In this document: positions 1-64,000 of the stretch, piece after piece
How positions within the stretch are numbered: the first letter of the stretch is position 1
Layout of the letters: each line of letters starts with the position of its first letter
NCBI GenBank assembly: GCA_038203615.1
Contig: JBBRDU010000001.1
Span: 14,708-78,707 of the forward strand
Length of the DNA: 64,000 bases
Direction: 5' to 3'
Origin: Chthoniobacterales bacterium
GTDB lineage: Bacteria; Verrucomicrobiota; Verrucomicrobiia; Chthoniobacterales; UBA10450
Program-made: the position numbers and the translations under genes
Notes under the pieces: generated by a model
Database searches by the model: none
What the model was told of the DNA's origin: nothing
What the model saw: only the letters and a program-made list of their open reading frames with translations

Positions 1-1049
1 TAAGCCCGCGGCAGGTAGAGGCCGTCTGGATGATCGATGCGCAGGCCGGTCACGGCGCCCTCCCGCACCAGTTCGAGCAGGAGTTGATGGGTCGCGTCGA
101 AGACCTCGGGTAACTCCATGCGGATGGCGGCGAGATCGTTGATGTCGAAGAAGCGGCGATAATTAATTTCCTCGGCGGCCACCCGCCAGAAGGCGAGGCG
201 ATAGGACTGGGCGTTGAGCATCTGATCCAGCGTGTCGAAACTGCGGGGATCACCCGGCCTCCCGTTGATCTGGGCGAGCGCCTGCTCGACGGCTTCCCTC
301 ACCGGAGGGGCTTCTTCCATGCGCCTTTCCAAGCGGCGCTTGATAATTTCTTTTTCGCGGACCCGTTCCACGATTCGCTCCGGATCGGTCTCGGTCCGCT
401 TGGGAAGATATTCCAGAGCCGTCAGGATGCTCTGAAACTCCGCGTAAAATTCTTCCTCTTTGTGCGCGGCCAGTTTCTCGAGGGCAATTTCGAGAATGTA
501 TCGGTAGGTGCCCGGCGCGATGGGCAGTTGGCGTCCATAGTAGAAAAGAAAAAACGCGCCCGCCTCGAAATGGACCTTCAGTTCTCCGCGCTCCAGAACC
601 CGGCCATACTGGTCCCCCAGAATGGGAAGCAGAACCTTTTCTTGCAGATCGGCCTTCAGCGGATGCCAGTCGATGTCGAAGTAAGGGGCGTGCAACGAAC
701 TGGGCCCATTTTCCAGAACGTCCATCCACCATTGGTTGAGAGCCTCGCCGATACCCATGTGGTTCGGCACAAAATCGAGCACCTGTCCCATTTGATGGGC
801 GTGCAATTCAGCGATCCATCCTTCGTACTCGTCCCGCGAACCGATGGCGGCGTTTAGTTTGTTGTGATCCGTGATGTCGTAACCGTGCAGGCTTTCGGCG
901 CGAGCCTGGAAGCAGGGCGAAGCGTAGGCATCGCTGATCCCGAGCTCGTGCAGGTAAGGCGTGAGGGCGCGCGCGTCCGCGAAAGTAAACTCGCGATTAA
1001 ACTGCAACCGGTAGGTGCAGCTGGGGATACGCGGATGCTCCGTTTTCAC
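1..1049 (-). CDS. treY: malto-oligosyltrehalose synthase (GH13, TreY), N-terminal ~349 codons; 3' end lies outside the window
   Basis: Own reverse-strand translation from GTG at 1049: [64 protein letters not shown]. The frame stays open to position 1. The GTG start with no obvious SD is uncertain. Confidence 0.8.
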
Positions 1050-1055
1050 AATCTG

Positions 1056-1112
1056 AAAATCTAGACAGGATTAACAGGATTACAGAAACAAATCCGGTTA
1101 ATCCTATCTAGA
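1056..1112 (-). terminator. rho-independent terminator candidate after argS
   Basis: 22-nt arms at 1060-1081 and 1091-1112 (TCTAGACAGGATTAACAGGATT / AATCCGGTTAATCCTATCTAGA, 2 mismatches). They are followed on the minus strand by TTTT (1056-1059). The structure begins 3 nt after the argS stop. Confidence 0.6.
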
Positions 1113-1114
1113 TA

Positions 1115-2821
1115 CTACATCTTTTCCGGCACTTTAATTCCGAGAAGGTCAAGGCCCTTGCGCAGGACGCGCGCGGTCAGGTCGGAAAGGGCGAGGCGAG
1201 AACTCCGCACCGGCTCGGCTGATTTCAAGACCGGGCAGGCCTCATAAAAAGCGTGGAAACTGTTGGCCAATTCGAACAAATAATTAGCCAAAAGATTGGG
1301 ACGAAAATCGTTCAGGACCTGGGGGACGACCTCGGCAAATTGCGCGACCCGCTTGGCCAGGTTGATCTCGGCCGGCTCGGTCAGCGTGAGCGTGTCGACC
1401 TTGGCGGGGGCCTCGCCTGCTTTCCGGAAGATGGATCGAATCCGGACGTAGGCGTTCTGCAGATAGGGCGCGGTGTTGCCCTGGAACGACAGCATCTTGT
1501 CCCACGCGAAAACATAGTCGGTCATGCGATACTGCGAGAGATCCGCATACTTGACCGCACCGATCCCGATCGTGCTGGCAATCTCGGCCTTCTCCTCGGG
1601 TGTCAGTTCCGGATTCTTTTGCTCGATCACCTGACGGGCGCGTTCGCAGGCTTCGTCCAGTAAATCGCGCAGCGGCACGTTCTCGCCGGAGCGCGTCTTC
1701 ATCAGTTTGCGATCTTCTCCCAGGATGCTGCCGTTCGTGATGTGGCGGAAATCGGCCGTGTAACCCTCACGGCGCGCGATTTCGAAGATCTGTTTGAAAT
1801 GCAGGATTTGAGGGGCCCCCGTCACGATCCAAACGGCGTCGGCTTTTAAATCCTGGATACGATAATCGACCGTGGCCACGTCCGTGGTCGCATAATTGTA
1901 ACCGCCATCGCTTTTGCGCACGATGCATGGCTTATCGGCCAGTTCGGGGATATCCCGGAAAAAGACACAGACCGCGCCTTCGCTGATCTCGGCGATTCCG
2001 GCCTTCAACAAGCGTGCGACCACGCCCGGGAGCCGATCATTATAGAAACTTTCCCCGCGTTGCATGTCGTAATGGATATCCAGCACTCCGTAGGCGCGCT
2101 CGAATTCCTGCAGCGACAGGTCAACGCTTTGCTTCCAGATGGCGAAATTTCCCGGCTCGTTAGCCTGCAGTTTAACCAGTTCCTGGCGGCAGGCGTCGCG
2201 CACGGCCGGATCGGCCGTGGCTCGCTCGTTGGCTTCCTTGTAGATCCGCACCAGCTCGGCGATCGGGTTCTGGGCGAGGGCTTCCTTGTTCAGGAAATTT
2301 TTCCAGCCGTAAATGACCATGCCAAACTGGGTGCCCCAATCGCCGATATGATTGTCGCGGATCACATCGTGCCCGAGGAACGCAGCGATGCGCGCGAGCG
2401 CGTCCCCCAGCACGGTGCTGCGGATATGGCCGACGTGCATGGGCTTGGCCACATTGGGTGATCCGAAATCAATGACAATGCGGCGCGGCGACCGGATGGC
2501 GGCGACGCCGAGGCGTTCGTCGCGCAGAAGCTGCGCGGCCTGCTGCGCAATGGCGGCGGGTTGCAGCTTGAAGTTGATGAATCCGGCTCCGGCGATGGTG
2601 GGGGGCTCGGCCCATTCCTTTACAACAAGGGCCGCCACGATTTTCGCGGCCAGCTCGCGCGGGTTTTCGCCGCGTTGTTTGGCCAGAATCAAGGCCGCGT
2701 TTGTCTGGTAGTCCCCGAAGCGTCCGTCCGTGGCGGGCGTGACTTCGCCCGCTTGCGGCAATTGCAGAGCGGCCAGCGCCTCCGTCAATCTCCGTCCGAG
2801 AAGGATTTGAAAAGTTTCCAT
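1115..2821 (-). CDS. argS: arginine--tRNA ligase
   Basis: ORF-track 1115..2830. It has a class I HIGH-type motif (AKPMHVGHIRST) and an ArgRS-like C-terminal anticodon-binding region. The first ATG (METFQILL) is at 2821; the track start at 2830 is TTG. The stop is TAG. Confidence 0.95.
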   Translation of the reverse strand: METFQILLGRRLTEALAALQLPQAGEVTPATDGRFGDYQTNAALILAKQRGENPRELAAKIVAALVVKEWAEPPTIAGAGFINFKLQPAAIAQQAAQLLRDERLGVAAIRSPRRIVIDFGSPNVAKPMHVGHIRSTVLGDALARIAAFLGHDVIRDNHIGDWGTQFGMVIYGWKNFLNKEALAQNPIAELVRIYKEANERATADPAVRDACRQELVKLQANEPGNFAIWKQSVDLSLQEFERAYGVLDIHYDMQRGESFYNDRLPGVVARLLKAGIAEISEGAVCVFFRDIPELADKPCIVRKSDGGYNYATTDVATVDYRIQDLKADAVWIVTGAPQILHFKQIFEIARREGYTADFRHITNGSILGEDRKLMKTRSGENVPLRDLLDEACERARQVIEQKNPELTPEEKAEIASTIGIGAVKYADLSQYRMTDYVFAWDKMLSFQGNTAPYLQNAYVRIRSIFRKAGEAPAKVDTLTLTEPAEINLAKRVAQFAEVVPQVLNDFRPNLLANYLFELANSFHAFYEACPVLKSAEPVRSSRLALSDLTARVLRKGLDLLGIKVPEKM

Positions 2822-2862
2822 GATGACCAAGACAGATTCACACAGATGAAGGAAAGGTGCGA

Positions 2863-2978
2863 GGTGGAACGCGCTCTCCGAGCGCGTTGTTAAAAATGTG
2901 AGCGCCGTCTGGCGCTCTAGAATCAGCGGCTTTCGCCGCTTTGGGTTTTAACATCGCCCTCGGAGAGGCCGATCCACC
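2863..2978. repeat. REP-like hairpin doublet, left flank of the RAYT gene
   Basis: 2863-2893 is GGTGGAACGCGCTCTCCGAGCGCGTTGTTAA (palindrome AACGCGCTC/GAGCGCGTT). An inverted related copy lies at 2953-2978 (reverse complement GGTGGATCGGCCTCTCCGAGGGCGAT) and abuts the RAYT stop codon. Extra small hairpins are at 2900-2917 and 2925-2940. Confidence 0.8.
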
Positions 2979-3452
2979 TCAAGTCGCCTTGTCGGGCGCC
3001 GGGTAAATCCATGGCCAGTCTTCTGGGTTGGTGCACAAACCAGCAGCCACTGGGTTTCGTCTAATGTAATCCATCTTGGCGGTCAATTGCTCGCCGCGTT
3101 CATCGTTCCTAAGCCGATGATCAAAGTAGCCTTCCTGCCAGGCGATATGATTATTGCGAGCGTGGAAACGCTTCCAATCGCCCAGAACATTGCTCATTGC
3201 CTTATCCGTCGCGAAAGAAACGAGCGCATGAAGATGATCGGGCATGAGCACAAAAATTCTGACCTACCAAAGAAGACTTTCTTCGTATACGCGAACTGAG
3301 TCTATGATGGCGGCCGCCAACTTCGGCGCTGTGAGCGCGAGAAGCTGCTTCGCGTGATCGATCGCAATGCGAATATGAAAAATCGCGCCGGACTCTACCC
3401 AGCTCGGCACTTTGTGATGCAAGCGCCTCGGGAACCCACGATAGACCTTCAC
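2979..3452 (-). pseudogene. REP-associated tyrosine (HUH/Y1, IS200-like) transposase with one in-frame TAG
   Basis: ORFs 3264..3452 and 2979..3251 are in the same frame and are separated only by TAG (3264-3266): ..VYEESLLW*VRIFVLMPDHLHALV.. The HUH motif (PDHLHAL) and catalytic Tyr (YIRRNPV) are present. Confidence 0.75.
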
Positions 3453-3468
3453 CGGGCAACAATAACAG

Positions 3469-3555
3469 GTGGAACGCGATCTCCGAGCGCGTTGTTAACC
3501 AGTTTGCGGCAACGCCGCATTTTCTAGCATCGAGCTACGGAGAGCTCGATCAACC
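3469..3555. repeat. REP-like hairpin doublet, right flank of the RAYT gene
   Basis: 3469-3498 is GGTGGAACGCGATCTCCGAGCGCGTTGTTAA, one mismatch to 2863-2893. The inverted partner is at 3529-3555 (reverse complement GGTTGATCGAGCTCTCCGTAGCTCGAT). A hairpin lies at 3505-3519. Orientation is the same as the left doublet. Confidence 0.8.
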
Positions 3556-3611
3556 TTGCGCTCCGGGGAACGGCCGCGTGTTCAATCCAAGAGCGCAGCG
3601 CTCGATCGGCC

Positions 3612-4076
3612 TCACGTCTTCTGCGGATCGCGGAAGATGGCCAGGATTTCCTCGCGAGACGTGGCGGTTCCGAGATGGTCGCGAACGGAACGGTCGTTCA
3701 AAAATTTTGCAATTGAGGCCAGGGTGCGGAGGTGCGTTTGAAACTGATTTTTCGGGACAATGAAAAGGACCACGAACTTAACGGGGGCGTTATCGAGCGC
3801 GTCGAACTCGATCCCTCCGGGAGAGCGCCCGAAAGAAGCCACCACTTCATTCAACCGGTCGGACGAACAATGCGGAATGGCGATGCCGAATCCAATCCCG
3901 GTGCTCATCGTTTCTTCCCGTTGCTTGAGGGACGCCAGAATACTTTCGCGATCAGCCGCTTGGATCTTGCCGAGGGTCGCCAGCAAGTCGATCAACTCGA
4001 CGATGGCCGGCCAGCGATCCGTGGCCTTCATCTCGGGAATAATTTGCTCAGCGGTTAATAGGTCGCCAAAAGACAT
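3612..4076 (-). CDS. ptsN: PTS IIA-like nitrogen regulatory protein (EIIA-Ntr)
   Basis: 154-aa ORF with PTS_EIIA_2-type sequence, including GIGFGIAIPHC (phospho-His context). Confidence 0.8.
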   Translation of the reverse strand: MSFGDLLTAEQIIPEMKATDRWPAIVELIDLLATLGKIQAADRESILASLKQREETMSTGIGFGIAIPHCSSDRLNEVVASFGRSPGGIEFDALDNAPVKFVVLFIVPKNQFQTHLRTLASIAKFLNDRSVRDHLGTATSREEILAIFRDPQKT

Positions 4077-4153
4077 GCGCAGGGTCCCGATTCAGGGAGC
4101 GAAGCTTAACGTTGCCCTCTCCGATGACAAGCGGATTTGGGCGAAACGGGGAG

Positions 4154-4888
4154 TTAATCGCGCCGGACCTTGTAGCTGAAATGGCGCGAGAGGAGCCAGC
4201 GCACGCCAAACATGTCGACGGTGGCCCGGATGGCGCGGTTGCCGAGCCCATATTTGCTTTGGCCGAACTGGCGGCGGCGATGGTTGACTGGTACTTCCAC
4301 CAGTCGATAGCCCGCGCCCTTAACGAGAGCCGGAACGAATCGATGCATCCCCTTGAATGGAACAATGGCCTTCACGCATTCGCGCCGCATGGCCTTGAGC
4401 CCGCAACCGGTATCGCGCACCCCGTCCCTCGTAAAGCGGCTGCGCACGAAGTTCGCCACGCGACTGGTGATTCGTTTCACGACCGTGTCTTTGCGGCTCG
4501 CCCGATAACCACAGACGAGATCCGCGCCGCGGGACAGTGCGGCCAGTAATTTCGGAATATCGGCCGGATCGTTCTGCAGGTCGCCGTCCATCAGGATGAT
4601 CGTCGCGCCCCGAGCCGCCTTTAAGCCGGCGTAGGTGGCGGCGCTTTGGCCCGCGTTTTTCTCGAAACGCAAGACGCGAATCTGCGGGCCGCGCTCGATT
4701 TTTTGAGCGGTTTGATCCCGGGAACCGTCATCCACAAAAACGACTTCATAGTTCATCCCGTGCAAGGCCCGGCTGATCTCGCTCTGCAGGGTGGCGACGT
4801 TCTCCTCTTCATTATAAACGGGAACGACGACCGAGATATCGGGACCACTCGCTGCTTCTCCCGCACCCGGCGATAAGGCACTCTCCAT
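4154..4888 (-). CDS. family 2 glycosyltransferase, polyprenyl-phosphate sugar synthase type (ArnC/DPM1-like)
   Basis: Motifs ISVVVPVYNEEENV and MDGDLQNDP. The ATG at 4888 (MESALSP..) overlaps the upstream gene stop (TGATG). The track start at 4933 is GTG. Confidence 0.85.
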   Translation of the reverse strand: MESALSPGAGEAASGPDISVVVPVYNEEENVATLQSEISRALHGMNYEVVFVDDGSRDQTAQKIERGPQIRVLRFEKNAGQSAATYAGLKAARGATIILMDGDLQNDPADIPKLLAALSRGADLVCGYRASRKDTVVKRITSRVANFVRSRFTRDGVRDTGCGLKAMRRECVKAIVPFKGMHRFVPALVKGAGYRLVEVPVNHRRRQFGQSKYGLGNRAIRATVDMFGVRWLLSRHFSYKVRRD

Positions 4889-6462
4889 CACAAAGGCAGG
4901 CTCCGGTAATGCTGGCACAGAAAGATGCGCCACGTTCGAATGTGCTGGCCGTAGCGGCGCACTTCCAGGGTCGCGATCGGATCGCCCGTTTGGAACGCAG
5001 CCCGCACATTGTGGACCAGGGTTCCGTTCGCGCCATCACGGATAAAGAGCGCGCTGCGTCCCGTGAAAAGATTGACTCCTCCCTCGCTGTAAGGTTGGTC
5101 TTCGTCCGGCTTGGCCTCGGGTTTTGCTGTCACAAATTCGTCATAACGCGGCCAGAGAGAAAATTGGTTCAATAAATCCTGAGACTCCACCAGGTAAACC
5201 GGCGGATGGTCCGGACCAGCCAGCCGCTTCTCGCGCAGGTAGAACGAGACCTCGGAGGCGCGGTCGCGATCGTCCGCGATGAGAAACAATTTCTCGCCCA
5301 GTTTCTCCTCCCATTGCTCGCGCAATTTTTCCACTTCTTGGGTGGCAGCCCGCCAGCCGCGCAGGCGATCGCTTGGATCACGCCGCGGCAGAACAAGGCC
5401 AAAGGTGTGGAGGAGATCGGAGTCGAGCGCCACCATGCTCATGAGCAACGCGAAAACCATGGCGGCGCAGGCCGCGCTCCGCAACCAGGCGCTTGTCTCG
5501 AGCTGATCGCGCCAGGCATGGGCGGCCAGTAATCCGAATCCAATAAAAGCGAGCGCATCCCAGTTGGGCGCAGCCACTTTATTGATCGAGATGAGCAGAT
5601 AAAAGACGAAAACGGGCAGGCCAAACCAAAAAAGAAAAAGCACTTTTAACTGCTGGTTGAGGCGGCGGATGCTCCGGAGCACTCCGATAAAAAGCGCCAG
5701 AAAAAGGAATGGAGAATAAAAGAGAAAATGCTCAGCGAAAAACTTCAAGGGCTCGAGCGGATGAATCCCCACATCCTCGGTCAGGCCGCCTTTGGTCTGC
5801 AGATGCGTGACCGTGACCCAGGCATGTTGCGCATTCCAGAGGATGGGCGGGAGCGTGCAAAGCAGGAAGAGTCCGAGAAGCGAGTAGAGCCCGGCCCGGG
5901 CGAATTCCTGGCGGAGCCGCGGGGCCAGCGCGAGCACGAGCAGAACCGAAACGAGTTCCAGCGCGTTGGTGTACTTGGAGAGGAAACCGAGCCCGATGAG
6001 CAAACCGGTGGCCGGCCAGTAGAGCGAGAAACGCGGGCTCCGCTCGATGGCCAGCCAGAACGCAAACATGGACGCGGTCCAGAAGAAAATGGACAACGGG
6101 TCGATCGTCATGAGAAACGCGCCGATATTGAAAATGGGAGCGACATTCAATCCGAGGATCAGCCAGAGCGCTGCGGTTTCACCGAATAAACGGCGCCCGA
6201 AATAGAAGAGCAGCATGCTGGTGGCGGCGGCCAGGAGCGGACTGGGAAAACGGACGCCGAATTCATTCGCGCCGAAGATGGCCGTGCTGGCGCGGATGGC
6301 GAAAGCGATGCCCGGTCCCTTCGTAAAGTAGGCCGGCGCGAGGCGATCCGACCACAACCAGTAATGCGCCTCGTCGAATTCCAAATCCTTCGTGGCCAAC
6401 ATGGCCAGCCGGATGATCGTGAGGGCGATGATGAAATACCAGGCGGCGCGTTTCGTCGTCAT
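4888..6462 (-). CDS. ArnT/PMT-like (GT39/GT83-type) membrane glycosyltransferase
   Basis: Polytopic membrane protein with an N-terminal DLEFDEAHYWLW motif typical of the PMT_2/ArnT family. The likely start MTTKRAAWYF at 6462 overlaps the PAP2 stop (ATGA). The longer track ORF (to 6702) runs inside the PAP2 gene. Confidence 0.85.
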   Translation of the reverse strand: MTTKRAAWYFIIALTIIRLAMLATKDLEFDEAHYWLWSDRLAPAYFTKGPGIAFAIRASTAIFGANEFGVRFPSPLLAAATSMLLFYFGRRLFGETAALWLILGLNVAPIFNIGAFLMTIDPLSIFFWTASMFAFWLAIERSPRFSLYWPATGLLIGLGFLSKYTNALELVSVLLVLALAPRLRQEFARAGLYSLLGLFLLCTLPPILWNAQHAWVTVTHLQTKGGLTEDVGIHPLEPLKFFAEHFLFYSPFLFLALFIGVLRSIRRLNQQLKVLFLFWFGLPVFVFYLLISINKVAAPNWDALAFIGFGLLAAHAWRDQLETSAWLRSAACAAMVFALLMSMVALDSDLLHTFGLVLPRRDPSDRLRGWRAATQEVEKLREQWEEKLGEKLFLIADDRDRASEVSFYLREKRLAGPDHPPVYLVESQDLLNQFSLWPRYDEFVTAKPEAKPDEDQPYSEGGVNLFTGRSALFIRDGANGTLVHNVRAAFQTGDPIATLEVRRYGQHIRTWRIFLCQHYRSLPL

Positions 6463-7112
6463 GGAGCTCCTCCCAATAGCCTCGGATGGCGGTCGTAGAG
6501 ATGGGGCAGCCATTTGGGCGCGGCCCTGCGCCAGAGGAATTCGAGCGCCGCGAGGATGAGCAACGTTTCGCCGGCGGCCAGGAACAAAGTGGCCAGCACA
6601 TCGCTCGGCCAGTGCGCGCCCAGATAAATGCGCGAGTAGCTGATGGCTGCGGTGATGATCCAGTAAAGCCAGCCCCGCCGCGGGTAAAACAAGGTCAGGC
6701 AAAGAGCGATGACGGTGTTGTTGGTCGTATGGCCGGAGGGAAAGGAAGGTCCGGAGCGGCTCAAGTTTCTGTCCGATTGATCAGAAAAACGAATCTTCGG
6801 CTGGTGAAAAATTTTTAGGAAGGCCGGCTGCACCCTGGCCAGCTCGACCATGCGCACGGTTTCGACCTGCTTGGGCCGGCGCCGGTCGAAGGCCGTTTTG
6901 AGAAGGCCGGTGACCTGCTCGGAGATGACGAAGGTGAGGAGCAAGCAAAGGAGGCAGGCCCGGGCTTTGAACCGGCCGAAGACCAGGGCCAGCAGCACGA
7001 TGAGGACGAGAAGCGGTTTCCAAATCTCCGAGTCGCTCATCACCGCCATGAACAAATCGAGCGCTGGATTCGTCCATCGTTGGTTGATCAGATGAAAAAT
7101 CGCCTCATCCAT
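6459..7112 (-). CDS. PAP2-family lipid phosphatase
   Basis: All three PAP2 motifs are visible: KTAFDRRRP, PSGHT, SRIYLGAHWPSDV. Confidence 0.85.
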   Translation of the reverse strand: MDEAIFHLINQRWTNPALDLFMAVMSDSEIWKPLLVLIVLLALVFGRFKARACLLCLLLTFVISEQVTGLLKTAFDRRRPKQVETVRMVELARVQPAFLKIFHQPKIRFSDQSDRNLSRSGPSFPSGHTTNNTVIALCLTLFYPRRGWLYWIITAAISYSRIYLGAHWPSDVLATLFLAAGETLLILAALEFLWRRAAPKWLPHLYDRHPRLLGGAP

Positions 7113-7185
7113 GTGCGACAGCTTGAAGATTCACGTGTTAGCTTTTGAAGTAAGAGAGCCTGCCGGACTGACTTAAAGCTTAATA

Positions 7186-7884
7186 TTGAAAACGGAAAGC
7201 TTCTTTGCCGTGCCCAAAATAACAGCCATCTCCTTCTTCTTGCTCCTTGGGTCGATTTACGCCGAACCGGCGCCCTCCGCGAAAGATATTCTCGAATCGG
7301 TCCGGCTGCGCCAGACCCAGCAACAGATCGATCTGCAGGGCCAATTACGCCAAAACAATATCGTCGTCCCTTTTCGCCTGGTCGAGAGCGGTCCCCTCGT
7401 GCGCTACATTTTTTCGAATCCGAGCGAAGCCTTGCAACTGCAAGTCGGCGAAAAAGACTCAAGGCTCGAGGAAGTCACTGGGTCCGCTGTGGAAAAGGTG
7501 ACCCCGGCGCAATTCGATCACAAGGTGCGCGGCACCGATGTGACCTACGAGGACCTGGCCCTGAAATTTCTCTACTGGCCCGACGCGGAAGTGATGGGGA
7601 CGGATCACATTCGCACGCGCAATTGCTGGAAATTGCAGCTGCGCGCGCCCGACCGCCACTCGCAATACGGACAGGTCCTGCTCTGGGTGGACAAGTCGGG
7701 TGGCGCCCTCATGCGCATGGAAGGATATGACACCGCCGGCCAACTACAGAAGCGATTTGAGGTCGTCTCCGCCCAGAAAATCGACAACCGCTGGTTCCTC
7801 AAACAAATGCGGATCGAGCAATTCCAGCCCGGCACGAAGCACGTGCAATCGAGAACCTATCTCGAGATCAAAAACAATCGGTAG
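7186..7884 (+). CDS. LolA-like outer-membrane lipoprotein-sorting family protein (secreted)
   Basis: TTG start with a signal-peptide-like N-terminus (ITAISFFLLLGSIYAEP). Overall resembles LolA_like/DUF4367-type proteins (..WVDKSGGALMRMEGYD..RWFLKQMRIE..). Confidence 0.6.
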   Translation: MKTESFFAVPKITAISFFLLLGSIYAEPAPSAKDILESVRLRQTQQQIDLQGQLRQNNIVVPFRLVESGPLVRYIFSNPSEALQLQVGEKDSRLEEVTGSAVEKVTPAQFDHKVRGTDVTYEDLALKFLYWPDAEVMGTDHIRTRNCWKLQLRAPDRHSQYGQVLLWVDKSGGALMRMEGYDTAGQLQKRFEVVSAQKIDNRWFLKQMRIEQFQPGTKHVQSRTYLEIKNNR

Positions 7885-8008
7885 CAGCGGTGGGGCGCAG
7901 GAATAAGCAAACGCTCAACGCTCAAGTCAGAAGTGGCGCCGGCGCGCAAACCGTGGCGAATCGTAAGAGATTCCTCCGCTCCGAATCGGAATGGCAGAGT
8001 CTTGAGTT

Positions 8009-8038
8009 GGTGGGGCGAGACTCTGTCGGGCCGACGAA
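8009..8038 (+). repeat. 30-nt interspersed repeat, copy 1
   Basis: GGTGGGGCGAGACTCTGTCGGGCCGACGAA. The same sequence with 1 mismatch occurs at 23782-23811, and in reverse orientation at 19815-19841. Confidence 0.85.
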
Positions 8039-8055
8039 ACGGGAAAGGGCCGCGA

Positions 8056-8826
8056 CTATTTCTCTTCTTCGCGCGCAGCGTTGACGATTTGCGCGAAACT
8101 GCGCGGGTCCAGGCTAGCCCCGCCCACGAGCGCGCCATCGATATCCGGCTGCGACATCAGTTCGCGCGCGTTGTCCGGTTTGACGCTGCCTCCGTATTGA
8201 ATGCGCATCCGTTCCGCCGTTGCCTCATCCGAAAGCTCGGCCAGGGTTTTGCGGATGAACGCATGCGCCTCCTGCGCTTCCGCGGGCGTGGCAACCTGCC
8301 CCGTGCCGATGGCCCAGACCGGTTCGTAGGCGATGATCATTTCGTGCAGTTCCTTGGCGCTGAACCCAGCCAGGCTGCCGCGCAATTGCGTGGAAAGAAC
8401 TTTCTCCACCTGGCCGCCTTCCCGCTGTTGCAGTGTTTCCCCCACGCAAACGATCGGTCGGAGAGTGGCTTCCTGCGCGGCATGCAGCTTGCGATTCACC
8501 ATCTCGTTGGTCTCGCCGAACAAACTTCTGCGCTCACTGTGCCCCAGCACGACGTAGCGGACAAATAAATCGCGCAGTAAGGCGGCGCTGATTTCGCCGG
8601 TGAAGGCGCCGCTCTTTTCCCAGTGCATATTTTGCGCGCCCACCTTGATGTTTTGTGTTTCGCCAAGCAATTCCGTCACTTTCGAAATGGCCGTGAAGGG
8701 CGGGACGATCACGATTTCGACGTCGGCGATATCGCCCACTTCGAGCAGTAAAACTTCGACGAAGCGGGCCGCCTCCGCCTGGGTCATGTTCATCTTCCAA
8801 TTCGCGGCTACGATTTTTTTGCGCAT
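8056..8826 (-). CDS. tpiA: triose-phosphate isomerase
   Basis: MRKKIVAANWKMN.., VLGHSERR, AYEPVWAIGTG, YGGSV. Confidence 0.95.
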   Translation of the reverse strand: MRKKIVAANWKMNMTQAEAARFVEVLLLEVGDIADVEIVIVPPFTAISKVTELLGETQNIKVGAQNMHWEKSGAFTGEISAALLRDLFVRYVVLGHSERRSLFGETNEMVNRKLHAAQEATLRPIVCVGETLQQREGGQVEKVLSTQLRGSLAGFSAKELHEMIIAYEPVWAIGTGQVATPAEAQEAHAFIRKTLAELSDEATAERMRIQYGGSVKPDNARELMSQPDIDGALVGGASLDPRSFAQIVNAAREEEK

Positions 8827-8861
8827 AAGATTGGTGCCCGAGGCGATTCGGAACAGCCGCC

Positions 8862-10079
8862 TTACTTTTCCTTCTTGTTGGAGAGCGCGGCCACGCCGGG
8901 CAATTCCTTCCCTTCGAGCAACTCGAGCGAAGCGCCGCCGCCCGTGGAGATAAACGTCATGCAGTCGGCCAGTCCAGCCTGCTTCACCGCCGTCACGGAA
9001 TCGCCGCCACCGATCACAGTGGTGGCGCGAGATTGGGCCAGCGCCTCGGCCATGGCGAATGTTCCTTTCGAAAAATCGGGAATCTCAAACACGCCGACCG
9101 GTCCGTTCCACAAAATGGTTTTGGCCTTGGCAATTTCCTGCTGAAAAAGCGCAATGGTGGCGTCGCCGATGTCCAAGGCGAGCCAGCCGTCGGAGATCCC
9201 ACTCTGCGGGGAGAGCCGGCTGGTATTGCGCGTTGGAGTGCCGGCGCGAATCTCTTGCGCTTCCCGCGCATCTACCGGCAACACCAGGTTGACCTTCTTC
9301 TGTCGCGCCAAATCCATCAATTCACGGGCCAGATCCAGCTTGTCCGATTCCACCCGGCTTTTGCCCACCGGAATGCCCTGGGCCTGCAAGAAAGTGTTGG
9401 CCATGGCGCCCCCAATGAGAATCGTGTCCGCCTTTTCCATGAGCGCTTTGAGCACCCCGATCTTATCGGACACCTTGGCGCCGCCCAGGATGACGAGGAA
9501 CGGTTTGGCCGGCCGATCGAGTTCTTCGTGAAGATATTTGAGTTCCTTCTCCATGAGAAAGCCCATGGCGGACTGAGGGATGAACTTCGTGATGCCGGCA
9601 GTGGAAGCGTGCGCGCGATGGGCCGCGCCGAACGCGTCGTTCACGTAGAGGTCGCCCAGCCGGGCCAAAGCCTCGGCGAATTTCGCATCGTTCGCTTCTT
9701 CTTCCGGCTGGAACCGCAAATTTTCGAGCAGGGCCACGTCGCCGTCGCGCAGACTGGCAATAATCTGCTCCGGAACTTTTCCCGTCGTTTCGTGGCTGAA
9801 GAGGACTGGGCAACCGAGCAGCGAATGGAGATAATCGGCCAGGGGGCGCAGCGAATACTTCTCGGCCCGCTGCCCTTTGGGGCGCCCGAGGTGCGACAGC
9901 AGGATCGTTTTCGCTCCCTGCTCGCGCAGGTAACGAATAGTGGGCAGCGCCTCGCGGATCCGGGTGTCGTCCGTGATATGGACATGATCTCCATGCTCCT
10001 CCAGCGGCACGTTGAAATCGACGCGCACCAGCACGCGCCGGCCGCGCACCTCGAGGTCGCGCACGGAAAGTTTATTCAT
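8862..10079 (-). CDS. pgk: phosphoglycerate kinase
   Basis: MNKLSVRDL..RVLVRVDFNVP..HLGRPKG..GGGDS. The ATG at 10079 gives the canonical N-terminus; in-frame ATGs also exist at 10094 and 10124. Confidence 0.95.
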   Translation of the reverse strand: MNKLSVRDLEVRGRRVLVRVDFNVPLEEHGDHVHITDDTRIREALPTIRYLREQGAKTILLSHLGRPKGQRAEKYSLRPLADYLHSLLGCPVLFSHETTGKVPEQIIASLRDGDVALLENLRFQPEEEANDAKFAEALARLGDLYVNDAFGAAHRAHASTAGITKFIPQSAMGFLMEKELKYLHEELDRPAKPFLVILGGAKVSDKIGVLKALMEKADTILIGGAMANTFLQAQGIPVGKSRVESDKLDLARELMDLARQKKVNLVLPVDAREAQEIRAGTPTRNTSRLSPQSGISDGWLALDIGDATIALFQQEIAKAKTILWNGPVGVFEIPDFSKGTFAMAEALAQSRATTVIGGGDSVTAVKQAGLADCMTFISTGGGASLELLEGKELPGVAALSNKKEK

Positions 10080-10158
10080 GGCCGCTGGAGTCATGGAGGG
10101 GTGGAGTGCTGTCAGTGAATTCATTGCTTCACTACTCCATCACTCCCGTTCTCCAATC

Positions 10159-11160
10159 TTATCCCCCTAACAACTCCAGCATTTCCACGCAGCGGTTGCT
10201 GTAGCCCCATTCGTTGTCGTACCAGCCGACCACTTTGAAGAATTTGTCGCCTAGGGAGAGCGTCAGTTTGCTGTCAAAAATACAGGAGTGCGGATTGCCC
10301 ACGATGTCCTGCAGAACGAGCGGCTCATTCGAAAATTCGAGCACGTTTTTGTAACTCTTGTTTTTAGCGGCCTCCTGAAACGCGGCGTTCACCTCCTCGA
10401 TGCTGGCCTTGTTCTTAAGCAACGCGGTGAAATCGGTGACCGATCCATCCGGCGTCGGAACGCGAAATGCCCCGCCATTCAGTTTTCCGTTCAACTCCGG
10501 GATGACTTCGCCGATGGCCTTGGCCGCGCCGGTGCTGGAGGGAATGATGTTGACGGCGGCGGCGCGGGCGCGCCGCAAATCCTCGTGCGGCAGATCGAGG
10601 ATGCGCTGGTCGTTCGTGTATGAGTGAATCGTGCTCATGAAACCCCATTCGATGCCAAACTGGTCGTTCAGAACCTTGACCATGGCGGCGAGGCAATTGG
10701 TCGTGCAGCTCGCGTTGGAGACGATGTGGTGTTTGGACGCATCGTAAATCTGGTCGTTGATGCCAAGGCAGATGGTGGCGTCCGGTTTCTTGGCCGGCGC
10801 GCTAATCAACACCTTGCGCGCGCCCCCTTTGGAAATGTGCAGTTCCGCTTTTTCGCGGCTCGTGAAAAACCCGGTCGATTCCAGGACTACGTCCACCTTC
10901 AAGTTTTTCCAGGGCAAAGCCGCCGGATCGCGCTCCTTCAAGATCTTGATCTGATGGCCGCGCACAACGATGTTTTCCTCATCGTATCCGACTTCGCCGT
11001 CGAATTTTCCGTGGACCGAATCCCATTTCAGGAGATGAGCGAGGGTGTGCGTGTCGGTCAAGTCGTTGACCGCGCGGACCTGCTCTACTTGTTGCTGCGT
11101 CATGGCGCGCAGAACATTGCGCCCGATGCGTCCGAAGCCGTTGATAGCGTAGTTAGCCAT
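10159..11160 (-). CDS. gap: glyceraldehyde-3-phosphate dehydrogenase
   Basis: INGFGRIGR, SNASCTTNCL, WYDNEWGYS. Confidence 0.95.
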   Translation of the reverse strand: MANYAINGFGRIGRNVLRAMTQQQVEQVRAVNDLTDTHTLAHLLKWDSVHGKFDGEVGYDEENIVVRGHQIKILKERDPAALPWKNLKVDVVLESTGFFTSREKAELHISKGGARKVLISAPAKKPDATICLGINDQIYDASKHHIVSNASCTTNCLAAMVKVLNDQFGIEWGFMSTIHSYTNDQRILDLPHEDLRRARAAAVNIIPSSTGAAKAIGEVIPELNGKLNGGAFRVPTPDGSVTDFTALLKNKASIEEVNAAFQEAAKNKSYKNVLEFSNEPLVLQDIVGNPHSCIFDSKLTLSLGDKFFKVVGWYDNEWGYSNRCVEMLELLGG

Positions 11161-11288
11161 AGGAAAAGGGTTGGATGGTTACAGGGTTGAAGAGTTACAC
11201 GGTGAACGCGAATGGCCGAAGGTTCAACCGCGGTCCGAGCCGGACAGGTCGGCGTCCAAGTTTGAATCGATTTTCGTTCAAACCGGGG

Positions 11289-11972
11289 ATGCTCCGGTCA
11301 ACCAGAAAGTGGATGGCTCTTTTCCTGGGAGCCGCGGTTTGGTGCGCTGCATCCGCGCGGGGCACGGGCCACGATTTCCCACGCAGGAAAACCATCCTCG
11401 TGCTGGGCGACAGCCTTTCGGACGGATTCGGGTTGCGGCGGAGCGAGGCTTATCCGGCGCTGCTGGTCGCCAAACTTCGCCGGGCAGGATGGAATTACGA
11501 AGTCATTAATGCCAGCCAGAGCGGCGGCACCGCCGAAGGGGGGCTGCGCCGTTTGCCGCCTCATTTCCAGCGCAGGATCGATATTTTCGTCCTGGAGTTG
11601 GGCATTAATGACGTCTTCCGCGCCGTGCCTGTTGGCGAAATTCGAAACAATCTCCAGGCCATCATCGACCGGGTTCGTGAGAGAAATCCGGCGGTGCGAA
11701 TCGTGATCACAGGCGTGCAAGTTCCGCAGTATTCAGTGGAAGATGATGTCCCGGCCTTCAGCCGGATGTACGCGGATGTGGCCGCGCAAAACGGCGCGGC
11801 TCTCGTGCCCTCATTGCTCGAAGGGGTGGCGGGCGATCCGGGTTTGAACTTGCCCGACCGGCTTCATCCGAACGCGGCCGGGCAGCAAGTTCTGGCGCAG
11901 AATGTCTGGCGCGTGCTGGAGCCAATCGCCCGCGAAGTTGCAAAGGTATCGGCACCGGCCCATCGTCCCTGA
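11289..11972 (+). CDS. SGNH/GDSL hydrolase (TesA/arylesterase-like), secreted
   Basis: Has ILVLGDSLSDGFG (block I) and a DRLHPN-type block V. The start at 11289 gives a signal peptide (MLRSTRKWMALFLGAAVWCAASA). The track ORF begins at 11175. Confidence 0.8.
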   Translation: MLRSTRKWMALFLGAAVWCAASARGTGHDFPRRKTILVLGDSLSDGFGLRRSEAYPALLVAKLRRAGWNYEVINASQSGGTAEGGLRRLPPHFQRRIDIFVLELGINDVFRAVPVGEIRNNLQAIIDRVRERNPAVRIVITGVQVPQYSVEDDVPAFSRMYADVAAQNGAALVPSLLEGVAGDPGLNLPDRLHPNAAGQQVLAQNVWRVLEPIAREVAKVSAPAHRP

Positions 11973-11978
11973 GAAACG

Positions 11979-12269
11979 ATGGACCCCGCGCGACCAGACG
12001 AAGCCGATCCAGCCGACCCGTTCAATCTCGAACGGGCCGATCATCCGATTCTCGAAACGATCGAAATCGCGACCGAAGGTAAAGAGCACGACGAGTGTGT
12101 CCGGCAGTTGAGCGAGCCACTCCTGCGCATCCCGGGAGTGTGCGCCGTCAAGGTCGATCCCGAACACGAGAGGGTGACGGTCACGTTCGATGCGCGCAAA
12201 ACGCACGCGCCGGATCTGCACGACGCCATTCTGCGAAGCGGCTACAAGGCCGCTCCGGAAGCGGAGTGA
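11979..12269 (+). CDS. small HMA-fold-like protein (no CxxC)
   Basis: The 96-aa ORF starts 7 nt after the upstream stop. The ..IPGVCAVKVDPEHERVTVTFDA....LHDAILRSGYKA pattern resembles heavy-metal-associated domains, but only one Cys is present. Confidence 0.4.
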   Translation: MDPARPDEADPADPFNLERADHPILETIEIATEGKEHDECVRQLSEPLLRIPGVCAVKVDPEHERVTVTFDARKTHAPDLHDAILRSGYKAAPEAE

Positions 12270-12454
12270 GACCTCACCAGCGCTCCGTGGATCACGCCTG
12301 GATATCGCGTGACGCCGCCTGCATGGGTGTGATCCTTCGCCGTCTGCGCGGGCTCCCGCCACGGCGGGCAGGCAGGATGACAAGGTAAGGACTTCGCGCT
12401 GCGATGTCCGCGCCCATGGTATGCCAGCAAAGTGGACGCCGCGCCGCGGCGCCC

Positions 12455-13507
12455 CTACCTGTGTGACACGGCCGGTTGCTGTTGCGTCAGGCAGTGAAAG
12501 GCGCCAAGGCCCCAAATGAGTTCCTGGCAATCAATGCCGATGACGCGCCGGTCGGGGAATAAAGCGGTTAGCCTCTCGAGGACTTGCTGGTCGTTCGGAT
12601 CGGCATAGGTTGGAACGAGAACATTTTTGTTTGCGATATAAAAATTCGCGTAGCTGGCCGGCAGCACCAGATCCTCGCGCATCATCCGGCGGGGCATGGG
12701 CAGCTCGATGATCTCGAGCGGTTGCCCGTCGATTCTCATGGCGCGCAGGCGCCGCAGGTTTTCCTGGAGCGGTTCGTAATTCGCGCTGCCTCGGTCTTCC
12801 TCCACCACCGTGACGACCGTTCTTTCCGAAACAAAGCGGGCAAGATTATCGATATGACCGTCGGTGTCATCCCCCTCGGTGCCTTGGCCTAACCAAAGGA
12901 TTTGCTGGACTCCCAGATATTCGCGCAAGCGGGATTCAATTTCCGCGCGGCTCAGGTGCGGGTTGCGGTTTTTATTTAAGAGACAGCCCTCGCTCGTGAG
13001 CAGAGCGCCCTTTCCGTTCACTTCGATCGCACCGCCCTCCAAAATCATGCGCGGATAAAACGCCCGCACTTTCAAGATTTCCGCGATCCGCGTCGGCACC
13101 ACTTCGTCCTGCTCGAAAGGCGGGTATTTGCCCCCCCAGGCGTTATAATCCCAGTCGACGATGGCGAGCTGCGGTTCTTCCTGGCGGGTCAGAAAAATCG
13201 GACCGTGGTCACGACACCAGGGCTCGTTCGTGGGCACGTGATGAAAAGTGATGCGCTCCAGGCGCAAGCCTTCGAGCACGGTGCGCGCTTCTGCTTCATG
13301 CGTGGAATGGCCGACGTTGATGCAGACCTCTTCGGATTCAATGAGCGCCTCGACCATCGTCCGCAGGGTGGGCAGAACGCGATCGAGCGAACCGGGAAAG
13401 CTGATGGTTTCGCGGCGTGGCCAGGACAGCCACGTCGCGATGTGCGGTTCCCATTCCGCCGGCATGCGATAGCCAAGGCTGGCCGGCGTCTTCTTCAGTC
13501 CATCCAT
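12455..13507 (-). CDS. aguA: agmatine deiminase
   Basis: YRMPAEWEPH near the N-terminus and a C-terminal ..GAFHCLTQQQP (catalytic Cys context) of the PAD_porph family. Confidence 0.9.
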   Translation of the reverse strand: MDGLKKTPASLGYRMPAEWEPHIATWLSWPRRETISFPGSLDRVLPTLRTMVEALIESEEVCINVGHSTHEAEARTVLEGLRLERITFHHVPTNEPWCRDHGPIFLTRQEEPQLAIVDWDYNAWGGKYPPFEQDEVVPTRIAEILKVRAFYPRMILEGGAIEVNGKGALLTSEGCLLNKNRNPHLSRAEIESRLREYLGVQQILWLGQGTEGDDTDGHIDNLARFVSERTVVTVVEEDRGSANYEPLQENLRRLRAMRIDGQPLEIIELPMPRRMMREDLVLPASYANFYIANKNVLVPTYADPNDQQVLERLTALFPDRRVIGIDCQELIWGLGAFHCLTQQQPAVSHR

Positions 13508-13821
13508 GAGCGCAAACGTGCGCCGCCCAGAGCTTGCCGTCCAACGTCAATGCAACAGCCGGCCAAATCCGGAAATCCGCCAGGCCCAAGAGGTCGCGAT
13601 TGACATTGATTTCGCGAGAAAACAGCATCTCCTATCCGGCGGTCGGCGCTACCCGGGGTCGCCTGCAACTGCTCTATGCGTGTAAATCAACACTGGAAAA
13701 ACGGGACGACTGAAAGAGAGTGCGGGCGTCCGTCGGGCGCTGAGTCGGTCGTTTTGCGCGGTGGCGTTTTTCTGCCGCGCACTGGCTATCGGTTGTTCGC
13801 CGAGCCCTCCGGTGGCCCACG

Positions 13822-14955
13822 TTGAGAAAGAACGCGCTCGCTGAAGTCATCCGCGAAGAGATTCGCCAAACGGGCCCCATCTCTTTCGCGCGTTTCGTAG
13901 AGCACGCGCTTTATCATCCGGACTCCGGGTATTATTCGTCGGACCGCGCGGCCCCGGGCCGCCACGGCGATTATTTCACCAACGTCAGTGTCGGTCCCGC
14001 TTTCGGACAGATGCTGGCCTGGCAATTCCAGGAGATCTGGAAAAACATGGGCGCGTCGAGTGACTTTGTTCTGGTCGAGCAGGGCGCGCATCGCGGCGAC
14101 CTGGCGCGCGATGTTCTGCAGGCCATTCAGGAGGAGGCGCCGGCTCTCTTCGCCGTTCTAAGGTATGAAATCGTGGAGCCATCCCGGCCTTTGCAAAATC
14201 GCCAACGGGAGACCCTGGCGGAATTTTACGGCAAAGTTGCCTGGCGCGAGTCGGTTGACGCATTGGAACCGTTCGAGGGTATCCATTTCAGCAACGAATT
14301 GTTCGATGCTTTGCCCTTTCATTTGCTCTCTTCGCGCGGAGCGGTCGCGCCGCCCTGGATGGAAAGATGCGTTGCGATCGATCGAGATGAATTCGTTTTT
14401 TCCGAGGAATCCATAACGAATTCCGCCCTGCGGACGCAGGTCGCTCGGTTGCCTGCGCGCCCGGTCGGCTATCAAACCGAGGTCAATCTGGCCGCGCTCC
14501 AATTGATGCGCGATCTCTCCCGGAAAGCGAGACGCGGTTACGTCATCGCTGTGGATTACGGATTTTCACGCGCTCAATTCTACGACGAAGAGCGACGAAC
14601 GGGCACGATGCAGATCCGCGCGCAGCATCGCCTGCTCGAATCGCCCTTCGAGGGGATCGGCCAATCCGACATCACGGCCCACGTGGAGTGGACCTCCCTG
14701 GTTGAAGAAGCGGAAGCGTCCGGCCTTGTCCTGAGCGGCTTTACCGATCAACACCATTTTCTCACCGGCATCCTCGCGGCGTTTCCCGAGTTGACCGAAA
14801 ATACACTACCCAAGACACGACGGGCCTGGCAAACACTGCTCCATCCGGAGATGCTCGGCCGCAGCTTCCAGGTGCTGGCCCTGAGCCGGGGGATGGACGA
14901 TTCACCGCCGCTCAGCGGCTTCAAATTTGCAAGAGACCCGCGCGCCGCTTTGTAA
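13822..14955 (+). CDS. MidA/NDUFAF7-family SAM-dependent methyltransferase (COG1565)
   Basis: N-terminal GPISFARFVEHALYHPDSGYY and LVEQGAHRGDLARD. TTG start; no ATG nearby. Confidence 0.8.
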   Translation: MRKNALAEVIREEIRQTGPISFARFVEHALYHPDSGYYSSDRAAPGRHGDYFTNVSVGPAFGQMLAWQFQEIWKNMGASSDFVLVEQGAHRGDLARDVLQAIQEEAPALFAVLRYEIVEPSRPLQNRQRETLAEFYGKVAWRESVDALEPFEGIHFSNELFDALPFHLLSSRGAVAPPWMERCVAIDRDEFVFSEESITNSALRTQVARLPARPVGYQTEVNLAALQLMRDLSRKARRGYVIAVDYGFSRAQFYDEERRTGTMQIRAQHRLLESPFEGIGQSDITAHVEWTSLVEEAEASGLVLSGFTDQHHFLTGILAAFPELTENTLPKTRRAWQTLLHPEMLGRSFQVLALSRGMDDSPPLSGFKFARDPRAAL

Positions 14956-14974
14956 TCGTCCGCGCCCGCTTCTC

Positions 14975-15082
14975 CAGGTAGGGACGCCGCGCTGCGGCGT
15001 CCACGCCGCGCGGGTCTTTCTTGATCCGTATCCAAGGACGCCCCCACGCCACGGCGGGTAAACTGCGGTGCGTCCCTACCTG
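14975..15082. repeat. inverted 13-nt pair CAGGTAGGGACGC / GCGTCCCTACCTG with an internal GC hairpin
   Basis: The pair is 14975-14987 and 15070-15082. The hairpin GACGCCGC-GCT-GCGGCGTC is at 14983-15001. Related CCCTACCTG / CAGGTAGGG motifs occur near 12447, 30019 and 40732. Confidence 0.6.
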
Positions 15083-15183
15083 AATGAAGTGGATCGCCGC
15101 CCGCATCCGCGAAATTTCTTTTTTCTTCCTTCGCCGCTTGTCATTCTTGCGGTACGGCTCACTCCGGTGGAGGCCGCTGCTGT

Positions 15184-15924
15184 TTGAAGAATTACCTCAA
15201 GCTCAACGTCAGCCTGCTTTATTGGGTGTTTGTCGCGCCGTTCACCGGCCGCATGTTCAAGATCTCGCCTGTTTTTCGGCAAATGGTTTTCATCGGGGTG
15301 CGGGCTGCACCCATGGTCGCCCTGACTGCCTTCAGCGTTGGCGTGACCCTTGCCATGCAGGCCGCGCATTCGCTTCGGCAATTGGGAGCGGAAATTTACG
15401 TGCCCGACCTGGTCATGGTCACGCTCTTACGCGAGATGGGCCCCGTCCTTATCGCCGTCATCGTGATCGGGCGCAGCGGATCCGCGGTGGCGGCGGAGAT
15501 CGGCACGATGCGGGTTTCCGAGGAAATCGAAGCGCTTGAGGTTATGGCCATTAATCCGATTCAATATTTGGTGGTGCCGCGTTTTCTGGCCATGCTCGTG
15601 ATGCTCCCGGTGCTGACCATCTTTGGAAATTATGTCGGAATCTTTGGCGGCTGGGCCGTCTGCCGGTTTGCCCTCGATTTCAATACCGCTGGCTACATCA
15701 TGCGCGCCCTCGAGAGTGCGAAAACCTGGGATTTATATTCAGGCATGATCAAAAGCGCCGTCTTCGCCTGGATCGTCATCACGATCGCGTGCAATGCAGG
15801 CTTGCACGTGGACGGTGGCGCCGAAGGCGTCGGTCAGGCTACCACCACTTCCGTGGTGCAGGCCCTTCTGGCCATGCTCGTGACGAATGCTCTCCTCACC
15901 GGGCTGTTCTTTTTTGTGGCATGA
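15184..15924 (+). CDS. mlaE: Mla-type ABC transporter permease
   Basis: 246-aa polytopic protein of MlaE/Ttg2B type (..FRQMVFIGVRAAPMVALTAFSVGVTLAMQ..). TTG start; the exact start is uncertain. Confidence 0.85.
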   Translation: MKNYLKLNVSLLYWVFVAPFTGRMFKISPVFRQMVFIGVRAAPMVALTAFSVGVTLAMQAAHSLRQLGAEIYVPDLVMVTLLREMGPVLIAVIVIGRSGSAVAAEIGTMRVSEEIEALEVMAINPIQYLVVPRFLAMLVMLPVLTIFGNYVGIFGGWAVCRFALDFNTAGYIMRALESAKTWDLYSGMIKSAVFAWIVITIACNAGLHVDGGAEGVGQATTTSVVQALLAMLVTNALLTGLFFFVA

Positions 15925-16775
15925 ACGCGCCCCTCGAACCCGTCATCGAAGTGTCCAACCTCTTCCGGAAATTCGGGGACCGTTCCGTCATTGATAATGT
16001 CTCACTCACGATCCATCGCGGGGAGACGCTCGTCATCATGGGCGGGAGCGGTTGTGGCAAGAGCACTCTCTTGCGGCATATCATCGGAGTCATGAAACCG
16101 ACTTCCGGCTCGGTCAGGATCTTCGGGGAAGAAATCACGTCCATGAACGAGCGCGAGATCGCGGGAGTGCGCACGCGTTTCGGCATGTTGTTTCAATCGG
16201 GCGCCCTGCTCGCCTCCCTCACCGTGGGAGAGAATGTCGCGCTCCCCCTTCTCCAGCACACCGATCTGCCGCCCGAAGAGGTGGAAGAGATCGTTCGGAA
16301 AAAATTACAGATGGTCGGGCTGAGCGGGTTTGAAAAGCTCAAGCCCTCCGAGATCAGCGGCGGCATGAAGAAGCGCGTGGGATTGGCGCGGGCTCTCGTG
16401 CTCGACCCGGAGTTGCTCTTCAGTGACGAGCCGACCTCTGGCCTCGATCCGATCATGACCGCAGTGGTCGATCAACTCACGCTCAAACTCACCCGCGCCA
16501 ATCACATGACGGCGGTGGTCGTGACGCACGACATGACCAGCGCATTTCGCATCGCCACGCGCATGATCATGCTGGGGGGTGGACGGATCGTGGCGCAGGG
16601 CACCCCCGAAGAAATTCGCAACGATCCTCACCCGGAAGTGCAACAATTTATCCATGGCCAGCCCGATGGGGCCGTGCCCCTGAATCTTTCGCACGACGAG
16701 CATGGACATCATCAACACGTGAAACCGCGGCCCTTTGTCCGGGCCCGGCATCGCTTCCACCATAAGACCGCATGA
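15921..16775 (+). CDS. mlaF: Mla-type ABC transporter ATP-binding protein with a His-rich C-terminal tail
   Basis: Walker A GGSGCGKST, signature SGGMKKRVGLAR, Walker B LLFSDEPTSGLD. The ATG at 15921 overlaps the mlaE stop (ATGA). Confidence 0.9.
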   Translation: MNAPLEPVIEVSNLFRKFGDRSVIDNVSLTIHRGETLVIMGGSGCGKSTLLRHIIGVMKPTSGSVRIFGEEITSMNEREIAGVRTRFGMLFQSGALLASLTVGENVALPLLQHTDLPPEEVEEIVRKKLQMVGLSGFEKLKPSEISGGMKKRVGLARALVLDPELLFSDEPTSGLDPIMTAVVDQLTLKLTRANHMTAVVVTHDMTSAFRIATRMIMLGGGRIVAQGTPEEIRNDPHPEVQQFIHGQPDGAVPLNLSHDEHGHHQHVKPRPFVRARHRFHHKTA

Positions 16776-17653
16776 AACGAAATCTGTCCGACTACATTGT
16801 TGCCCTCGCCGTCATCGCCTGCAGCGCGGTGTTGTTAGGCGCGCTGACCATTGCCCTTTCCGGCTATCGTTTGAAAACGCCGGAACGCACCCTGCAAATT
16901 GATTATGAAGATGTCACCGGCATCAAGATTCATTCGGAAGTGCGTTATGCGGGCGCGCCGGCCGGGCGAGTCATCGCCCTGCGCCACCTGAGTGCGGTCG
17001 AGCGGACCGGCGCGGTTAATAAACGCGACGCCGTACGGGTGACGGTCAGCCTCGACGACAAGATTCCGCCCATGCCGGCTGACGTGCAGGCCACGCTCAG
17101 CTCCGACACGTTGCTGGCACCCAAGTTCGTGGCGCTCTCCGCCGGCACCCCGGGTGGCAGGACTTTGGCGAACAACTCTATTATAGAAGGGCATCCGGCC
17201 TACGGGATCGAACAGATCACCGCGGCCGCCGGTCCTCTCTTCGATCATGCCAACGTTCTGCTCGACAGCTTGAACGGCACGGTCGCGGACTTGAAGAGCG
17301 GTCTGGCCGGCTTCATGCCGAAGATGCCTTTCCTGATCGACTCCGCCAAGGCCGACTTCGACCAGTTGCAGAAGGTCGTGCAAGGTTTGACCGAGGTGGA
17401 GACGAAGGCGGGCACAGTGTTGGGCTCCGCCAACGATTTCTTGGGGAACACCGACAAAGAGCTGCAGGAACAATTAAAACAACTGCACGTGACCTTGATG
17501 AATCTGAAGGTGATCACAACCCACGCGAAAGCTTTGACCGAGGCCCTCGGCGAAAAACCAAATCGCCTCATCTTCAGCGGCAAACCGGCCAAGCTCACGT
17601 CTGAAGAAGAAATTCTGAAAAGTCGTCAACCCCTCCCGGCTAAAGCTCCCTGA
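16772..17653 (+). CDS. mlaD: MCE-domain substrate-binding protein
   Basis: N-terminal TM helix followed by an MCE-like domain. The ATG overlaps the mlaF stop (ATGA). Confidence 0.8.
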   Translation: MKRNLSDYIVALAVIACSAVLLGALTIALSGYRLKTPERTLQIDYEDVTGIKIHSEVRYAGAPAGRVIALRHLSAVERTGAVNKRDAVRVTVSLDDKIPPMPADVQATLSSDTLLAPKFVALSAGTPGGRTLANNSIIEGHPAYGIEQITAAAGPLFDHANVLLDSLNGTVADLKSGLAGFMPKMPFLIDSAKADFDQLQKVVQGLTEVETKAGTVLGSANDFLGNTDKELQEQLKQLHVTLMNLKVITTHAKALTEALGEKPNRLIFSGKPAKLTSEEEILKSRQPLPAKAP

Positions 17654-17675
17654 CTCCCGTCCTCCGCCGATCGGC

Positions 17676-17763
17676 GCGAAACCTCGCTTGTCAGGGCGGG
17701 TTGCATGGTCGATATCGATTTCCACATTCGGTCCTTATGAAATTTTTTCGCATTCTCCTCCTG
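17676..17763 (+). repeat. 88-bp direct repeat, upstream copy
   Basis: 84/88 identical to 18930-19017. It contains ATGAAATTTTTTCGCATTCTCCTCCTG, a copy of the lysozyme gene start. Confidence 0.9.
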
Positions 17764-17773
17764 TGCAATCGAA

Positions 17774-17805
17774 GATTGGGGTCGTATCTAAATATTTGAC
17801 ATTTT
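17774..17805 (+). repeat. left inverted repeat of the Y1-DnaA_C element
   Basis: GATTGGGGTCGTATCTAAATATTTGACATTTT. It matches the reverse complement of 18803-18834 at 28/32. It ends 25 nt before the ATG. Confidence 0.85.
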
Positions 17806-17830
17806 TTCTCGGATTAGGGAGGGTTGGTGG

Positions 17831-18820
17831 ATGGCACGGGCGTTGCGGCTGGAGTTTGAAGGAGCGCTGTATCATATTTGTGCGCGTGGGAATCGCCGGG
17901 AGCGCATTTTCGCTGACGAGCAGGATTGCGAGCGTTTTCTTCTCCTGTTGCGGGAATCAATTGGCCGCTACGAAGTGGAAGTTCACGCCTACGTCCTTTT
18001 GCCCAACCACTTTCATCTTCTGGCGCGGACGCTCAAGGCGAACCTCAGCCGATGGATGCACTGGCTGGTGGCGGTTTATAGCATTCAGTTTAATCGCCGG
18101 CACAAGAAGACGGGCCATCTTTTCCAGGGCCGTTACAAGAGCTTTGTGGTCGATGGCGGGGATTACCTGCTCGGGGTGAGCCGTTATTTGCATCTTAACC
18201 CGGTGCGTGGCCGGGTCATCGGAGCGGGTGATCCCAAAGAACGGCGAGGGCGCCTGCGGGCCTATCCCTGGAGCAGTTATCGGGGTTACGCGGGCCTGGG
18301 AAAACAGGATGACTTTGTCAGCGAAGAGTTGGTTTTAGGCGAGTTTGGCGGACGACTCATTCAGCAGGACAAGCTTCGCTACCGGCGCTTTGTCGAAGAG
18401 GGTCTGTTCCGTGAGATCGAAAACCCCTTCGAGGCCGTGCAATGGCAAATGGTGTTGGGTGGCGAATCGCTGGTGCGAAGAGTCAAAGACAAGCTGCGAG
18501 CTAAAGGGGATCAATCGCGAGAAGTCACGGGGTTGCGCCGCGCCGCCAGTAGAAGTCAGCCGAAGGGGCTGGTGGCGCTGGTGGCATCGCATTGCGGAAT
18601 TTCGGTAGCCAAACTTCTACGAAAACCGGCCTACGGGTCGGAGGCTCATAACCTGGCTATTTGGCTGGTCTGGCAAAACAGTGGGCTGACCCTGCGTGAG
18701 ATTGGCATGATGTTTGGCGGAATCGACTATGCGGCCGTGAGCCAGCGGATCAGGCGAATTGAAAAGCGGGCAGAAACTGACAATCGATTAAGGCAAACAC
18801 TCAAAATATTGAATATTTAG
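17831..18820 (+). CDS. IS200/RAYT-like HUH Y1 transposase fused to a DnaA domain IV-like HTH
   Basis: YHICARGN.., HUH motif LLPNHFHLLA, catalytic Tyr RYLHLNPV. The C-terminal ~90 aa (..NSGLTLREIGMMFGGIDYAAVSQRIRRIE..) resemble Bac_DnaA_C. Confidence 0.8.
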   Translation: MARALRLEFEGALYHICARGNRRERIFADEQDCERFLLLLRESIGRYEVEVHAYVLLPNHFHLLARTLKANLSRWMHWLVAVYSIQFNRRHKKTGHLFQGRYKSFVVDGGDYLLGVSRYLHLNPVRGRVIGAGDPKERRGRLRAYPWSSYRGYAGLGKQDDFVSEELVLGEFGGRLIQQDKLRYRRFVEEGLFREIENPFEAVQWQMVLGGESLVRRVKDKLRAKGDQSREVTGLRRAASRSQPKGLVALVASHCGISVAKLLRKPAYGSEAHNLAIWLVWQNSGLTLREIGMMFGGIDYAAVSQRIRRIEKRAETDNRLRQTLKILNI

Positions 18821-18834
18821 ATACGGCCCCAATC
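18803..18834 (-). repeat. right inverted repeat of the Y1-DnaA_C element
   Basis: The reverse complement reads GATTGGGGCCGTATCTAAATATTCAATATTTT. It overlaps the TAG stop (18818-18820). It contains the palindrome AAATATTCAATATTT. Confidence 0.85.
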
Positions 18835-18863
18835 CCCCCAAAACGGCCCCAATCCCCCCAAAA
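18824..18863 (+). repeat. perfect 20-nt tandem duplication
   Basis: CGGCCCCAATCCCCCCAAAA x2. The first unit overlaps the end of the right inverted repeat. Confidence 0.9.
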
Positions 18864-18929
18864 GCGGACATGACATGAGGGTGGTTCTTCGCGTAAAGGT
18901 CGAACAACGTCTTGGGATGCTCAGCTAGG

Positions 18930-19017
18930 GCGAAACCTCGCTTGTCAGAGCGGGTTGCATGGTCGATATCGCTTTCCACATTCGGTCCTTATGAAACTTT
19001 TTCGCATCCTCCTCCTG
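18930..19017 (+). repeat. 88-bp direct repeat, downstream copy
   Basis: 84/88 identical to 17676-17763. It supplies the ATG (18991) and codons 1-9 of the lysozyme gene. Confidence 0.9.
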
Positions 19018-19779
19018 ATGATAGCACTGCCGCTCTGTGCTTCCGCCGGCAACTGTGTCGTCAACTTGTCGCATTACGATCTGATGCATCCGAATTTCGG
19101 CATGATGAAGAGCCAGGGCATCGTTGGAGTGATCCACGAAGCAACGTATCCGCGGTTCGATCGCGACGCGCTTTACGGTATTCGTCAACAGGCGGCCACG
19201 CGCGCCGGTTTACTCTGGGGCGCGTATCACTTTGCCGATGCCACGGATCCCGTGCGCCAGGCCGATCATTTTCTCCGGGTGGTTTCGTCCTCCTGGTCCG
19301 GCTCCAACGTCGACCCGCGGCCGACCGGTGTTTTGCTCGTGCTCGATTTCGAAAAAAATGGCCACTACCCGGGAGGCACGATGCGCCCGGACCAGGCGGT
19401 CGCTTTTGTGGAACGCATCAAGGAGCGAACCGGACTGTATCCCGGAGTTTATGGGAGCGAGAACCGGCTGCGCGCCGTTTTGCACGCCTCGAATGTGAGC
19501 GCGGCGCAGCGCCGCGTGCTGGGCAACTGCTGGCTTTGGGTGGCGAACTATCACTGGGAGCCGCGCGGAATTGATCCGTGGAGTTCCTGGCGGATGTGGC
19601 AGTACACGGGCGACGGGAAGTGCGATCTGCGTCCGCGCTCCGCTTATCCGAAGAGCATCGCCAACATCGCGAGAGCGGAGCGCAATATCTTCCGCGGCAG
19701 CGACGCCGCAGCCATCGCTTTCTGGCAGGAACACGCCTGGCAGCCCGGCGGAACGGAAAGCACCGGGAGGAAACCGTAG
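18991..19779 (+). CDS. GH25 muramidase (lysozyme), secreted
   Basis: Signal peptide MKLFRILLLMIALPLCASA, then GH25-like blocks (..GVIHEATY..WGAYHF..LVLDFE..WLWVANY..WRMWQYTGDG). The track ORF starts at TTG 18955. Confidence 0.8.
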   Translation: MKLFRILLLMIALPLCASAGNCVVNLSHYDLMHPNFGMMKSQGIVGVIHEATYPRFDRDALYGIRQQAATRAGLLWGAYHFADATDPVRQADHFLRVVSSSWSGSNVDPRPTGVLLVLDFEKNGHYPGGTMRPDQAVAFVERIKERTGLYPGVYGSENRLRAVLHASNVSAAQRRVLGNCWLWVANYHWEPRGIDPWSSWRMWQYTGDGKCDLRPRSAYPKSIANIARAERNIFRGSDAAAIAFWQEHAWQPGGTESTGRKP

Positions 19780-19814
19780 GGCCGCGGCGACCAGCTGAAA
19801 ATTTAAGACAATGA

Positions 19815-19841
19815 GTCGGCTCGACAGAGTCTCGCCCCACC
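19815..19841 (-). repeat. 30-nt interspersed repeat, copy 2 (reverse orientation)
   Basis: GTCGGCTCGACAGAGTCTCGCCCCACC is the reverse complement of GGTGGGGCGAGACTCTGTCGAGCCGAC. It lies in the convergent gap between the lysozyme gene and the 879-aa gene. Confidence 0.85.
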
Positions 19842-19859
19842 GACGCAGACCATCTGTAT

Positions 19860-22499
19860 TTATTCGCTCGTTACCCGGACTCTCAAGAAAATCGGGGTAA
19901 TGGCGCCGTTGCCGCTCAACGGGGTGAGGCCGCGATAAACGACTTCCTCCATATTCGGCGCGACATCGGGCGTCGCCAAAATCTGCTCCACATTGTTCGT
20001 CCAACTCACCAGGTCGCTGGAAATCTCCACTGCGTAAATGAGGTTCAGCGCATCGGTGCGACGATCGAACGCAATGGTCGGATAGGCTTTCACTGTATTT
20101 CCGTCCGCCGGATCGGGGAAATTCATCTGACTGATCGTGGGAAGAATTTCGAGATTCGCATGGAGAGGATCACCATTGAAAGCGAACTCGAGGAGATTGG
20201 AAATGCCGTCGCTGTCCAGGTCGAGGAGGGGCGCGGCCGACGCTCCGTGGAAGGTCGGGAATTGGGTAGCCCAAGTGGTGTTGTAAGGCGTGTCGTCATG
20301 GATCGTGATCGTGGCCGCGTTGGGCGTCCCGACAAAATATCCCGTGCCTGTCTGGAGCGTGACGGCGGCCGTTTCATTAAATTCCGTGGGGTCGTTATCC
20401 GTCAGAGGAGTAAAGGTCAACGTGGTGCTGGTCGCACCCGCTGGAATCGTTACGACGGTGGCACCTGAGTTGCCGCTCAAGGAATAATCGGCCCCGGACG
20501 TTCCCGGAGGAGTGGCCGTGCCACTCAGTTGAAAGGAAACGGGAAGCCCGCCTGCGGGGGCCGCCAGCGACGAGCTCACCGTGACCGTGGCCGGTTGCGT
20601 ACCTTTTTCATAAGCGTTGGCCACATTGTCGACCACGCTCACCGTGGGAGTGAGTATGGCGCTCAAGACCAGGTCATCGATGCGGTTGTTAGGGGACGAA
20701 CCGCTCGAGCCGCTCAGGGTGTAGCGCAGGCGCACCGTAGAGGCGTTATCGAGTGCGCTTTGTCCCGAGAAATCGACCGTCTTGGTGCTGAAGGTTGTGA
20801 CTGTGGTGGCCGTGTTCACTCCGGCCAGCGTGGTAAAGGGACCACCGTTTGCGCTCCACGACCAAAGCCCGCTCGTATATCCGGTGCTCGTCCCGCGCGT
20901 GGCAAAGGATATGTTGAGCCCGCGGTGGCCGGCCATGGAGAAATCGACTTCGATGTAGGTCCCGTTTCCCGCCGTGCCGACCAGGGCCAGGGCCTCGTCG
21001 CCGGTTACACCGCTCGCGCCGCCGAAATTCGTGAACGTCCCTCCCCAGCCAGTGAGGTTGATCGAGCCGTTCCCCGATGAGGCGGCGATCGGGTTCGAAT
21101 AAGGCGTCGTGTTAAAATTCCACGAGGCGATCGTGACGGGAGTGCCACCGGTGCCCGGAGCGGTCAGAACGAGATTCAGTTGAATGGTTCCCGAAGCGCC
21201 GCTCGTCCCATCCACCGCGATGCGATAAACCACCCCGGCTGTGACTGCGAACGTGACACGGCTGGTCAGATTCGGGCCACTGTTATTGTCGCCCGCGATC
21301 GTCGTCAGCGCGTTGACCGCGCTGCCGGTGTAAACACCGAGAAGCGTGTCGAAACTGCTGCCATTCGTGTCGATCACGACATTGCCGGAGGAAGGCGCAG
21401 TCCAGTTCCACCAGACGGACTTGCCGCCCGCATCTCCGCCGTGATTCGGTTCGCCGGCTTCTTTAGTGGCGTTCACATTGGTCCCGGAGGCGGAGATGGA
21501 TGATCCGGTCAGAGTGGCGGCGGCGGCCAGGTTGTCGTTGGCGGGCGGCGCATTGGTGAGGGCGGTGGCCAACCAGAGCGATGCATTGATGACGAGTTGG
21601 CCATCGTTCCCGCCGCCATCGTTCCAGCCATCAAAAAGCGTGTTGCCCGGGGCACCGGTACCGTCGTCGATGGGCGAACTATCGCCAGTGGCCACAAATT
21701 TGCCCGCTCCGAAGGTTCCGTAGGCGACCATCACGTTGCTGTTCGTATGCGAAGAACTGGTCCAGACCGCGGCGCTTACGCTCGAGTTTTTTGTCGGGTC
21801 AATCGTGATGGAAGCGCCATCCGAGTAAACGAACTTTGTAATGGTGCCGGCAGCGCCGTGGGTAATCGGATCGCTCGCCGTGCTGTCGGTCGTTTCCGTC
21901 GTGGGTGAAATTTTGTCGCTGTTGAAGATCAATCCGAAAGGCGCGGCCTGAACGCCGTTATTGGCAAAGAGATCGTTCCAGATCACGACCGAGTCTTTGC
22001 CGTCGCCATTCCGGTCGGAACCGGCGTGATCCGCCACGATGAATAAGCTCCCACCCGCGCGCACAAAATTCACGATCGCGGTTTTTTCCGCAGTGGTGAA
22101 CACCGTGTTCGGTTCATCGATCACCAGGACCTGGTAATGAGAGAGGTCCTGGGCGTTGGCCGTGTTGTAAGTAATGGCCGTTCCGGACGGAAGCGTCTCG
22201 ACGTGATGGCCCCGCTTCACGAGCGCGATCCCCCAGGAAGAAAGAGCGCCCGTCCAATAGGTTTCCGCAGTCGAGGCCGTCACGGTGGATTGATCCGGGG
22301 TCGGGAACCGTTGTGGACTTATGTCTTCGTCGATCACCCAATCGGCATTACCGGCCGTCTCGGCATGGGCGGCGTCAAACAGGAAGGACGCCGCCGGACT
22401 CCGGGCCGGAATCGTTAGACAAAAAATGGCCGCGCACTTCAGGAGGCTGAGGCGGAAGCCAAAGATGCGGGACGGGCGGGACCTGCAGAAAAAAGACAT
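19860..22499 (-). CDS. 879-aa secreted multidomain surface protein (Calx-beta-containing)
   Basis: N-terminal signal-like segment. A block NDNLAAAATLTG..TKEAGEPNHGGDAGGKSVWWNWTAP..FDTLLGVYTG is typical of PPC-like beta domains. A Calx-beta-like block follows (..GADYSL..TIPAGATSTTLTFTPLTDN..). There is a C-terminal LDLDSDGISNLLEFAF Ca-binding-type motif. Confidence 0.7.
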   Translation of the reverse strand: MSFFCRSRPSRIFGFRLSLLKCAAIFCLTIPARSPAASFLFDAAHAETAGNADWVIDEDISPQRFPTPDQSTVTASTAETYWTGALSSWGIALVKRGHHVETLPSGTAITYNTANAQDLSHYQVLVIDEPNTVFTTAEKTAIVNFVRAGGSLFIVADHAGSDRNGDGKDSVVIWNDLFANNGVQAAPFGLIFNSDKISPTTETTDSTASDPITHGAAGTITKFVYSDGASITIDPTKNSSVSAAVWTSSSHTNSNVMVAYGTFGAGKFVATGDSSPIDDGTGAPGNTLFDGWNDGGGNDGQLVINASLWLATALTNAPPANDNLAAAATLTGSSISASGTNVNATKEAGEPNHGGDAGGKSVWWNWTAPSSGNVVIDTNGSSFDTLLGVYTGSAVNALTTIAGDNNSGPNLTSRVTFAVTAGVVYRIAVDGTSGASGTIQLNLVLTAPGTGGTPVTIASWNFNTTPYSNPIAASSGNGSINLTGWGGTFTNFGGASGVTGDEALALVGTAGNGTYIEVDFSMAGHRGLNISFATRGTSTGYTSGLWSWSANGGPFTTLAGVNTATTVTTFSTKTVDFSGQSALDNASTVRLRYTLSGSSGSSPNNRIDDLVLSAILTPTVSVVDNVANAYEKGTQPATVTVSSSLAAPAGGLPVSFQLSGTATPPGTSGADYSLSGNSGATVVTIPAGATSTTLTFTPLTDNDPTEFNETAAVTLQTGTGYFVGTPNAATITIHDDTPYNTTWATQFPTFHGASAAPLLDLDSDGISNLLEFAFNGDPLHANLEILPTISQMNFPDPADGNTVKAYPTIAFDRRTDALNLIYAVEISSDLVSWTNNVEQILATPDVAPNMEEVVYRGLTPLSGNGAITPIFLRVRVTSE

Positions 22500-22631
22500 C
22501 GAACGCGGCGTGGGATAAAAATGGTCGGTCGGTGAAAGATACGAGCCGGCATCTTACCTTGTAACGACCATCGTGGCTATCGGGATAGGCGCCAGACATC
22601 GCCTCCCCATGGAGCCAGGCCCGGTTTTACG

Positions 22632-23765
22632 TCACCGGTCTTTCAACAGCTTTTCTTTGGGAGCTCCCTTCGCGATCCCGCGTTGTGTCGTCAAGTAAAC
22701 CGCAAAACTCCCGAGCCAGTGTCCGCCTTCGTAGTGCTTGCCCGTGACGGCTGCCAGTCCGGCGCGACGATGGGCCTCCGCCGCTGCCTGCAGGGCCGGG
22801 CGCCGCGGATCATCCGGGAGCAAAACCGACAAGATCCCTTCGAGCATCCAGGCGCGACTCAGGTTTAACCCATCGAGATGCGCTAGTTTCGGATCGCTCG
22901 GGTCGGGTGACACCACCACCGGCAGCCAATCGGCCCCGCTCGTCGTCGGCACCTGTGGCATAAAGCCGTGAAACCACTCGGCAAATTCTTTGGGCGGCAG
23001 AATGCGACGCATCACGTCGGCCTCGCCGAGACAGGGTGAAAGAAAATCTTCGCCGGAAGGTTCGTAGACCAGCGGGCAATTCTTGTCTGCCCGAAAAAAC
23101 TTCCGCGCTGAGTCGGTCAGGAGCTGGGCGAAGGCCTCGTGGCCGGTGGAGCGCGCGTAATCCAGCGACAAACCAAGCGCGAACGCGGTTTGATCATGCT
23201 CTCCGAACCGGACCGGATGCGAAAGTTTTGGGAGCCAGGTTTGGAGACGCTGCACGGCCGCCTCCTCCAAGGGCCGCAGGTTGGCCGCCATCTCCCTGGC
23301 CTGTGGATCATCCCACTCGCGCAGCTCGGCGCACAATTGCAGCAACCAGGCCAATCCGTAAGGACGCTCGAAGCTGGTCCGGCCTTCTCCTTGAAGATAC
23401 GCTGCTTCCTTCTTTAGATTGTCAGCGGTTAGGCTCTTTTTGAGAGCTTCACGAGCGGCCGTCGCGAACGGGGCATCGGGAAACGTGCGCACCAGCCTAA
23501 CGAGTAGCCAATGGCCATGCACGGACGAGTGCCAGTCATAGCAGCCGCAGAAGGCCGGAGTCAGCTGGTGCGGCGGCGCTACATCCGCAGCGCTGTTGAG
23601 CACGTGACTGATCTTGTTCGGATACTCCTTATGCACGCAGGCCAGGGCCAGCTGGGCAAACCGATCCGCTGCCTTCGCCTCAAACTTCGGCGCAGCCACC
23701 TCTCCCGCCGCGCCCGCGACGACTGCAGTCAGAGACAGCAACCCGAGAACGATCGCTCTCATCAT
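22632..23765 (-). CDS. DUF2891-family protein, secreted
   Basis: ..CVHKEYPNK..CYDWHSSVHGHW.. The start at 23765 (MMRAIVLGLLSLTAVVAGAAG) gives a signal peptide and leaves the 30-nt repeat intergenic. The track ORF extends to 23873. Confidence 0.75.
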   Translation of the reverse strand: MMRAIVLGLLSLTAVVAGAAGEVAAPKFEAKAADRFAQLALACVHKEYPNKISHVLNSAADVAPPHQLTPAFCGCYDWHSSVHGHWLLVRLVRTFPDAPFATAAREALKKSLTADNLKKEAAYLQGEGRTSFERPYGLAWLLQLCAELREWDDPQAREMAANLRPLEEAAVQRLQTWLPKLSHPVRFGEHDQTAFALGLSLDYARSTGHEAFAQLLTDSARKFFRADKNCPLVYEPSGEDFLSPCLGEADVMRRILPPKEFAEWFHGFMPQVPTTSGADWLPVVVSPDPSDPKLAHLDGLNLSRAWMLEGILSVLLPDDPRRPALQAAAEAHRRAGLAAVTGKHYEGGHWLGSFAVYLTTQRGIAKGAPKEKLLKDR

Positions 23766-23781
23766 GCCTGCCACTATCGCC

Positions 23782-23811
23782 GGTGGGGCGAGACTCTGTC
23801 GAGCCGACGAA
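23782..23811 (+). repeat. 30-nt interspersed repeat, copy 3
   Basis: GGTGGGGCGAGACTCTGTCGAGCCGACGAA. Confidence 0.85.
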
Positions 23812-23845
23812 TAACGCGCGAAACGTTCCCGCCCCGCGCGCCTCA

Positions 23846-24820
23846 TCACGCCACCGACTCGATCAATTCGCAAAACTTCTTCAGGTCCAAATTCCCGCCG
23901 GAAACCACGGCCACAATCGGGCCGTCGCCCGCTTTTCCGGTCAGGGCCGCCGCCAGGGAAAGAGCGCCCGCTCCTTCCGAAATGACGCGGACCTTGTCTG
24001 CCATCAGGCGCATCGCCCTTTTTGTTTCATCCAGGCTGACCACGATGCAACCGTCCACCACCGGCCTGATCCGCTCCCACATGCGCGGGAAAATGCTCTG
24101 GCCGCCGGCGCCGTCCACGAACGAAGGGATCCGATTCTCGAAGACTTGCGCCGATCCTTTCTCGAACGAGAGCGCGGCCGGAGCGGCTGTCTCCGGTTCT
24201 GCGCCCCAAACTTTAATCTCCGGTTTGAGCGCTTTGATGGCGCTGCCCACACCCACGATCAGTCCGCCGCCGCCAATGCCCGCGATCACGGCCGCCGTGT
24301 CGGGCGCGTCTTCCAAAATTTCGAGACCCATGGTGGCATGCCCGGCGATGAAATTGTGATCGTCAAAGGGATGCACAAACGTTCCCTCGACTCCGGGATA
24401 CGAACGTTCTTCCAAAGCATTCCAGGCGGCTTCGAACGGGACCGGCACGAGCCTTGCCCCCAGAGCCTGCATCCGCTCGATCTTGGCGGCCGGCGCCGTC
24501 TCGATCACCACGACCGTGCAGGGCACGCCCGCCTTTCTGGCTGCATAGGCCACGCCTTGCCCGGCGTTGCCCGCGCTGATCGTCCAGACACCGCGTTTTC
24601 TCTCCTCTTCCGATAACATCGCGACTGCATTGGCCGCTCCACGCAACTTGTAGGCGTTGATCGGTTGGAGGTTTTCCAACTTCAGCCGGATATCCGGATA
24701 TCCCGGTCCCAGTTCGAGCCGGACCAGGGGTGTCCGGATACTGGTGCCCGCGATCCGTTTCCGCGCTGCATGGATTTCGGCGAGCTCGATGGGACGGACA
24801 GGTTCAAGCGTCGTAGGCAT
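23846..24820 (-). CDS. PLP-dependent threonine/serine dehydratase family enzyme
   Basis: PLP-lysine context NLQPINAYKLRGA and a glycine loop GIGGGGLIVG. Confidence 0.85.
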   Translation of the reverse strand: MPTTLEPVRPIELAEIHAARKRIAGTSIRTPLVRLELGPGYPDIRLKLENLQPINAYKLRGAANAVAMLSEEERKRGVWTISAGNAGQGVAYAARKAGVPCTVVVIETAPAAKIERMQALGARLVPVPFEAAWNALEERSYPGVEGTFVHPFDDHNFIAGHATMGLEILEDAPDTAAVIAGIGGGGLIVGVGSAIKALKPEIKVWGAEPETAAPAALSFEKGSAQVFENRIPSFVDGAGGQSIFPRMWERIRPVVDGCIVVSLDETKRAMRLMADKVRVISEGAGALSLAAALTGKAGDGPIVAVVSGGNLDLKKFCELIESVA

Positions 24821-24996
24821 GCTTTCTTCTTTGTAAGCGGGATTAACCGAATTTCGACGATTGTTTTACAAATTCCTGCTGGGTTTGCGCGGGCTGACAT
24901 GGCCCCGGTGGTGCTCCCGTCTGGTATCATCGGCATGTTTGGTGCTCCCCCGAGGCACGGCCACCGCCCTATGGACTCTTCCTTAACCCTCACTCG

Positions 24997-26208
24997 ATGA
25001 AGCCCCTTGCGTCACCCCCTGAGGCTTTCGCGCCATCGCCAGGCGCGGCTATGAGCCCGCTGATGGGAGCGGTTCCGGGCGATCATCCCGCCGCCGCACC
25101 CCCGGACCGGAATCGTTTCCGGGAGAACCACCTTCTGATCGGTCTCAGCGACGACGTTTACACCCAGATTTTGGAGAACATTGAAATCCTCGAGTGCCGG
25201 CCGAACGAGGTCATTTTCGAAGAGAACGAGCCGGGCGATTCGTTATACCTGATCGCGCAGGGCTCCGTCAGGATCTCGAAGAAGGGCCGGGCCGGTCAAC
25301 AGGAGGCGCTCGCCTATTTGATGGCGGGCGATTTCTTCGGAGAAATGGCGCTGATCGACACGGGTCGGCGTTCCGCCCAGGCCGCTGCGGTCGATCACGC
25401 CGTGCTCGCACGGATTGATCGGCCAAGTTGGAATCTGCTGCTGCGCCTGGCTCCCCACGAGGTCTTGAGCAATTTCATGAAGTCCGTGACCGGACGGCTG
25501 CGCAGTAACAACCAGCGTTTCATTGAGGAAATGATGCGCAATGAGCGTCTCGCCCTCATCGGCACGACCATCAGCTCGATCGTGCACGACATGAACAATC
25601 CGATCGGATGCATCCTCGGAGCCTGCGAAATCATTCGCGGAACCAGCCAGGACGATCTGACCGGGAAGATGGCTACCCTTATCCGCGAGGCGGTCGAAAA
25701 GATGGATACGATGACGCGCGAGTTGATCGATTTTTCGCGGGGCCACACGCAGCTCAACCTGCAGCCCATCAGTCTGGTGGATTTCGTGCACAGTCTTGAG
25801 CCGGATTTCGCCAAGTGCCGAATCCGCGTGAATGTCCAAATGGAAATCCTTTACGACGGCAAAATTACGGTCGATAAACACCGTCTAGTGCGCGTTTTTG
25901 CCAACCTCATTCGAAACGGTCGGGAAGCGATGAAGAATGGCGAGGGCCATGTGCTCCATTTCAGCGCGAAGCGCGTCGAATCCTGCGTGCGCTTCGAAGT
26001 GGCCGATACCGGGCACGGAATTCCCGCTGAACTGTTGCCGCGAATCTTTGAACCCTTTGTCACGCACGGCAAAAACAACGGCACCGGGCTCGGTCTCGCC
26101 ATCAGCAAGGCCGTGGTCGAAGCGCATGGCGGATCGATCTCGGTCCAGAGTTCGGACAAGGGCACAGCGTTTCAGGTCGATTTACCATTGGGGGCGAACC
26201 CCGCTTAA
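24997..26208 (+). CDS. cyclic-nucleotide-binding domain sensor histidine kinase
   Basis: CNB domain (..GDSLYLIAQGSVRI..GDFFGEMALID..RRSAQA..). H-box SSIVHDMNNPI. HATPase N/G boxes (NLIRNGREAM, DTGHGIP, GTGLGLAISK). Confidence 0.85.
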   Translation: MKPLASPPEAFAPSPGAAMSPLMGAVPGDHPAAAPPDRNRFRENHLLIGLSDDVYTQILENIEILECRPNEVIFEENEPGDSLYLIAQGSVRISKKGRAGQQEALAYLMAGDFFGEMALIDTGRRSAQAAAVDHAVLARIDRPSWNLLLRLAPHEVLSNFMKSVTGRLRSNNQRFIEEMMRNERLALIGTTISSIVHDMNNPIGCILGACEIIRGTSQDDLTGKMATLIREAVEKMDTMTRELIDFSRGHTQLNLQPISLVDFVHSLEPDFAKCRIRVNVQMEILYDGKITVDKHRLVRVFANLIRNGREAMKNGEGHVLHFSAKRVESCVRFEVADTGHGIPAELLPRIFEPFVTHGKNNGTGLGLAISKAVVEAHGGSISVQSSDKGTAFQVDLPLGANPA

Positions 26209-26213
26209 TTAAA

Positions 26214-27155
26214 ATGGCTTCATCCGGTGCTCATCAGATGATGGTTCGCTTCCGCGGTGTGCGCGGCTCCACGCCGTCTCCCGGCCTAACGACCGCGCGC
26301 TATGGCGGCAATACTTCCTGCGTGGAAGTCCGCGCGGACGGGCAGATCCTGATTCTCGATGCCGGCTCCGGCATCCGCGCGCTCGGCGTCGACTTGATGA
26401 GTGAGTCCGGCTCCGCTCCGCTCGACGCCACCCTCCTGATTTCGCACACGCACTGGGATCACATCCAGGGACTGCCCTTTTTTGGACCGGCCTATGTGGC
26501 GTCCAATCGCATCCGCTTGATGGCCGCACCGGGCGCCGGGGCCAGGCTCACTCAGGCAATGTCCAACCAAATGAACCCAATCAATTTTCCGGTGGGTCTG
26601 GAGCAAATGCGCGGATTGGCCGCGGTGGAAGAGATCGCTTCCGGAAATACCAGGCTAGGAGCCTTCGACCTTCAGCTCTTTGCCTTGAATCATCCGGGCG
26701 AGTGCGCCGGTTTTCGCATCGAAGCCACTGGCGGATCGGTCGCTTACCTTCCCGATCATGAACCGTTTGCCAGCGTCACGCGGACCGGCCACGCCGCCAC
26801 TGCCCACGCCCGGACCGAAGCCCTGATCCAATTTGTGCGCGGAGTCGATTTGCTGATTCTCGATACGCAGTACACCGGGGCTGAGTACGCCAGCCGGTTA
26901 GGCTGGGGCCACGGCTGCTTGCCCGATAGCGTGGCGATCGCTCAAAAAGCGGGTGTCAAACAACTCTCCCTCTTCCATCACGATCCGGCCCACACGGATT
27001 TTGAAATCGATGCCATGGTGGAGACGGCCCGGGGCTTGGCCCGGGATTCATTCCTCGTTACGGCTGCTCAGGAAAATGAAATCTTGGTGCCCGGGGTCGA
27101 CGCGAGCGTGCGCTCGCAACGGCGGTCCATTTTCTCGGCTGCGGCTGCTTTGTAA
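26214..27155 (+). CDS. MBL-fold metallo-hydrolase
   Basis: FRGVRGSTPSPG..YGGNTSCVEV, HTHWDHIQG. It starts after a 5-nt gap from the kinase stop. Confidence 0.8.
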   Translation: MASSGAHQMMVRFRGVRGSTPSPGLTTARYGGNTSCVEVRADGQILILDAGSGIRALGVDLMSESGSAPLDATLLISHTHWDHIQGLPFFGPAYVASNRIRLMAAPGAGARLTQAMSNQMNPINFPVGLEQMRGLAAVEEIASGNTRLGAFDLQLFALNHPGECAGFRIEATGGSVAYLPDHEPFASVTRTGHAATAHARTEALIQFVRGVDLLILDTQYTGAEYASRLGWGHGCLPDSVAIAQKAGVKQLSLFHHDPAHTDFEIDAMVETARGLARDSFLVTAAQENEILVPGVDASVRSQRRSIFSAAAAL

Positions 27156-27194
27156 AGTAGGCCGCCAGCGCGGCGGACGGACGACTTTTCTTTC

Positions 27195-28061
27195 TTAGCG
27201 TCCGAAAAAGGCGTGCTCGCCCTCGAAGCCCTTTAGCGGGAATATCCCCACTGGTTGGCTATTCGTTTGCGGAGTTAGTTCCCGGTGGGCTGCTTTGCTC
27301 AGGAGATGGGAAAATCCTTGCGCCGCGGCCACTCGTTCCATGCGAAAGAGAAAATTAAGATCCTGGCCGAGCGCGCTCAGTTCGCCCACCGCCGCGGCCG
27401 CGCCAAAAACCGCCTTGCCGTAATGGAGCACCCATCGAAACGCCGGCTGCTGCCGGCTCTGCAGCGCTTGCAGGGAGTTCAGCGCCTCGTTCACGTTTTC
27501 GCGCCGGCAGAGTTGCGCGTTCCAGTAGGCGAGAAGCCCGTCTCCCAGAAACTTGCTGATGGTTCCGCCGTTGTTCTCAATGATCCATTGGCATTCGGCC
27601 AGCCACACGCCCACCATCCGGGCCAGCTCGGCGTCGGCTAGATTGCCTGTCAGCTTCACGAAATTTTCAATATCGAGCAGGAGAAACCAGCAAGTCAGCT
27701 CCGAGACATCGCGCACGGTCAGCTGCGCTTCGGTCATATACATCTGATCTTCGGTGTCGGTCGGCATCTCGAGGCGGAACACCAGACTTTGCTCGCCGAT
27801 CTGGATGACATCGCCGGGCTGCAGGGGGATCGGTTGAATCACGCGGCGGCCGTTCAGGTGAGTTCCGTTGCTGCTGCCCAGATCGACCAGCGAGAATTCC
27901 GAGCCGCCCTGAGCATGCACGAGGGCATGACGTCGCGACACTTTGGCGGAGCCAAACACCACGTTGTTGCTTTTGGCTCGGCCCAGCGAAAACGTCTTTC
28001 CGACCAAGGGAAATTGTTGGCTTCCGATGTCCAGCCAGGCGGCCAGGGCCGCATTATTCAT
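27195..28061 (-). CDS. FHA-domain protein fused to a class III adenylate/guanylate cyclase-like domain
   Basis: FHA: FSLGRAKSNNVVF..VSRRHALV..DLGSSNGTHLNG. Cyclase-like: LLLDIENFV, KFLGDGLLAYW, ..GQDLNFLFRME. The start MNNAALAAW at 28061 avoids overlap with the divergent kinase. Confidence 0.75.
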   Translation of the reverse strand: MNNAALAAWLDIGSQQFPLVGKTFSLGRAKSNNVVFGSAKVSRRHALVHAQGGSEFSLVDLGSSNGTHLNGRRVIQPIPLQPGDVIQIGEQSLVFRLEMPTDTEDQMYMTEAQLTVRDVSELTCWFLLLDIENFVKLTGNLADAELARMVGVWLAECQWIIENNGGTISKFLGDGLLAYWNAQLCRRENVNEALNSLQALQSRQQPAFRWVLHYGKAVFGAAAAVGELSALGQDLNFLFRMERVAAAQGFSHLLSKAAHRELTPQTNSQPVGIFPLKGFEGEHAFFGR

Positions 28062-28128
28062 GCGTTGGATTAAGCCGAATGCGTGCCAACGAGGCGCAGG
28101 GGCATGCACCGTGCTTTTCCGCAAGGGA

Positions 28129-29895
28129 ATGGACTCAGGACCTGTCCCCGAAGACGACGGCGAATTCGGGCAGACCACGCGCGGTGTCGTCGGCGGCACC
28201 AAATTGTTTGATCGCTTCACCTTGCAAAAAGTGCTTGGCCGCGGCGGGATGGGCATGGTCTGGCTGGCCCGCGACGAACGGCTCGATCGACTCGTCGCGT
28301 TGAAACTCGTGCCCGAAACCGTCTGCTTTGACGCCTCCGCTCAGGAGGATTTGAAACGTGAAACGCGCAAGAGCCTCATGCTGACGCACGCCAATATCGT
28401 GCGCATTTTTGATTTCATCGAGGACGGACACACCGCCGCCATCTCCATGGAATACGTCGATGGTTCGACTCTCTCGTCCCTGCGCGTGAAGAAGCCGGCC
28501 AAATGCTTCGAAGTGAGCGAGATTTCCAGCTGGGCCTCTTCTCTCTGCGACGCTCTCACCTACGCGCACGGCACGGCCGCCGTCATCCATCGCGATCTCA
28601 AACCGGCCAACCTCATGGTCAACAGCCGGAACGAACTGAAAGTGACCGATTTCGGGATCGCCTGCACCCTGCGCGATTCCATGAGTTGTGTGAGCGTGCG
28701 CACCTCCAGCGGAACTCTGAATTATATGAGCCCGCAACAGCTTCTCGGCGAGGACCCGGCGGCGGCGGATGATATCTACGCGATGGGCGCGACGCTTTAC
28801 GAAATGCTTTCGAGCAAGCCTCCCTTCTATAGCGGCGACGTCGCCTCGCAGGTGCGCGATGTGATCGCGCCAACGGTGGGGCAACGGCGCGCCAAGTTTG
28901 GCATCCAGGGCGAATCGATTCCCAAGTATTGGGAGGAAACGCTCGCCCAATGTTTGGCCAAGGATCCTGAGCATCGTCCTCGCACCCCGGCCGATGTCGC
29001 GCGCCGCCTTCGTCTGAACGGTCCTGTGCGCGTTACGACGGAAAAGCGCAAGCCGATGTTCTCTGTCGACACGCGCATAGCGGCGCTGGCCGGCGGCGTC
29101 GTCTTGCTGATCGCGGCGCTCTCTCTCATTGTCAATCGTCCGCCCAAAGCGCCACCTGTTGCCACGACCGCGGCGCCCAAAGCGGCGCCGGCCACCGGCT
29201 ACGCCGTGGAAAAATCCAGAAAGCCCGACCCGTCGCCACCAACTTCGGTTAATCCTGAACCTCCCTCAATCGAGGAACATCCGACCGTCGTAGAATCGAC
29301 GTCCGCGATCGTGAAGACGCTGTCGAAAAATGCGAACTTGCAGTTAACGACCACGCCCAGCGGCGCGACGTTCTCGGTCTATCCGGGCGTGATTGCCGGT
29401 AACACCGCGCCGGGCGCAACGCCTCTTCGCACCGGATCGGCGCCCAATGCGGTGGAGAATCTTCCGCCCGGCCGTTACACCCTCTTCTTTCATCATGAAG
29501 GCTGGCCGGATGATCGCGCCGAAATCACAGTCAATGCCGGCGAGAACGTCCCGGTCGATTACACTTTCCCTCACGGGAGCGCCACGATCACGAGCGTGCC
29601 GGATGGGGCCGAGATCTTTTTTGGCTCTCATTCGCTGGGACAGACGCCGCTCACGGTGGACCTGCCGTTAGGCAAACAGAAGCTCGTCGCGCGTTACCCG
29701 GAATTATCCGACAAAAGCCAGACCGTCACGATCGCGACCTCGGCGGAAGCAAAAGTGACTTTCCAAATGAAATCGCAAAGCAGTCATTCCTCCCGGTCGA
29801 GAGCCACGCCCACTCCGAATGCCATGGATAAGATCGGGCAAAGCTTCAAGCACCTCTTCGGGGGCAAGGCCCCGCCCGCGCGCAAAAAGAAGTGA
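28129..29895 (+). CDS. Ser/Thr protein kinase with a TM segment and C-terminal PEGA-like domains
   Basis: GRGGMGMVWLA, ALK, HRDLKPANL, DFG, SPQ. PEGA-like repeats (TTPSGATFSVYPG; SVPDGAEIFFGSHSLGQTPL). Start taken at ATG 28129. Confidence 0.85.
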   Translation: MDSGPVPEDDGEFGQTTRGVVGGTKLFDRFTLQKVLGRGGMGMVWLARDERLDRLVALKLVPETVCFDASAQEDLKRETRKSLMLTHANIVRIFDFIEDGHTAAISMEYVDGSTLSSLRVKKPAKCFEVSEISSWASSLCDALTYAHGTAAVIHRDLKPANLMVNSRNELKVTDFGIACTLRDSMSCVSVRTSSGTLNYMSPQQLLGEDPAAADDIYAMGATLYEMLSSKPPFYSGDVASQVRDVIAPTVGQRRAKFGIQGESIPKYWEETLAQCLAKDPEHRPRTPADVARRLRLNGPVRVTTEKRKPMFSVDTRIAALAGGVVLLIAALSLIVNRPPKAPPVATTAAPKAAPATGYAVEKSRKPDPSPPTSVNPEPPSIEEHPTVVESTSAIVKTLSKNANLQLTTTPSGATFSVYPGVIAGNTAPGATPLRTGSAPNAVENLPPGRYTLFFHHEGWPDDRAEITVNAGENVPVDYTFPHGSATITSVPDGAEIFFGSHSLGQTPLTVDLPLGKQKLVARYPELSDKSQTVTIATSAEAKVTFQMKSQSSHSSRSRATPTPNAMDKIGQSFKHLFGGKAPPARKKK

Positions 29896-29898
29896 AGT

Positions 29899-29921
29899 AA
29901 AAGCGGCAGGACGCCGCTTTT
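29899..29921 (+). terminator. rho-independent terminator after the kinase gene
   Basis: AAAAGCGGC-AGGAC-GCCGCTTTT, starting 4 nt after the TGA. Confidence 0.7.
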
Positions 29922-30125
29922 ACGTGTCCCTCGGCGCTGCTTGCGTCCTCTGCTGGTTCCCCAATTCGTGGCGAAAACCCCGTCTTCTGTAGGGGAAGCT
30001 GTCAGCTTCCCGTCACCCAGGTAGGGATGGCTCTTCGAGCCGTCCGGCCTCGACGCGCCTTCTTCAGGTTTCCCGGAAAAATGGCTACTGGATTCACGCC
30101 CCAGTTTTGATAGTGTTCTAATTCC

Positions 30126-32207
30126 GTGAACGATACTCCCGCCTCGCCCGACAACAGCGCTCCGGCCGTGGCTGGCCCGGCGCCCTCCGAACGCGCTGAT
30201 TTGCGTCCGGAAAATATTCGGGACGCCGTTATCCGGCTGGCCGGTAATTCCCAGGATGGAATTCAATCCGCTGGCGCCTTTCTCGCGCGGTTAGCCGGGC
30301 GTAGCGACCAGGAAGTCATGACCTACATGACGATCCCCGCCACCATTTCCGGGGGCCCATCCATTTTTCAGGTTCGCATGGGCACGGGCGAAGTGCTCTC
30401 GGCCGGCGACGAAGCCGATTTCCTCGTCGCGTTCTATCAGCACAGTTACCAGGATCACATCGACTTCCTCAAAGAAGGCGGCGTGCTCCTTTACGATTCG
30501 GACAACGTGGAGCCGAACCTCGACGACAAACGTTTCGTTTACGTTGGCGTGCCCATCACCGGTTTAACGGTCGAGGCGCTTGGTGGAACGGCCAAGGACA
30601 AGGGCAAAAACATTTTTGTGCTCGGTCTGATCTCGAAAATTTTCACCCTCGACATCGAGAAATTGACTACCCTGATCAAAGAAAAATTCTCCGGGAAAGA
30701 CGAGAGCATCGTCAACACCGCCATCATGGCGTTTACGGCCGGTTACGCCTATCCGGTTGGGAAAGTTCTCTCGCATCAATATCAATTCGAGAAGGTGGAA
30801 AAGGTGGCCGGCAGCCGCGATCAGATCACGATGGATGGCAATCAGGCGCTGGCCTACGGATTGATCGCGGCGGGCGTCCGCTACGGAGCCGGTTATCCGA
30901 TTACGCCATGGTCGTCCGTCATGGAAGTGCTACGGAGCGAGTTTCCCAAATACGGCGGCATGTTTGTGCAGGCGGAGGACGAACTAGGCGCGGTTTCATT
31001 GGCGCTCGGCTTTTCCTATTCGGGATACCTGGCTGTCACGGGCAGCGCCGGACCGGGCATCTCATTGAAGACGGAAGCGATCGGCTGGGCCTCCATGGCC
31101 GAGATCCCGCTCATTATTATCAATGTGCAACGAGGCGGCCCCAGCACGGGCTTGCCCACCAACGTCGAGCAAAGCGATCTGCACCAGGCCATTTACGGTG
31201 GGCACGGTGACAGCCCGCGCGTCGTGCTCGCCGCCAAAACGGTGGAAGACTGCTTTTATATCGCGCTCGAAGCGGCGCGCATCGCGCGCGAGTACAGCAC
31301 GCCGGTCTTTATCCTGAGCGACACCTCGCTGGCTACGCGGATCGAGGCGTTCGATGAACCGAAACTGGCTGAGCTGATGCAGGATCCCAAGCCCGACTTG
31401 ACGCCACGGGAAGGATCGAAGCCTTACGATCTTGCCCGAATCACCCAGCACGTTCCGCCCGGCACGCGCATGTTGGATGGGAAATATCCACTCGTGACCG
31501 GCCTGGAGCACGATGAAATGGGGCACCCGACCGGAAGTCCCAAATTGCACATGGCCATGACGGCCAAGCGCCGCGCCAAGTTGCAAAAACTGGCTGAGGA
31601 AATCCCGGTCCCGGAAGTTTTCTGCGATCCCGAGGGCGACGTCCTGCTCGTTGGCTGGGGATCAACCTACGGCCCCATCCACGACGCGGCTAAACTCGGG
31701 CGGCAAAACGGGGAAAATGTCTCGGCCATCCATTTGCGTCACATTCATCCGTTGCCGAACGGGCTGGAAAAAATCTTTGCCAAATTTAAGCGCATCGTCG
31801 TGGTCGAGATGAACGACCAGGGCATCTACGGTTACGGCCAGCTCGCCACCATTCTGCGCGCGCGTTTCTGTGAACCCAAAATCGAAAGCCTGACCAAGAC
31901 CGATGGCCTCACCTATCGCGTCAAAGAGATTTTAGAAGGCGTCTTCAAGCGCCCCTTCGGCACCCGGTCGGCGTCGCCCAACGGCTCCTCTGCCAACGCC
32001 GGCAATGTAGCGACGGCCGTGTCGGCCGCAGAGAACAAGGTTTCATCCCGAGCCGAAAACGCCGGCGATACCACGCCGACAAAACCCGGCACCGAAGCTG
32101 CCGACGCTTCCTCCGGCCTCAAAGATCATTCCAAACATCCGCCCACCGAGCGCGCCGAAAGCGCCGAGGTCGCTCTCTCCGGCTCCGCCGAAGAAAACAA
32201 AAAATGA
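30126..32207 (+). CDS. korA: 2-oxoglutarate:ferredoxin oxidoreductase alpha subunit, with a ~85-aa low-complexity C-terminal tail
   Basis: 2-oxoacid:acceptor oxidoreductase alpha-type sequence (..AGNSQDGIQSAG.., ..GYPITPWS.., ..VQRGGPSTGLPT..). GTG start. Confidence 0.85.
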   Translation: MNDTPASPDNSAPAVAGPAPSERADLRPENIRDAVIRLAGNSQDGIQSAGAFLARLAGRSDQEVMTYMTIPATISGGPSIFQVRMGTGEVLSAGDEADFLVAFYQHSYQDHIDFLKEGGVLLYDSDNVEPNLDDKRFVYVGVPITGLTVEALGGTAKDKGKNIFVLGLISKIFTLDIEKLTTLIKEKFSGKDESIVNTAIMAFTAGYAYPVGKVLSHQYQFEKVEKVAGSRDQITMDGNQALAYGLIAAGVRYGAGYPITPWSSVMEVLRSEFPKYGGMFVQAEDELGAVSLALGFSYSGYLAVTGSAGPGISLKTEAIGWASMAEIPLIIINVQRGGPSTGLPTNVEQSDLHQAIYGGHGDSPRVVLAAKTVEDCFYIALEAARIAREYSTPVFILSDTSLATRIEAFDEPKLAELMQDPKPDLTPREGSKPYDLARITQHVPPGTRMLDGKYPLVTGLEHDEMGHPTGSPKLHMAMTAKRRAKLQKLAEEIPVPEVFCDPEGDVLLVGWGSTYGPIHDAAKLGRQNGENVSAIHLRHIHPLPNGLEKIFAKFKRIVVVEMNDQGIYGYGQLATILRARFCEPKIESLTKTDGLTYRVKEILEGVFKRPFGTRSASPNGSSANAGNVATAVSAAENKVSSRAENAGDTTPTKPGTEAADASSGLKDHSKHPPTERAESAEVALSGSAEENKK

Positions 32208-32331
32208 TGCAAATTAATCTGGGAACTAGGAGTGGATCGGACCGATGGGAGCGCACGCTTCCGGAGAGCACAGGGGGCTCCCCTGTTGTCTTCGGCGGCT
32301 CGCCGAAGATTCTTAAATTAACTTTCCATTT

Positions 32332-33267
32332 ATGAGCGACACAGTCACAACCGCCGAACCACCCCGCGAGAAACTCACCAAGAAAGCAATCACGGCCGAT
32401 CACCCAACCTGGTGCCCCGGTTGCGGCGATTTCGCCGTGCTCGCTTCCTATTACAAGGTGCTGGAGAAACGCCAGATCGATCACGAGAAAATCGTCACGC
32501 TCGCCGGGATCGGCTGTTCCTCCCGTTTTCCCTATTTCGTCAACGGTCACGGCGCTCACTTCATCCACGGTCGCGCCGTCCCGCTCGCCTCCGGCATCAG
32601 CCTGGCCCGGCCTGATCTACACGTCTTCCTGTTTGGCGGCGACGGCGACGGCTTCTCCATCGGGGGCAATCACCTCGAGCACGGCGCGCGCAAGAACATT
32701 AACATGGTCTACTTCATCATGGACAATTTCGTCTATGGCCTGACCAAGAAGCAGACGTCCCCGACGTCGCCCATCGGCTTCAAGAGCAAGACCGACCCGA
32801 CCGGCTCGATCGATCAGCCAGTCAACCCGATGAAGAAACTGATCAGTGCCGGGGCTAGCTTCATCGCGCGCACCCACGCCACTCAGGTCAATCACATGAT
32901 CCAAATGATCGAGCGCGCCATGGATCACCCAGGGTTTTCAGTGATCGAGTGTTTAAGTGAATGCGTAGAATTCTTCCCCGGCGTCTTCGACCCGGCCAAC
33001 CCAAGGAAGGGCGGCGCCTTTGAAGTGATCGAGGAAAAAAAATACGACAACACCCCCGAGGACGACCTCCGCCACGACGTCACCGACGAACTCGCGGCCT
33101 ACAAACTGGCGCAAATCCCCTTCCCCGGCGTCTTCGGCGTCTTCTACCAGAACGACAGGCCTACGAAGAATGCCCTGGAGAAAAAGTGGATCGACACGAC
33201 GCGCGAAAAGGTCGGCCACGCCAGCGATCTCCAATTACTTCAGAAAACATTCGATCGAATGAAGTGA
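32332..33267 (+). CDS. korB: 2-oxoglutarate:ferredoxin oxidoreductase beta (TPP-binding) subunit
   Basis: WCPGCGDF, GIGCSSR, GGDGDGFSIGGNH. Confidence 0.9.
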   Translation: MSDTVTTAEPPREKLTKKAITADHPTWCPGCGDFAVLASYYKVLEKRQIDHEKIVTLAGIGCSSRFPYFVNGHGAHFIHGRAVPLASGISLARPDLHVFLFGGDGDGFSIGGNHLEHGARKNINMVYFIMDNFVYGLTKKQTSPTSPIGFKSKTDPTGSIDQPVNPMKKLISAGASFIARTHATQVNHMIQMIERAMDHPGFSVIECLSECVEFFPGVFDPANPRKGGAFEVIEEKKYDNTPEDDLRHDVTDELAAYKLAQIPFPGVFGVFYQNDRPTKNALEKKWIDTTREKVGHASDLQLLQKTFDRMK

Positions 33268-33372
33268 GGGTGGGAGCGGCCTGAACGTGGGAGGGGCCTC
33301 CCTGGTGCGCCGTAGCCTTGGCGAAGAAGACAGTGCCGCGACTCTGGATGCTAGATGCCCCTGCCGGGGAGC

Positions 33373-33414
33373 GCACGCGCCCTCGCGTGCTGGTGATGGC
33401 GCCCTTGCCATCAC
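33373..33414. repeat. double GC hairpin of an interspersed repeat
   Basis: GCACGCG-CCCT-CGCGTGC (33373-33390) and GTGATGGC-GCCCTT-GCCATCAC (33393-33414). A related GGGAGCGCACGC start is seen in the korA-korB spacer (~32258). GTGGGAGGGGCC.TGGTGC occurs at ~33287 and ~37243. Confidence 0.6.
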
Positions 33415-33484
33415 GAACTTGAAGAGATTTCTACTTTAGCCTCCCGCTCGCGAAACCGTTCGGAGTTCTACTTCCTACTTTCAG

Positions 33485-34258
33485 CTAAATCGGCTTTTCG
33501 TTGCGAGCGAGACGCACTGCTTCCTCATCGTCGGTCTCTTTCCAGTACTCCGCGAAGTTGGTGTCATCGTGCTTCGACGATGGCACTCGATCCATCAGAG
33601 AAGAGAGCCAGCGCGGCGGAGTCTTGGGTTGATATTGGGGAAGGGCAAGGCTGCAATTGAGCAAAGCCTTGAGAAAGATGAAGACGCCGAAGAAATTCCG
33701 GTCAGCGCCGGTGAACATGACTGCCGCCATACCGCCTATGATGGTGAGGTGAACCACGATGACGCGGCTGAAGGTGATCTGGCCGAGTTTTTCGATCCAG
33801 GCGAACGGTTCGTCCCGCAGCCGCGTGAGATCAAAGAAGAAATCGGCGACTTGAAAGACCGCGATCCCTAACAACCCCGTCAGCAACGAGTGCACGTCGA
33901 CCCGCGCTTCCACGCTGTGCAGATTGACAACCATCATGAAGCCGAGCACGACCAGAAAAATCCCGTGGACGAACGTGAACGCCAGGGCCGGGACGAGGAA
34001 CGCCGTCAAATAAGTCGAGCCGCGTCCGGCCGATGATGACGACGCTCCCTGAGTTTGCGGCGCGCGATAATCCCAATGGCCTTTGCTCGGCCGGAAGCGG
34101 CGATGGATAATAATGCGGGCGGCCACCAGCACCGTGCCGATCAGCGTTTCCAGCCAATAAAGCAGCAGGGTGGTGCCAGCCGACCATTCGCCCACGAACC
34201 AGCCCAGGGCCGGCACGGCATTCAGCCCGATCGCGGTGAAAAGAGACCAAAACCCCAT
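33485..34258 (-). CDS. polytopic membrane protein (resembles the DUF6498 family)
   Basis: 257 aa with about 6 hydrophobic segments. The N-terminus ..NAVPALGWFVGEWSAGTTLLLYWLETLIG.. matches my memory of DUF6498. Confidence 0.55.
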   Translation of the reverse strand: MGFWSLFTAIGLNAVPALGWFVGEWSAGTTLLLYWLETLIGTVLVAARIIIHRRFRPSKGHWDYRAPQTQGASSSSAGRGSTYLTAFLVPALAFTFVHGIFLVVLGFMMVVNLHSVEARVDVHSLLTGLLGIAVFQVADFFFDLTRLRDEPFAWIEKLGQITFSRVIVVHLTIIGGMAAVMFTGADRNFFGVFIFLKALLNCSLALPQYQPKTPPRWLSSLMDRVPSSKHDDTNFAEYWKETDDEEAVRLARNEKPI

Positions 34259-34523
34259 CGAGCCGGAGAGGCTACCGGGACCCGCGTAAACTCACCAGCA
34301 ACAATCCCGGGTAGCGCACCCGTCTCGCCTGCCCGCCGTGGTGGGAGCGCTGGTCGCGATGTCTCGCCGCGACGAACTTCCTGTTCTGCCTACCATCCGC
34401 GAAATCCGTGTCATCCGTGGTTAAAAATTCTTCCTCTTCGAAATCTGTGAAAATCTGCGCAATCTGCAGGCAATTTTTTCTGAATCCAAACCCAAGGCAG
34501 CCCGCATCCAATCATTACAAGCC

Positions 34524-34910
34524 ATGGAAACGACACCCTCATCCCCACCGCTCACCGCTCCCTCCGTCACCCTCACCAACGTCCGCACATGGGCCGCGCT
34601 TTGTCATGCCAGCGCTTTGCTCGGCGTCTTCCTCCATTTCCCCGGCCACCTTCTCGGGCCATTGATTGTCTGGCTGACGAAGCGTGGCGACTCGGTCGAG
34701 ATCGACGCGCACGGCAAGGAAGCGCTCAACTTCCAGATCTCCATGCTGATTTACAACGTCGTTGCCGCAGTCTTTTGCCTGATCCTGATCGGCTTCGTCT
34801 TTCTCGCCATCCTCTGGGTCCTGAACGCAATCCTAGTCATCATCGCCGCCATCCAGGCGAGCGAAGGCAAATTCTACCGCTACCCAATGACCATCCGGTT
34901 CCTCCAATAA
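34524..34910 (+). CDS. DUF4870-family small membrane protein
   Basis: ..WAALCHASALLG..GPLIVWLTKRG.S..IDAHGKEALNFQIS.. Confidence 0.7.
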   Translation: METTPSSPPLTAPSVTLTNVRTWAALCHASALLGVFLHFPGHLLGPLIVWLTKRGDSVEIDAHGKEALNFQISMLIYNVVAAVFCLILIGFVFLAILWVLNAILVIIAAIQASEGKFYRYPMTIRFLQ

Positions 34911-34934
34911 CGGTGAAGAGTGGGAAGTTTTAAG

Positions 34935-35002
34935 AAGAGAATTATTTTAACCGCGGATCCGCCTACGTCGAGGCTACGGCGCGACAGGTTACGCGGATTT
35001 CA
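34935..35002 (+). repeat. 68-nt interspersed repeat, copy X1
   Basis: 58/68 identical to 36145-36212 (..ACCGCGGATCCGCCTACGTCGAGGCTACGGCGCGACAGGTTACGCGGAT..). A more diverged copy lies near 40940-40990. Confidence 0.8.
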
Positions 35003-35086
35003 CAGATGGGGATGAGGCAGGCCGCTCTAACGCTTCACGCGGCGAAGCTGCGCCGCCTGCGCAGGCGCTTTCAGCTTTTCAGCGTG

Positions 35087-35650
35087 TCAGCTTTTCTCTG
35101 TGATCGCCGCTTTAGGGCCGCTGAGGCTTTTGCTATAGAACCCAGACCGATCGAAGCAGCAAGGGCGGCGCTTCCCGGCAATGAGCATCGAGCAGGCACT
35201 CTTGATCCGACGCGTGCGAGTCTCTGGCTGCTTGGCGGAGGTGATCCAGTGGATCCAATCTCTGCGCGCCATGGGCGTGATGTCCGACCACAACGCTCGC
35301 GCCTTCGGGACGGCCGCGAGAGCCTTCCGCAGATCCGCCGGCACCTTTGGTTCCGGCTCCTCTCCCACCGGCGCAATCTCCAGTGTGATGTCGTCGCCTG
35401 CGTCCGCGCCCGCCGCTTCGCTCATCTTCCGATTCACTTTGAGCCAGTGACCTTTTTGGCCGTCTGGCTCGAGCGTGGCTTGAAACGGGAAGCCATTGAT
35501 GGTGCCATCGACCGTCGTCATGCCCCGCGAGGGGAGCTTCGCACTGGCATCTTTGGGCAGAGTAAGAAAGGTCCAGGAGCCGGCCTTCTCGGTCGCCGCC
35601 GGCCGGAAGAGTTTCGCGCTAAAACGGATCTTAGAAGCGGTTCTGGTCAT
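35087..35650 (-). CDS. DUF1905 + YdeI/OmpD-associated family protein
   Basis: ..SWTFLTLPKDASAKLPSRG...VDGTINGFPFQATLEPDG.. (DUF1905-like), then ..WSDITPMARRDWIHWITSAKQPETRTRRI.. (YdeI-like). Confidence 0.75.
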   Translation of the reverse strand: MTRTASKIRFSAKLFRPAATEKAGSWTFLTLPKDASAKLPSRGMTTVDGTINGFPFQATLEPDGQKGHWLKVNRKMSEAAGADAGDDITLEIAPVGEEPEPKVPADLRKALAAVPKARALWSDITPMARRDWIHWITSAKQPETRTRRIKSACSMLIAGKRRPCCFDRSGFYSKSLSGPKAAITEKS

Positions 35651-35828
35651 TTTTGCCTGGTAGCAGTGATAAGAATTTGGTTTTGGGCGCTACGCGGTTC
35701 GCTCGCTCAACCATGCCGGATGAAATGACCGTGCCGTTTGTGATGACGGTCGTGCCGGAAGACGTGGCCTCTGTGCGAGTTGCTCACATTCCGCATTTCG
35801 CAATCCGCATTGCTTTCGTGCCTTTGTT

Positions 35829-36044
35829 TTATTCCTTCGATTCCGGGACGGCGCGTTCCGCAGCCTGAAACCCGATCTTCGAATGGGTGCCGTCGCAAAA
35901 CGGTTTCTCGGCCGATGCGCCGCAACGGCAGAGCGCCATGCGTGGCTCGGCCGGATAGACCTTGCCTTCGCTGTCTCTCAGTTCCACCTCGCCTTTTACG
36001 ATGTAAGGTCCGTTCTTGATTATCTCGATTGTGACTTCAGCCAT
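35829..36044 (-). CDS. CDGSH-type iron-sulfur domain protein
   Basis: CRCGASAEKPFCDGTH. Confidence 0.85.
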   Translation of the reverse strand: MAEVTIEIIKNGPYIVKGEVELRDSEGKVYPAEPRMALCRCGASAEKPFCDGTHSKIGFQAAERAVPESKE

Positions 36045-36144
36045 GCGGGCACTCTAACCGAATTCTCGCTCAAGGACGATCAACCCCGAAATGTTTCGGG
36101 GCCGTCCAAAGGCAGGCGAATCAACGCTCAACCATCACCTTCCA

Positions 36145-36212
36145 TTTCTACCGCGGACCCGCCTATGTCGACGCTACGGCGCGACAGGTTACACGGATCA
36201 CACGGATAGGGA
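36145..36212 (+). repeat. 68-nt interspersed repeat, copy X2
   Basis: See X1. It is in the same orientation, so the YdeI and CDGSH genes lie between direct repeats. Confidence 0.8.
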
Positions 36213-36351
36213 GCACAGATGAGTTGTAGGGCGAGCGCTCCGCTTGCCGCCTTCGGTAGCCAGGGTCGCTGACCCCGGTCTTGTTTCCGCAATCCGCATT
36301 GCCTTCGTACCTTCTCCTTCCTACCTTCTACTTTGTAGTATCCTCCCCACC

Positions 36352-37236
36352 ATGGAGATTCATCAGCTCCGGTATTTTGTGGCCGTCGCGGAGGAGGGCA
36401 GCTTCTCCCACGCGGCGGAACGCGAGCATGTGTCGCAGCCCTCGCTCAGCCAGCAAATCCAGAAGCTGGAGGCGGAGCTGGACCAGCAGTTGTTCGATCG
36501 CCTGCCGCGCGCGGTGGTCTTGACCGAGGCCGGCCGGCGCCTGCTTGAATACGCGAGAAAGATTCTGACCGGCATCGCCGATGCCCGCCGCTCGGTGGCG
36601 GCGCTCGAGGACGAAGTCGCCGGCCGACTCTCGGTCGGCGCGATCCCGTCGATCGCGCTCTATGTTCTGCCGCGGCTCATCGTTCGCTTCGAGCGGGCCT
36701 ACCCCAAAGTGACTTTCGAGCTGTTCGAGGACACGACCGACAAGCTGGCGCAGCGTTTGGAAAACGGCACCCTCGACGTCGTGCTCGCAACCTCGGGCGA
36801 CGAAATGCCCAAGCTCGCGCAGCATTCGTTGGGCCGGGAGCCGTTGCTCCTGCTCGTGCCGGCGAAGCATCGGCTGGCGCGGAAAAAAACCATCAAATGG
36901 AGCGATCTCGCCTCGGAGAAGTTTCTCCTCCTGCACGAAGCGCATGCGCTCTCGATCACGGTTCGGCGGTTGCTGGCCGCGAACCACCTCAAACCCGAGC
37001 TGGTCCTGCGAGGCGCGCAGCTCACCACCATCGCCGCGCTCGTGGCGGCCGGGCTCGGCGTAACGGTCGTGCCCGAAATGATGGTCCACAGCGAATTCGT
37101 GAAGGGATGCGTGGCCGTGCCCTTTGCCCGCCCGGTGCCGACGCGCGAGCTGGTTTTGCTGCGCAATCCGTTGCGCTTCGAGAGCAAAGCCGCCGCCGCC
37201 TTCCGCGAGGAAGCTGCCGCCGCCTTCCCGTCCTGA
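36352..37236 (+). CDS. LysR-family transcriptional regulator
   Basis: MEIHQLRYFVAVAEEGSFSHAAEREHVSQPSLSQQIQKLE. The ATG at 36352 is preferred over the track start at 36244. Confidence 0.9.
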   Translation: MEIHQLRYFVAVAEEGSFSHAAEREHVSQPSLSQQIQKLEAELDQQLFDRLPRAVVLTEAGRRLLEYARKILTGIADARRSVAALEDEVAGRLSVGAIPSIALYVLPRLIVRFERAYPKVTFELFEDTTDKLAQRLENGTLDVVLATSGDEMPKLAQHSLGREPLLLLVPAKHRLARKKTIKWSDLASEKFLLLHEAHALSITVRRLLAANHLKPELVLRGAQLTTIAALVAAGLGVTVVPEMMVHSEFVKGCVAVPFARPVPTRELVLLRNPLRFESKAAAAFREEAAAAFPS

Positions 37237-37565
37237 AAGAATGTGGGAGGGGCCTTGGTGCCGCGATTCTTCAGTCCGGATCTTACCTGATCAGGCTCAT
37301 GGCGTGAGCGAGGGTGAACATTGGCCAAATAGCGGTCAGAGCGATCATTGCGAAAAGAATGAACTCTGCGGCCACACTGGGCCGCTCAAGCTGGGCGGAG
37401 CGCGCGCTCAGGAAGCGAAAAGCGCGCAAGCGCAGGGAGGTCTTCGAATCAAGCAGCCGGCCGTTCGATGATTTGCCGCTGAGAGTTAATGTGTGCATGC
37501 GTGACTAACGATCAGGCGCGGCCCTCTTTGAAATACTTAGTGCCACTGCCTGCGATAGGCAGCGC

Positions 37566-37799
37566 CTATCGCTGAGCGGATCGCGTCTCCAATGTCAAAA
37601 GTGAAGATCTGACCCAAATTCCCCTCAAATCCTTCTTCCCTGAAAAGGAGAGCGCGGCGACGTCTCCGCGCTGATAACGCCCCAACATTAGTAATATCAA
37701 CAGCGGCTTGTGAGGAGCGCGGCGATCGCCGAGCGGCGCTTGTCGCAGGTTGGAGAAGCGCTCGGAAAGGTCCGTGTATGTGAGGCTCGTGTAACTCAT
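37566..37799 (-). pseudogene. truncated N-terminal fragment of an HNH-type restriction nuclease paralog
   Basis: MSYTSLTYTDLSERFSNLRQAPLGDRRAPHKPLLILLMLGRYQRGD.. The RAPHKPLL..LGR.QRG block is one I associate with the N-terminal domain of McrA-like HNH enzymes. The ORF stops after 77 aa with no HNH part. Confidence 0.4.
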
Positions 37800-37830
37800 C
37801 GATCGATCCGGGCTACTGAAGAAAAACGTT

Positions 37831-38232
37831 CTAGTTGTGCCATCCGAGAAGGTCTGCGGTCGGTCGTTCTGCATCTGAGTTCGGCACGGCAATTCGTTTA
37901 CCCCGCAAAGGATAGTAGGTTGTGCCGTTTTGCCAGTCGTTGCGTAGGCGATCGCTGACTTCGAGAGTGTATTCAGGAGTGACCGTGAGATAGCCCCGTT
38001 CGAAGAGACGATGAAGGTCTGCTCGGAGCAGCAGTCCATTTCGTACTTCGTGGGGCCCCTCCTTTGCAAATGGCCGAATGTGCGCGGCTTCGAGGGCTGG
38101 TAGCGAGTGTTCTTCGGTCACCGCACAGGCGCGATGATACGCATCAGTTACAGAGACACGGAAAGCGCCTTGCCGGAGCCGTGGCTGAATAAGTATAGGC
38201 TGGCCGTATCGCGGCCCCTCAATAATCCGCAA
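37831..38232 (-). CDS. HNH_2-type nuclease domain protein (short, possibly 5'-truncated)
   Basis: ..PRLRQGAFRVSVTDAYHRACAVT..LEAAHIRPF....NGLLLRADLHRLFERGYLTV.. TTG start, an in-frame stop 9 codons upstream, and no SD seen. Confidence 0.6.
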   Translation of the reverse strand: MRIIEGPRYGQPILIQPRLRQGAFRVSVTDAYHRACAVTEEHSLPALEAAHIRPFAKEGPHEVRNGLLLRADLHRLFERGYLTVTPEYTLEVSDRLRNDWQNGTTYYPLRGKRIAVPNSDAERPTADLLGWHN

Positions 38233-38284
38233 TAGGGGGCAGAGTGGGGTCAGAGCTTACTATCGACACTGATCTGAAACGCGC

Positions 38285-39004
38285 TCATTGAAATCGCCGA
38301 TCGTATTCGCGCGAGACGCGGGTTAGGACCGACGAGTATTCCATTTCAGTATTGCCCAGATCGACCCACTCGAATGGAAACGGCTTTGCGTTCGTGGCGC
38401 GGAACGGCAGAATCTGAAATTCATCGAATGCTGGACGAGCTCTTTCCTCTAGGCGCTGCTCGGCTTGGGCGGCTTCTTGAATGGGATGCTTGTATCTCTT
38501 CCCGTCAGTCGGCCAGCGCTTCCGCCCTTCGAACGAGACGTATTGTTCAGCGAAGTTAATCCCGACAAAGGCGACACAGATCGGATTGCCGCCGCCGCGC
38601 TTAAATTGCGTCACCTGATTCGTCAGGTCGTTAATGACGCGGTCGATCTGCTTGATCATCGCTTTAGCCAGAATCTTCGTTTCGGCGCCAATCTCGATCG
38701 TTGCGACAGGACCGCGCGCCACAAGCATTCCTTTCTCAGTAACTGCGAGCGCCGCAGGGACTAGCTCGCCGAAGGTTCCATCACCGCGCCGCGACGGTTT
38801 TCCGGTCATGACATTCTTTAGGTTCACCACGCGTTCGTGGTGCTCGACACGTTCTAAGAGTTTTGCCGACTTCTTGAGCGCGGCGAGATCTTCGTAGAGA
38901 TACGAGGCAACGAGGTCGCCCAGGTTCGCGATGCGGTGACGATACGGTTTGCCTTCGAAAAGGCCGCGGAACGTCCGAAGTAAGGAATATTTTTCGACGC
39001 TCAT
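38285..39004 (-). CDS. candidate type II restriction endonuclease (unassigned family)
   Basis: The 239-aa ORF has its ATG overlapping the methyltransferase stop (ATGA). A possible PD-(D/E)XK arrangement is present (..RRGDGTF.. then ..IEIGAETKIL..). The call rests mainly on context. Confidence 0.5.
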   Translation of the reverse strand: MSVEKYSLLRTFRGLFEGKPYRHRIANLGDLVASYLYEDLAALKKSAKLLERVEHHERVVNLKNVMTGKPSRRGDGTFGELVPAALAVTEKGMLVARGPVATIEIGAETKILAKAMIKQIDRVINDLTNQVTQFKRGGGNPICVAFVGINFAEQYVSFEGRKRWPTDGKRYKHPIQEAAQAEQRLEERARPAFDEFQILPFRATNAKPFPFEWVDLGNTEMEYSSVLTRVSREYDRRFQ

Positions 39005-40137
39005 CTCTCGACTCGGAGAGTCGAATGACTGGCCCCAAACGTCCGTGGCATTCCCGTGGCAAGATGAAGGCGCTGCTCTGCGATCTTCAGATAAGCCGAC
39101 TCGATTTCGTTCCCAATGCTATTCCGCCCAGTCGCAACAGCGGCGAGATTCGTCGTCCCCGTCCCGACAAAGGGATCGAGAATCGTATCGCCAGCGAACG
39201 AGAAGAGCTTGATCAGCCGCTCAGCAAGACTTTGAGGATACGGAGCGGGATGACCACGCCGCGTCGATTCACCTTTGATGTCGAGCCATGCAGATCGCAG
39301 CCATGATTTCATTTCTTCTTTCGTTAACATCGACAACACCTTTTGCATCGGACTTGGCGAACGGTATTCGCCGCCCTTCCGCAAGAGGAGAATGTATTCA
39401 ACGTCGTTCTTAATGATTGCGCCTGGTTGGTAGGGTTTTCCGTAGAATCCTGCGCCGTTGCCTTTGGCTTCAGTCACTCCGTTCGCGATCTTGAACCAAA
39501 GAATTGGAGTTAAAGCGTCCAGCCCGAACTTGCGTGCGCGCACCATGATGTCCGCATGCAACGGCATAACGCGATGGCGTCCCTCGCACCTCGGAATGCA
39601 AACATCGCCGACAACGCAGCAAATGCGCCCGCCCGGGGCGAGAACGCGTGCGCATTCGCGCCAGACCTTGTCCAATTCGTCCAAAAAGCTGTCGTAATTC
39701 GCGATCTCGCCGAGCTGTTGCTCATTATCTTCGTATTTCTTTAACGTCCAGTAGGGAGGTGACGTAACGACAAGATGGACACTCTGAGTCGGAATCCAGG
39801 ATAAATCGCGAGCGTCGCCGAGCCGAAGATGATGCGTAGTTTTATCGAAAGGTTCCGGCCAAGGATGGGTCCGGAAATGGGCATTCTTCGCTAATAGTTT
39901 CGTGATTGCACCGCGTTCGTTGTCTGAAAAATCGACAGTGGCGCTTGCCGGATCGAATATTTCAGTCGGAGTTTTATCCGTCCGCTTATCCTTCGGCCGG
40001 TGGTGTCGAAATCCGTTCGTCGTGCCGTTTGCCGACTTTCTGACGAGGTAAAGCTGCTCGTGTTCTTTAACCACGGCTCGCTTTCTTCGGGGATGCGCCA
40101 GAGGAACGCTCTTCGTGACCACTGAGCTTTTCGGCAT
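39001..40137 (-). CDS. beta-class DNA methyltransferase (SPPY motif IV, N4-cytosine type likely)
   Basis: VVTSPPYWTLKKY (motif IV) precedes ILDPFVGTGTT (motif I), which is the beta-class order. It has a ~110-aa basic N-terminal extension. ATG at 40137; the track start at 40164 is TTG. Confidence 0.85.
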   Translation of the reverse strand: MPKSSVVTKSVPLAHPRRKRAVVKEHEQLYLVRKSANGTTNGFRHHRPKDKRTDKTPTEIFDPASATVDFSDNERGAITKLLAKNAHFRTHPWPEPFDKTTHHLRLGDARDLSWIPTQSVHLVVTSPPYWTLKKYEDNEQQLGEIANYDSFLDELDKVWRECARVLAPGGRICCVVGDVCIPRCEGRHRVMPLHADIMVRARKFGLDALTPILWFKIANGVTEAKGNGAGFYGKPYQPGAIIKNDVEYILLLRKGGEYRSPSPMQKVLSMLTKEEMKSWLRSAWLDIKGESTRRGHPAPYPQSLAERLIKLFSFAGDTILDPFVGTGTTNLAAVATGRNSIGNEIESAYLKIAEQRLHLATGMPRTFGASHSTLRVER

Positions 40138-40411
40138 AGCGATGTTTAACACGCCGTCTTCCAAACCGCTATGAAATTCAATTCACGCCTCAAGGTGTCG
40201 CCCGGGTCGATCCCAACGGTTACCCCTCCTATTCCAAGGTTTGGGGAACGACCAAGGAGACCAAACCGTTGCGCGACGAAGTGCGTGAGCGGTTGTCGCA
40301 AGCGCGCTTTGTTCCGGCCGTTTGTGAGCATCGACATGTGTGGGGGTGGTTTTACGGAACGGTGGCCTTTAGCGTCGTCGACGGAAAACCGCATCTCAGA
40401 ATTTTTGCCAA

Positions 40412-40449
40412 TTGCGTAGATTAAGGTCGGTTGCGTAGATTAAGGTCGT
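40412..40449 (+). repeat. 19-nt tandem duplication at the edge of unit A
   Basis: TTGCGTAGATTAAGGTCGG / TTGCGTAGATTAAGGTCGT. The second unit runs into the GGTCGTGTCTAAACATT core. Confidence 0.85.
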
Positions 40450-40603
40450 GTCTAAACATTTGACATTTGATGACGGGGAAAGCGGATTCCTATCACGCCG
40501 TGTGCTGATCATCGGCAGGCAAAGGTTCTAGGCAGGATTAGCCTGATTCTTACGAGACCCCCCTCAGCGAAACCGACCCTTTGATCTGCGGTCTCAATCT
40601 CCC
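40444..40603 (+). repeat. ~160-nt repeat unit A (Y1-element core + conserved mini-ORF + 36-nt R box)
   Basis: The core GGTCGTGTCTAAACATTTGACATTT (40444-40468) resembles the IRs at 17774 and 18834. The stretch 40451-40549 aligns with 43303-43401. The R box is at 40568-40603. Confidence 0.75.
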
Positions 40604-40704
40604 TGCTCTCCTCTTCTCTATCATAACCCGCTTATGATCGATGAGTTTTGACCGAAGAAAGTGTGCCGGGGCGGGAAGACCTTTCCTAAAAGCAGGTGTT
40701 TAAA

Positions 40705-40732
40705 ACTCGACGGCTTTAAGCCGTCGAGTTTC
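40705..40732. terminator. bidirectional-looking stem-loop
   Basis: ACTCGACGGC-TTTAA-GCCGTCGAGT is flanked by TAAAA on the left and TTT on the right. On the minus strand it follows an apparent orphan 3' coding end (..APRSNDPTKLTDALAELYKPPT*). Confidence 0.5.
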
Positions 40733-40841
40733 CCTACCTGAAACACTACTACGTCGGCGGTTTGTACAATTCGGCGAGAGCGTCGGTGAGCTTTGTTGGA
40801 TCATTCGAGCGCGGCGCGACCAGGGCCGTGAAGCAGCGGCC

Positions 40842-40877
40842 CGAAATCGACCATTTGATCTGCGGTCTCAATCTCCC
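40842..40877 (+). repeat. 36-nt R box, second copy
   Basis: CGAAATCGACCATTTGATCTGCGGTCTCAATCTCCC, 34/36 identical to 40568-40603. Confidence 0.85.
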
Positions 40878-40892
40878 AGTGCGGGGCTAGAC

Positions 40893-40919
40893 GGGGTCGT
40901 ATCTAAACATTCAATATTT
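40893..40919 (+). repeat. solo copy B of the Y1-element core
   Basis: GGGGTCGTATCTAAACATTCAATATTT, compared with the reverse complement of 18803-18834, GGGGCCGTATCTAAATATTCAATATTT. Confidence 0.8.
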
Positions 40920-41150
40920 GAGGTAAGAATTTCGACGACAAATCCGCCTACGCCGAGCCTTCGTCGCGGCCAGGCGCGTATCGGATGTGGCAATTCGTAA
41001 CTTATTTCGTCTTGCGGCCGAGAAAGATGATTTCGGTGTTGCTGCCACCGCCGTCTTCGGGGGCGTAGGTTATCATGGAATTCATTTCCGAGCCGGTGCC
41101 GGTGCCGGTCAATTGCCAGTCGCCCCTATTTGTGCTGCCATTTCTTCGCA

Positions 41151-41261
41151 CCAGCCCTGGAAACGGCGCTGGAGCGCGCCTTGAAATACGTCGAAGCCGG
41201 CCGAGTGCGCCCCGTTGAGGAAGTAAAGGCCATGATCGCGCGATGGACTTCAAAGTCCTGA
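41151..41261 (+). pseudogene. remnant of a type II antitoxin 3' end, overlapping a degraded toxin start
   Basis: The frame reads ..PALETALERALKYVEAGRVRPVEEVKAMIARWTSKS*, with no plausible N-terminal part upstream. An overlapping ATG at 41243 gives MDFKVLIAGKKGG.., which breaks at an A7G5 run. A ..DLSSI.. block appears in another frame. Confidence 0.3.
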
Positions 41262-41486
41262 TCGCAGGAAAAAAAGGGGGTCGGATCTCTCATCTATCAT
41301 AGGCGGCTTACGATGAATGGCACCTGGTTCGAAGGACCTTGAGTCCGTCGAATGGCTTCGTACCGCGACGACGTCAGCGCGACGAGCGTTGTCGCGATGT
41401 GAAGGCGTGACTTGAAGCGGTCTTTTTGCGATCCCGTGTTGCAATATTCGACTTGATTGACACTAATAACTCGTTAGGCTAAAGCG

Positions 41487-42314
41487 TTGGTCGAAACCAA
41501 GCTGGCAATAGTCTTTCTCGTACTATTCGTCACCGAAGCGGCTAAGGCATTACACGCTGCGGTCCCGGCAGGACCTGTGCCTGCGCGCGAGGTGGAGGCA
41601 CTGCTCAAGCAGTCCAGCGAAAAACGGCAGAGCAAGCAAGCGCGACAATATCAGGACCGGTTTCTTGAAGCGATTAATTCGACGTTGATCGCCGCGATGA
41701 AGTCGTGCACGGGCAAGACGCCCGATACGATACAGCCCGGCTCCATTGCATTCATCATCGGCGCGGATGGGCGTGTGAGGCGTCTGTTGTGGTCAGCTGA
41801 GATTCCGATGGCGGAGTGTATTGCGGAAAGGCTCCGCTCGATCACGACGCTGCCCAAGCCGCCTAAGGATAACTGGGTCGACGGAATCGGTGTGGCCAAT
41901 CACGAGCACGCGCAAAAGAACGCGCCAGTCGATAAGCCAATGAAGATGACAAAGGAACAGCTGGCTGAATACGACAAGGCAATCAGGCCTTATATCGCAA
42001 AAGCGAGAGCGACTTATCCCGTGGCAAAGGCTCGGTTTCTCGCGGGTTTGCCGTCAGGCTGTAGTCTTTCGGTTCGTGTTCGCCTGTTTGATCCAAATGG
42101 TCTTCGCGAAGATTCGTTCATCGGGGTAACGAGGATTAGCGGAAACAAAATCACGGGCGTGCTTGGGACGGTAGATATCCTTAAGAGCTACAAGAAGGGT
42201 CAGACCATCACGGTGAAAGAGAGCCAAATTGATAATTGGCTGATTCTGCGGCCGGACGGAAGCGAAGAAGGAAACGCCGTCGGCAAGTTCCTGGATCATG
42301 ACAAACCCAACTAA
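41487..42314 (+). CDS. secreted protein with a C-terminal DUF2314-like domain
   Basis: TTG start and a hydrophobic N-terminus (KLAIVFLVLFVTEAAKA). The C-terminal ..SFIGVTRISGNKITGVLG....GQTITVKESQIDNWLILRPDG.. resembles DUF2314. Confidence 0.6.
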   Translation: MVETKLAIVFLVLFVTEAAKALHAAVPAGPVPAREVEALLKQSSEKRQSKQARQYQDRFLEAINSTLIAAMKSCTGKTPDTIQPGSIAFIIGADGRVRRLLWSAEIPMAECIAERLRSITTLPKPPKDNWVDGIGVANHEHAQKNAPVDKPMKMTKEQLAEYDKAIRPYIAKARATYPVAKARFLAGLPSGCSLSVRVRLFDPNGLREDSFIGVTRISGNKITGVLGTVDILKSYKKGQTITVKESQIDNWLILRPDGSEEGNAVGKFLDHDKPN

Positions 42315-42330
42315 GTTGGCCGATTCACAC

Positions 42331-42798
42331 ATGCGAATTGTTTCGCTCCTTGCCATCTACTTCTTCTCGGTTCCCTTTGCGGGCGCTGTAGATATCCGCC
42401 AATTCGATTTAAAGACCACCGAGCGCCTTGGCAATCTTCTGGTCCAGCTCAGCCAACGTTCCGATTGCGGCGCTACAACCGCGGCGAAGAGGCGAGCAAG
42501 GGTGACGGCCATCGCCGCGCTTAACGGGAGCCTTTATCATGATGTTCGTTATGAATACGTTGTTCTGGACGACCCCACGGAGAAGGGCTTCCTAGTCTAC
42601 GCGCTCGCGACCTCCCAGAAGAAAAGTGATATCTCCACGGGGGGCCATTACCGCGTCACGGTGTCATCCGATGGCTCTACCGCCAAACAGGTTGATTTAC
42701 TGTCCCAGCTGATACGCCAGCCGAAAGCCAGTGCAGGCAATCAGGTCGTCGCTGTCGTGTCCTCGCAGATTGCGGGCAACATTCCCGTCGAAACATAG
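42331..42798 (+). CDS. secreted hypothetical protein (may be a TAG-interrupted pseudogene extending to 42960)
   Basis: Signal peptide MRIVSLLAIYFFSVPFAGA. I recognise no family. The frame stays open for 53 more codons after TAG 42796-42798. Confidence 0.5.
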   Translation: MRIVSLLAIYFFSVPFAGAVDIRQFDLKTTERLGNLLVQLSQRSDCGATTAAKRRARVTAIAALNGSLYHDVRYEYVVLDDPTEKGFLVYALATSQKKSDISTGGHYRVTVSSDGSTAKQVDLLSQLIRQPKASAGNQVVAVVSSQIAGNIPVET

Positions 42799-43140
42799 AT
42801 TTATTCGAGCGATCTCTACCACATGCCGATGTATGTGGCGGTGATGAAGGATGGGTCGTCCTGGGGCGTGATGAATGGCCGAATTGTTAGGGGGGATGAC
42901 AAAGGGCCCAAGAATCACCTGGATATTATGAACAAGAGAGCCCCCGAGGTTTCGCGATAAAAACGTCAGTGCCGCCTTCACTTGAATCCGTCACTGGTCC
43001 GCCCCATCCACGGATTCGCGGGCCCCGTGTGGATCATTGGTGCGGAGTAACCCACGGCTTCGAGTGTAACGCAGCCGGCACCGCCGGCACTAGCGACTGG
43101 AGCGATGCCGGAACCTTGATGGTTATCCGTTAGGGAAAAG

Positions 43141-43457
43141 GGGGTCGCATCTAAAGGGCGTGTTGCCCAAATGACAAATGGTCGGGAAGACACGTTCTTC
43201 GAGGGTTCAAATGACCTTAACCGAAAATCAAAACGCACTATGGGTCAATTTAGCGCGTCGTTGTTTCTTGATTTGTTTGACAGCGATTTGGGCAACACGC
43301 CCTAAAAACATGTGACATATGACGACGAGGGAAGCGGACTCCTATTGCGTCGCGTTCTCATCATCGGCAGGCAAAGGTGTTGGACAGGATTGGCCCGATC
43401 CCGCGCCTGCGGGACGAGCCCCTTGAATGAAGTGATCTGAATCCAAGAAATCTCTCC
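43141..43457 (+). repeat. repeat unit C (paralog of unit A), interrupted by a MITE
   Basis: GGGGTCGCATCTAAA | MITE | AACATGTGACATATGACGACGAGGGAAGCGG... 43303-43401 aligns with 40451-40549. A degenerate R box follows. Confidence 0.75.
43156..43302. mobile_element. 147-bp MITE-like insertion
   Basis: Perfect 17-nt terminal inverted repeats GGGCGTGTTGCCCAAAT (43156-43172) and ATTTGGGCAACACGCCC (43286-43302). TAAA is present on both flanks. No ORF inside. It splits the core motif of unit C. Confidence 0.75.
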
Positions 43458-43528
43458 GCGGCGAGTCCATCCCTTGGCGGACCTGTTAATCCTGTCTATA
43501 TATCTTCTTCTTCCGTTAGTTCTTAGAG

Positions 43529-44743
43529 ATGAACCGTGTTCTTGTGATAGGCGGTGGGCCGGCGGGGATGCGCGCGGCGGAGATCGCCAGCGCGACCGGC
43601 GCACGAACCATCCTGTGCGATGCGCAGACTTCGTTTGGACGCAAGTTACTCATCGCGGGACGCGGCGGCTTGAATCTGACGCACAGCGAGCCGGTTGAGA
43701 ATTTTCCGGAGCGATACGGGACGGAGCCGGAGCGTTGGCGTGATCTGCTGAACGTATTTGGGCCGGTTCATTTGCAGGAATGGGTGCACTCATTGGGGAT
43801 CGATACTTATGTCGGATCGAGCGGCCGCGTCTTTCCGGAAGGGCAGAAAGCGGCGGGACTTTTGCGGGCGTGGCTGGAGCGGTTGCGCACGAACGGCGTG
43901 GAATTTCAAATGGGTGCGCGCTTCGCCGGGCTGAAACGGGTGGAGAATGGGTGGCGTGTGCGTTTCGAAGGTGGAAAGCAACTCGAGGCGAAGGCGGTGG
44001 TGCTCGCGCTCGGAGGCGCTTCCTGGCCGGAGACCGGCTCGGATGGAAAGTGGCCGGTCATTCTCGAGGGAATGGGGATTGAGATCACACCCTGGCAGCC
44101 GGCTAATTGCGGATGGGAAGTCAATTGGCCGCCGGAATTTCTGGAGCGCGCGGAAGGCAAACCGCTCAAGAATTTGACGGTGTGGGCCGGCCATTCGACG
44201 GGCTCAGGCCCCTCGGGGATCTTGCCTGACCGAGGGGAAGCGGTCTTGGGCGAGTTGCTTGTCACCAAATATGGTCTGGAAGGCGGCGCGATCTACCGGC
44301 TCGGTCGGGCTTTGCGCGCGATGCCTGAACCGGAGTTGGTCATCGATTTCAAGCCGCAACTAACCGTCGATCTTTTGCGCGAGCGCGCGGCGGATCTGAG
44401 TGGAAGCGCGGAATGGTTGCGCGCCTGGAAATTGCATCCGGCCGCGGTCGCCTTGTTGGAGACTCAGGACCTCGGCGATGATCTGGAACGAACGATCGAG
44501 CAGGTGAAGAATTTCAGGATCCGACTGCAGTGGCCGCGGCCGATCGCGGAAGCCATCTCTTCGGCGGGCGGAGTGCCATGGAGCGAGCTGGACGAAGGGC
44601 TGATGTTACGCAAGGCGCCGGGTGTATTTGTGGCGGGCGAGATGATTGATTGGGAGGCGCCGACGGGCGGCTATCTGCTGCAGGGATGTCTTGCGACGGG
44701 GAGTCGTGCTGGGGCCAGCGCGGCGAGCTTTGTGCGCGAATAG
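43529..44743 (+). CDS. HI0933/YhiN-like FAD-dependent flavoprotein
   Basis: MNRVLVIGGGPAGMRAAE.. (dinucleotide fold) and a C-terminal VFVAGEMIDWEAPTGGYLLQGCLATG, typical of the HI0933 family. Confidence 0.85.
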   Translation: MNRVLVIGGGPAGMRAAEIASATGARTILCDAQTSFGRKLLIAGRGGLNLTHSEPVENFPERYGTEPERWRDLLNVFGPVHLQEWVHSLGIDTYVGSSGRVFPEGQKAAGLLRAWLERLRTNGVEFQMGARFAGLKRVENGWRVRFEGGKQLEAKAVVLALGGASWPETGSDGKWPVILEGMGIEITPWQPANCGWEVNWPPEFLERAEGKPLKNLTVWAGHSTGSGPSGILPDRGEAVLGELLVTKYGLEGGAIYRLGRALRAMPEPELVIDFKPQLTVDLLRERAADLSGSAEWLRAWKLHPAAVALLETQDLGDDLERTIEQVKNFRIRLQWPRPIAEAISSAGGVPWSELDEGLMLRKAPGVFVAGEMIDWEAPTGGYLLQGCLATGSRAGASAASFVRE

Positions 44744-45034
44744 CGAAGCAGGAAAGCAGGGAACCATTGAAGCAGGAAACCAGGAAGCCAGGAACCAAAA
44801 CTGGAGAGATGGAGAGTTGGGAAGGCGAGTGCTGGCAGGATATGAATTAGGAAAATAGGAAAACAGGATGGGGTTGGAGGACTATTCCTTCCTTATTTCT
44901 CGCGCTCCTGATTCGTATCTTCCTTCTGAAATCCTTGTGAATTGAGACCAAGGGGAATCTGTGGATAAGAAACGAGAAGCTCGTCGAATTCGACCGAGGG
45001 CGCGGTGAAGGCGTAAGCGTGCTAGGGTGACGTT

Positions 45035-45172
45035 ATGGGCGATCGAAATCCGAAATCAGTACAAAAACAGGCGGCGCAAAAACAGTCGAAGAATAACGCG
45101 GCCAAGCAGCAGAAGGGACAGGCGGCAGCGGCCAAACAACAGGCGGGCAATAGCGGGAAACGCGGGAAGTGA
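45035..45172 (+). CDS. possible 45-aa Lys/Gln-rich basic protein
   Basis: Not in the track (<60 aa). ATG 45035 is preceded by AGGGTGA. Translation: MGDRNPKSVQKQAAQKQSKNNAAKQQKGQAAAAKQQAGNSGKRGK*. No family recognised. Confidence 0.3.
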   Translation: MGDRNPKSVQKQAAQKQSKNNAAKQQKGQAAAAKQQAGNSGKRGK

Positions 45173-45301
45173 ATTCTGGCAAAGTAACGATCGGAGTTGT
45201 CACCAGTTTTCGCGGTGGCACAGCGGCTGCTAAATAAGGGTCAAAGCTCGGGAGTCACTTAAAAATACCTTAACTTAACGTTCCCTTTCGATAGCTTTTG
45301 C

Positions 45302-45332
45302 AGCGGGATCAGAAATGATCCCGCTTCTTTTT
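45302..45332 (+). terminator. rho-independent terminator
   Basis: AGCGGGATC-AGAAAT-GATCCCGCT followed by TCTTTTT. Confidence 0.65.
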
Positions 45333-45448
45333 ATTCTCGGTGAGTGCCGAGAAAGGTCGCGACCCTGAGGTCCCTCCCACGTTGGGGCAGGACAAAGATA
45401 CGGGAGGCGATTGAGATCAATCGCCCCGACCTGACCGCTGACTTCCGA

Positions 45449-45811
45449 CTAATTTGCGGCGGCGGCGGCGGCTTTGGCCCGGGCGCGCTGATTCCAGTCG
45501 GCCCGCAGAACTTTCATCTCCGCGCTGAGCGTGACCAATCGAGGAGAGACGCCCTTGTATTTTTTGACGGCTCCGGTGACGGTTCGGGTGACGGCTCCCT
45601 GGCTGACGAGGCTCTGCAGCTTCTCGTAAGCGCGCAGGCGCAGCATCTCTTCGCCGCCGCTGGCCGCATTCATTTGCCGGAGATTGAGCAGGATAATGTC
45701 GAACAAAGGCTTGAATTCGTAGGAAGTCTTGGAGGAAAGGACGGCCACCAGCTCCTCGGTAATATTGTCAGGCGCCCGACGTGAAAAGAAAGGACCAGAG
45801 GGTTTGGACAT
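45449..45811 (-). CDS. hypothetical protein (120 aa)
   Basis: ATG at 45811 (MSKPSGPFF..). Coding-looking composition with an Ala-rich basic tail. No motif recognised. Confidence 0.45.
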   Translation of the reverse strand: MSKPSGPFFSRRAPDNITEELVAVLSSKTSYEFKPLFDIILLNLRQMNAASGGEEMLRLRAYEKLQSLVSQGAVTRTVTGAVKKYKGVSPRLVTLSAEMKVLRADWNQRARAKAAAAAAN

Positions 45812-45922
45812 CAATGATCATAGCACTGATCCGGGAAATAGCGACAAACAGACTCCAGGCGGCAGGAGGCGACGGCATCGCCGCCCGCAGTCTCACATTG
45901 CCAGGAAGCGTCGCGCGGCAGG

Positions 45923-46609
45923 CTACTTCTTGCGCGTGTAATTGATCTCCATCGTCTTGGCCTCTTTGCCGTCGCGATCTTCGTACCATTCAAAGATCAT
46001 GTAGTTTTTGCCAGTCAGCTTAAGGACCTCGCGAAACTTTTGTTTCATTCCCGGCATTATTTCCATTTCGCCGGTGTAGGTGAAGGTTTTGGTGGCGACG
46101 TCATAATCGCCTTCCGACATCACGATGCCGGTGCCCATGTTATCCATCCAGGTGCCGATAAATTTCTTCTTCACGTTGTCGTATGCTTCCATGCTGTGGC
46201 CTTTGAAAGTCATGTCCTTTGGTTTTCCATCGGGGCCAGGCATCTGCATCTTGCCGGTGACGTCCATGGTGACGTAGCGCCCGTCCAGAATCGATTTGCG
46301 GACGGCGGTGCCTTTTGATTCCTGCGGCTTAGCGTTTGGATCCATCCACCATTTGGTGGTGTAATCCCAGTTACCGTCGAGACTGGCCAGCAGCTTGTGG
46401 TTCTCGTTCGTCTTCCCGAATTCCATCATTTGGGCCATCATCTTCTGCATGTCCGCTGCGCTGGAGGCGCCCGCAGTTGGCGCGCCGACCGGACTGGTCA
46501 CGGCGGTGACCGGGCTGGCTTTGTCTTGCGCAAATGAGGGGGCGCCCGCAAGCGCAGCCGCCAGCGCGATGAGGAGGGTATGAAAGAATGAAGCAGGGTT
46601 AGGTTTCAT
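45923..46609 (-). CDS. DUF1579-family secreted protein
   Basis: Signal peptide (..LIALAAALAGAPSFA). The body (..LDGNWDYTTKWWMDP..GRYV..YDNVKKKFIGTWMDNMGTG..) is as I recall DUF1579. Confidence 0.65.
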   Translation of the reverse strand: MKPNPASFFHTLLIALAAALAGAPSFAQDKASPVTAVTSPVGAPTAGASSAADMQKMMAQMMEFGKTNENHKLLASLDGNWDYTTKWWMDPNAKPQESKGTAVRKSILDGRYVTMDVTGKMQMPGPDGKPKDMTFKGHSMEAYDNVKKKFIGTWMDNMGTGIVMSEGDYDVATKTFTYTGEMEIMPGMKQKFREVLKLTGKNYMIFEWYEDRDGKEAKTMEINYTRKK

Positions 46610-46713
46610 GGCGCGATTGTCTTCCTCGGAAAACCGTTAGGTCAAGCTAAAGGGGCAAGATTCGCCGGCTCGATTCGCCGGAGAAGGACACGTCCGCGCC
46701 GGCCCGACTGCCG

Positions 46714-47865
46714 TTAGGCTACTGCTTCACGGAAGGCGGACAGGAATGCTTCCATCTCAGCCTTCTTGCCAATGGTGATGCGCATGTGGTTGGGGAGCGC
46801 CGGAAAAAGACGACCGACCTGGACGTGGCGCTGTTTGGTCGCTTCGATCAGCGGTTTCACCGGGCGCCGAAGATCGGTCATGATGAAGTTGGCCTGGGAA
46901 GCGATGGTTTTGTAGCCCATCTTTTCGAGCTCGCTGACCGTGAATGCCTTGGCCTCGCTGTTCAGGCGTCGACCGTTTGCCACCTGGTCGGGGTCGTTCA
47001 GGCTCGCGCCGGCAGCGGCGATGGCCATGATGCTCACGCTGTCCCACGGCTGATGTGGACGCATCCGATCGATCGTTTCCTTTTGTCCTACGCAATATCC
47101 ACAACGCAGCCCCGCCATTCCATAAATCTTGGAGAAGGTGCGTGCCACCAGCAGGTTCGGATAATCTTTGATCAACGGAATGACACTCTCGTAGTCCGAG
47201 CTGTCGGCGTAATGGAAATAGGCTTCGTCCACCAGGATCATGGTCTGGCGCGGTGTTTTGGCGATGAAGTCCCGGACCTGGTCCTTGGGCGTGATGCTGG
47301 CGGTGGGGTTGTTGGGGTTGCAGACATAAATGAGGCCGCCTTTGGCCGCGGCCAGCATTTTGGGCAGATCATGACTGAAGCTGGATGTGAGCGGAACTTT
47401 CACGACCTCGGCACCCGCGACGTGCGCGTGATTGAGGATCGCTTCGAAAGTCGGATCGGCCACGACGAGGGGGCCTTGCCGTGATCCCGTGGCCGTGTCC
47501 TTTGTGGCGGGCCCGGTGAAGGCCGCGGCGCAAAGTTTCAGAATCTCGCCCGAGCCGTCGCCCAACAGGATTTGGTCGGGATTAACGCCGTTGATTTTGG
47601 CGAGGGCATCGGCTAGCCCGTCGGCATGTTCATCCGGATAACGATTCGCTTGGGGGAACGAATCGGTCATCGCTTTCAGCGCCTGCAGGGAAGGGCCGTA
47701 AGGATTTTCGTTGGAACTTAAGCGGACGACGGCTTGGGCGGCGGGAGCGCCTAGCGGGGCGGTGGTTTCCTGCGCGGAATAGGCGCGCGAGAACGCGGTG
47801 GCGGCGGCGCTGGCGCCTAACAACTGGGCGAACTGACGTCGGGAAATGGAGAGTTTATTATTCAT
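46714..47865 (-). CDS. HisC-like class I/II aminotransferase with a twin-arginine signal peptide
   Basis: MNNKLSISRRQFAQLLGASAAATAFSRAYSA (SRRxF Tat motif). PLP-lysine block TFSKIYGMAGLRCGY. Confidence 0.85.
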   Translation of the reverse strand: MNNKLSISRRQFAQLLGASAAATAFSRAYSAQETTAPLGAPAAQAVVRLSSNENPYGPSLQALKAMTDSFPQANRYPDEHADGLADALAKINGVNPDQILLGDGSGEILKLCAAAFTGPATKDTATGSRQGPLVVADPTFEAILNHAHVAGAEVVKVPLTSSFSHDLPKMLAAAKGGLIYVCNPNNPTASITPKDQVRDFIAKTPRQTMILVDEAYFHYADSSDYESVIPLIKDYPNLLVARTFSKIYGMAGLRCGYCVGQKETIDRMRPHQPWDSVSIMAIAAAGASLNDPDQVANGRRLNSEAKAFTVSELEKMGYKTIASQANFIMTDLRRPVKPLIEATKQRHVQVGRLFPALPNHMRITIGKKAEMEAFLSAFREAVA

Positions 47866-48011
47866 GGTATGGAGGATGGCTCGCCTGCGACCTCGCGGCG
47901 GCGTGACAAGCACGCTCCATTCTGCCGTTCAGAGGGCCACTTTGTCAGCCATATTCGCGCAGGCTCTTCGCCGGCCTTGGTTCGCCGCGGGATTGATCGC
48001 TTTGCGTCGCG

Positions 48012-49499
48012 TTAAGGCAGGGTGGCGCTGATCCGGGAAACCAAACTCGCTGGGTTCAGGCCGAGAAAGAGAACGATGGCGGCGAGAGCAGCCAGGGAAG
48101 CCTGTTGCCATGGATCTCGGGGAAGGCTGGCCGGGCTGGTTGTTCCAGCGGACGGTTTCTGGTCGGTAAAAATCACTTTGAGCACGATCAGGTAATAATA
48201 GAGAGAGATCAGGCTGCCGAAGAGAGCCAGGACGACCAGCCAGAGCAGGCCGTGGCTTTGGCCGGAGCGCAGGGCCGCGCTGAAGAGGTAGAATTTTCCG
48301 AAAAATCCAGCCAGCGGCGGCAGACCGGCCAACGAGAGAAGAAAGATCGTCATGCAGGCCGCGGCCAGCGGAGAACGCGCCCACAGACCGGAGAAGTTTT
48401 TGAGATCGTCTCCTCCGGTTTCGCGTCGGACCAGCGCGACGATCCCGAACGCGCCTACCAGCGTGAAGGCGTAGATGGTGGTGTAGAAGAGCGTGGCTCG
48501 GAAGCCATCGGGGCCGCCCGCGACCAGGCCGAGCAGAGTATAGCCGGCGTGGGCCACGGCCGAGTAAGCCAGGAGTCGGCGCACGTTGGATTGCACCAGT
48601 GCGACCAAATTTCCCAGGAGGATCGAGAGGGCGGCCAACGCGGCCAGCGCCGGGACCCATCCCGCGACCATGGCGTGCCAGGCGGCGCTGCCGGCCAAAG
48701 GTCCGAACCCGATGAGCACGATTTTTCCGAGTACGAAAAACGATGCGACCTTGGAACCGGACGCGATGAATGCGGCGGAGGAAATGGGCGCGCCCTGATA
48801 GGCTTCGGGCGCCCAGAGATGGAACGGGGCCGCGGCCACTTTGAAGCCGAGTCCCACGAGCGTCATGACGAGGCCGGCGGCGAGCAAAGGTTGGACGGGC
48901 GCACCGCTCAGTTTTTGAGCAATCGCCGCGAGCCCGGTGGTGCCGGACATGCCATAGACCAGGCTCAGTCCGAAGAGAGTGAAGGCGCTGGCCGTGCTGC
49001 CGAAGAGGAAATACTTGAGGCCCGCCTCAGCGGAGCGGACATCGGTTTTGTCGAAACCGGTCATGATATAAAGGGACAGACCGGTGAGTTCGAGCCCGAT
49101 AAAGATCATGAGAAGCTCCTCGCTGCCGACGAGCAGCAGGAGGCCGACGGTGGCGAGGAGCAGCATGGCGAGGTACTCGCCGCGGTTTTGCAGGAGCTTT
49201 TGCCCGTGAGCGAGGAGCACGGTGAAGAAGGCGAGGACGAGGCAGATGATCTTGAAGAGCGAGGTGAGCGGAGAGATCACGATCATGCCGCCGAACAGAC
49301 GGGCCTCCTGAGGTAGCATGGAAACCGTGACAATGGCGCCGGCTATTCCCGCGACCGCGGCCAGGGAGCAGAGCCTGCTTCCGCCTGTCTTTCGCTTATT
49401 CGTTAGGCCAAGGCCGAGGACGAGCAGCGCGGTCACGACCACGACGATCTCGGGCGACACCAGTTTGACCAGGTCGAAATAGTTCACAGCGGCGTTCAC
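48012..49499 (-). CDS. nuoN: NADH-quinone oxidoreductase subunit N
   Basis: 495-aa antiporter-like subunit, last in the nuo order. GTG start. Confidence 0.9.
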   Translation of the reverse strand: MNAAVNYFDLVKLVSPEIVVVVTALLVLGLGLTNKRKTGGSRLCSLAAVAGIAGAIVTVSMLPQEARLFGGMIVISPLTSLFKIICLVLAFFTVLLAHGQKLLQNRGEYLAMLLLATVGLLLLVGSEELLMIFIGLELTGLSLYIMTGFDKTDVRSAEAGLKYFLFGSTASAFTLFGLSLVYGMSGTTGLAAIAQKLSGAPVQPLLAAGLVMTLVGLGFKVAAAPFHLWAPEAYQGAPISSAAFIASGSKVASFFVLGKIVLIGFGPLAGSAAWHAMVAGWVPALAALAALSILLGNLVALVQSNVRRLLAYSAVAHAGYTLLGLVAGGPDGFRATLFYTTIYAFTLVGAFGIVALVRRETGGDDLKNFSGLWARSPLAAACMTIFLLSLAGLPPLAGFFGKFYLFSAALRSGQSHGLLWLVVLALFGSLISLYYYLIVLKVIFTDQKPSAGTTSPASLPRDPWQQASLAALAAIVLFLGLNPASLVSRISATLP

Positions 49500-49512
49500 A
49501 AGTGGCTCGCTC

Positions 49513-50997
49513 TCATTTCAGGAATCTCATGGCTGCAACGGCTGGCATGATCCGGTCGAAGAGAAATTTGGGATAAACACCGGCGGCCAGGGTGGCGAGC
49601 ATGAGCAGGGCTGCGCCGCATTTCTCGGCCAAAGTGATGGGCTCGAGCACGGGCTGGTGCGCCCCGGCGCTTTCGGTGCCTTCCGTCGTCTTGTCGTCCG
49701 CGCTGAAAAACGACTTCTTCAAAGCGCGCAGGGTAAACGCCGCCACCAGCACCATGCCGGCGCCGGTGATCCAGACCGCCAGCGGAAAGGCTTTCCATGT
49801 TCCGATCAGGATGGTGATTTCAGCGGCGAATCCGCTGAAGCCCGGAATGCCCATGGAGGCAGCCGAGGCGATGACAAAGGCGAAGGCAGCGAAAGGCAGG
49901 GCCCGACTCAAGTCCATGGTCGAAAGCGCATCGAGATCGCGCGTGTGGGTGCGCGGGTAGATCATGCGCCCGGCGATGGCGAAGAGGAGTGCGCCGATGA
50001 CGCCGTGCGAGAACATTTGCAGGACCGCCCCGGAGACCCCGAGCGCGTTGGCCGTGGCGAGACCCAACAAGACGAAGCCCATGTGACTGACACTCGAATA
50101 TCCGATGACGAATTTAAGGTCGCGTTGCCGGAGCGCGACGGCGGCCGCGTAAACAATCCCGATGACAGCGGCGACGGCGATCCAATGGCGCCACATCTGG
50201 AACCCTTCCGGGAACAAATTCATAGCTACGCGCAGGGCGCCGTAAGCGCCGAGCTTCATGACGATGCCCGCGAGCAACATGGAACCAGCGGTGGGCGCGG
50301 CGACGTGGCCGGTGGGCGCCCATGTGTGCAACGGCCAGAGACCGGCCAGCACGGCGAACCCGAGAAATAAAACCGGGAACGCCCAGGCCTGAAGTTGCGG
50401 CGGGAAGGGGAAGCGCGCAAGTTGTTGAAGGTCGAGCGAGGAGGCCAGGCCGCTTTGACTGGCGGCGACGTAGGCGGCCAGGATACCAATGAAGACGAGC
50501 GCGCCGCCGAAGAAGGAATAGAGCGTCAACTTCATGGCGCCGTACTCCTTCCGGGTCGATCCCCAGAGCGCGATCAGGAAATATTTCGGGACAATGACGA
50601 GTTCGTAGAAAACGAAGAAGAGAAAGAGATCGGCGCTGAGGAAGACCCCATAGGAGCCGCCGACCACGAGCAGTAACCAGAAAAAAAACTCGTTAGGCCG
50701 TTCCTTCACGTCCCAGGAAAAAAGAATGGCACTGACGGCGGTCAGGCTGGTGACGAGACACATGGTCAGGCTGATCCCGTCCGCCGCCAGATGATAATTC
50801 ATCCCGAGGTTAGCCACCCAGGGGATATTGATAATGGTTTGGAAGGCGCCGAAATCGGTCGTCTGAAAGAAGGCGCGGAAAGTGATGACGGAACCGGCCA
50901 CGGCGGTGAGCAGGGCGATCCAGCGCGACCAAACGCGCGGCAGGACCAGCAACAGCACGGCGCCGGCGAACGTGATGTAAATGGTCCAGGCGATCAT
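49513..50997 (-). CDS. nuoM: NADH-quinone oxidoreductase subunit M, paralog 2
   Basis: ..HLAADGISLTMCLVTSL.., FYELVIVPKYFLIALWGS..KEYGAMKL. The ATG overlaps the ORF6N stop (ATGA). Confidence 0.9.
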   Translation of the reverse strand: MIAWTIYITFAGAVLLLVLPRVWSRWIALLTAVAGSVITFRAFFQTTDFGAFQTIINIPWVANLGMNYHLAADGISLTMCLVTSLTAVSAILFSWDVKERPNEFFFWLLLVVGGSYGVFLSADLFLFFVFYELVIVPKYFLIALWGSTRKEYGAMKLTLYSFFGGALVFIGILAAYVAASQSGLASSLDLQQLARFPFPPQLQAWAFPVLFLGFAVLAGLWPLHTWAPTGHVAAPTAGSMLLAGIVMKLGAYGALRVAMNLFPEGFQMWRHWIAVAAVIGIVYAAAVALRQRDLKFVIGYSSVSHMGFVLLGLATANALGVSGAVLQMFSHGVIGALLFAIAGRMIYPRTHTRDLDALSTMDLSRALPFAAFAFVIASAASMGIPGFSGFAAEITILIGTWKAFPLAVWITGAGMVLVAAFTLRALKKSFFSADDKTTEGTESAGAHQPVLEPITLAEKCGAALLMLATLAAGVYPKFLFDRIMPAVAAMRFLK

Positions 50998-51548
50998 TGA
51001 CTCTTGCCGGTTCGGTACCGCGGCGCTTTCTCGCGAACATGAAATCCGATCTCGCGCTGAGGCTTGGCCAGTGGAGCCATCAACTGCCGGATCGCTTCCA
51101 GAATGGCATCGATCTTTCGGTCATGTTTCCCGACACGCTTTTCAAGTTCGGAAAATTTTCGTGCCAATTTGCGATTTGTCTCGAGGGTCTCGCGCAGCTT
51201 CACGAACGCGCGCATGATTGCGATGTTAACACTTATGGCGCGCTCGGTGTTTAGGACGCTCGACAACATGGCTACGCCGTGTTTGGTGAAGGCGTAAGGG
51301 CGGTATTTGAGGTGCTGTCCTCTCTTTAAGGTCACAGATCGTGACCTTAAAGAGAGGGTCTCCTCCGAGCTGAGCTGAAACATGAAATCCTCAGGGAAGC
51401 GCGTGGCGTTGCGCTTGACGGCCTGATTAAGCACTTTCGTCGCGACGCCATATAAAGCGGCCGGATCGAGATCGAGTAGCACCTTTTCTCCGCGCAATAA
51501 GCAAACCGCCTGCGCAATCTGTTGAAAGGGAATGATCTCCTTACTCAT
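50994..51548 (-). CDS. ORF6N/KilA-N-type DNA-binding domain protein
   Basis: ..ALYGVATKVLNQAVKRNATRFPEDFMFQLS..RPYAFTKHGVAMLSSVLNTERAISVNIAIMRAF.., plus a coiled-coil-like C-terminus. Confidence 0.8.
   Translation of the reverse strand: MSKEIIPFQQIAQAVCLLRGEKVLLDLDPAALYGVATKVLNQAVKRNATRFPEDFMFQLSSEETLSLRSRSVTLKRGQHLKYRPYAFTKHGVAMLSSVLNTERAISVNIAIMRAFVKLRETLETNRKLARKFSELEKRVGKHDRKIDAILEAIRQLMAPLAKPQREIGFHVREKAPRYRTGKSQ
51319..51357. repeat. perfect 17+17-bp palindrome inside the ORF6N gene
   Basis: CCTCTCTTTAAGGTCAC-AGATC-GTGACCTTAAAGAGAGG. It encodes ..TLSLRSRSVTLKRGQ.. Confidence 0.9.
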
Positions 51549-51620
51549 TCAGTCAAGGTAACAGATCGCTTCGTCTTCCCTGTAAGCGTGATTTCAGGAG
51601 CCATGTTAGTCTAGCGTCCG

Positions 51621-53093
51621 TCAGGCCAACAGCCGCGCCATCTGCACGACGGTGGTGTTGAAGATGTTGAAAAGGAATTGGGGGGAGATGCCGATGGCGA
51701 ACATGAGTAACGTGACCGGCACGATCACAAGTTTTTCGCGGCGCATGAGATCGGGGAAGGCGGCGCAGGTTTGCGCGAGTGGACCGCTGAAGAGCAATTG
51801 CATGGCGCGGAGGAAGACTATGGCGGTGACGAGCAGACCGAGCACAGCCACGGCCGTATAAGAAGCGGTCACGGCGAAGGAGCCTTTGAAGATGAGGAAT
51901 TCGCCGATGAATCCGTTCAGACCGGGCAGGCCCAGCGACGAGAACATGGCAACGCTCATCCAACCGCAGAGCAGCGGGGTGCGTTGCATGAGGCCTCCGA
52001 AATCGTGCAGGCCGCGCGCGCCGCGACGTTGCTCGAGGATACCGACGAAATAGAAGAGGGCGGCGGCGGTGATGCCGTGGTTAAAAATTTGCATAAACAC
52101 TCCGCTCAAGGCCGCCTGCATCTCGACGGCGGGACGGGTAGCCGCGCCCGAAACCGCGAAGAGACCAAGCATGCAATAGCCGAGATGGTTGATGGAGAGG
52201 TAGGCGACCATCCGTTTCAGATCCGATTGCGCCCACGCGGCGAGGGAAGCGAAGACGATCGAGCAAACGGCCAGACCGAGCAGCCAAGGAGCGAGGATTC
52301 TGATCTCGTTAGGAAAAAGCGGGAGAAGCAAACGGACAAAGCCGTAGACGCCCATCTTTGAAAGAACACCCGTCAAGACCATGGATACGCCGATGGGTGC
52401 AGTCTCATATGCGTCGGGCAGCCAGGTATGGAATGGGAAGAGCGGCACCTTCACGGCGAGGCCGAGAAAGATTCCGGCAAAGGCAAACCAGGCCAGGTGG
52501 CCGGTGAGCAGCCCACTTTTTCCAAGCGTGGCGAGCTGCCCGAAATCGAACGTTCCCTTGGCAAAATAAATTCCTAGAAAAGAGAGCAACATGGCTACGC
52601 TGCCGAGGAACGTGTAAACGAAGAATTTGGTGGCGGCGCGGTCGCGGTTGGGCCCGCCCCAGATTTTGATGAGGAGGAACGCCGGGATCAGGCTCATCTC
52701 GTAGAACAAAAACCAGAGCACGAAGTTTTGCGCGGTGAACGTGCCGTAGAGAGCGGATTGCATCACCAGCATGAGCGCGCAGAAGCCACGGCTGCCCCGT
52801 TGCGCGAAGGCGGCAAAGGGGAAAATGAGAGAGGTCAGCAGAACAAGGAGCAGGCTCAAGCCATCGAGGCCGACGAGATATTCCGCGCCGATGGCCGGGA
52901 TCCAAGCGTGACGCTCAACTAATTGCAACCCCGCCGCAGCCGAGTCGAACTTTTGCCAGAGCATCAAGGCATAAAAGGCGGAAAGCGCGTTGAACAGGAG
53001 AGCGAGGACGCGGGCCTTACGCGGCCGCCCGATGCAGAGGGCGAATGCGCCGACCAGCGGAATAAAAATGAGTCCGGTAATCAGGCCAGCCAT
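51621..53093 (-). CDS. nuoM: NADH-quinone oxidoreductase subunit M, paralog 1
   Basis: ..WIPAIGAEYLVGLDGLSLLLVLLTSL.., FYEMSLIPAFLLIKIWGG..R..AATKFF. Confidence 0.9.
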   Translation of the reverse strand: MAGLITGLIFIPLVGAFALCIGRPRKARVLALLFNALSAFYALMLWQKFDSAAAGLQLVERHAWIPAIGAEYLVGLDGLSLLLVLLTSLIFPFAAFAQRGSRGFCALMLVMQSALYGTFTAQNFVLWFLFYEMSLIPAFLLIKIWGGPNRDRAATKFFVYTFLGSVAMLLSFLGIYFAKGTFDFGQLATLGKSGLLTGHLAWFAFAGIFLGLAVKVPLFPFHTWLPDAYETAPIGVSMVLTGVLSKMGVYGFVRLLLPLFPNEIRILAPWLLGLAVCSIVFASLAAWAQSDLKRMVAYLSINHLGYCMLGLFAVSGAATRPAVEMQAALSGVFMQIFNHGITAAALFYFVGILEQRRGARGLHDFGGLMQRTPLLCGWMSVAMFSSLGLPGLNGFIGEFLIFKGSFAVTASYTAVAVLGLLVTAIVFLRAMQLLFSGPLAQTCAAFPDLMRREKLVIVPVTLLMFAIGISPQFLFNIFNTTVVQMARLLA

Positions 53094-55057
53094 GCGTAGA
53101 GAAGGAGCAGCGCGAGCATGCCGAAGGCGACGGCTCCCAGGTAGGTTTGAATTCGTCCGGAATGCGCGGCGGACATCAGGCGTCCCAGGCCGCGCGTGCC
53201 GGCGGTGGCCTCATCGATGCCGGCGTTGAGTCCGCGTTCATCAAAGCCTTTGGTCAGAATGCCGAACAGTTGGCCCACTCCGCCCAGCGTCCGGACGAGG
53301 CCATCCCAGACGTATCGATCCATCCAATCGGAAACCCGGGCCAGAAATCTGGCAAAGGCGATGACGGTGACCGCGTAGAGATCATCCAGCCACATTTTTT
53401 CTTCGAGAAAACGGTACAAGGCGGGCTGCGCTCGCTCCAGCGGATCGGCGGTCTGTCCGACTCCGCGGTAGAAGAGCCAACCCAGTCCGATGCCAACCGC
53501 AACGAGCGCGAGCGAAACAAAAAGCATCGATTGAAAGAGTCGCCCCATCTCAAAATGGGAAACGTCACCCGCGAGATAGTCGTGCAGCCACGGCCAGGCT
53601 GGCGTGAGCACCACGCTGAAAAGAATAGAGCAGAGGGCGAGGACCAGGAGCGGAATGGTCATGACGGAGGGAGATTCATGAGCCTGCTTCGAGGCTTCCC
53701 GGCGGTCGCCAAAAAAGACGTAAATGATCTGGCGAGTCATGTAGAGCGCGGTCAGAACGACTCCCGCGAGCATGAGGTAATAAGGCCAGGGCGATCCGGG
53801 CCAATGCGCGGTTTCGTGCAGGATTTCCTCCTTGGTCCAGGCGCCTGAGAAAAAGAGCGGAACACCGCTCAGGGTCATCATGCCGATCGCGTAGGTCAGG
53901 AAAGTGACCGGCATGATCCGCCTTAACCCACCCATCTTGCGAATGTCCTGTTCGTGGTGACAGCCGTGAATGACGGATCCGGACCCGAGGAACAACAGGG
54001 CCTTGAAGAAACCGTGCGCCAGTAAGTGCATGATGCCGGCGGGGACGCCGCCGACGCCTAACGAAACCATCATCAGGCCGAGCTGCGACACGGTCGAGTA
54101 GGCGAGGATTCGTTTAATGTCGGCCTGGGCGATAGCAATGAGCGCGGCCAGTAAAGCGGTGATCACTCCGATCCACACAACGACCGTGAGCGAGGGCGTT
54201 ACGCCATGAACGGCGCGGACAGCAAACAGCGGATAAACGCGTGCCACCAGAAAGACGCCGGCTGCCACCATGGTGGCAGCATGGATGAGCGCGCTCACCG
54301 GGGTCGGGCCTTCCATGGCATCGGGCAGCCAGACGTGGAGCGGGAACTGGCCGGACTTGCCGACGGCGCCGCAGAAAATCAAAAGCGCAATGGAAGTGGC
54401 AGCGGCGCCGAGAGCCAGCAACCCGGCGCTCTCAAGACAGCCATGGCCGTCGTCGTAAAAAACCAAGGTGCCGCTGCTGTGATAGAGCCAGAGCAGGCCG
54501 AGGAAGAATCCGATATCGCCGATGCGCGTGGTGATGAACGCTTTCTTGGCGGCGGCGGCGGCGCTCGGTTTGTCAATCCAGAATCCGATGAGCAGATAGG
54601 AAGCGAGTCCGACCAATTCCCAGCAAACGAAGAGGAGAAGGAGACTGTTGGCGATGACCACGCCGAGCATGGCGGCGGTGAAGAACGAGAGATAGGCGAA
54701 GAAGCGGGTGAAATTCTTGTCTTCCGCCATGTAGCCGATGCTGAAGATGAAAATGCACAGGCTCACGAGCGTGATCATGCCGAGCATGGCGGCGGTGATC
54801 GGATCGAGCACCCAGCCGAGGCGCACGGCGTTTTCTCCGAAAGTGAACCAGGTGAAATTATGGAAGGCGCGGTAGCCGGGGGAAGTGAGGGTGGGGAGGA
54901 AGGCAATGATCGCGAGGATGAAGGCGGCGGCTTGGCCGAGAACAGCCAGAGCGGCGGCGGCGGTGCGACGGGAGTTGTTGAGACTCAGGATGAACAGGGA
55001 GGCCGCGAGGGGGACGGCGGGGACGAGCCAGAGGTGAGGGACGATCCAGGGGCTCAT
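53081..55057 (-). CDS. nuoL: NADH-quinone oxidoreductase subunit L (658 aa, long C-terminal lateral-helix region)
   Basis: NuoL-type antiporter-like core. It has ~100 aa from the DDLYAV motif to the C-terminal TM helix. Confidence 0.9.
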   Translation of the reverse strand: MSPWIVPHLWLVPAVPLAASLFILSLNNSRRTAAAALAVLGQAAAFILAIIAFLPTLTSPGYRAFHNFTWFTFGENAVRLGWVLDPITAAMLGMITLVSLCIFIFSIGYMAEDKNFTRFFAYLSFFTAAMLGVVIANSLLLLFVCWELVGLASYLLIGFWIDKPSAAAAAKKAFITTRIGDIGFFLGLLWLYHSSGTLVFYDDGHGCLESAGLLALGAAATSIALLIFCGAVGKSGQFPLHVWLPDAMEGPTPVSALIHAATMVAAGVFLVARVYPLFAVRAVHGVTPSLTVVVWIGVITALLAALIAIAQADIKRILAYSTVSQLGLMMVSLGVGGVPAGIMHLLAHGFFKALLFLGSGSVIHGCHHEQDIRKMGGLRRIMPVTFLTYAIGMMTLSGVPLFFSGAWTKEEILHETAHWPGSPWPYYLMLAGVVLTALYMTRQIIYVFFGDRREASKQAHESPSVMTIPLLVLALCSILFSVVLTPAWPWLHDYLAGDVSHFEMGRLFQSMLFVSLALVAVGIGLGWLFYRGVGQTADPLERAQPALYRFLEEKMWLDDLYAVTVIAFARFLARVSDWMDRYVWDGLVRTLGGVGQLFGILTKGFDERGLNAGIDEATAGTRGLGRLMSAAHSGRIQTYLGAVAFGMLALLLLYAWLA

Positions 55058-55072
55058 GGTTGGAAGAGAAGA

Positions 55073-55206
55073 GAACGTCCAACGCTCAACCCCAAAAACC
55101 TATCGGGGCAGGCGTCCGAACGTTCAACGTCGAAGTCAGACGCACGCGTTTCGCGGGGGCGGATGAATGATGGGGCGCCATGGAGTGGTGAACGTTGAAC
55201 GTTTGC
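55073..55206. repeat. three copies of a GAACGTYCAACG motif in the nuoK-nuoL spacer
   Basis: 55073-55090 is GAACGTCCAACGCTCAAC. 55118-55135 is GAACGTTCAACGTCGAAG. 55188-55206 is GTGAACGTTGAACGTTTGC (inverted). Similar AACGCTCAACGCTCAAG occurs at 7909-7927. Confidence 0.7.
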
Positions 55207-55220
55207 TGCTTCTTGCTCAT

Positions 55221-55535
55221 CTAGCCTTTCATAGAGGTGAGCCGATCGACGTTGGTCGTGCGGTAGTGGCGATAAACGGCGATGACGAGGGCGAGACCAA
55301 CGGCGGCTTCGGCGGCGGCGATAGCAATGGCGAAGATAGCCACCATGACGCCGGTGGGCTGGGGCGAGGCGGGTCCGAAGCGCCAGAAGGCGACGAAGTT
55401 GAGATTAGCGGCGGCCAGCATCAATTCGACACCGATCAGAATGTAAATAGCATGGCGCCGGCTCAGCGCGGCCAGCAGTCCAATACTGAACAACGCCGCG
55501 GAGACAACGAGAAAATGCGTAAGTGTGGGGGTCAT
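55221..55535 (-). CDS. nuoK: NADH-quinone oxidoreductase subunit K
   Basis: 104 aa, 3 TM helices, ..IGVELMLAAANLNFVAF.. and ..AAAEAAVGLALV.. Confidence 0.9.
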   Translation of the reverse strand: MTPTLTHFLVVSAALFSIGLLAALSRRHAIYILIGVELMLAAANLNFVAFWRFGPASPQPTGVMVAIFAIAIAAAEAAVGLALVIAVYRHYRTTNVDRLTSMKG

Positions 55536-55558
55536 CGGTTCGTTAGGCCATCATTTCG

Positions 55559-56041
55559 TCATGGCTTTTCCTCCGTGGCCAGGACGAGTGCGCCGATGAG
55601 CGCGGCGGTGAGAATCAGGCCTACGCATTGCAGAGGCCAAACGTAACTTGTCATGAGCGAATCACCGATCTGCTTGACGGTGAGGGCTGCGGCAGGAAGT
55701 GGCGCGGTGGCCAACACTGACGTTTTGAGAATAGACCAAAGAAGCGCGGCGAAGACCAAGGCGGCGATGAAGGCGCCACCCCATTTGAAGGGCGCGACCG
55801 GTTCGAGTTCGTGCCGGGTCAGCAGAACGGTAAAGACAATGAGGACGGCCACGGCGCCGACGTAGACAAAGACCTGGACGAGGCCGACGAATTCGGCGCC
55901 GAGCAAAAAGTAAAAGGCAGCGACGCCGACAAACCCGACGGCCAGGCAAAGGGCGGCGTGAATCAATTTGGACAAGGAAGCGGCCGCCAGCGCGGCGGCC
56001 AGCGTGAAAACGGCGATGACGATGAACGCGACCTGGTTCAT
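55559..56041 (-). CDS. nuoJ: NADH-quinone oxidoreductase subunit J
   Basis: 160 aa, ..GAEFVGLVQVFVYVGAVAVLIVF.. The ATG overlaps the nuoH stop. Confidence 0.85.
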   Translation of the reverse strand: MNQVAFIVIAVFTLAAALAAASLSKLIHAALCLAVGFVGVAAFYFLLGAEFVGLVQVFVYVGAVAVLIVFTVLLTRHELEPVAPFKWGGAFIAALVFAALLWSILKTSVLATAPLPAAALTVKQIGDSLMTSYVWPLQCVGLILTAALIGALVLATEEKP

Positions 56042-57228
56042 TCGGCAAAACGGTAGGTGCGCGGGGCGAATTTCCTCCGCGTGTCGAGGAACCAGGACAG
56101 CGCCACGTAAACAACCAGCACTACGGCGAAGGACCAGAGCCAGCCGGACAAGCCGTGGGCCCGGTAATGCCAGACCGCCGCGGAAATAATGCAGGTAAAC
56201 GCCATTGGTAGCATAAATTTCCAGGCGAAATTCATGACCTGATCGACGCGGGTGCGGGGGAGCGTCCCGCGAATCCAGATAAAGACGAAAAGCAGCGCGG
56301 ACAATTTCGCGAAGAACCAGGCGTAGGACGGCACGATTTCAAGAAACCGTAAGGGCGCGTGCCAGCCTCCCAGGAAGAGGGTCACAGCCAGGCCGCTCAC
56401 GGCAAACATGCCGAAATATTCCGCCATGAAAAAGGTGGCGTATTTAAACCCGGAATATTCCGTCATGTGCCCGGCCACAATTTCCGATTCGCCTTCCGGC
56501 ACATCGAAGGGAGTGCGGTTCGATTCGACCAGGCCGGAGATAAAGAAGAGAATGAACGCGGCCCCGCCCCACGGAGTGAAGACGAACCAGCGCGGCACGA
56601 TGCCGTGCACGTACCCGCCTTGCGCGGCCACGATGGCATCGGGTGAGAGCGAACCGACAATCATGACAACAGGAAGCACCGTGATGATGAGCGGCAGTTC
56701 ATAACTGACCATTTGGGCAATAGCGCGCATGGCGCCCAACATGGAAAACTTGTTGTTGCTGCCCCATCCCGCCATGAAAACGGCCAGCTCCGTCATCGAA
56801 CCGACCGCGAAAAAGAAGAGAATCCCGCCGTCGATGGCGAACGCAGTCATATTGCGGCCGTAGGGAATGATGCCGAGCGCGAGGATGGTCGGCAGCACCA
56901 TCATAATAGGAGCGAGGAAATGCACGACCTTGTCCGCGCGGATTGGGACGATGTCTTCCTTGATCAGCATCTTAATGCCGTCGGCCACCGGTTGAAGCAG
57001 GCCAAAGGGCCCGACGCGATTGGGCCCGTAGCGGTTTTGAATGCGCCCGAGAATCTTGCGTTCCAGCACCGAGATGAGGGCGAAGAGGGTGAGGAACACG
57101 CCCATGACGGCGGCGATGTTGAGAAGACTCGACGCGATTTGGATCACCCAGTCGGGCGCATGAACCAGCCATGAGAGCAGCCACTGCTTCGCGATAACGA
57201 AGATTTGATCAACTGAATGGCTGGTCAT
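56038..57228 (-). CDS. nuoH: NADH-quinone oxidoreductase subunit H
   Basis: ..ERKILGRIQNRYGPNRVGPFGLLQPVADGIK.., ..ESEIVAGHMTEYSG.. Confidence 0.9.
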   Translation of the reverse strand: MTSHSVDQIFVIAKQWLLSWLVHAPDWVIQIASSLLNIAAVMGVFLTLFALISVLERKILGRIQNRYGPNRVGPFGLLQPVADGIKMLIKEDIVPIRADKVVHFLAPIMMVLPTILALGIIPYGRNMTAFAIDGGILFFFAVGSMTELAVFMAGWGSNNKFSMLGAMRAIAQMVSYELPLIITVLPVVMIVGSLSPDAIVAAQGGYVHGIVPRWFVFTPWGGAAFILFFISGLVESNRTPFDVPEGESEIVAGHMTEYSGFKYATFFMAEYFGMFAVSGLAVTLFLGGWHAPLRFLEIVPSYAWFFAKLSALLFVFIWIRGTLPRTRVDQVMNFAWKFMLPMAFTCIISAAVWHYRAHGLSGWLWSFAVVLVVYVALSWFLDTRRKFAPRTYRFAE

Positions 57229-57356
57229 CCCGGATGAAGGAAAGCGATGCCCGACTCTTCAATCAAGCAGAATGAAGAGATAGCGATGGGTTTCGGCCGG
57301 CCTGAATCCCTTAGTGGCAGCGGCGGCGAAATGAGCCGAGCAGCGTCCGGACCGAC

Positions 57357-57482
57357 TTATTCGACTTGCCCGGTGAGATCGGAAGCTTCGGTTTTCGCGA
57401 ACTCCGCCGCGCGGGCGAGACCGATGAAAACAACGAAAGTAACAATCAGACCCAGTCCGAAAATTGCGATAATGAATTCCAT
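57357..57482 (-). CDS. 41-aa single-TM micro-protein
   Basis: Not in the track. MEFIIAIFGLGLIVTFVVFIGLARAAEFAKTEASDLTGQVE*. Its ATG overlaps the stop of the 64-aa ORF (ATGA). Confidence 0.4.
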   Translation of the reverse strand: MEFIIAIFGLGLIVTFVVFIGLARAAEFAKTEASDLTGQVE

Positions 57483-57676
57483 CAGCCTCTCCGGTTCTTA
57501 GCAAGAATGGTGGTCAAAATGGCGACGCGCACTCCGACCCAGAGGGACAGAATGCTCGGCACCCAGATTCCGACGAACATTCCGTAGTCGCGGTTTACGA
57601 GAAACCAGAGAGCGACGCTGGCGACGAAGCTTGCGAAAGTCGCAATCAGGAACGGGTAATCAATTTTATTGAACAT
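57482..57676 (-). CDS. 64-aa two-TM micro-protein
   Basis: MFNKIDYPFLIATFASFVASVALWFLVNRDYGMFVGIWVPSILSLWVGVRVAILTTILAKNRRG. Two clear hydrophobic helices. Confidence 0.45.
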   Translation of the reverse strand: MFNKIDYPFLIATFASFVASVALWFLVNRDYGMFVGIWVPSILSLWVGVRVAILTTILAKNRRG

Positions 57677-57770
57677 AAGTGTGAGTTATCGAGGTTGGAA
57701 TTGCGGCGGCGGGCGTAGCAAATGGATTGCAAGTGTTTGGGTTGGAAGGTCCAGAAATCGAAATCGCCGA

Positions 57771-58313
57771 TTAATTTATCCGCGGTTTTCTTGCAGGTTC
57801 GATCGTCCGAGAAATATCGGCGATGGCACGGTTGATCTCCCCGTAAAGTTCGAGCAGCACGACATCGCTGACGGGGCCGCTGAGATGTTTGACGATGTAA
57901 CCCTGGCGGTCGACGACGTAAATATTGGCCACGTGTTTTTCAGAGGCGAATCGTTTCACTACGGTACCGTGCCAATCGAGCATTACGGGGCGGGTGAGCT
58001 GTTTGCTGAAGGTCTGGCGAAGTATCGCCCGGAACGGCTTTGGAACCGTTACAAGGTCAGCTACTCCATCGATATCGATGCGGTTTTCGTACTTTTCGTA
58101 AATTCGTTGAATCCACGGTGCGAGCTGGTCCGAGCCCCTGGCGTCCGCAACGCTTATGACCGTAATTTTCGACTTGGGGAAGAGATACTGGTGCGTTTTG
58201 AGGTCTTGATCGGTGAGTTCGAAATCGCCAAGCCTTCTGAACGGCCCTGCCACGACGACGGCGCTGATTCCGAACACGGTGACCAGCGTGAGCAAAAAGA
58301 TTTTCCGATTCAT
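57771..58313 (-). CDS. thioredoxin-fold (TlpA/redoxin-like) protein lacking the CxxC motif, membrane-anchored or secreted
   Basis: The start MNRKIFLLTLVTVFGISAVVVAG at 58313 overlaps the upstream stop. ..KITVISVADARGSDQLAPWIQRIYEKY.. sits where redoxins carry WCxxC. Confidence 0.55.
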   Translation of the reverse strand: MNRKIFLLTLVTVFGISAVVVAGPFRRLGDFELTDQDLKTHQYLFPKSKITVISVADARGSDQLAPWIQRIYEKYENRIDIDGVADLVTVPKPFRAILRQTFSKQLTRPVMLDWHGTVVKRFASEKHVANIYVVDRQGYIVKHLSGPVSDVVLLELYGEINRAIADISRTIEPARKPRIN

Positions 58314-59449
58314 GCCGCGCGGGGTTGAAAATATGAACGTCCGCGCCAGACCGCGGGCCGATTTCGCAGCGTCCGAAAAAATGCGAACCACTGGATCGCG
58401 AGGAGGGCACAGATCCCGAGTGGATGAAGCAACCCGCTGAGGAGTGGCTGGCGGAAGCGCACGACGCCGATGAGCCGCGGGAGAAGCGAGGCAAAGACTC
58501 CGAGGAACGATAATGCAAGCGCGAGGGGCGACGCGGGAATGCGGAGAAGAGCGGTGGCGAGCACAAGAAATGGAAGAACTTGTCCACCGAGAAGGAGGAG
58601 AGTCGCTGGCCCAATGAGGTTCGGTGAACCGAGGCCTTCATGCGCGTTTCGAGCGAGACCTCCCCACACCTCCCGATTGCTGGAATACATTCGGCACGCG
58701 GCGATATCGGTGGCGTCGAAGAGATCGGTAGCGAACCCAGCGGCGCGAAAGACGCGCGGCAATTTCGAACCATCGTGCAACGTTCCTCGAATCGCACGAT
58801 GTCCGTCGCAGGCAAGATAGGCTTCGCGTTGCGCGACAAAAAGCTGGCCGCATCCGGCGCCCAAAGCAGGGTCGCGCCGGGTGCGCATGCGATGGATCGG
58901 CAGAAACCCGAGCAGCACAAAATGGATGAGTGGGATGAGTATTCGCTCCGAGAAACTCTGCGTCTCCTGTTGCGGCACACCGCTGGCGAGCGCGGCGCCA
59001 CTTTGTTCCATGAACCCGGAGATCCTCGCGAGCGCACCGGCTTTCAATCGGACGTCGGCGTCGATGAATAGGAGCAGCGGGTTGCGGGCGAGTCGTGCGA
59101 GGGTGTAGCAGGCGTGCTGTTTCCCGCACCATCCGGCCGGCAATGGCAAAGCTGTTTCAAGGCGAACGCGAGTGTCGCTTGAAGCGATTTCGCGGACGAT
59201 CTGTGCCGTGCGATCGGTTGAACCGTCATCCAGCACGATCAATTCAAGATCGACATCTTCCTCTCGCAAGATCGAGCGCACAGCGCGCTCGATCTGGTCC
59301 TCCTCGTTACGAGCCGGAATGAGCACCGAACACGGCGCGCGCGGAGGACTGCCCGCCCGCGCCGGCGAATATAGAGCGAGGTTGCGCAGGAAAAGCACGG
59401 CTGGGAAAATGGCCAAGAAGCAGCTTGCTCCGGCGATCCAAACGATCAT
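58310..59449 (-). CDS. family 2 glycosyltransferase of carotenoid-glycoside (CrtQ-like) type
   Basis: ..SVLIPARNEE..LIVLDDGSTDRT..GWCGKQHAC..FIDADVRL.., plus C-terminal TM helices. The ATG at 59449 overlaps the acyltransferase stop. Confidence 0.75.
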   Translation of the reverse strand: MIVWIAGASCFLAIFPAVLFLRNLALYSPARAGSPPRAPCSVLIPARNEEDQIERAVRSILREEDVDLELIVLDDGSTDRTAQIVREIASSDTRVRLETALPLPAGWCGKQHACYTLARLARNPLLLFIDADVRLKAGALARISGFMEQSGAALASGVPQQETQSFSERILIPLIHFVLLGFLPIHRMRTRRDPALGAGCGQLFVAQREAYLACDGHRAIRGTLHDGSKLPRVFRAAGFATDLFDATDIAACRMYSSNREVWGGLARNAHEGLGSPNLIGPATLLLLGGQVLPFLVLATALLRIPASPLALALSFLGVFASLLPRLIGVVRFRQPLLSGLLHPLGICALLAIQWFAFFRTLRNRPAVWRGRSYFQPRAA

Positions 59450-60258
59450 TTCAGATCCTTCTCGTGGTGGTCCGGGACGAATTTGTTTCCACCGGCGAGC
59501 GCACGCAACCGGCGCCACGTGTCGTAGATGACACTCACACCGGACGTTCCTTGTTCAAGAACGCGCCATTCGCCCGGATCACGCCGGCACGACCGCGCAG
59601 CGAGTTCGTCCTGAACTTCTTCGAGCGCGTTGTTAAAGAATTTCGTCCACTCCTGCGCGCTGCGTGGGGAGTCGTTTCCAGGAATTGTGGGTTCGCCGAA
59701 GGAGACTAGAATCTCGGGCCGAGGTTCGGTCCAAAAAGCATATTCAATCGCCAGGGGTAGAAATAAGACGTTCTCAAGTCGCGCGGCCAATTCGCCGATC
59801 CCGCGCTCAAGCCGGAGCGGACGCTCACGCACGTCCATGAAACGTCCCTGTGGTGTGAGCCAGACAACGTTTCGAGAAGAGCTGAGAATTGCGCAAGTAG
59901 TCCGGACAAATGTCATCGCGCCACGGGCCGACTGCTGCTCGACACCGTAAAAGCCGAGATGCTTAAAGAAGCCGTATTTCTGGAGCGCGGCGGCGTCAAT
60001 TGGCGCATACGACGCGCGGTCGGAGAAATATTTCTGGGCCAGGCGCAAGCAGACGAGAGGGTCCCACCAGGCTGCGTGATTCAGGTAGATGACCACCGGG
60101 CAGGCGATGTTGCTGGACGGCAGTCCGCTTTTCAAAACGCGGATTGTCTGAAAATGCCGACGCATATATCGGCGGCTGTAGGCCGCAAACATTCGGACAA
60201 GGCGCCCGGAGATTTTAGGCGGAGCCGCCGTTGGTTTCGGATGCGTTGCGAGTTTCAT
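59446..60258 (-). CDS. PlsC/LPLAT-family acyltransferase
   Basis: H(x)4D motif YLNHAAWWDP. An alternative ATG at 60336 would overlap the upstream gene by 77 nt. Confidence 0.75.
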   Translation of the reverse strand: MKLATHPKPTAAPPKISGRLVRMFAAYSRRYMRRHFQTIRVLKSGLPSSNIACPVVIYLNHAAWWDPLVCLRLAQKYFSDRASYAPIDAAALQKYGFFKHLGFYGVEQQSARGAMTFVRTTCAILSSSRNVVWLTPQGRFMDVRERPLRLERGIGELAARLENVLFLPLAIEYAFWTEPRPEILVSFGEPTIPGNDSPRSAQEWTKFFNNALEEVQDELAARSCRRDPGEWRVLEQGTSGVSVIYDTWRRLRALAGGNKFVPDHHEKDLK

Positions 60259-60259
60259 C

Positions 60260-61801
60260 TCATCGCACGAGTTCCGGCTCCCGCCGTCCCGAATCACTTG
60301 CAGAAACCTCGCCGGACGCGTCCTTATCCAGCGCATCCGCGGCGATCCAGCCAGACATCAAGACCATCGGCATCCCTGGGCCTGGATGAGCGGCGCCCCC
60401 TGCGAGGTAGAGGCCACGGACATCGGGACTGCGGTTACTTGGCTTGAACGCGCCAGTGAAGCGCCCGTGACTGGCGACTCCATAAATTGCGCCATTGAGG
60501 ACGTGATATCGTTCGTGGATATCCTGCGGGGTCAACGCGCTCTCTGTCACAATATCGGGCTCGAGGTCGAGCCCCGCGGTGAGGCGCAGTTTATCCAGAA
60601 TGGTGCGGCGGTAATCGGGCAGCATTTTTTTCCAATCATGATGCGGGCGCAGATAGGGTGTGTGCACCAGAACGTAGAGCGCTTCGCCACCATTGGGGGC
60701 CACGGCGGGATCGCTCGCGGCGGGCGCGCAAACATAACAAGTGGGATCGGGCGCCGGTTCGCCTTTGCCATAGATGAAATCGAATTCGTCGTGCGGATTG
60801 CGCGAGAAGACGAAGTTATGATGGAGCAGTTGCGGCGGGCGCTTGCGCAAGCCGAGATACAACACGACACCGGAGCAGGCCGGTTCGTAACGTCGCCGCC
60901 GCTCGAATTTTTTCACGCCCCCGAGCAGTTCGCGATGCGTGCGAACGGAATCGCAATTCGAAATCACTGCCTCAAATGGGACGTGCCGTCCACTCTCCAA
61001 CTCGACGCCCGTGACTTTGCGGTTGGTAATTGAGATCCTCTTTACGGCTGTGCCGGTTCGCAGTTCGACGCCCAAATCCGTGGCGAGCCTTGCCAACGCT
61101 TGCGGTATGACTCCAGTTCCCCCGCGCGGATACCAAACGCCTTCGCTCGTTTGCATATGAGCGATTCCGCAGAGCACCGCTGGCGATGCGTCGGGGGCCG
61201 AGCCCACGTATTGGGTGAAGTGATCGACCATTTGCGCGACCCGGGCATCCGGCACAAACGAGCGAACCGTGCCGGCGACGCTGCGGCCCATCCGGAGCGC
61301 GAGCACATCGGACAATGTGCCAGCCTGCATCATGTTTCTGGCGCTGAACATGTCGCGCAAGCCGCCCAGAGGCCGCCAAAAGAACCAATTGGCCGAGATC
61401 CTGTGAATACGCTCCGACAATTCCAGAAACCGTTCGTAACCAGCCGCGGTTTTTGCCGAAGAAAATTTGGTGAGTTCGTCGCGCATTGCTTTCGCGTCGG
61501 CCACCAAATCCAGGATTGTCCCGTCGTCGAAGAACGATCGCCATTGCGGGTCGAGGCGCACCAGATCGATCGCATCATCAAGGTCGCGCCCGGCCTCTGC
61601 GAAGATCCGTTTCAAGACAGACGGCAAGGTCAGGATGGTCGGGCCCATGTCGAAACGGAATCCGTCTTTTTCTAACACGGCGGCCTTGCCGCCGAGCCAT
61701 TCGTTGCGTTCGAAGAGGGTCACTTCGTAGCCGCGCGCTGCCAGCACGCAGGCGGAGGCCAGTCCGCCCAGTCCGCCACCGATAATACCTACTCGTTTCA
61801 T
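60260..61801 (-). CDS. phytoene-desaturase-family oxidoreductase (CrtP/CrtD-like)
   Basis: MKRVGIIGGGLGGLASACVLAARGYEVTLFERNEWLGGKA.. and a C-terminal ..LYLAGGAAHPGPGMPMV. Confidence 0.85.
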   Translation of the reverse strand: MKRVGIIGGGLGGLASACVLAARGYEVTLFERNEWLGGKAAVLEKDGFRFDMGPTILTLPSVLKRIFAEAGRDLDDAIDLVRLDPQWRSFFDDGTILDLVADAKAMRDELTKFSSAKTAAGYERFLELSERIHRISANWFFWRPLGGLRDMFSARNMMQAGTLSDVLALRMGRSVAGTVRSFVPDARVAQMVDHFTQYVGSAPDASPAVLCGIAHMQTSEGVWYPRGGTGVIPQALARLATDLGVELRTGTAVKRISITNRKVTGVELESGRHVPFEAVISNCDSVRTHRELLGGVKKFERRRRYEPACSGVVLYLGLRKRPPQLLHHNFVFSRNPHDEFDFIYGKGEPAPDPTCYVCAPAASDPAVAPNGGEALYVLVHTPYLRPHHDWKKMLPDYRRTILDKLRLTAGLDLEPDIVTESALTPQDIHERYHVLNGAIYGVASHGRFTGAFKPSNRSPDVRGLYLAGGAAHPGPGMPMVLMSGWIAADALDKDASGEVSASDSGRREPELVR

Positions 61802-63090
61802 GGTTTTGTCTTTCTGCTTTTTATTTTTTGAATGATCGCGTTGATCAGATCGCGAATCGCGCCGAAGCGATCTCCTGATCGGCCGTGCAAAGCGAGGATA
61901 TAGGAGGAGAACAGGCGCGCGTCGTCCGGGTCCGGGTCGTCGAAATGCGGTCGCGCTTTGCCGCGGCGCAGCGCGACGACGTGCGGGAATGTCATTTCGA
62001 GCAAGCCCTCGTGGCCACGAGTGACGCCAAATCCACTCGCCCTTACGCCGCCAAAAGGCATGCGCGGATCGGCCGTCGGAACAATGAGATCATTGATGGT
62101 GACGAAGCCGCTCGTGATCCGCGCCGCCCATGCGCGCGCCTGCCTTACGTCCCGCGAGAAGATCGATACGCCGAGCGCGAAGTCCGCCGCCGAAACGCGC
62201 TCCAAGGCTGCCGGCACGTCTGGGACGCGCTCCACCGTTGGCGTTGGGACCCCGGCCTCCAACAAACGCGCGCGCAAATCGTCCGCGATGGAATCGACGA
62301 CGATGAGCCGTCGCGGCGCCATGCAGGTGTCGCCGCCATTCAAGCGCGCGCCAAAACGGAGCGCACCCATCACGAGGTCGAGATCGGCGTCCGCCAGAAC
62401 GAGCATGGCGTCCTCGCCGGACAGTTCCATGATGGCGGGAGTGTTCGTTGTCGCGAGTGTGGCAAGAACATCGCGTCCATTTTCGGACGATCCGGTGAAG
62501 ATTACCTTGTCCGGTCCTTCGGCAATGGCGCTTTGCGCCGCTTCGACGCTATGCGCTAGAACTGTGAGCAGCGCTGGATCGAGGCCGGCCGTGCGAGCGA
62601 GTTTGGCAAAGGCCAGGGCGACACCGCGCGTGCCCGGTGCCGGTTTCAACAGGACCGCATTTCCGGCAACCAGTGCCTGTAACGTCTGCACAGCTGGGAG
62701 AAAGAGGGGATAATTCCCTGGCCCAATCACGAGCACGACGCCGAAGGGTTGGCGCTGTACTTCGAACGACACGCCGCGCATCCACAACGGAGAGCCCATT
62801 CTTTCGCAACGTCGTGGAGCGAGGGCGCGGACCGCGCGTTGCGTCAGCCATCGGCAAGCATCGGCCAGGGGTAGCACTTCGGAGACAAGCTTCTCGGCGA
62901 CGGGGCGCTGGGCCACCGACGCAGCCTCCACCGCAAGGTCATGAGCGTGCGCAGCGATTAAGTAACGGAGTTCGCGAACGAAGTGCAATCGCTCGCCAAG
63001 CCGCCGTTGAGCCCACTGCGTCTGCGCCTGACGGGCTGCGACGAGATTCGCGCTGATCGTTTCGTTCCCTTGTTTGTTTCGATCGTGCAT
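61798..63090 (-). CDS. aldehyde dehydrogenase family protein
   Basis: ..FTGSSENGR.., ELSGED (catalytic Glu context), ..GGDTCMAP.. (catalytic Cys context). Start and stop are coupled to both neighbours. Confidence 0.8.
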   Translation of the reverse strand: MHDRNKQGNETISANLVAARQAQTQWAQRRLGERLHFVRELRYLIAAHAHDLAVEAASVAQRPVAEKLVSEVLPLADACRWLTQRAVRALAPRRCERMGSPLWMRGVSFEVQRQPFGVVLVIGPGNYPLFLPAVQTLQALVAGNAVLLKPAPGTRGVALAFAKLARTAGLDPALLTVLAHSVEAAQSAIAEGPDKVIFTGSSENGRDVLATLATTNTPAIMELSGEDAMLVLADADLDLVMGALRFGARLNGGDTCMAPRRLIVVDSIADDLRARLLEAGVPTPTVERVPDVPAALERVSAADFALGVSIFSRDVRQARAWAARITSGFVTINDLIVPTADPRMPFGGVRASGFGVTRGHEGLLEMTFPHVVALRRGKARPHFDDPDPDDARLFSSYILALHGRSGDRFGAIRDLINAIIQKIKSRKTKP

Positions 63091-64000
63091 CAGGCAACCT
63101 TCAGGTTCATGCGTGCGAGTTGCCGTGTCGCCGTCCGTTCCGCACTGGGCGAAAGACCGAGATCGGCGAGCAACAAACGCGAGCTGATTCGGGCAGATTC
63201 AAAAATAACCGGCAGACCGCTGCCCGGATGCGTGCCACCGCCGACGAGGTACATTCCGTCGCAGTCCTCGAAGCGGTTGTGCGGGCGCAGGTTCAGCATC
63301 TGGTCGAGGCTGTGCGCGAGATTGAAGGTCGCGCCCTGGTGAATTTCATATTTCTGATCCCAGTCGGCGGGAGTGATGATGCGTTCATAGCGGATGCGTT
63401 GCTCCACCTTGGTGAATCCGGCTTTGGCGATCTGCCTCAGGACGAGCGCGCGGAAACGCGCGGTCTCGCGGGACCAGTCCACGTTAGGATGCTGATGCGT
63501 CACCGGTGCAAGCACGTAGAGCGTGCTCATTCCGCGCGGAGCGAGGGTCGAATCGGTTACGCTTGCGTTTTGCACGTAGAACGATGGATCCGCCGAAAGG
63601 ACGTGCTGGTTTTCGATTTCGTCCAGGTTGCGCTCGTAGTCGGTAGCAATGTGGATGCTGTGATGCGGGAGATCGAAGGTTCCTTCGATGCCGAGATACA
63701 TCATGAAAGTCGAACAGGAGAATTTTTTGCGCGCGATCTTGCGATCAGTCCAACGCCGCCGTAGTCGATCCGGCACGAGCCGCGACATGGCGCGAGCGAA
63801 GTCCGCGTTCAGCACGATCGCGTCCGCCTTTTCCACGCCCGCCTTCGTGCGCACGCCGGCTGCGCGCCGGCCTTGGAAGAGGATTTCTTCGACCGGCTGG
63901 TCGAGGCAGATTTCGACGCCGAGCCGCTCCGCCACCCGCGCCATCGCAGCCGTCACCGCGGCGCAACCGCCGATGGGATGAAAGACGCCGTATTCGTATT
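63090..64000 (-). CDS. phytoene/dehydrosqualene desaturase family (CrtN/CrtI-like), C-terminal ~300 aa; 5' end outside the window
   Basis: The frame is open to the window edge (..EYGVFHPIGGCAAVTAAMARV..). C-terminal ..MYLVGGGTHPGSGLPVI. Confidence 0.85.
   Translation of the reverse strand, partial: YEYGVFHPIGGCAAVTAAMARVAERLGVEICLDQPVEEILFQGRRAAGVRTKAGVEKADAIVLNADFARAMSRLVPDRLRRRWTDRKIARKKFSCSTFMMYLGIEGTFDLPHHSIHIATDYERNLDEIENQHVLSADPSFYVQNASVTDSTLAPRGMSTLYVLAPVTHQHPNVDWSRETARFRALVLRQIAKAGFTKVEQRIRYERIITPADWDQKYEIHQGATFNLAHSLDQMLNLRPHNRFEDCDGMYLVGGGTHPGSGLPVIFESARISSRLLLADLGLSPSAERTATRQLARMNLKVA

What the first reader, a model, noticed from the sequence alone, without database searches (positions are those of the whole stretch)
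17676..19017. Intact HUH/Y1 transposase-DnaA_C fusion gene with terminal inverted repeats, inside an insertion flanked by an 88-bp duplication that rebuilds the lysozyme gene start
Seen in the sequence:
- ORF 17831-18820 keeps both catalytic signatures of IS200/RAYT-type Y1 enzymes (HUH LPNHFHLL; Tyr in RYLHLNPV). It ends in a ~90-aa helix-turn-helix region resembling DnaA domain IV.
- The ORF is bracketed by 32-bp inverted repeats that match at 28/32 (17774-17805 vs the reverse complement of 18803-18834). The right repeat overlaps the stop codon. The left repeat ends 25 nt before the ATG.
- The whole 1.17-kb block sits between two 88-bp direct repeats that match at 84/88 (17676-17763 and 18930-19017).
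- The downstream copy provides the ATG and codons 1-9 (MKLFRILLL) of the GH25 lysozyme.
- The upstream copy carries the same start (MKFFRILLL) but runs into the insert and stops after 20 codons.

Established: classical IS200/IS605 Y1 transposases use subterminal hairpins. They have no terminal inverted repeats and make no target-site duplication.

Inference: this is not a textbook IS. It could be an unusual mobile element. It could also be a domesticated HUH/HTH protein whose IRs serve as its own operators. The 88-bp duplication needs a mechanism such as replicative repair or recombination.
Basis: partly seen in the sequence, partly recalled or inferred. Interest (0 to 1): 0.75.

Follow-up and report, generated by a model that had tools for sequence, protein, structure and literature searches.

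The report
TIRtron: Y1 transposase gene with inverted repeats
This is a soil-Verrucomicrobia member of an already described but biochemically untested class, a RAYT-like HUH/tyrosine nuclease fused to a DnaA-type DNA-binding domain and flanked by inverted repeats; the same 28-nt repeat is scattered as gene-less copies through related genomes, and only the 88-bp duplication around this copy is unusual and unexplained.

Summary
The ORF is a RAYT-like Y1/HUH nuclease with a C-terminal DnaA domain IV.

This architecture is already published. It is the "TIRtron/TIRYT" class of Di Nocera et al. 2013 and TnpA_Y1 subclass 2.1.2 of Quentin et al. 2018.

The inverted repeats are not private operators. 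They are two copies of a sharply bounded 28-nt unit, GGGGTCGTATCTAAACATTYRACATTT. This unit forms no hairpin and lies outside genes. It is dispersed, mostly without the gene, in Chthoniobacterales/Verrucomicrobiae genomes, and two solo copies sit at 40.4 and 40.9 kb of this window.

Identical proteins occur with different flanks, so the family has been mobile recently.

The 88-bp duplication is real relative to an empty site in a related organism. It is not a genome-wide repeat and not a general property, because none of five other loci with gene copies has one. Conspecific strains carry the same element at this locus without the duplication, and their junctions lie at the repeat tips. The mechanism of the duplication is unknown.

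Verdict: a new member of a known kind, with some new anatomical detail about where its borders rearrange.

The parts
16772..17653 (+). mlaD gene, the upstream neighbour of the insertion site
   Evidence: Pfam MlaD E 1.5e-10. The ortholog lies directly upstream of the lysozyme gene in the empty-site locus L129.
17676..17763 (+). Upstream copy (DR1) of the 88-bp duplication. It contains 61 nt of intergenic DNA plus a dead lysozyme start; ATG 17737 gives a 20-codon ORF ending at 17799.
   Evidence: 95% identical over 88 nt (84/88) to 18930-19017. Present as a single copy in L129. No other copy in the window or in 227 fetched loci.
17764..17777 (+). 14-nt left outer segment (TGCAATCGAAGATT) between DR1 and the GGGG tip of the left repeat; probably the true left end of the mobile unit
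   Evidence: In the P0027 element, flanks diverge exactly 14 nt outside the left GGGG (TGGAAACGCGAAAC).
17778..17804 (+). Left TIR unit, GGGGTCGTATCTAAATATTTGACATTT ('TTGACA' type).
   Evidence: Information-content profile over 69 unique copies. All full gene copies have this type about 25-35 nt upstream of the ATG.
17831..18820 (+). TIRYT gene, 329 aa: N-terminal RAYT-like Y1/HUH nuclease, a poorly modelled linker (about residues 169-240), and a C-terminal DnaA domain IV-like HTH (about residues 243-325)
   Evidence: Best fold match is 4ER8 TnpA_REP (E 2e-7, TM 0.68 normalised to the target); 1J1V DnaA domain IV has TM 0.82.
18804..18830 (-). Right TIR unit ('TTCAAT/TTCAAC' type). It overlaps the last five codons and the stop codon (KILNI*).
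   Evidence: The same overlap occurs in every full copy.
18823..18862 (+). Perfect 20-nt tandem duplication (ACGGCCCCAATCCCCCCAAA x2) that starts at the outer tip of the right TIR, at the junction GGGGCCG|TATCT read on the TIR strand
   Evidence: D2. Analogous tip-abutting tandem duplications at window 40412-40449, L002 (x2, against x1 in L001), L099, L103 and L222.
18863..18929 (+). 67 nt of unknown origin between the right end of the element and DR2
   Evidence: No match in the window or any fetched locus. Absent from the sister-strain allele L223 and from the empty site L129.
18930..19017 (+). Downstream copy (DR2) of the 88-bp duplication. It supplies the upstream region, the ATG (18991) and codons 1-9 of the lysozyme gene.
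18991..19779 (+). GH25 lysozyme gene, intact
   Evidence: Pfam Glyco_hydro_25 E 4.8e-22. 80 orthologous loci. 262-aa ortholog in L223.
40412..40468 (+). Solo TIR unit (40444-40468, TTGACA type) without a gene. It is preceded by an 18-nt tandem duplication (period 19, 40412-40448) that ends at ...GGTCG|T.
   Evidence: No TIRYT coding remnant by tblastn.
40893..40919 (+). Second solo TIR unit (TTCAAT type), in the same orientation as the one at 40444, in an intergenic region

Best explanation
**What it is.** The locus is a TIRtron. It is a gene for a TIR-associated tyrosine transposase (TIRYT; TnpA_Y1 subclass 2.1.2) bracketed by two inverted copies of its cognate 28-nt repeat.

**Shown.**
- The protein is a RAYT-like HUH/Y1 single-strand nuclease fused to a DnaA domain IV helix-turn-helix.
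- The repeat is a sharply bounded unit that forms no hairpin and lies outside genes. It is dispersed in Chthoniobacterales/Verrucomicrobiae genomes, mostly without the gene, as solo copies, inverted pairs (MITE-like) and clusters.
- Gene-bearing units with identical proteins sit in different flanks, so the family is or recently was mobile.
- This copy entered the mlaD-lysozyme spacer of an ancestor of this species, and it has been inherited vertically since.

**Inferred mechanism.**
- The DnaA-IV domain replaces the hairpin recognition of IS200 and RAYT enzymes. It binds the inner part of the repeat (the tandem heptamers AACATTC-AACATTT) as duplex DNA.
- This places the HUH/Tyr site on the outer tip (GGGGTCG|TATC), where strands are nicked and rejoined.
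- The enzyme thereby moves the gene-bearing unit and, in trans, the gene-less repeats, as RAYTs are thought to do for REPs.

**The 88-bp duplication.** I read it as a one-off by-product of this particular insertion, either a replicative template switch or repair of a long-staggered break. It survived because it kept the lysozyme promoter, start codon and signal peptide intact. It is not a regular target-site duplication.
For: **Domains and fold.**

**Literature definition of the class.** TIRs share GGGGWSAS, may overlap the 3' end of the gene, and form dispersed families.

**Repeat family.**
- Four copies in the window against 0.00 expected.
- Many copies per genome in a few Verrucomicrobiae MAGs, even though the scan was truncated.
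- The gene is next to the repeat in only 5 of the repeat-bearing loci.
- The conserved block is about 28 nt (27-nt core GGGGTCG...CATTT plus one weakly conserved outer base) with sharp edges.
- 3 of 32 solo copies lie in a long open frame, against 82% of random positions.
- MITE-like pairs occur in L049 and L035.

**Mobility.**
- The P0027 protein, 100% identical, occurs with at least 2 left and at least 5 right flanks.
- Two copies 97% identical over the aligned 5' 300 nt occur in L211, and their flanks diverge immediately outside the right TIR tip and about 10 nt outside the left one.
- Close homologs sit in unrelated contexts.

**Insertion.**
- The empty site L129 has a single 88-bp segment.
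- Vertical inheritance: sister strains are 96-98% identical in the flanks and 98.1% in the gene.

**No hairpins.**

**Breakpoints at the tips.** Tandem duplications abut 4 of 58 repeat copies against 24 of 4000 random positions. The junctions of the L223 allele lie at the tips. L216/L220 lack 4 nt at the tip.
Against: - No biochemical data exist for any TIRYT. Binding of the HTH to the heptamers and nicking at G|T are inferences.
- The DnaA base-contact motif DHTTV is DYAAV here, so specificity cannot be transferred from DnaA.
- The TIR tip is GGGGTCGT, which matches the published GGGGWSAS motif at only 6 of 8 positions. Some family variants match 8 of 8.
- A 19-nt tandem indel also occurs away from any TIR, so the tip-duplication signal is only suggestive.
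- The gene evolves with relaxed constraint between strains: 9 nonsynonymous against 8 synonymous codon changes, compared with 3 against 13 in mlaD.
- The insert has extra DNA outside the repeats that a clean transposition would not carry.
- Copy numbers per complete genome could not be counted.
Confidence: 0.72

Rival explanations
1. The gene is a domesticated HUH/HTH protein that acts as a transcription or DNA-metabolism factor. The two inverted repeats are its own operators, and there is no mobility.
For: - The left repeat contains TTGACA and lies 26 nt upstream of the ATG in every copy.
- The gene has been inherited vertically at this locus.
- There is one copy in the 64-kb window.
- RAYT-type enzymes are generally regarded as domesticated (abstracts).
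Against: - Dozens of gene-less extragenic copies of the same 28-nt unit exist.
- Identical proteins occur with different flanks.
- Near-identical duplicate copies are bounded by the repeats.
- An empty site exists in a relative.
- No sigma-70-like promoter was scored in the region.
- Autoregulation through the ends is compatible with a transposase and does not distinguish the two readings.
Confidence: 0.12
2. It is a classical IS200/IS605 insertion sequence or a canonical REP/RAYT system (REPtron).
For: - Pfam Y1_Tnp hit.
- Best fold match is E. coli TnpA_REP, 4ER8.
- JGI annotators name relatives 'RayT'.
Against: - No subterminal or REP-type hairpins are predicted.
- The repeat is not palindromic and lacks the GTAG tag.
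- NCBIfam REP_Tyr_transpos scores 60 bits, below its cutoff of 80.
- The protein is twice as long as those enzymes and carries a DnaA-IV domain.
- No TnpB partner is present.
Confidence: 0.04
3. The 88-bp direct repeat is a regular target-site duplication made by this transposase. This would be a new HUH insertion mode with long staggered target cuts.
For: - The repeat flanks the insert, and the left junction coincides with the inferred true left end, 14 nt outside GGGG as in the P0027 element.
- The empty site has one copy.
Against: - None of five other loci with gene copies (L209/L210, L211 a and b, L032, L121, L099) has a flanking direct repeat of 16 nt or more.
- P0027 copies show no matching flanks.
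- On the right side, about 90 nt of foreign DNA lie between the element end and DR2.
Confidence: 0.08
4. The duplicated arrangement is an assembly chimera. The MAG contig joins two strain variants, and the 4 mismatches between the copies are strain SNPs.
For: - The window-type allele was found in no second assembly.
- Five independent assemblies of sister strains all show the compact allele.
- The 4.5% divergence between copies is similar to the divergence between strains.
Against: - Both novel junctions (CTCCTCCTG|TGCAATCG and CTAGG|GCGAAACC) lie outside any repeat an assembler could jump across. Each would therefore need to exist in reads, which implies two independent insertions 88 bp apart.
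- In the 45 nt that can be compared with L223, each copy has its own private substitution, as expected for in-situ divergence.
Confidence: 0.08

Closest known systems
TIRtrons / TIRYTs (TIR-associated tyrosine transposases), Di Nocera, De Gregorio and Rocco 2013, BMC Genomics 14:522 (PMC3733652)
   Same: - A RAYT-like Y1/HUH gene flanked by long terminal inverted repeats rather than REP hairpins.
- The TIR starts with a GGGG motif.
- The TIR overlaps the 3' end of the gene.
- TIRs form a moderately abundant dispersed family found as single, dimeric or grouped copies.
   Different: - The tip is GGGGTCGT rather than GGGGWSAS (6 of 8 positions).
- The host lineage is soil Chthoniobacterales/Verrucomicrobiae. 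That paper's text does not mention Chthoniobacter; its Figure 9 list of hosts could not be read.
- This copy sits inside an 88-bp duplication and carries extra DNA outside the TIRs. The word 'duplication' does not occur in that paper's main text.
TnpA_Y1 subclass 2.1.2, Quentin, Siguier, Chandler and Fichant 2018, BMC Genomics 19:475 (PMC6006769)
   Same: - Long Y1 proteins with a C-terminal Bac_DnaA_C-like HTH.
- The authors equate them with TIRYTs.
- No REP structures lie next to the gene.
- The flanking-repeat consensus is unlike a DnaA box.
   Different: - That study found no associated repeat family for the subclass. Here the TIR is clearly a dispersed repeat family.
- Placement in the subclass by phylogeny was not tested here.
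REP/RAYT (REPtron, REPIN-RAYT) systems; E. coli TnpA_REP (PDB 4ER8)
   Same: - Best structural match of the nuclease domain.
- The logic is the same: few gene copies, flanked by inverted copies of a short extragenic repeat that is far more abundant than the gene.
- Inheritance is largely vertical.
   Different: - REPs are GTAG-tagged palindromes recognised as hairpins. This repeat does not fold and has no GTAG.
- The protein has an extra DnaA-IV domain.
- It scores below the NCBIfam RAYT cutoff.
IS200/IS605 (IS608, ISDra2) Y1 transposases
   Same: HUH plus a single catalytic Tyr, the same fold, and the same Pfam family Y1_Tnp.
   Different: Those elements have asymmetric subterminal hairpins, no TIRs and no target duplication, and their enzymes are about 130-150 aa.
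DnaA domain IV (PDB 1J1V, 2HCB)
   Same: The C-terminal 90 residues are homologous by sequence profile (E 5.6e-10) and by fold (TM 0.82).
   Different: There are no AAA+ or other DnaA domains. The DNA-contact motif DHTTV is DYAAV. The TIR does not resemble the DnaA box TTATCCACA.

Membership tests
TIRtron / TIRYT (Di Nocera 2013) | RAYT-like Y1 protein with an HUH motif and a catalytic Tyr | tested here: met
   Pfam Y1_Tnp E 6.3e-13. H60/H62 and Y119 are invariant. Top fold hit is 4ER8.
TIRtron / TIRYT (Di Nocera 2013) | Gene flanked by terminal inverted repeats that are not REP hairpins | tested here: met
   28/32 IR. The same arrangement is present in L032, L209, L211, L212-L222 and L223. 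No significant fold.
TIRtron / TIRYT (Di Nocera 2013) | TIR carries the GGGGWSAS motif (true of many TIRYT TIRs, not all) | tested here: inconclusive
   The tip is GGGGTCGT, 6 of 8 positions. Variants GGGGTCAG, GGGGTCAC and GGGGTCAA exist in the same repeat family.
TIRtron / TIRYT (Di Nocera 2013) | TIRs belong to a dispersed repeat family (single, dimeric or grouped); true of some TIRYTs | tested here: met
TnpA_Y1 subclass 2.1.2 (Quentin 2018) | C-terminal Bac_DnaA_C / HTH extension | tested here: met
   Pfam 26.8 bits, below the cutoff. However, the family profile hits DnaA-IV at E 5.6e-10 and the fold matches with TM 0.82.
TnpA_Y1 subclass 2.1.2 (Quentin 2018) | Placement in the 2.1.2 clade of the TnpA_Y1 tree | not tested
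REP/RAYT (REPtron) | Flanking and dispersed repeats are GTAG-tagged palindromes that fold as hairpins | tested here: not met
   The consensus unit is a direct heptamer repeat with no GTAG. Folding z-scores lie between -0.96 and +0.88.
REP/RAYT (REPtron) | Protein reaches the curated RAYT model cutoff | tested here: not met
   NCBIfam NF047646 scores 60 bits against a cutoff of 80.
IS200/IS605 | Asymmetric subterminal hairpins, no TIRs, no target duplication, transposase of about 130-150 aa | tested here: not met
   TIRs are present, no hairpins are predicted, and the protein is 329 aa in two domains.
DnaA replication initiator | AAA+ domain III plus domain IV; binds the TTATCCACA box | tested here: not met
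   Only domain IV matches, at residues about 243-325. The TIR lacks a DnaA box.

The most novel reading that the evidence does not exclude
The outer tip of the 28-nt repeat (GGGGTCG|TATC) is the site where a DnaA-IV-guided HUH enzyme breaks and rejoins DNA in vivo. The enzyme would recognise its ends as duplex sequence rather than as hairpins. On this reading, the border changes seen here are all footprints of that activity:
- 16-30-nt tandem duplications at the tips, polymorphic within populations;
- deletions in sister strains that end at the tips;
- a 4-nt tip deletion;
- the 88-bp flanking duplication with about 90 nt of carried-along DNA.

This would be a mode of HUH transposition and rearrangement that has not been described.
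Probability: 0.2. Interest if true: 0.65.

Novelty: new member of a known kind. Interest (0 to 1): 0.35.

Why it matters
TIRYTs (TnpA_Y1 subclass 2.1) are the largest subclass in Quentin et al. 2018, present in 14.9% of the strains they surveyed (PMC6006769). More than 5,700 relatives of this protein were found here. The literature searches made here found no biochemical study of any of them.

This locus and its relatives supply three things an experimenter needs:
- a precisely bounded 28-nt candidate substrate;
- a candidate nick position;
- natural allelic series (empty, duplicated, compact).

If the DnaA-type domain really substitutes for hairpin recognition, that would show how single-strand HUH nucleases can be retargeted to duplex sequence. 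As a genome-annotation matter the finding is ordinary, because the class has a name.

Tried and rejected
- **Exact-protein look-ups.** Look-ups of the window's TIRYT, MlaD and lysozyme proteins found no second assembly of the window-type allele.
- **Source of the extra DNA.** I searched the window and 227 loci for a source of the 67-nt segment (18863-18929) and for other copies of the 88-bp repeat. None was found beyond the orthologous positions.
- **Long flanking repeats elsewhere.** I looked around five other loci with gene copies and found none. I therefore rejected the reading of the 88 bp as a regular target-site duplication.
- **Hairpins.** I folded both ends and both solo copies as ssDNA. 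There was no structure beyond shuffled controls, so I rejected IS200- or REP-like hairpin ends.
- **Promoter scan.** No sigma-70-type promoter was found in 17500-19200. The TTGACA in the left repeat therefore remains only a resemblance.
- **PDB sequence search.** It did not find TnpA_REP. Only the fold search did.
- **Palindrome.** AAATATTCAATATTT is specific to this copy (C-to-T changes in AACATTC-AACATTT), so I dropped it as the likely binding site.
- **Genome-wide count.** The pattern scan of genome contigs was truncated, and roughly half its hits were chance matches in unrelated phyla. Per-genome copy numbers could not be obtained.
- **Tip duplications.** They are enriched, but a 19-nt tandem indel elsewhere keeps this at the level of a lead.
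Full report
**1. Observation**

The region was read directly and all six frames were listed.

- ORF 17831-18820 (+) encodes 329 aa.
- The repeat finder reproduces the 32-nt inverted repeat (17774-17805 / 18803-18834, 88% complementary, i.e. 28/32).
- It also reproduces the 88-nt direct repeat (17676-17763 / 18930-19017, 95% identical, i.e. 84/88).
- It adds a perfect 20-nt tandem duplication (18823-18862) that begins at the outer tip of the right repeat.
- Pfam gives Y1_Tnp (E 6.3e-13) and a sub-threshold Bac_DnaA_C match (26.8 against 31.5 bits). The neighbours are MlaD and a GH25 lysozyme.
- NCBIfam's RAYT model scores 60 bits, below its cutoff of 80.
- DR2 supplies the lysozyme ATG and nine codons.
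- DR1 yields a 20-codon dead end, 17737-17799.

**2. The protein**

- A search of 5.8 billion proteins returned more than 5,788 relatives. The 120 best listed are mostly about 330 aa (range 254-353), and all but a few carry both Pfam domains. Some sources name them "RayT" or "putative transposase".
- In an alignment of 35 homologs, the HUH histidines (H60, H62) and Tyr119 are invariant.
- A profile of that alignment hits DnaA domain IV in the PDB: 2HCB/1L8Q at E 5.6e-10 and 1J1V at E 2.4e-8. The DnaA base-contact motif DHTTV is replaced by DYAAV.
- The AlphaFold model has mean pLDDT 68.7. The two domains are modelled well and the linker at residues 169-240 poorly.
- Its best PDB match is E. 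coli TnpA_REP bound to a REP hairpin (4ER8, E 2e-7), followed by the IS608 and ISDra2 transposases. The C-terminal domain superposes on DnaA-IV (1J1V, TM 0.82, rmsd 1.7 A).

**3. The inverted repeats are a dispersed repeat family**

- The 19-nt core occurs four times in the window against 0.00 expected. Besides the two gene-flanking copies there are two gene-less copies at 40444 and 40895, both on the + strand, in an intergenic region.
- A pattern scan of 185,579 species genomes was truncated at 118 loci. About half of the hits are chance matches in unrelated phyla.
- The true copies carry the extended consensus and come almost entirely from Verrucomicrobiae, Chthoniobacterales and Udaeobacter soil MAGs. 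Several per genome were found even in the truncated list.
- tblastn finds the gene next to the repeat in only five of those loci.
- Sixty-nine unique copies define a sharply bounded block of about 28 nt, GGGGTCGTATCTAAACATTYRACATTT. Its inner half is a direct heptamer repeat (AACATTC-AACATTT), not a palindrome. The window's AAATATTCAATATTT palindrome is a local accident.
- The ends do not fold better than shuffled sequence.
- Solo copies are extragenic: 3 of 32 lie in a long open frame, against 82% of random positions.
- Inverted pairs 134 and 230 nt apart look like miniature elements.

**4. Literature**

- Di Nocera et al. 2013 (PMC3733652) named exactly this arrangement. TIRtrons are RAYT-like genes (TIRYTs) flanked by long TIRs that share GGGGWSAS, sometimes overlap the 3' end of the gene, and form "moderately abundant" dispersed families.
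- Quentin et al. 2018 (PMC6006769) place most TIRYTs in TnpA_Y1 subclass 2.1. They describe the Bac_DnaA_C-like tail of subgroup 2.1.2 and note that the TIR consensus does not resemble a DnaA box.
- My searches found no experimental work on TIRYTs.
- The class is therefore known and the mechanism is not.

**5. Mobility**

- All full copies have a TTGACA-type unit 25-35 nt upstream of the ATG. They also have a TTCAAC-type unit overlapping the last five codons and the stop.
- One 100%-identical protein (P0027) occurs with at least two left and five right flanks. Homology starts 14 nt outside the left GGGG and ends about 11 nt outside the right CCCC.
- L211 carries two copies 97% identical over the aligned 5' 300 nt. 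Their flanks diverge immediately outside the right TIR tip and about 10 nt outside the left one.
- Close homologs sit after a MacB-type ABC transporter gene (PF12704 MacB_PCD plus PF02687 FtsX), or inside Rhs toxin loci.

**6. This insertion**

- Of 80 orthologous lysozyme loci recovered from metagenomes, one has mlaD immediately upstream of the lysozyme gene. This locus, L129, has MlaD 90% and lysozyme 81% identical at the amino-acid level.
- In L129, mlaD is followed after about 84 nt by the lysozyme gene, with a single copy of the 88-bp segment. It is an empty site.
- In the window, the DR1/insert junction lies exactly 14 nt outside the left GGGG. This matches the left boundary of the P0027 element.
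- On the right, the second 20-nt tandem copy and 67 nt of unknown origin separate the element end from DR2.
- No other gene copy has a long flanking repeat.
- The 88-bp segment is not a genome-wide repeat.

**7. Sister strains**

- A 90%-cluster mate of the protein (P0121) led to five independent assemblies, L223-L227.
- They are 96-98% identical to the window in the flanking genes and 98.1% identical in the TIRYT gene. The element is therefore old and inherited vertically at this locus.
- These alleles lack DR1, the tandem copy, the 67 nt and the first half of DR2.
- The right repeat abuts ...CCCC|ACATTCGCCCTTATG, 12 nt before the lysozyme ATG.
- On the left, 14-18 nt of GGRTCGG-like reiterations, with a variable G-run, link the mlaD stop codon to the repeat.
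- The window allele cannot be derived from the compact one without an outside template. The simplest order is therefore empty site, then window-type, then compact by deletions next to the repeats. Independent insertions are not excluded.
- Between the two alleles the gene shows 9 nonsynonymous and 8 synonymous codon changes, against 3 and 13 in mlaD. This indicates relaxed constraint.

**8. Breakpoints at the tips**

- Tandem duplications of 16-30 nt abut or include the outer tip in six places: window 18823-18862, window 40412-40449, L002 (polymorphic against L001), L099, L103 and L222.
- Under one fixed rule, 4 of 58 unique repeats have such a duplication, against 24 of 4000 random positions.
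- A 19-nt tandem indel also occurs elsewhere, so this remains a lead.
- Together with the compact-allele junctions and a 4-nt tip deletion in L216/L220, it points to GGGGTCG|TATC as the place where DNA is broken and rejoined.

**9. Conclusion**

- The finding is a correct and careful observation of a new member of a known kind.
- The proposed mechanism is an inference to be tested: the DnaA-IV domain binds the inner heptamers as duplex DNA and the HUH domain nicks at the tip.
- The 88-bp duplication is real relative to an empty site, specific to this locus, seen in a single assembly, and mechanistically unexplained.

Noticed in passing
L019, L029, L041, L063, L069 (Chthoniobacterales/Verrucomicrobiae MAG loci; positions): In five loci the 28-nt repeat is split after ...TCTAAACATT by a conserved insert of about 59 nt (ACGCTCCCGCTAGTGCATC...TTGCCGCAGAGCGGCATG). 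The insert is bracketed by ATT/ATT, and the repeat then resumes with CAACATTT. It looks like a tiny element that targets the repeat itself. L063 has a further nested 31-nt GTAG-type hairpin.
   Followed up: partly
L034, L042, L054, L057, L098, L118, L065, L023, L091 (next to solo repeats): Many solo repeats are followed, or sometimes preceded, by degenerate heptamer arrays such as (GTTGAGN)n or (CTGAAAN)n. Their meaning is unknown.
   Followed up: no
L209 1-5999, L210, L211 1-5990: TIRtron copies sit just downstream of Rhs/YD-repeat toxin genes. L211 has two copies 3.2 kb apart plus a further 3' gene fragment at the contig end.
   Followed up: partly
window 40568-40603 and 40842-40877; 40703-40731: A 36-nt direct repeat (94% identical) lies between the two solo repeats. 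A perfect 14-bp inverted repeat with a 1-nt spacer, resembling a terminator, is also present in the same 0.5-kb intergenic region.
   Followed up: no
window 38285-40164 (-): An N6/N4 DNA methylase gene (Pfam N6_N4_Mtase, E 1.4e-40) lies next to a 239-aa ORF with no Pfam match. This may be a restriction-modification pair, and it borders the solo-repeat region.
   Followed up: no
L032 (Pyrinomonadales MAG), L103 (Bathyarchaeota MAG), L112 (Dormiibacterota MAG), L127 (Cyanophyceae MAG): Short contigs with true copies of the Verrucomicrobia-type repeat are binned to unrelated phyla. L032 carries a full TIRtron 69% identical to the window's. This is either mis-binning or horizontal transfer.
   Followed up: no
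L001-L010 (P0021 locus), gene start region about 3700-4060 of L002: This TIRYT copy has lost its left repeat, and its first ~40 codons are replaced (88% query coverage). It is still conserved at one site after a MacB-type ABC transporter gene (MacB_PCD plus FtsX) across 10 soil metagenome contigs.
   Followed up: partly
L213 vs L221, right flank of the P0027 element: Two contigs share the same downstream flank but differ in the sequence between it and the element end. One has a 20-nt filler and the other a 4-nt filler. This is another length polymorphism at a repeat tip.
   Followed up: no

Follow-up and report, generated by a model that had tools for sequence, protein, structure and literature searches.

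Probable relics of TIRtron ends in a restriction-modification island of a Chthoniobacterales bacterium

A TIRtron consists of a RAYT-like Y1 (HUH) transposase gene, whose product carries a C-terminal DnaA-type HTH, and of terminal inverted repeats (TIRs) that take the place of the REP hairpins. Across the class, the C-terminal HTH is of the Bac_DnaA_C, HTH_23 or HTH_28 type. IS200/IS605 elements have subterminal hairpins and no terminal inverted repeats, and their TnpA has no HTH extension. TIRYT/TIRtron elements are very widespread yet experimentally uncharacterised, and we know of no experiment that has shown the mode of action of a TIRYT enzyme. The cited portions of the literature introduce these enzymes as TIR-associated tyrosine transposases (TIRYT; Di Nocera et al. 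2013, PMC3733652), and in the TnpA-REP superfamily TIRtrons correspond to subclass 2.1.2 (Quentin et al. 2018, PMC6006769). According to the same portions, members of the class have TIR copies scattered through the genome as singles, dimers or groups (PMC3733652, PMC6006769), and some TIR repeat families have spread without the gene (PMC3733652).

The stretch of DNA analysed here, a window of 64 kb, contains one intact TIRtron (Table 1). Its protein matches PF01797 (6.3e-13) and PF08299 (5.4e-6), the latter short of the Pfam gathering score, although nearly all homologues carry this domain as a precomputed match; the match to NF047646 (2e-16) stays below its cut-off. More than 5700 homologues were found at E <= 1e-10. 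The stop codon of the TIRYT gene sits inside the right TIR. The same 25-nt core, with 0-1 mismatch, flanks homologous genes of other organisms (L069, L142, L143/L144, L149 and L150/L151), whose proteins are 74-80% identical to the TIRYT of the window, and gene-bounding TIRs are also present in L142, L143, L149 and L150. The left ends of the elements read CATTTGACAT and the right ends CATTCAA(C/T)AT, the latter encoding a C-terminal LN(I/V)-stop. The recurring core is the TIR of the Y1_Tnp + Bac_DnaA_C element, and the window yields a clean definition of a TIR of ~25-40 nt with distinct left and right variants. DNA folding revealed no hairpins at the element ends beyond those of shuffles (z-scores -0.75 to +0.57).

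Measured against the TIRtrons of the cited literature portions, the element shares the Y1 HUH transposase with its C-terminal Bac_DnaA_C-like HTH, the TIR-bounded gene, a gene 3' end that reaches into the right TIR, additional genomic TIR copies, single and grouped (here A, B, C, E and, doubtfully, D), and, with less exact agreement, TIRs starting with a GGGG(T)(C) motif. It differs in its core, GGGGTCGT, which agrees with GGGGWSAS at 6/8 positions, and in the extra 80 nt shared by two of the copies. The variants in copy E, L142c and the solo copy of L143 fit GGGGTCAG/TG/AA, and those closer to GGGGWSAS are GGGTCAGA (E), GGGGTCTG (L142 2630) and GGGGTCAA (L143 13631). REP/REPIN-RAYT systems likewise combine a single-copy Y1 transposase gene with a cognate short repeat that flanks it and is also dispersed intergenically, but their repeat is a short palindromic hairpin with a GTAG or CGTC tag, mostly arranged in inverted doublets, whereas the repeats here are TIRs of 25-40 nt that are few and mostly degraded. 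Assignment to REPIN-RAYT was rejected, there being no palindromic hairpin, no GTAG/CGTC tag, and island copies that are co-oriented except for E. IS200/IS605 was rejected as well: TIRs are present, hairpins are absent, and the 329-aa protein has a DnaA_C domain.

Further copies of the TIR lie in a low-GC accessory, horizontally acquired restriction-modification island at 37.6-43.5 kb (GC 0.52-0.57 vs 0.60-0.65 in the flanks), which carries genes for a type II methyltransferase, a putative nuclease and an HNH protein together with two orphan ORFs. The core GGGGTCGTATCTAAAYATTYRAYAT occurs at 17778 (+), 18806 (-), 40442 (+, 3 mismatches) and 40893 (+), where shuffles expect 0; its first 15 nt are also found at 43141, and the core resumes at 43303. 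Across the 64 kb, nhmmer returned seven TIR-like copies, five of them inside 6 kb. The island holds four clear copies (E, A, B and C) and the doubtful copy D, all alike in orientation with the exception of E. Since the left and right end sequences differ in this element family, A and C can be assigned to the left type and B to the right type. Copy B is like the right end of the resident element (93% complementary to 18804-18830) and has no attached gene. Copy E, situated beyond the restriction-modification genes with its outer end toward the island, aligns with the left end of L143 in BLAST (75% over 52 nt, E = 0.003). The core has decayed by 3 mismatches in A, and by 2 mismatches, a 2-nt insertion and a putative MITE in C. 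A preliminary description of this DNA had located the core at both ends of the resident element and in A, B and C, which holds; its count of three recurrences in the island overlooked E and the doubtful D. Its proposal that the island copies and the Y1-DnaA_C gene belong to one system proved right, as the copies reproduce the TIR of that gene, which is almost invariant at homologous genes elsewhere.

Table 1. Positions of the TIRtron, the island TIR copies and neighbouring features in the 64-kb window.
Feature	Position	Strand	Description
Intact TIRtron	17774-18834	+	32-nt imperfect TIRs around the TIRYT gene
Left TIR of TIRtron	17774-17805		arms 88% complementary
TIRYT gene	17831-18820		329 aa; Y1_Tnp + Bac_DnaA_C
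Right TIR of TIRtron	18803-18834		arms 88% complementary
Copy E	37592-37624	-	degenerate left-type TIR GGGGAATTTGGGTCAGATCTTCACTTTTGACAT with ~30 nt of TIRtron leader; nhmmer E = 0.01-0.014
Unit A tandem duplication	40412-40448	+	18 nt twice, 1-nt spacer, 100% identity
Unit A TIR	40438-40468	+	left type, …CATTTGACAT; 3 mismatches to family core; nhmmer E = 1.5e-5
Mini-ORF A	40460-40531	+	TTG…TAG, 23 aa; not considered a gene
Unit A extension	40469-40547	+	79 nt, common only to unit C (79.7% over 79 nt)
R box 1	40568-40603	+	36-nt repeat, outside the part shared by A and C
Hairpin	40703-40731	.	perfect 14 bp, AAACTCGACGGCTT/AAGCCGTCGAGTTT; terminator-like, between the R boxes
R box 2	40842-40877	+	agrees with R box 1 at 34/36; copy B follows 15 nt downstream
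Copy B	40889-40922	+	near-perfect solo right-end TIR, …CATTCAATATTTGAG; 0 core mismatches; nhmmer E = 2e-8
Unrelated dispersed repeat	40929-40968	+	directly 3' of copy B; also at 34944-35012 and 36144-36212
Copy D	41272-41301	+	doubtful, strongly degenerate TIR-like stretch GGGGGTCGGATCTCTCATCTATCAT; nhmmer E = 0.19-0.31, alone not significant
Unit C TIR, outer half	43134-43155	+	GGAAAAGGGGGTCGCATCTAAA; 1 mismatch; E = 0.02
MITE	43156-43302	.	147 bp, splits the unit C TIR; perfect 17-18-bp inverted ends GGGCGTGTTGCCCAAAT; TAAA duplication
Unit C TIR, inner half	43303-43320	+	TAAAAACATGTGACATAT; left type
Mini-ORF C	43312-43440	+	GTG…TGA, 42 aa; not considered a gene
Unit C extension	43321-43399	+	79 nt, homologous to 40469-40547
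Plausible own promoter of flavoprotein gene	43474-43502	+	TTGGCG, 17 nt, TATATA; downstream of unit C; read by eye

Units A and C share ~106 nt in total, composed of 25-31 nt of TIR and 79-80 nt of extension at 79.7% identity; the alignment of 40454-40547 with 43306-43399 reaches 81% over 94 nt, and the identity is ~80% in TIR and extension alike. This homology sets in at the outer end of the TIR and breaks off abruptly after 106 nt; the flanks are unrelated on both sides. Beyond 40547/43399, 187 of 1000 shuffles score equally well, and BLAST detected no match to the R box in unit C. The repeat is real, as first reported, but shorter than the "about 140 further nucleotides" with an R box that had been ascribed to it. 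No third copy of the extension exists in the 64-kb window, and a search with one exact 18-mer, which misses copies below ~95% identity, found none in 185,579 reference genomes or the metagenome collection; further copies of the unit may lie outside the 64-kb window. Five of the differences between A and C form a run at spacing 3 (p ~0.011 for period 3 alone; 0.06 for any period 1-6). For an origin as relics that never coded, this exact 3-nt spacing (p ~0.01 for period 3) is a contrary and unexplained observation.

The short frame open in both units had been read as a small protein or leader peptide (…RRVLIIGRQR…) under purifying selection. Frames, stops and the five codons with a difference at the third position alone, of which four are consecutive, are as described, and so is the distance of 88 nt from the stop of mini-ORF C to ATG 43529; the proposed frame has a pN/pS of 0.32 (Fisher p = 0.03, without correction for six frames). 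However, the frame is not singled out by this pattern, which is weak: the +2 frame, interrupted by stop codons in both copies, gives a similar value (0.35, p = 0.04), the 18 differences between A and C are distributed 4/6/8 over codon positions 1/2/3, and third positions account for 7 of the 14 differences inside the mini-ORF (binomial p = 0.15). Both starts are non-ATG and they differ (TTG in A, GTG in C), no ribosome-binding site of the Shine-Dalgarno type is visible, the peptides have 23 and 42 aa, and unit C has the MITE 9 nt ahead of its start codon. The peptide has no word in common with any protein among 5.8 billion clusters, and HMMER, run in full against 1.84 billion representatives, produced just two spurious tandem-repeat matches. 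A conserved start or ribosome-binding site, a conserved length, a frame-specific pattern and homologues elsewhere, by which a small-protein gene would be recognised, were all absent. Selection on a peptide is scarcely credible in the face of these results, and a recently duplicated 5' gene fragment, the other origin suggested at the outset, finds no significant similarity at the 5' end of either the TIRYT or the flavoprotein gene. The open frame is best read as having arisen by chance within 70-130 nt of sequence and is not to be annotated. A role in gene control, in which the TIR copies would be kept because TIRYT binds them through its DnaA-type HTH or because they act on their neighbours as structured RNA or regulatory leader, strikes us as very improbable. 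Active elements show extreme conservation of the TIR core, and the copies are intergenic and adjoin the methyltransferase and flavoprotein genes. However, degradation affects precisely A, C, D and E in the island; Rfam yielded no match at the gathering score (snoRNA-type noise only, E up to 10), and the RNA of the units folds no better than shuffles (z-scores -1.6 to +0.4). Orthologous flavoprotein genes (76-80% identity) have short, unrelated upstream regions that lack the unit. The promoter scan found no promoter-like site in the units, and the flavoprotein gene has a plausible box of its own downstream of unit C, which is absent from the scan output, the rule there asking for a T as the sixth base of the second hexamer; the suggested mobile promoter or leader cassette finds no support.

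The explanation we hold to be likely is that the island copies are decaying relics of TIRtron ends, that A and C represent one ancestral fragment, and that the mini-ORF arose by chance. The island would have collected fragments of TIRtron ends, namely the solo right end B, the left end with a piece of leader in E, and the doubtful scrap D. A and C would be two copies of one degenerate "left TIR + 80 nt" segment, stemming from a single ancestral fragment via duplication or trans-mobilisation, which then drifted neutrally to ~80% identity (n = 2 copies) before the MITE split unit C. We infer that the island copies are non-functional and that A and C have one progenitor in common. Insertion sequences offer a parallel in the solo ends and relics that they leave in islands, as isolated, mutated termini cluster in low-GC accessory DNA alongside other mobile debris (here the MITE, IS3-like fragments and dispersed repeats); the parent element in this case is Y1/HUH, not a DDE insertion sequence. 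The sharp limits of the A/C homology also fit a discrete mobile unit. A and C could be insertions of a non-autonomous derivative, REPIN-like or a one-ended satellite, that the resident TIRYT copied in trans, which appears rather unlikely to us. The segment begins at the outer TIR end and breaks off 106 nt later between unrelated flanks, an intact TIRYT gene is present 22 kb away, unit A shows the tandem duplication of the outer TIR found at genuine element ends, and a spread of TIR families without the gene is on record for the class in the cited portion of PMC3733652. Against it stand the mere two copies, ~20% diverged and with degraded TIR cores, a far end without a second, inverted TIR (TIR profiles gave no score for the R box), and the outcome of the exact 18-mer search. 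It is decidedly improbable, in turn, that A and C form the two arms of a long and old direct duplication, made when the 2.6-kb segment between them (the R boxes, copies B and D, and two orphan ORFs) inserted beside a pre-existing TIR relic. The arms are co-oriented and flank a low-GC segment, and two other long direct repeats bracket inserted DNA, namely the R boxes and an 88-nt repeat (95% identity) around the intact TIRtron + 95 nt, but the left breakpoint would have to match the TIR end by chance, and related genomes show no synteny upstream of the flavoprotein gene. As an annotation, TIRtron end relics plus a MITE describe the locus best, and both a mini-gene and a new regulatory cassette fail.

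The 18 nt duplicated in unit A comprise 7 nt of flank and the outer 11 nt of the TIR, and end exactly at ...GGTCG|TGTCTAAA. The same duplication boundary is present at 18821-18860 of the window and at 3996-4033 of L069. At these three independent ends (window right, L069 right and unit A), the outer 11-12 nt were duplicated together with 7-9 nt of unrelated flank, and all three duplications start at one phosphodiester, …TTTAGA(T/C)A|CG… (CG^T(A/G)TCT on the other strand). The recurrence of this boundary with single-nucleotide precision suggests a cut position of the enzyme; the cited portions of PMC3733652 and PMC6006769 do not describe such a fixed-boundary duplication of the outer TIR for TIRtrons. 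Judging from the sequences, the island copies might even preserve footprints of TIRYT action, with the boundary as nick site, a staggered processing over 18-20 nt, the "TIR + 80 nt" segment as a one-ended or aberrant product, and an IS/MITE that targets the TIR, but we consider this combination quite unlikely.

The 147-bp insertion in unit C resembles a MITE in its small size, the lack of an ORF, perfect terminal inverted repeats and a short target duplication (TAAA at 43152-43155 and 43303-43306), and differs in having a single copy in the window. Apart from this copy, one related end was found in L142. There, in another organism, 16 nt of the MITE end occupy the identical position in a TIRtron TIR (L142 9552-9585), which hints at target specificity for the TIR. 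An IS/MITE with the end GGGCGTGTTGCCCAAA, which two organisms have at the identical TIR position, could live as a parasite that targets TIRtron ends, and such possible homing to TIRs is a testable lead for work on HUH/Y1 transposases. Among the other repeats of the island, the second R box was correctly recognised from the start, and the two 36-nt boxes bracket 238 nt that contain the hairpin.

The copies of a 25-nt core found in the island are further members of the known terminal inverted repeats (TIRs) of TIRtrons and their relics, and we consider it probable that they represent decaying end fragments clustered in accessory DNA. The core lies in the TIRs of an intact resident TIRtron, whose transposase gene (TIRYT) has its stop codon inside the right repeat (…LKILNI and stop); shuffled sequence is expected to hold 0 core copies. 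The names TIRYT, for the proteins, and TIRtrons, for the elements, come from Di Nocera et al. (2013, PMC3733652), who describe a GGGGWSAS motif common to the flanking TIRs, as well as TIR repeat families that occur in some genomes as single, dimeric or grouped copies. The TIRYT family is very large: of the 8000 candidates that were scored, 5769 proteins reached E <= 1e-10. In six homologue loci, whose TIRYT proteins are 74-80% identical to that of the window, the core is near-invariant (0-1 mismatch). Two TIR forms were observed: left ends read …AAACATTTGACAT, and right ends read …AAACATTCAA(C/T)AT, encoding the last codons and the stop. By this left/right criterion, units A (40438-40547) and C (43134-43155 continuing at 43303-43399) carry left-type ends, and the solo copy B (40889-40922) is right-type, matching the resident element's own right end at 93%. 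The preliminary description was thus partly confirmed: its link of the recurring core to the Y1-DnaA_C element is right, as the core bounds the TIRYT gene and its homologues, while its peptide interpretation of the units was not supported.

Proteins bearing a DnaA_C domain are assigned to subclass 2.1.2 by Quentin et al. (2018, PMC6006769), who detected no REP hairpins in their vicinity. Among the TIRtron ends of the window and the homologue loci, none forms a hairpin that folds better than shuffled DNA, and they are therefore neither REP-like nor IS200-like.

Coordinates of TIRtron-related features and island genes (window positions unless a locus is named; E values from TIR profile searches)
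Feature	Position	Strand	Details
Core copy	17778	+	
Core copy	18806	-	
Core copy	40442	+	3 mismatches
Core copy	40893	+	
Core of unit C	43141; from 43303		first 15 nt; remainder
Inverted ends of resident element	17774-17805; 18803-18834		32 nt, 88% complementary; element 1061 bp
TIRYT gene	17831-18820		329 aa; Y1_Tnp and C-terminal Bac_DnaA_C helix-turn-helix; sole gene of resident element
Functional ends of resident TIRtron (two)			among the seven TIR-like copies
TIR copy B			E = 2e-8
TIR copy A			E = 1.5e-5
TIR copy E	37592-37624	minus	E = 0.01
TIR copy C, outer half			E = 0.02-0.045
TIR copy D (doubtful)	41272-41289		E = 0.2-0.3
Outer-TIR tandem duplication, right end of resident element	18821-18860		
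Outer-TIR tandem duplication, unit A	40412-40448		
Outer-TIR tandem duplication, right end in homologue locus L069	3996-4033		
HNH protein	37831-38232		island
Type II methyltransferase	39001-40164		island
ORF adjoining methyltransferase			239 aa; no family match
Orphan ORF	41487-42314		island; weak DUF2314 match
Orphan ORF	42298-42798		island

Profile searches of the 64-kb window with TIRs from other loci recovered seven TIR-like copies, five of which lie between 37.6 and 43.4 kb. Copy E additionally carries ~30 nt resembling the TIRtron leader (75% over 52 nt compared with L143, another homologue locus). The region that houses these copies (37600-43500) has a GC content of 0.52-0.57, as against 0.60-0.65 on both sides, and contains ~1.3 kb without recognisable genes; the ORF beside its methyltransferase is probably the nuclease. 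Orthologues of the flavoprotein that follows unit C (76-80% identity; from Verrucomicrobiota or Chthoniobacterales, depending on the source) have similar-looking downstream neighbours, and their upstream regions, only 50-160 nt long and unrelated, contain neither a TIR nor the unit. The island thus constitutes accessory DNA. Other repeats are also present in it. One dispersed 40-70-nt intergenic repeat (34944-35012, 36144-36212 and 40929-40968; ATTTnnACCGCGGAyCCGCCTAyGTCGAsGCTACGGCGCGACAGGTTAC…) has its 40929-40968 copy directly after copy B.

The repeat formed by units A and C is real, but its extent is smaller than the ~140 nt beyond the core that had been proposed: homology runs from the outer TIR part to 40547/43399, ~106 nt at roughly 80% identity, and beyond these points similarity is no better than in shuffled sequence. 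Outside the TIR, identity is 79.7% over 79 nt; the window holds no third copy of this extension, and no significant part of it is common to copies E or D. The 36-nt R box, previously taken as shared by both units, occurs in A and before B (34/36 identical) and is absent from C. Exact matches to the longest identical A/C stretch, the 18-mer ATCATCGGCAGGCAAAGG, were found at 67 loci of species-representative genomes and 64 loci of metagenome contigs; as none extends beyond ~22 nt, all are chance matches, in a scan that would miss most copies below ~95% identity. The TIR core gave 0 matches in viral contigs, and the unit gave none in plasmids (blastn). Within the core, A carries 3 mismatches and C carries 2 mismatches plus a 2-nt insertion, and in the A/C alignment, conservation is no higher over the TIR than over the extension, as neutral decay predicts; at intact elements, by comparison, the TIRs are near-invariant.

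These features are best accommodated if units A and C both descend from a single fragment consisting of a left TIR and 80 nt, in which the open frame would be fortuitous. Sharp homology boundaries, together with an element-like duplication at the outer end of A, would also fit a satellite mobilised in trans, a reading that we consider unlikely given its copy number, degradation and missing second end. Rather less likely is an old long direct duplication flanking a 2.6-kb segment, for which the window offers two parallels, the R boxes (36 nt) and the 88-nt repeat that encloses the intact TIRtron. A regulatory or binding-site role, in which the DnaA_C domain would sit on the TATCTAAAC part of the TIR as its candidate site, appears improbable. 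The related proposal of a mobile promoter or leader found no support, as the scan returned no promoter in the unit; by eye, the TTGACA of the left TIR lacks an acceptable -10 box at 16-18 nt, and the flavoprotein gene has a promoter-like box of its own (TTGGCG-17-TATATA, 43474-43502).

That the units encode a peptide gene is the least probable of these readings. The mini-ORF frames (40460-40531 in A, 43312-43440 in C), their stops and the five third-position differences are as originally described, but purifying selection on a peptide is unsupported: the statistics are weak, a stop-bearing frame behaves alike, and homologues are lacking. The 18 A/C differences split 4/6/8 over codon positions 1/2/3, with position 3 taking 7 of the 14 inside the ORF (p = 0.15). 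The proposed frame has a pN/pS of 0.32 (Fisher p = 0.03, without correction for the six frames), and the +2 frame, interrupted by stops in A and C alike, has 0.35 (p = 0.04). Five differences at a spacing of 3 have p ~0.011 for period 3, and 0.06 when any period of 1-6 is allowed. The two frames start with TTG (A) and GTG (C), measure 23 and 42 aa, and have no visible ribosome-binding site; in unit C, 9 nt separate the end of a MITE from the start. A profile built from both peptides shared no words with 5.8 billion protein clusters; run with HMMER in full against 1.84 billion representatives, it matched only two tandem-repeat artefacts. Pfam gave nothing on either plausible frame.

A 5' gene fragment is likewise unsupported: no significant likeness to the TIRYT N-terminus or the flavoprotein 5' end was detected. 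Despite collinear ATG, YH and QD matches by eye, a decayed TIRYT N-terminus was rejected in four tests, all empty; among these, a TIRYT profile (120 homologues) did not match six-frame translations of the units, Smith-Waterman alignments of units with TIRYT were not significant against shuffles, and nhmmer, with a profile built on the interiors of four left ends, found nothing in the units. For the flavoprotein relic (RRVLIIG compared with NRVLVIGGG), 72/300 and 237/300 shuffles scored equally well. A structured RNA was rejected, as neither unit, on either strand, folds better than shuffled sequence, and Rfam yielded nothing relevant at the gathering score across the window or at E up to 10 in 40200-43600. 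If the R box were a degenerate TIR in inverted orientation, unit A would be a TIR-x-TIR MITE. This reading was rejected: with two TIR profiles, the R boxes produced no score at E < 100, and the 11-nt complementarity is at chance level by estimate.

Two details of the TIRs may outlast the original mini-gene finding, namely a shared IS/MITE junction and a duplication boundary. The 147-bp MITE that interrupts unit C (43156-43302) has perfect 17-18-bp inverted ends, GGGCGTGTTGCCCAAAT, and a TAAA duplication. Its junction with the TIR half, GGGAAAAG…GGGGTCGCATCTAAA followed directly by GGGCGTGTTGCCCAAA, recurs at 36/39 positions in L142 (9544-9585; the 16-nt end lies within 9552-9585), a metagenomic contig of a different organism that carries a different TIR variant there, GGGGTCAAATCTCAA followed by GGGCGTGTTGCCCAAA. 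Since the interrupted TIR of unit C resumes normally past the far end of the MITE, this represents insertion into a TIR at an identical position in two genomes, which hints that an IS/MITE may target TIRtron ends.

Three sites carry a tandem duplication of 18-20 nt, made up of the outermost 11-12 nt of a TIR joined to 7-9 nt of unrelated flank. The duplications start at the identical bond, between …TTTAGA(T/C)A and CG…, and their flank parts differ; they are therefore independent events with a boundary shared to the single nucleotide. No such duplication is present at the L142, L143, L149 and L150 ends. Judged from these sequences, the boundary may be the footprint of the TIRYT nick site, which predicts cleavage at CG^TA within GATTGGGGYCGTATCTAAACATTTGACAT and a covalent 5'-phosphotyrosine.

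The surroundings of these elements show further repeats. The R boxes (34/36) bracket 238 nt with a perfect 14-bp terminator-like hairpin (40703-40731), another long direct repeat around a short inserted segment. An 88-nt direct repeat (95% identity; 17676-17763 and 18930-19017) brackets the intact TIRtron and 95 extra nt. Because it holds the upstream region and first 9 codons (MKFFRILLL / MKLFRILLL) of the signal-peptide gene at 18955, TIRtron insertion duplicated the start of this gene, with the intact copy kept downstream. By eye, the 95 nt past the right TIR (18835-18929, …CCCCCAAAAGCGGACATGACATGAGG…) resemble L142 at about 9735-9940 (…CCCCCGAAAAGTGGACATGACAC…), where an IS3-type OrfA-like fragment lies downstream. 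In L143 (9640-9966), the TIRtron abuts an rve_3 fragment. IS3-family debris repeatedly adjoins TIRtrons of this subfamily. L142, a soil metagenome contig, has three Y1 genes (2728-3666, 6779-7768 and 10001-10990) within 11 kb of an Rhs/YD-repeat toxin locus: two TIRYT paralogues and a divergent form of 312 aa, which has a TIR variant of its own, GGGGTCTGATCTCCACATTTGACAT. In L143, TIRYT likewise follows an Rhs gene. The window itself contains a second, apparently frameshifted Y1-type gene (2979-3452, minus strand; weak PF01797 match, motif PDHLHAL), flanked by 32-nt direct repeats of 97% identity (2862-2893 and 3467-3498; also 59618-59643) that contain the palindrome AACGCGCTCTCCGAGCGCGTT. From their sequence, this gene and its repeats have the appearance of a RAYT/REP-like system of their own.

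Follow-up and report, generated by a model that had tools for sequence, protein, structure and literature searches.

An ORF6N/PDC-S05 gene flanked by both nuoM paralogues in a Chthoniobacterales complex I operon: a probable single-gene cassette at an insertion hot spot, with a conserved internal palindrome

Integration hot spots and defence islands flanked by conserved core genes are an established concept. A protein's own gene may also contain the cis-acting site on which that protein acts, as with parS within spo0J/parB and pac within terminase genes. Complex I of the 2M type reportedly has a lengthened NuoL lateral helix that spans the extra subunit, and we know of no described 2M operon with an unrelated gene between its two nuoM genes. 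PMC12342949, which cites Chadwick et al. (2018, ISME J 12:2668), describes 2M-type complex I as containing two NuoM subunits. For the candidate defence family PDC-S05, a representative with a RhuM domain was reported to cut plating of T7 and T5 about 1000-fold in E. coli B (bioRxiv 10.1101/2024.09.26.614923).

In the window, the 64-kb stretch of Chthoniobacterales DNA analysed here, a 184-aa ORF6N-domain gene with an ATG start (50994..51548, minus strand; PF10543, PDC-S05) lies within a cluster of membrane-arm nuo genes on the same strand. The cluster begins with nuoH (56038-57228), nuoJ (55559-56041) and nuoK (55221-55535), together 55221..57228, identified by PF00146, PF00499 and PF00420. 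These are followed by nuoL (53081..55057, 658 aa; NF005141, 612.7 bits vs a cut-off of 556), nuoM paralogue 1 (51621..53093, 490 aa; TIGR01972, 468.8 bits vs 263.8), nuoM paralogue 2 (49513..50997, 494 aa; TIGR01972, 426.8 bits vs 263.8), whose start codon lies inside the ORF6N stop, and nuoN as the last gene (48012..49499, 495 aa; TIGR01770, 380.2 bits vs 332.6). NuoM1 and NuoM2 are only about 31% identical, and both are true NuoM proteins by TIGR01972; as nuoL and nuoN here enclose the genes of two NuoM-class subunits, the cluster is of the 2M type. A first-pass annotation of this DNA had placed the gene in a nuo operon. Its two nuoM flanks were correct, but the operon in the window is only nuoH-J-K-L-M1-ORF6N-M2-N, and upstream of nuoH a glycosyltransferase, amine oxidases and an aldehyde dehydrogenase were found, not nuoA-G or nuoI.

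The translation of the gene includes RFPEDFMFQLS, PYAFT, GVAMLSSVLN and RAISVNIAIMRAF and scored 99.4 bits with the Pfam ORF6N model (PF10543; cut-off 27.8, E=1.5e-28), residues 15-98 aligning with positions 3-86 of the 86 in the profile. The intact ORF with an ORF6N signature, noted earlier between the two nuoM genes on their strand, was thereby confirmed, and the failure to match ORF6N models that the first-pass annotation had set against its own reading was not observed. Its label of a KilA-N type was not sustained, as KilA-N (PF04383) gave no match at E<=0.01 and the only other Pfam match, Phage_pRha, reached 22.9 bits, below its cut-off of 29.9. The kinship of ORF6N and KilA-N is said to be one at the superfamily level. 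The protein also matched the PADLOC model PDC-S05 (PDLC04856; E=1.2e-52; residues 1-162 aligned with positions 1-167 of the 177 in the profile), two other models of this family (4e-50 and 4e-37) and the 'anti-repressor' profile phrog_4792 (E=3.6e-25); in the window its immediate neighbours belong to nuo, and neither a phage gene nor a defence gene adjoins it. The N-terminal ORF6N domain is followed, according to a low-confidence secondary-structure prediction, by a helical, coiled-coil-like C-terminal half, and no catalytic domain was detected in domain searches. An AlphaFold2 model based on a 42-sequence alignment was poor (pLDDT 61.5, and below 50 for the hairpin-encoded residues 71-78), and a Foldseek search of the PDB with this poor model gave nothing significant and is taken as uninformative (top matches MarR-type winged-helix proteins, E about 0.05, TM about 0.2). 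A weak resemblance of the C-terminal helices to the ClpB linker in a PDB sequence profile search (E=0.009) is probably coiled-coil noise. The gene had been judged by eye to be less GC-rich than its nuo flanks, and both measures agreed: GC was 0.533 vs 0.590 and 0.611 in the flanking genes and GC3 was 0.638 vs 0.749 and 0.790; in 52 of 55 orthologous loci the gene had a lower GC3 than its flanks.

Homologues that were 50-63% identical were found across phyla in unrelated contexts without nuo genes, including type I restriction-modification (R-M) operons, where the arrangement HsdM-ORF6N-HsdS was observed; others lay next to HsdR or Eco57I-type genes. Solitary copies occurred in very diverse contexts and tandem copies were also seen, and no consistently adjacent recombinase was found in the homologue neighbourhoods. 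Across phyla the ORF6N family is 50-60% identical.

At its 3′ end the gene overlaps nuoM2 on the minus strand in an ATGA stop-start overlap (50994..50997), a configuration of translational coupling. The same overlap of -4 was present in 44 of 55 orthologous loci and one of -1 in 4 more (48/55 overlapping). Most of the unrelated ORFs lodged at this junction in other genomes likewise end within about 7 nt of the nuoM2 start, so that the overlap more plausibly reflects a demand placed on any insert ahead of nuoM2, and it probably preserves nuoM2 translation. The ATGA overlap and the 72-nt distance from the upstream nuoM stop had both been located correctly by the first-pass annotation, which took the coupling as an argument against a very recent neutral insertion; that the insertion is not recent and neutral holds, but the overlap itself is better explained by the nuoM2 start. 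The spacer between nuoM1, which ends at 51621, and the ORF6N gene (51549..51620, minus strand) is atypical in its 72 nt, the gap being <=13 nt in 52/55 orthologous loci. It holds a 19-codon mini-ORF (MAPEITLTGKTKRSVTLTE) that finishes right at the ORF6N ATG, and its positions 51555-51568 are a 13/14 copy, in direct repeat, of the loop and right arm (51328-51341) of a hairpin within the gene. The spacer may be what is left of an older ORF6N allele; the match could also be due to chance. A sigma-70 scan, to which Verrucomicrobial promoters may not fit, and a search for terminators revealed no promoter-like or terminator-like site in 50700-51900, and from the absence of consensus signals it is very likely that the gene is co-transcribed with the nuo operon.

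To follow the gene across relatives, the M1-M2 slot was compared in 72 related Chthoniobacterales species, of which 55 carried an intact ORF6N gene, 5 an aberrant one and 12 none. The absences were scattered singletons on the NuoM tree, and the empty or shortened junctions that were examined included five (L142, L104, L109, L162 and L100) with recognisable 5′ or 3′ ORF6N stubs. L105 and L128 carry a truncated older copy. The ratio dN/dS was 0.10-0.25 for ORF6N vs 0.06-0.11 for NuoM, with dS up to saturation, and purifying selection was observed along the whole ORF6N protein, strongest in the C-terminal half, with many residues invariant. The comparison of orthologous operons that the first-pass annotation had proposed therefore found the gene neither absent nor pseudogenised in all close relatives, and its view that this is no very recent neutral insertion agrees with the 55/72 intact copies, the scattered absences, the remnants and the dN/dS. 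A neutral hitch-hiker, surviving only since deletion risks breaking nuoM2 translation, would be consistent with the many lineages in which ORF6N is lost or truncated, with the lowered GC3 and with the nuoM2 overlap, which would make imprecise deletions harmful. It is nevertheless highly improbable, as dN/dS stayed this low over dS values up to saturation, most of the ORFs are intact with many invariant residues, and a functionless gene would have decayed instead of staying 50-60% identical across phyla.

Alleles of the gene have been swapped by recombination, independently of the nuo genes. The nearest NuoM2 relative (90% identity) has an ORF6N allele that is only about 59% identical and of a different hairpin type, and in several close pairs ORF6N synonymous divergence was 2-4 times that of the flanks. 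In the pair L093/L103, pS was 0.99 in the N-part vs 0.23 in the C-part. The N-part was not clade-specific (63% identity within the clade vs 58% outside), whereas the C-part was (77% vs 61%). A maximum chi-square scan of third codon positions placed breakpoints on both sides of the hairpin and of an indel region, none of them pinned to the hairpin; in nearly all cases the C-part was the more similar one, and rate differences are therefore confounded with recombination. Apart from one outsider, the nuo-embedded alleles formed one clade, indicating that entry into the M1-M2 site is rare.

The junction between the nuoM genes stood out from its neighbours as a place of insertion. In the window's clade, inserts >200 nt were present at 64/76 M1-M2 junctions vs 0/73 L-M1 and 1/86 M2-N junctions, and in the sister clade at 14/72 vs 1/59 and 0/70, respectively. 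Among the sister-clade lodgers were BsoBI and EcoRV R-M systems, IS200-like Y1 transposases and a PIN toxin. The slot showed no integrase, tRNA or att-like repeat. The gene probably lies between the nuoM genes because this junction repeatedly receives selfish and defence genes. ORF6N was found in 0/80 sister-clade 2M operons; the outgroup loci came from a representative library and a genome scan, and a NuoM2 protein search gave in-clade sequences only. Together with the 17/72 clade loci that have no intact copy, this is not the co-occurrence expected of a complex I subunit, assembly factor or regulator. The first-pass annotation had offered a captured mobile-type gene, now co-transcribed with respiratory genes, or else a gene dedicated to regulating or insulating the second pump module. 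The first of these agrees with the family, the contexts of its homologues and the M1-M2 lodgers, with co-transcription very likely. The second, a role as transcriptional regulator or as insulator, which the DNA-binding type of the N-terminal domain, the long-standing synteny and the translational coupling would fit, now seems very unlikely: the gene was lost repeatedly, leaving remnants, while the operon stayed intact, its alleles were exchanged independently of the nuo genes, its homologues occur in unrelated contexts across phyla, the sister operons do without it, unrelated selfish genes occupy the same slot, and no related palindrome was found elsewhere in the window.

Within the ORF6N coding sequence lies a perfect palindrome (51319..51357) with 17-bp arms that are 100% complementary and a 5-nt centre, covering approximately residues 65-77 (LSLRSRSVTLKRG). 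Folded as RNA it gave -34.4 kcal/mol (z=-6.7) and as DNA -19.8 kcal/mol (z=-7.5), and it is the longest and strongest perfect hairpin in the 64-kb window. In ORF6N genes across phyla a palindrome was found at one fixed coding position, perfect over 12-17 bp, the shared form being a mid-gene 12-bp stem with a 3-nt centre. The stem was perfect in 73/116 ORF6N sequences, with 29 distinct perfect arm sequences. All nuo-embedded alleles carried the hairpin, conserved by covariation, and it was also present in ORF6N genes of R-M operons, on plasmids, beside housekeeping genes and in an archaeal genome bin. The covariation was strictly Watson-Crick, with almost no G.U intermediates, and codon-resampling tests indicated that pairing was kept against codon expectation. 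Phage-borne ORF6N genes on viral contigs (40-49% identity) showed an imperfect hairpin only, with 9-11 of 12 pairs, and a family-wide perfect stem is therefore not claimed. Among mismatches, G.T (9) was rarer than A.C (24); this hint of an antisense-strand effect is too weak, and depends too much on phylogeny, to carry a conclusion. No second copy of the palindrome or of its half-sites was present in the 64-kb window, and thus nothing points to an operator ahead of nuoH. An Rfam 15 scan of 50500-52000 gave only chance matches to hairpin families (19-20 bits vs gathering thresholds of 60-90, E>=1), and literature searches returned nothing that links ORF6N or KilA-N with a palindrome.

Several identities were considered for this structure and rejected. 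An intrinsic terminator, a GC-rich stem with a T-run behind it, does not fit, as the stem is followed by ACAGCACC. An attC, REP or IS200/IS605 identity is contradicted by the mid-gene position, by a perfect stem in 73/116 sequences and by the lack of a consistently adjacent recombinase. Integration into the hairpin found no support, as the truncated older copy at L105/L128 continues for about 70 nt beyond it, and inversion of the loop was dropped because one substitution suffices to turn an AAT loop into an ATT loop on the same arms.

The hairpin itself, as RNA or DNA, might be what is selected, acting between nuoM1 and nuoM2 as a processing, stability or pause element that tunes the balance between upstream and downstream subunits, with the ORF as its tolerated carrier. 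Its folding energy, its rank as the strongest perfect hairpin of the window and its covariation in all nuo-embedded alleles speak for such a role. Since the hairpin is common to ORF6N genes everywhere, including those outside nuo, it was not acquired for nuo; moreover, purifying selection acts on the whole protein and peaks in its C-terminal half, well away from the hairpin, the near-absence of G.U intermediates is unusual for an RNA helix, and both the cassette-free clade operons and all sister-clade operons do without it. We regard this explanation as improbable. A purely selfish or addictive cassette, living by its own mobility or by post-segregational toxicity, using the palindrome to recombine or move and giving the host no defence benefit, appears somewhat less improbable, though still unlikely. 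The spread of solitary copies, without a recombinase beside them, over very diverse settings in different phyla, the tandem copies, the shuffling of the N-terminal module with a boundary somewhere around the hairpin region, and R-M systems, a toxin-antitoxin toxin and transposases as hot-spot neighbours are consistent with it. Against it stand the breakpoints, none of which is pinned to the hairpin, the truncated older copy at L105/L128 that extends well past the hairpin, the lack of a detected catalytic domain and the rare entry of essentially monophyletic nuo alleles.

From its family, its losses, the swapping of its alleles and the other lodgers, the gene is therefore probably a functional ORF6N/PDC-S05 single-gene cassette of selfish or defence type at the nuoM1-nuoM2 hot spot, and no regulator of complex I. 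The family, synteny, presence and absence, remnants, selection, mosaicism, hot-spot specificity and conserved palindrome are matters of observation, and the following course would account for them. The cassette would have entered M1-M2 once, in the ancestor of the window's Chthoniobacterales clade, and would be transcribed passively with the nuo operon, its stop-start overlap with nuoM2 being kept because nuoM2 has to receive its ribosomes from the gene before it. Selection on a function of its own, independent of nuo, would maintain the protein, most likely anti-phage or anti-mobile-element DNA recognition to judge from its relatives. Being dispensable for complex I, the cassette would have suffered repeated deletion, and recombination with other ORF6N alleles would have shuffled its 5′ half. 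Against the defence reading, about three quarters of the species retain ORF6N at NuoM identities of 70-85%, a degree of stability that is uncommon among defence genes; an operon-linked benefit, e.g. through the strong hairpin in the polycistronic mRNA, may contribute. More tentatively, and with somewhat less than even confidence, ORF6N genes may be autonomous single-gene cassettes whose embedded palindrome is a functional cis element at the DNA level, kept across phyla. It could be a site for exchange or recombination of the N-terminal domain or a structure recognized by the encoded DNA-binding protein. If so, the palindrome would be an undescribed kind of gene-internal element, helping to explain how slots such as nuoM1-nuoM2 are colonized.

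A core bioenergetic operon may accordingly hold a long-lived hot spot for defence or selfish genes between coupled subunit genes, which widens the range of places in which to look for defence genes and is a warning that operon membership and start-stop overlap need not mean functional integration. The related loci belong to Chthoniobacterales and Candidatus Udaeobacter, which are very abundant in soils; if the gene is co-transcribed, most species there would constitutively express a candidate immune gene, ORF6N/PDC-S05, from their complex I operon. The position-fixed, compensatorily maintained palindrome is a concrete, testable lead on the uncharacterized ORF6N family.

Compared with known systems, the palindrome resembles attC, REP and IS200/IS605 end hairpins in that structure is kept rather than sequence, in a gene that is horizontally mobile, with pairing that in ORF6N is strictly Watson-Crick. 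It differs from them in its perfect stem of 12 bp with a 3-nt centre and no extrahelical bases, and in its place in the middle of a coding domain, neither at an element end nor intergenic, with no linked cognate recombinase. By analogy with parS and pac, a palindromic DNA element sits within the gene for a DNA-binding protein, which in the case of ORF6N might bind it; parS and pac keep their sequence, whereas the ORF6N palindrome is conserved only in complementarity. The operon is like other 2M-type complex I operons in its divergent tandem nuoM pair between nuoL and nuoN, which was also found in sister Verrucomicrobiia and in Acidobacteriaceae, but it is unlike them in the unrelated gene at M1-M2, a feature of the 64/76 clade and 14/72 sister-clade loci with inserts. 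With PDC-S05 the gene shares a full-length HMM match, homologues between hsdM and hsdS or by hsdR, and the habit of a single gene nested in the operon of another system, on the same strand and tightly spaced. Here, however, the host operon encodes the membrane arm of respiratory complex I and no defence system, the window protein has no RhuM domain, the member tested in E. coli having had a different C-terminal half, and the conserved coding palindrome is absent from the PDC-S05 descriptions found in the literature. Like established integration hot spots, the M1-M2 slot is a single site between conserved genes with varied content across genomes (R-M systems, toxin, transposases and candidate defence genes), showing both presence/absence polymorphism and allele exchange. 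Unlike them, it lies inside an operon, between coupled genes for subunits of one enzyme, and its inserts share the orientation of nuoM2 and are coupled to that gene.

The ORF6N gene was located on the minus strand at 50994-51548, with an ATG start and a length of 184 aa, between nuoM1 (51621-53093) and nuoM2 (49513-50997). Its translation contained all ORF6N motifs quoted in the first-pass annotation and matched the Pfam ORF6N model with 99.4 bits (cut-off 27.8). It was also confirmed that its TGA and the start of the downstream gene share the sequence ATGA, that 72 nt separate it from the stop codon of the upstream gene, and that both flanking genes encode NuoM (NCBIfam TIGR01972, 468.8 and 426.8 bits; cut-off 263.8). 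NuoM1 and NuoM2 of the window were only about 31% identical, and NuoL and NuoN were the outer neighbours of the pair. The GC content, judged by eye to be lower than that of the flanks, was 0.533 versus 0.59 and 0.61, and GC3 was 0.638 versus 0.749 and 0.790. The reading of the surroundings as a nuo operon stood for a membrane-arm cluster nuoH-J-K-L-M1-ORF6N-M2-N and for these genes only, as unrelated genes lie upstream of nuoH; nuoA-G and nuoI were absent from the 64-kb window. Within 55221-63956, the genes upstream of nuoH encode a family-2 glycosyltransferase, two amine-oxidase/phytoene-desaturase-like proteins and an aldehyde dehydrogenase.

Homologues with 63-80% identity numbered thousands in the protein database; the few whose source was named came from Chthoniobacterales or Spartobacteria, and the order nuoM-ORF6N-nuoM was the same in all three contigs first looked up. 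The proposed comparison of orthologous operons with two NuoM subunits (2M operons) was carried out by scanning a genome collection with the ORF6N protein and, in a second scan, with NuoM2 as anchor. Together the scans returned 72 loci at species level in which both nuoM genes were complete (loci from other genomes bear L-numbers, followed by positions within the locus). An intact ORF6N gene of 181-209 aa occupied the nuoM1-nuoM2 junction in 55 of the 72 loci, an aberrant or truncated one in five, and none was found in 12, while all 80 operons of the sister clade (Verrucomicrobiia/Pedosphaera and Acidobacteriaceae), reached via a 59%-identical NuoM2 representative, were without ORF6N. The empty loci were scattered singletons on the NuoM1+NuoM2 tree, the deepest branches of which carry ORF6N. 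Of the emptied and shortened junctions that were inspected, L142, L104, L109, L162 and L100 retained recognisable ORF6N stubs (5' or 3') and therefore represent deletions. When all examined ORF6N proteins were compared, the nuo-embedded alleles grouped as a single clade, with one outsider. We infer one ancient entry at this site, followed by long retention and many independent losses. As a separate observation, L162 was the sole locus with a large nuoM2-nuoN gap (5976-7261, about 1.27 kb).

The junction itself proved to be a hot spot. Inserts of more than 200 nt were found between nuoM1 and nuoM2 in 64/76 junctions of the Chthoniobacterales clade and in 14/72 of the sister clade; the corresponding counts were 0/73 and 1/59 between nuoL and nuoM1, and 1/86 and 0/70 between nuoM2 and nuoN. 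Among the sister-clade inserts were two complete restriction-modification systems, a BsoBI-type pair and an EcoRV-type endonuclease with a Dam-type methylase, as well as a methylase-like pair (these three in L185:1364-4498, L188:2703-4507 and L221:2029-4494), a PIN toxin accompanied by a small ORF as partner (L202:3782-4449), IS200-like Y1 transposases in five genomes and several uncharacterised proteins. The transposases (L177, L178, L200, L205 and L232, at about 3700-4500 in each; truncated in L178) are possibly of the REP-associated RAYT type. Several MAG records with Verrucomicrobia-type 2M operons (L181, L188, L237, L238, L251 and L160) bore the labels Bifidobacteriaceae, Akkermansia muciniphila, Klebsiella pneumoniae or Pyrinomonadaceae, and their contigs are probably mis-binned or mislabelled.

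The start-stop coupling had been taken to argue against a very recent neutral insertion, and a dedicated regulator or insulator of the second pump module had been one of two readings offered. Tight packing was the rule, with a nuoM1-ORF6N gap of at most 13 nt in 52/55 loci and an overlap with the nuoM2 start of 4 or 1 nt in 48/55. Most unrelated ORFs lodged in the junction likewise had their stop only a few bases from where nuoM2 begins: the last ORF of the inserts in L185, L188 and L221 ended no more than 7 nt from the nuoM2 start; the PIN pair of L202 lay on the opposite strand, about 50 nt from it. The ATGA overlap is thus best explained as a requirement of nuoM2 translation rather than as functional integration with complex I, and with ORF6N missing from every sister-clade operon the regulator or insulator reading was not upheld. 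A multi-pass membrane protein of 204-209 aa without a Pfam match was also seen in the junction, after ORF6N in L113 (3890-4504) and in its place in L139 (3875-4504), overlapping the nuoM2 start in both.

Between close pairs, dN/dS was 0.10-0.25 for ORF6N versus 0.06-0.11 for the nuoM genes; purifying selection on ORF6N is clear, if somewhat weaker than on NuoM. The earlier statement that the gene is not a recent neutral insertion therefore holds, since it is both old and selected. The gene and its flanks have had different histories: the correlation between ORF6N and NuoM distances was only moderate (Mantel r=0.47), and in several close pairs synonymous divergence was 2-4 times as great in ORF6N as in the flanks. 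The excess was located in the 5' part; in L093/L103, pS was 0.99 for the N-part versus 0.23 for the C-part and 0.33-0.37 for the flanks. The genome nearest to the window by NuoM2 (90% identity) carried an ORF6N allele of a different hairpin type, only about 59% identical to that of the window (measured on the L024 allele, which is of the same type); the window allele was instead nearest to those of genomes with about 79% NuoM identity. The C-terminal part was clade-specific (77% identity within the clade versus 61% to outsiders); the N-terminal part was not (63% versus 58%). In our reading, the 3' part, tied to nuoM2, has been inherited vertically, and the 5' module has been replaced repeatedly via recombination with other ORF6N alleles. 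In L105 and L128 (3431-4504), a frameshifted, truncated ORF6N, which includes its hairpin and extends to about residue 95, was followed by an intact ORF6N copy with a different type of hairpin and a 68-aa ORF, the stop codon of which overlaps nuoM2 at a GTG start. The 72-nt spacer of the window (51549-51620), which is unusual, may be a similar remnant of an older allele, or a translational relay. It contains a 19-codon mini-ORF ending exactly at the ORF6N ATG (TGAATG) and repeats the loop and right arm of the hairpin at 13/14 positions (chance match roughly p about 0.1).

The hairpin is a perfect inverted repeat within the coding sequence (51319-51357, 17-bp arms) and the longest perfect one in the 64 kb. 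Orthologues carried it at the same codon position with different arm sequences, and none of the 121 ORF6N genes examined, 55 of them nuo-embedded and 66 from other phyla, lacked it. Watson-Crick pairing extended to at least 12 of 14 positions in 99/121 genes, while nuoM1 control windows reached 7-11. In an alignment of 116 sequences, 90.6% of cells paired versus 68.5% in shuffles, and 359 cells were changed on both sides versus 116 (0/500 shuffles as high in either case); 11 of 14 pairs covaried, and the signal collapsed when the partner was slid. The inner 12 pairs were 86-100% paired and pairs 13 and 14 only about 59%, indicating a stem of defined length. Perfect stems were found in 73/116 sequences, with 29 different arm sequences. 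Resampling of synonymous codons for the same peptides gave 4.67/12 pairs versus 11.43 observed, and observed pairing exceeded all 200 resamples in 116/121 genes; the palindrome is not a by-product of the encoded peptide. The encoded residues covaried as complementarity dictates: Ser(TCA) with Val(GTG), Phe(TTC) with Gly(GGA), and Ser(TCG) with Ala(GCG). Because one-sided (G.U) changes were almost absent and pairing was strictly Watson-Crick, the stem looks more like the product of a DNA-level constraint, or of arm-to-arm copying, than like a typical RNA helix.

Distantly related ORF6N genes (31-46% identity) on plasmids of Bacteroides, Legionella, Sulfuricurvum, Treponema, Butyrivibrio and Segatella also carried the hairpin, including those that encode a different peptide there; copies on phage contigs had an imperfect hairpin only (9-11/12 pairs). 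The palindrome may serve as a recombination or module-exchange site, be recognised as a structure by the encoded protein, act as an mRNA element or be a self-perpetuating quasi-palindrome; no recombination breakpoint in ORF6N could be pinned to the hairpin. The palindrome had no match in Rfam and no mention was found in the literature, and as far as we could find it has not been described previously. The 17-bp window stem was the longest in the data set, that of L001 (98% identity) measuring 12 bp. Codon 70 (51336-51340) is Arg (CGA) in these two alleles, at the hairpin apex where Gln is nearly invariant elsewhere. Two other perfect hairpins of the window, at 40703-40731 (13-bp arms) and 29897-29923 (11-bp arms), look like intergenic terminators.

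Outside nuo operons, homologues with 50-63% identity occurred in many phyla and one archaeal bin. Some lay in an HsdM-ORF6N-HsdS arrangement or adjoined HsdR or Eco57I-type genes; others adjoined ordinary housekeeping genes. A small ORF directly downstream on the same strand recurred in such loci from different phyla and may be a partner gene; an ORF of about 97-100 aa began 24-34 nt after ORF6N in L017, L021, L035 and L068, and such ORFs were also seen in L042, L073 and L084. Two or three ORF6N paralogues, in tandem or nearby, were present in L017, L028, L038, L041, L047, L050, L069 and L083, all from other phyla.

The best-supported account, held with moderate confidence, is that ORF6N is a defence or selfish cassette which occupies a hot spot confined to one junction of 2M nuo operons and relies on the operon for its own expression. 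The nuoM1-nuoM2 hot spot and the ORF6N palindrome add to existing knowledge. The window protein had no match among NCBIfam families, KilA-N models or solved structures; its AlphaFold model was of low confidence and gave nothing usable in a fold search. The C-terminal helices (residues 120-169) bore a weak resemblance to the part of ClpB that immediately precedes NBD2 (E=0.009 PDB, 0.005 NCBIfam), probably reflecting coiled-coil composition. The protein matched a PHROG annotated 'anti-repressor' and three HMMs of the PADLOC phage-defence candidate family PDC-S05, the best with E=1.2e-52 over its whole length. A PDC-S05 gene with a RhuM domain is reported to have reduced plating of T7 and T5 about 1000-fold in E. 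coli (bioRxiv 10.1101/2024.09.26.614923). The window protein, unlike the product of that gene, is without a RhuM domain, and for this reason we only infer a defence activity for it.
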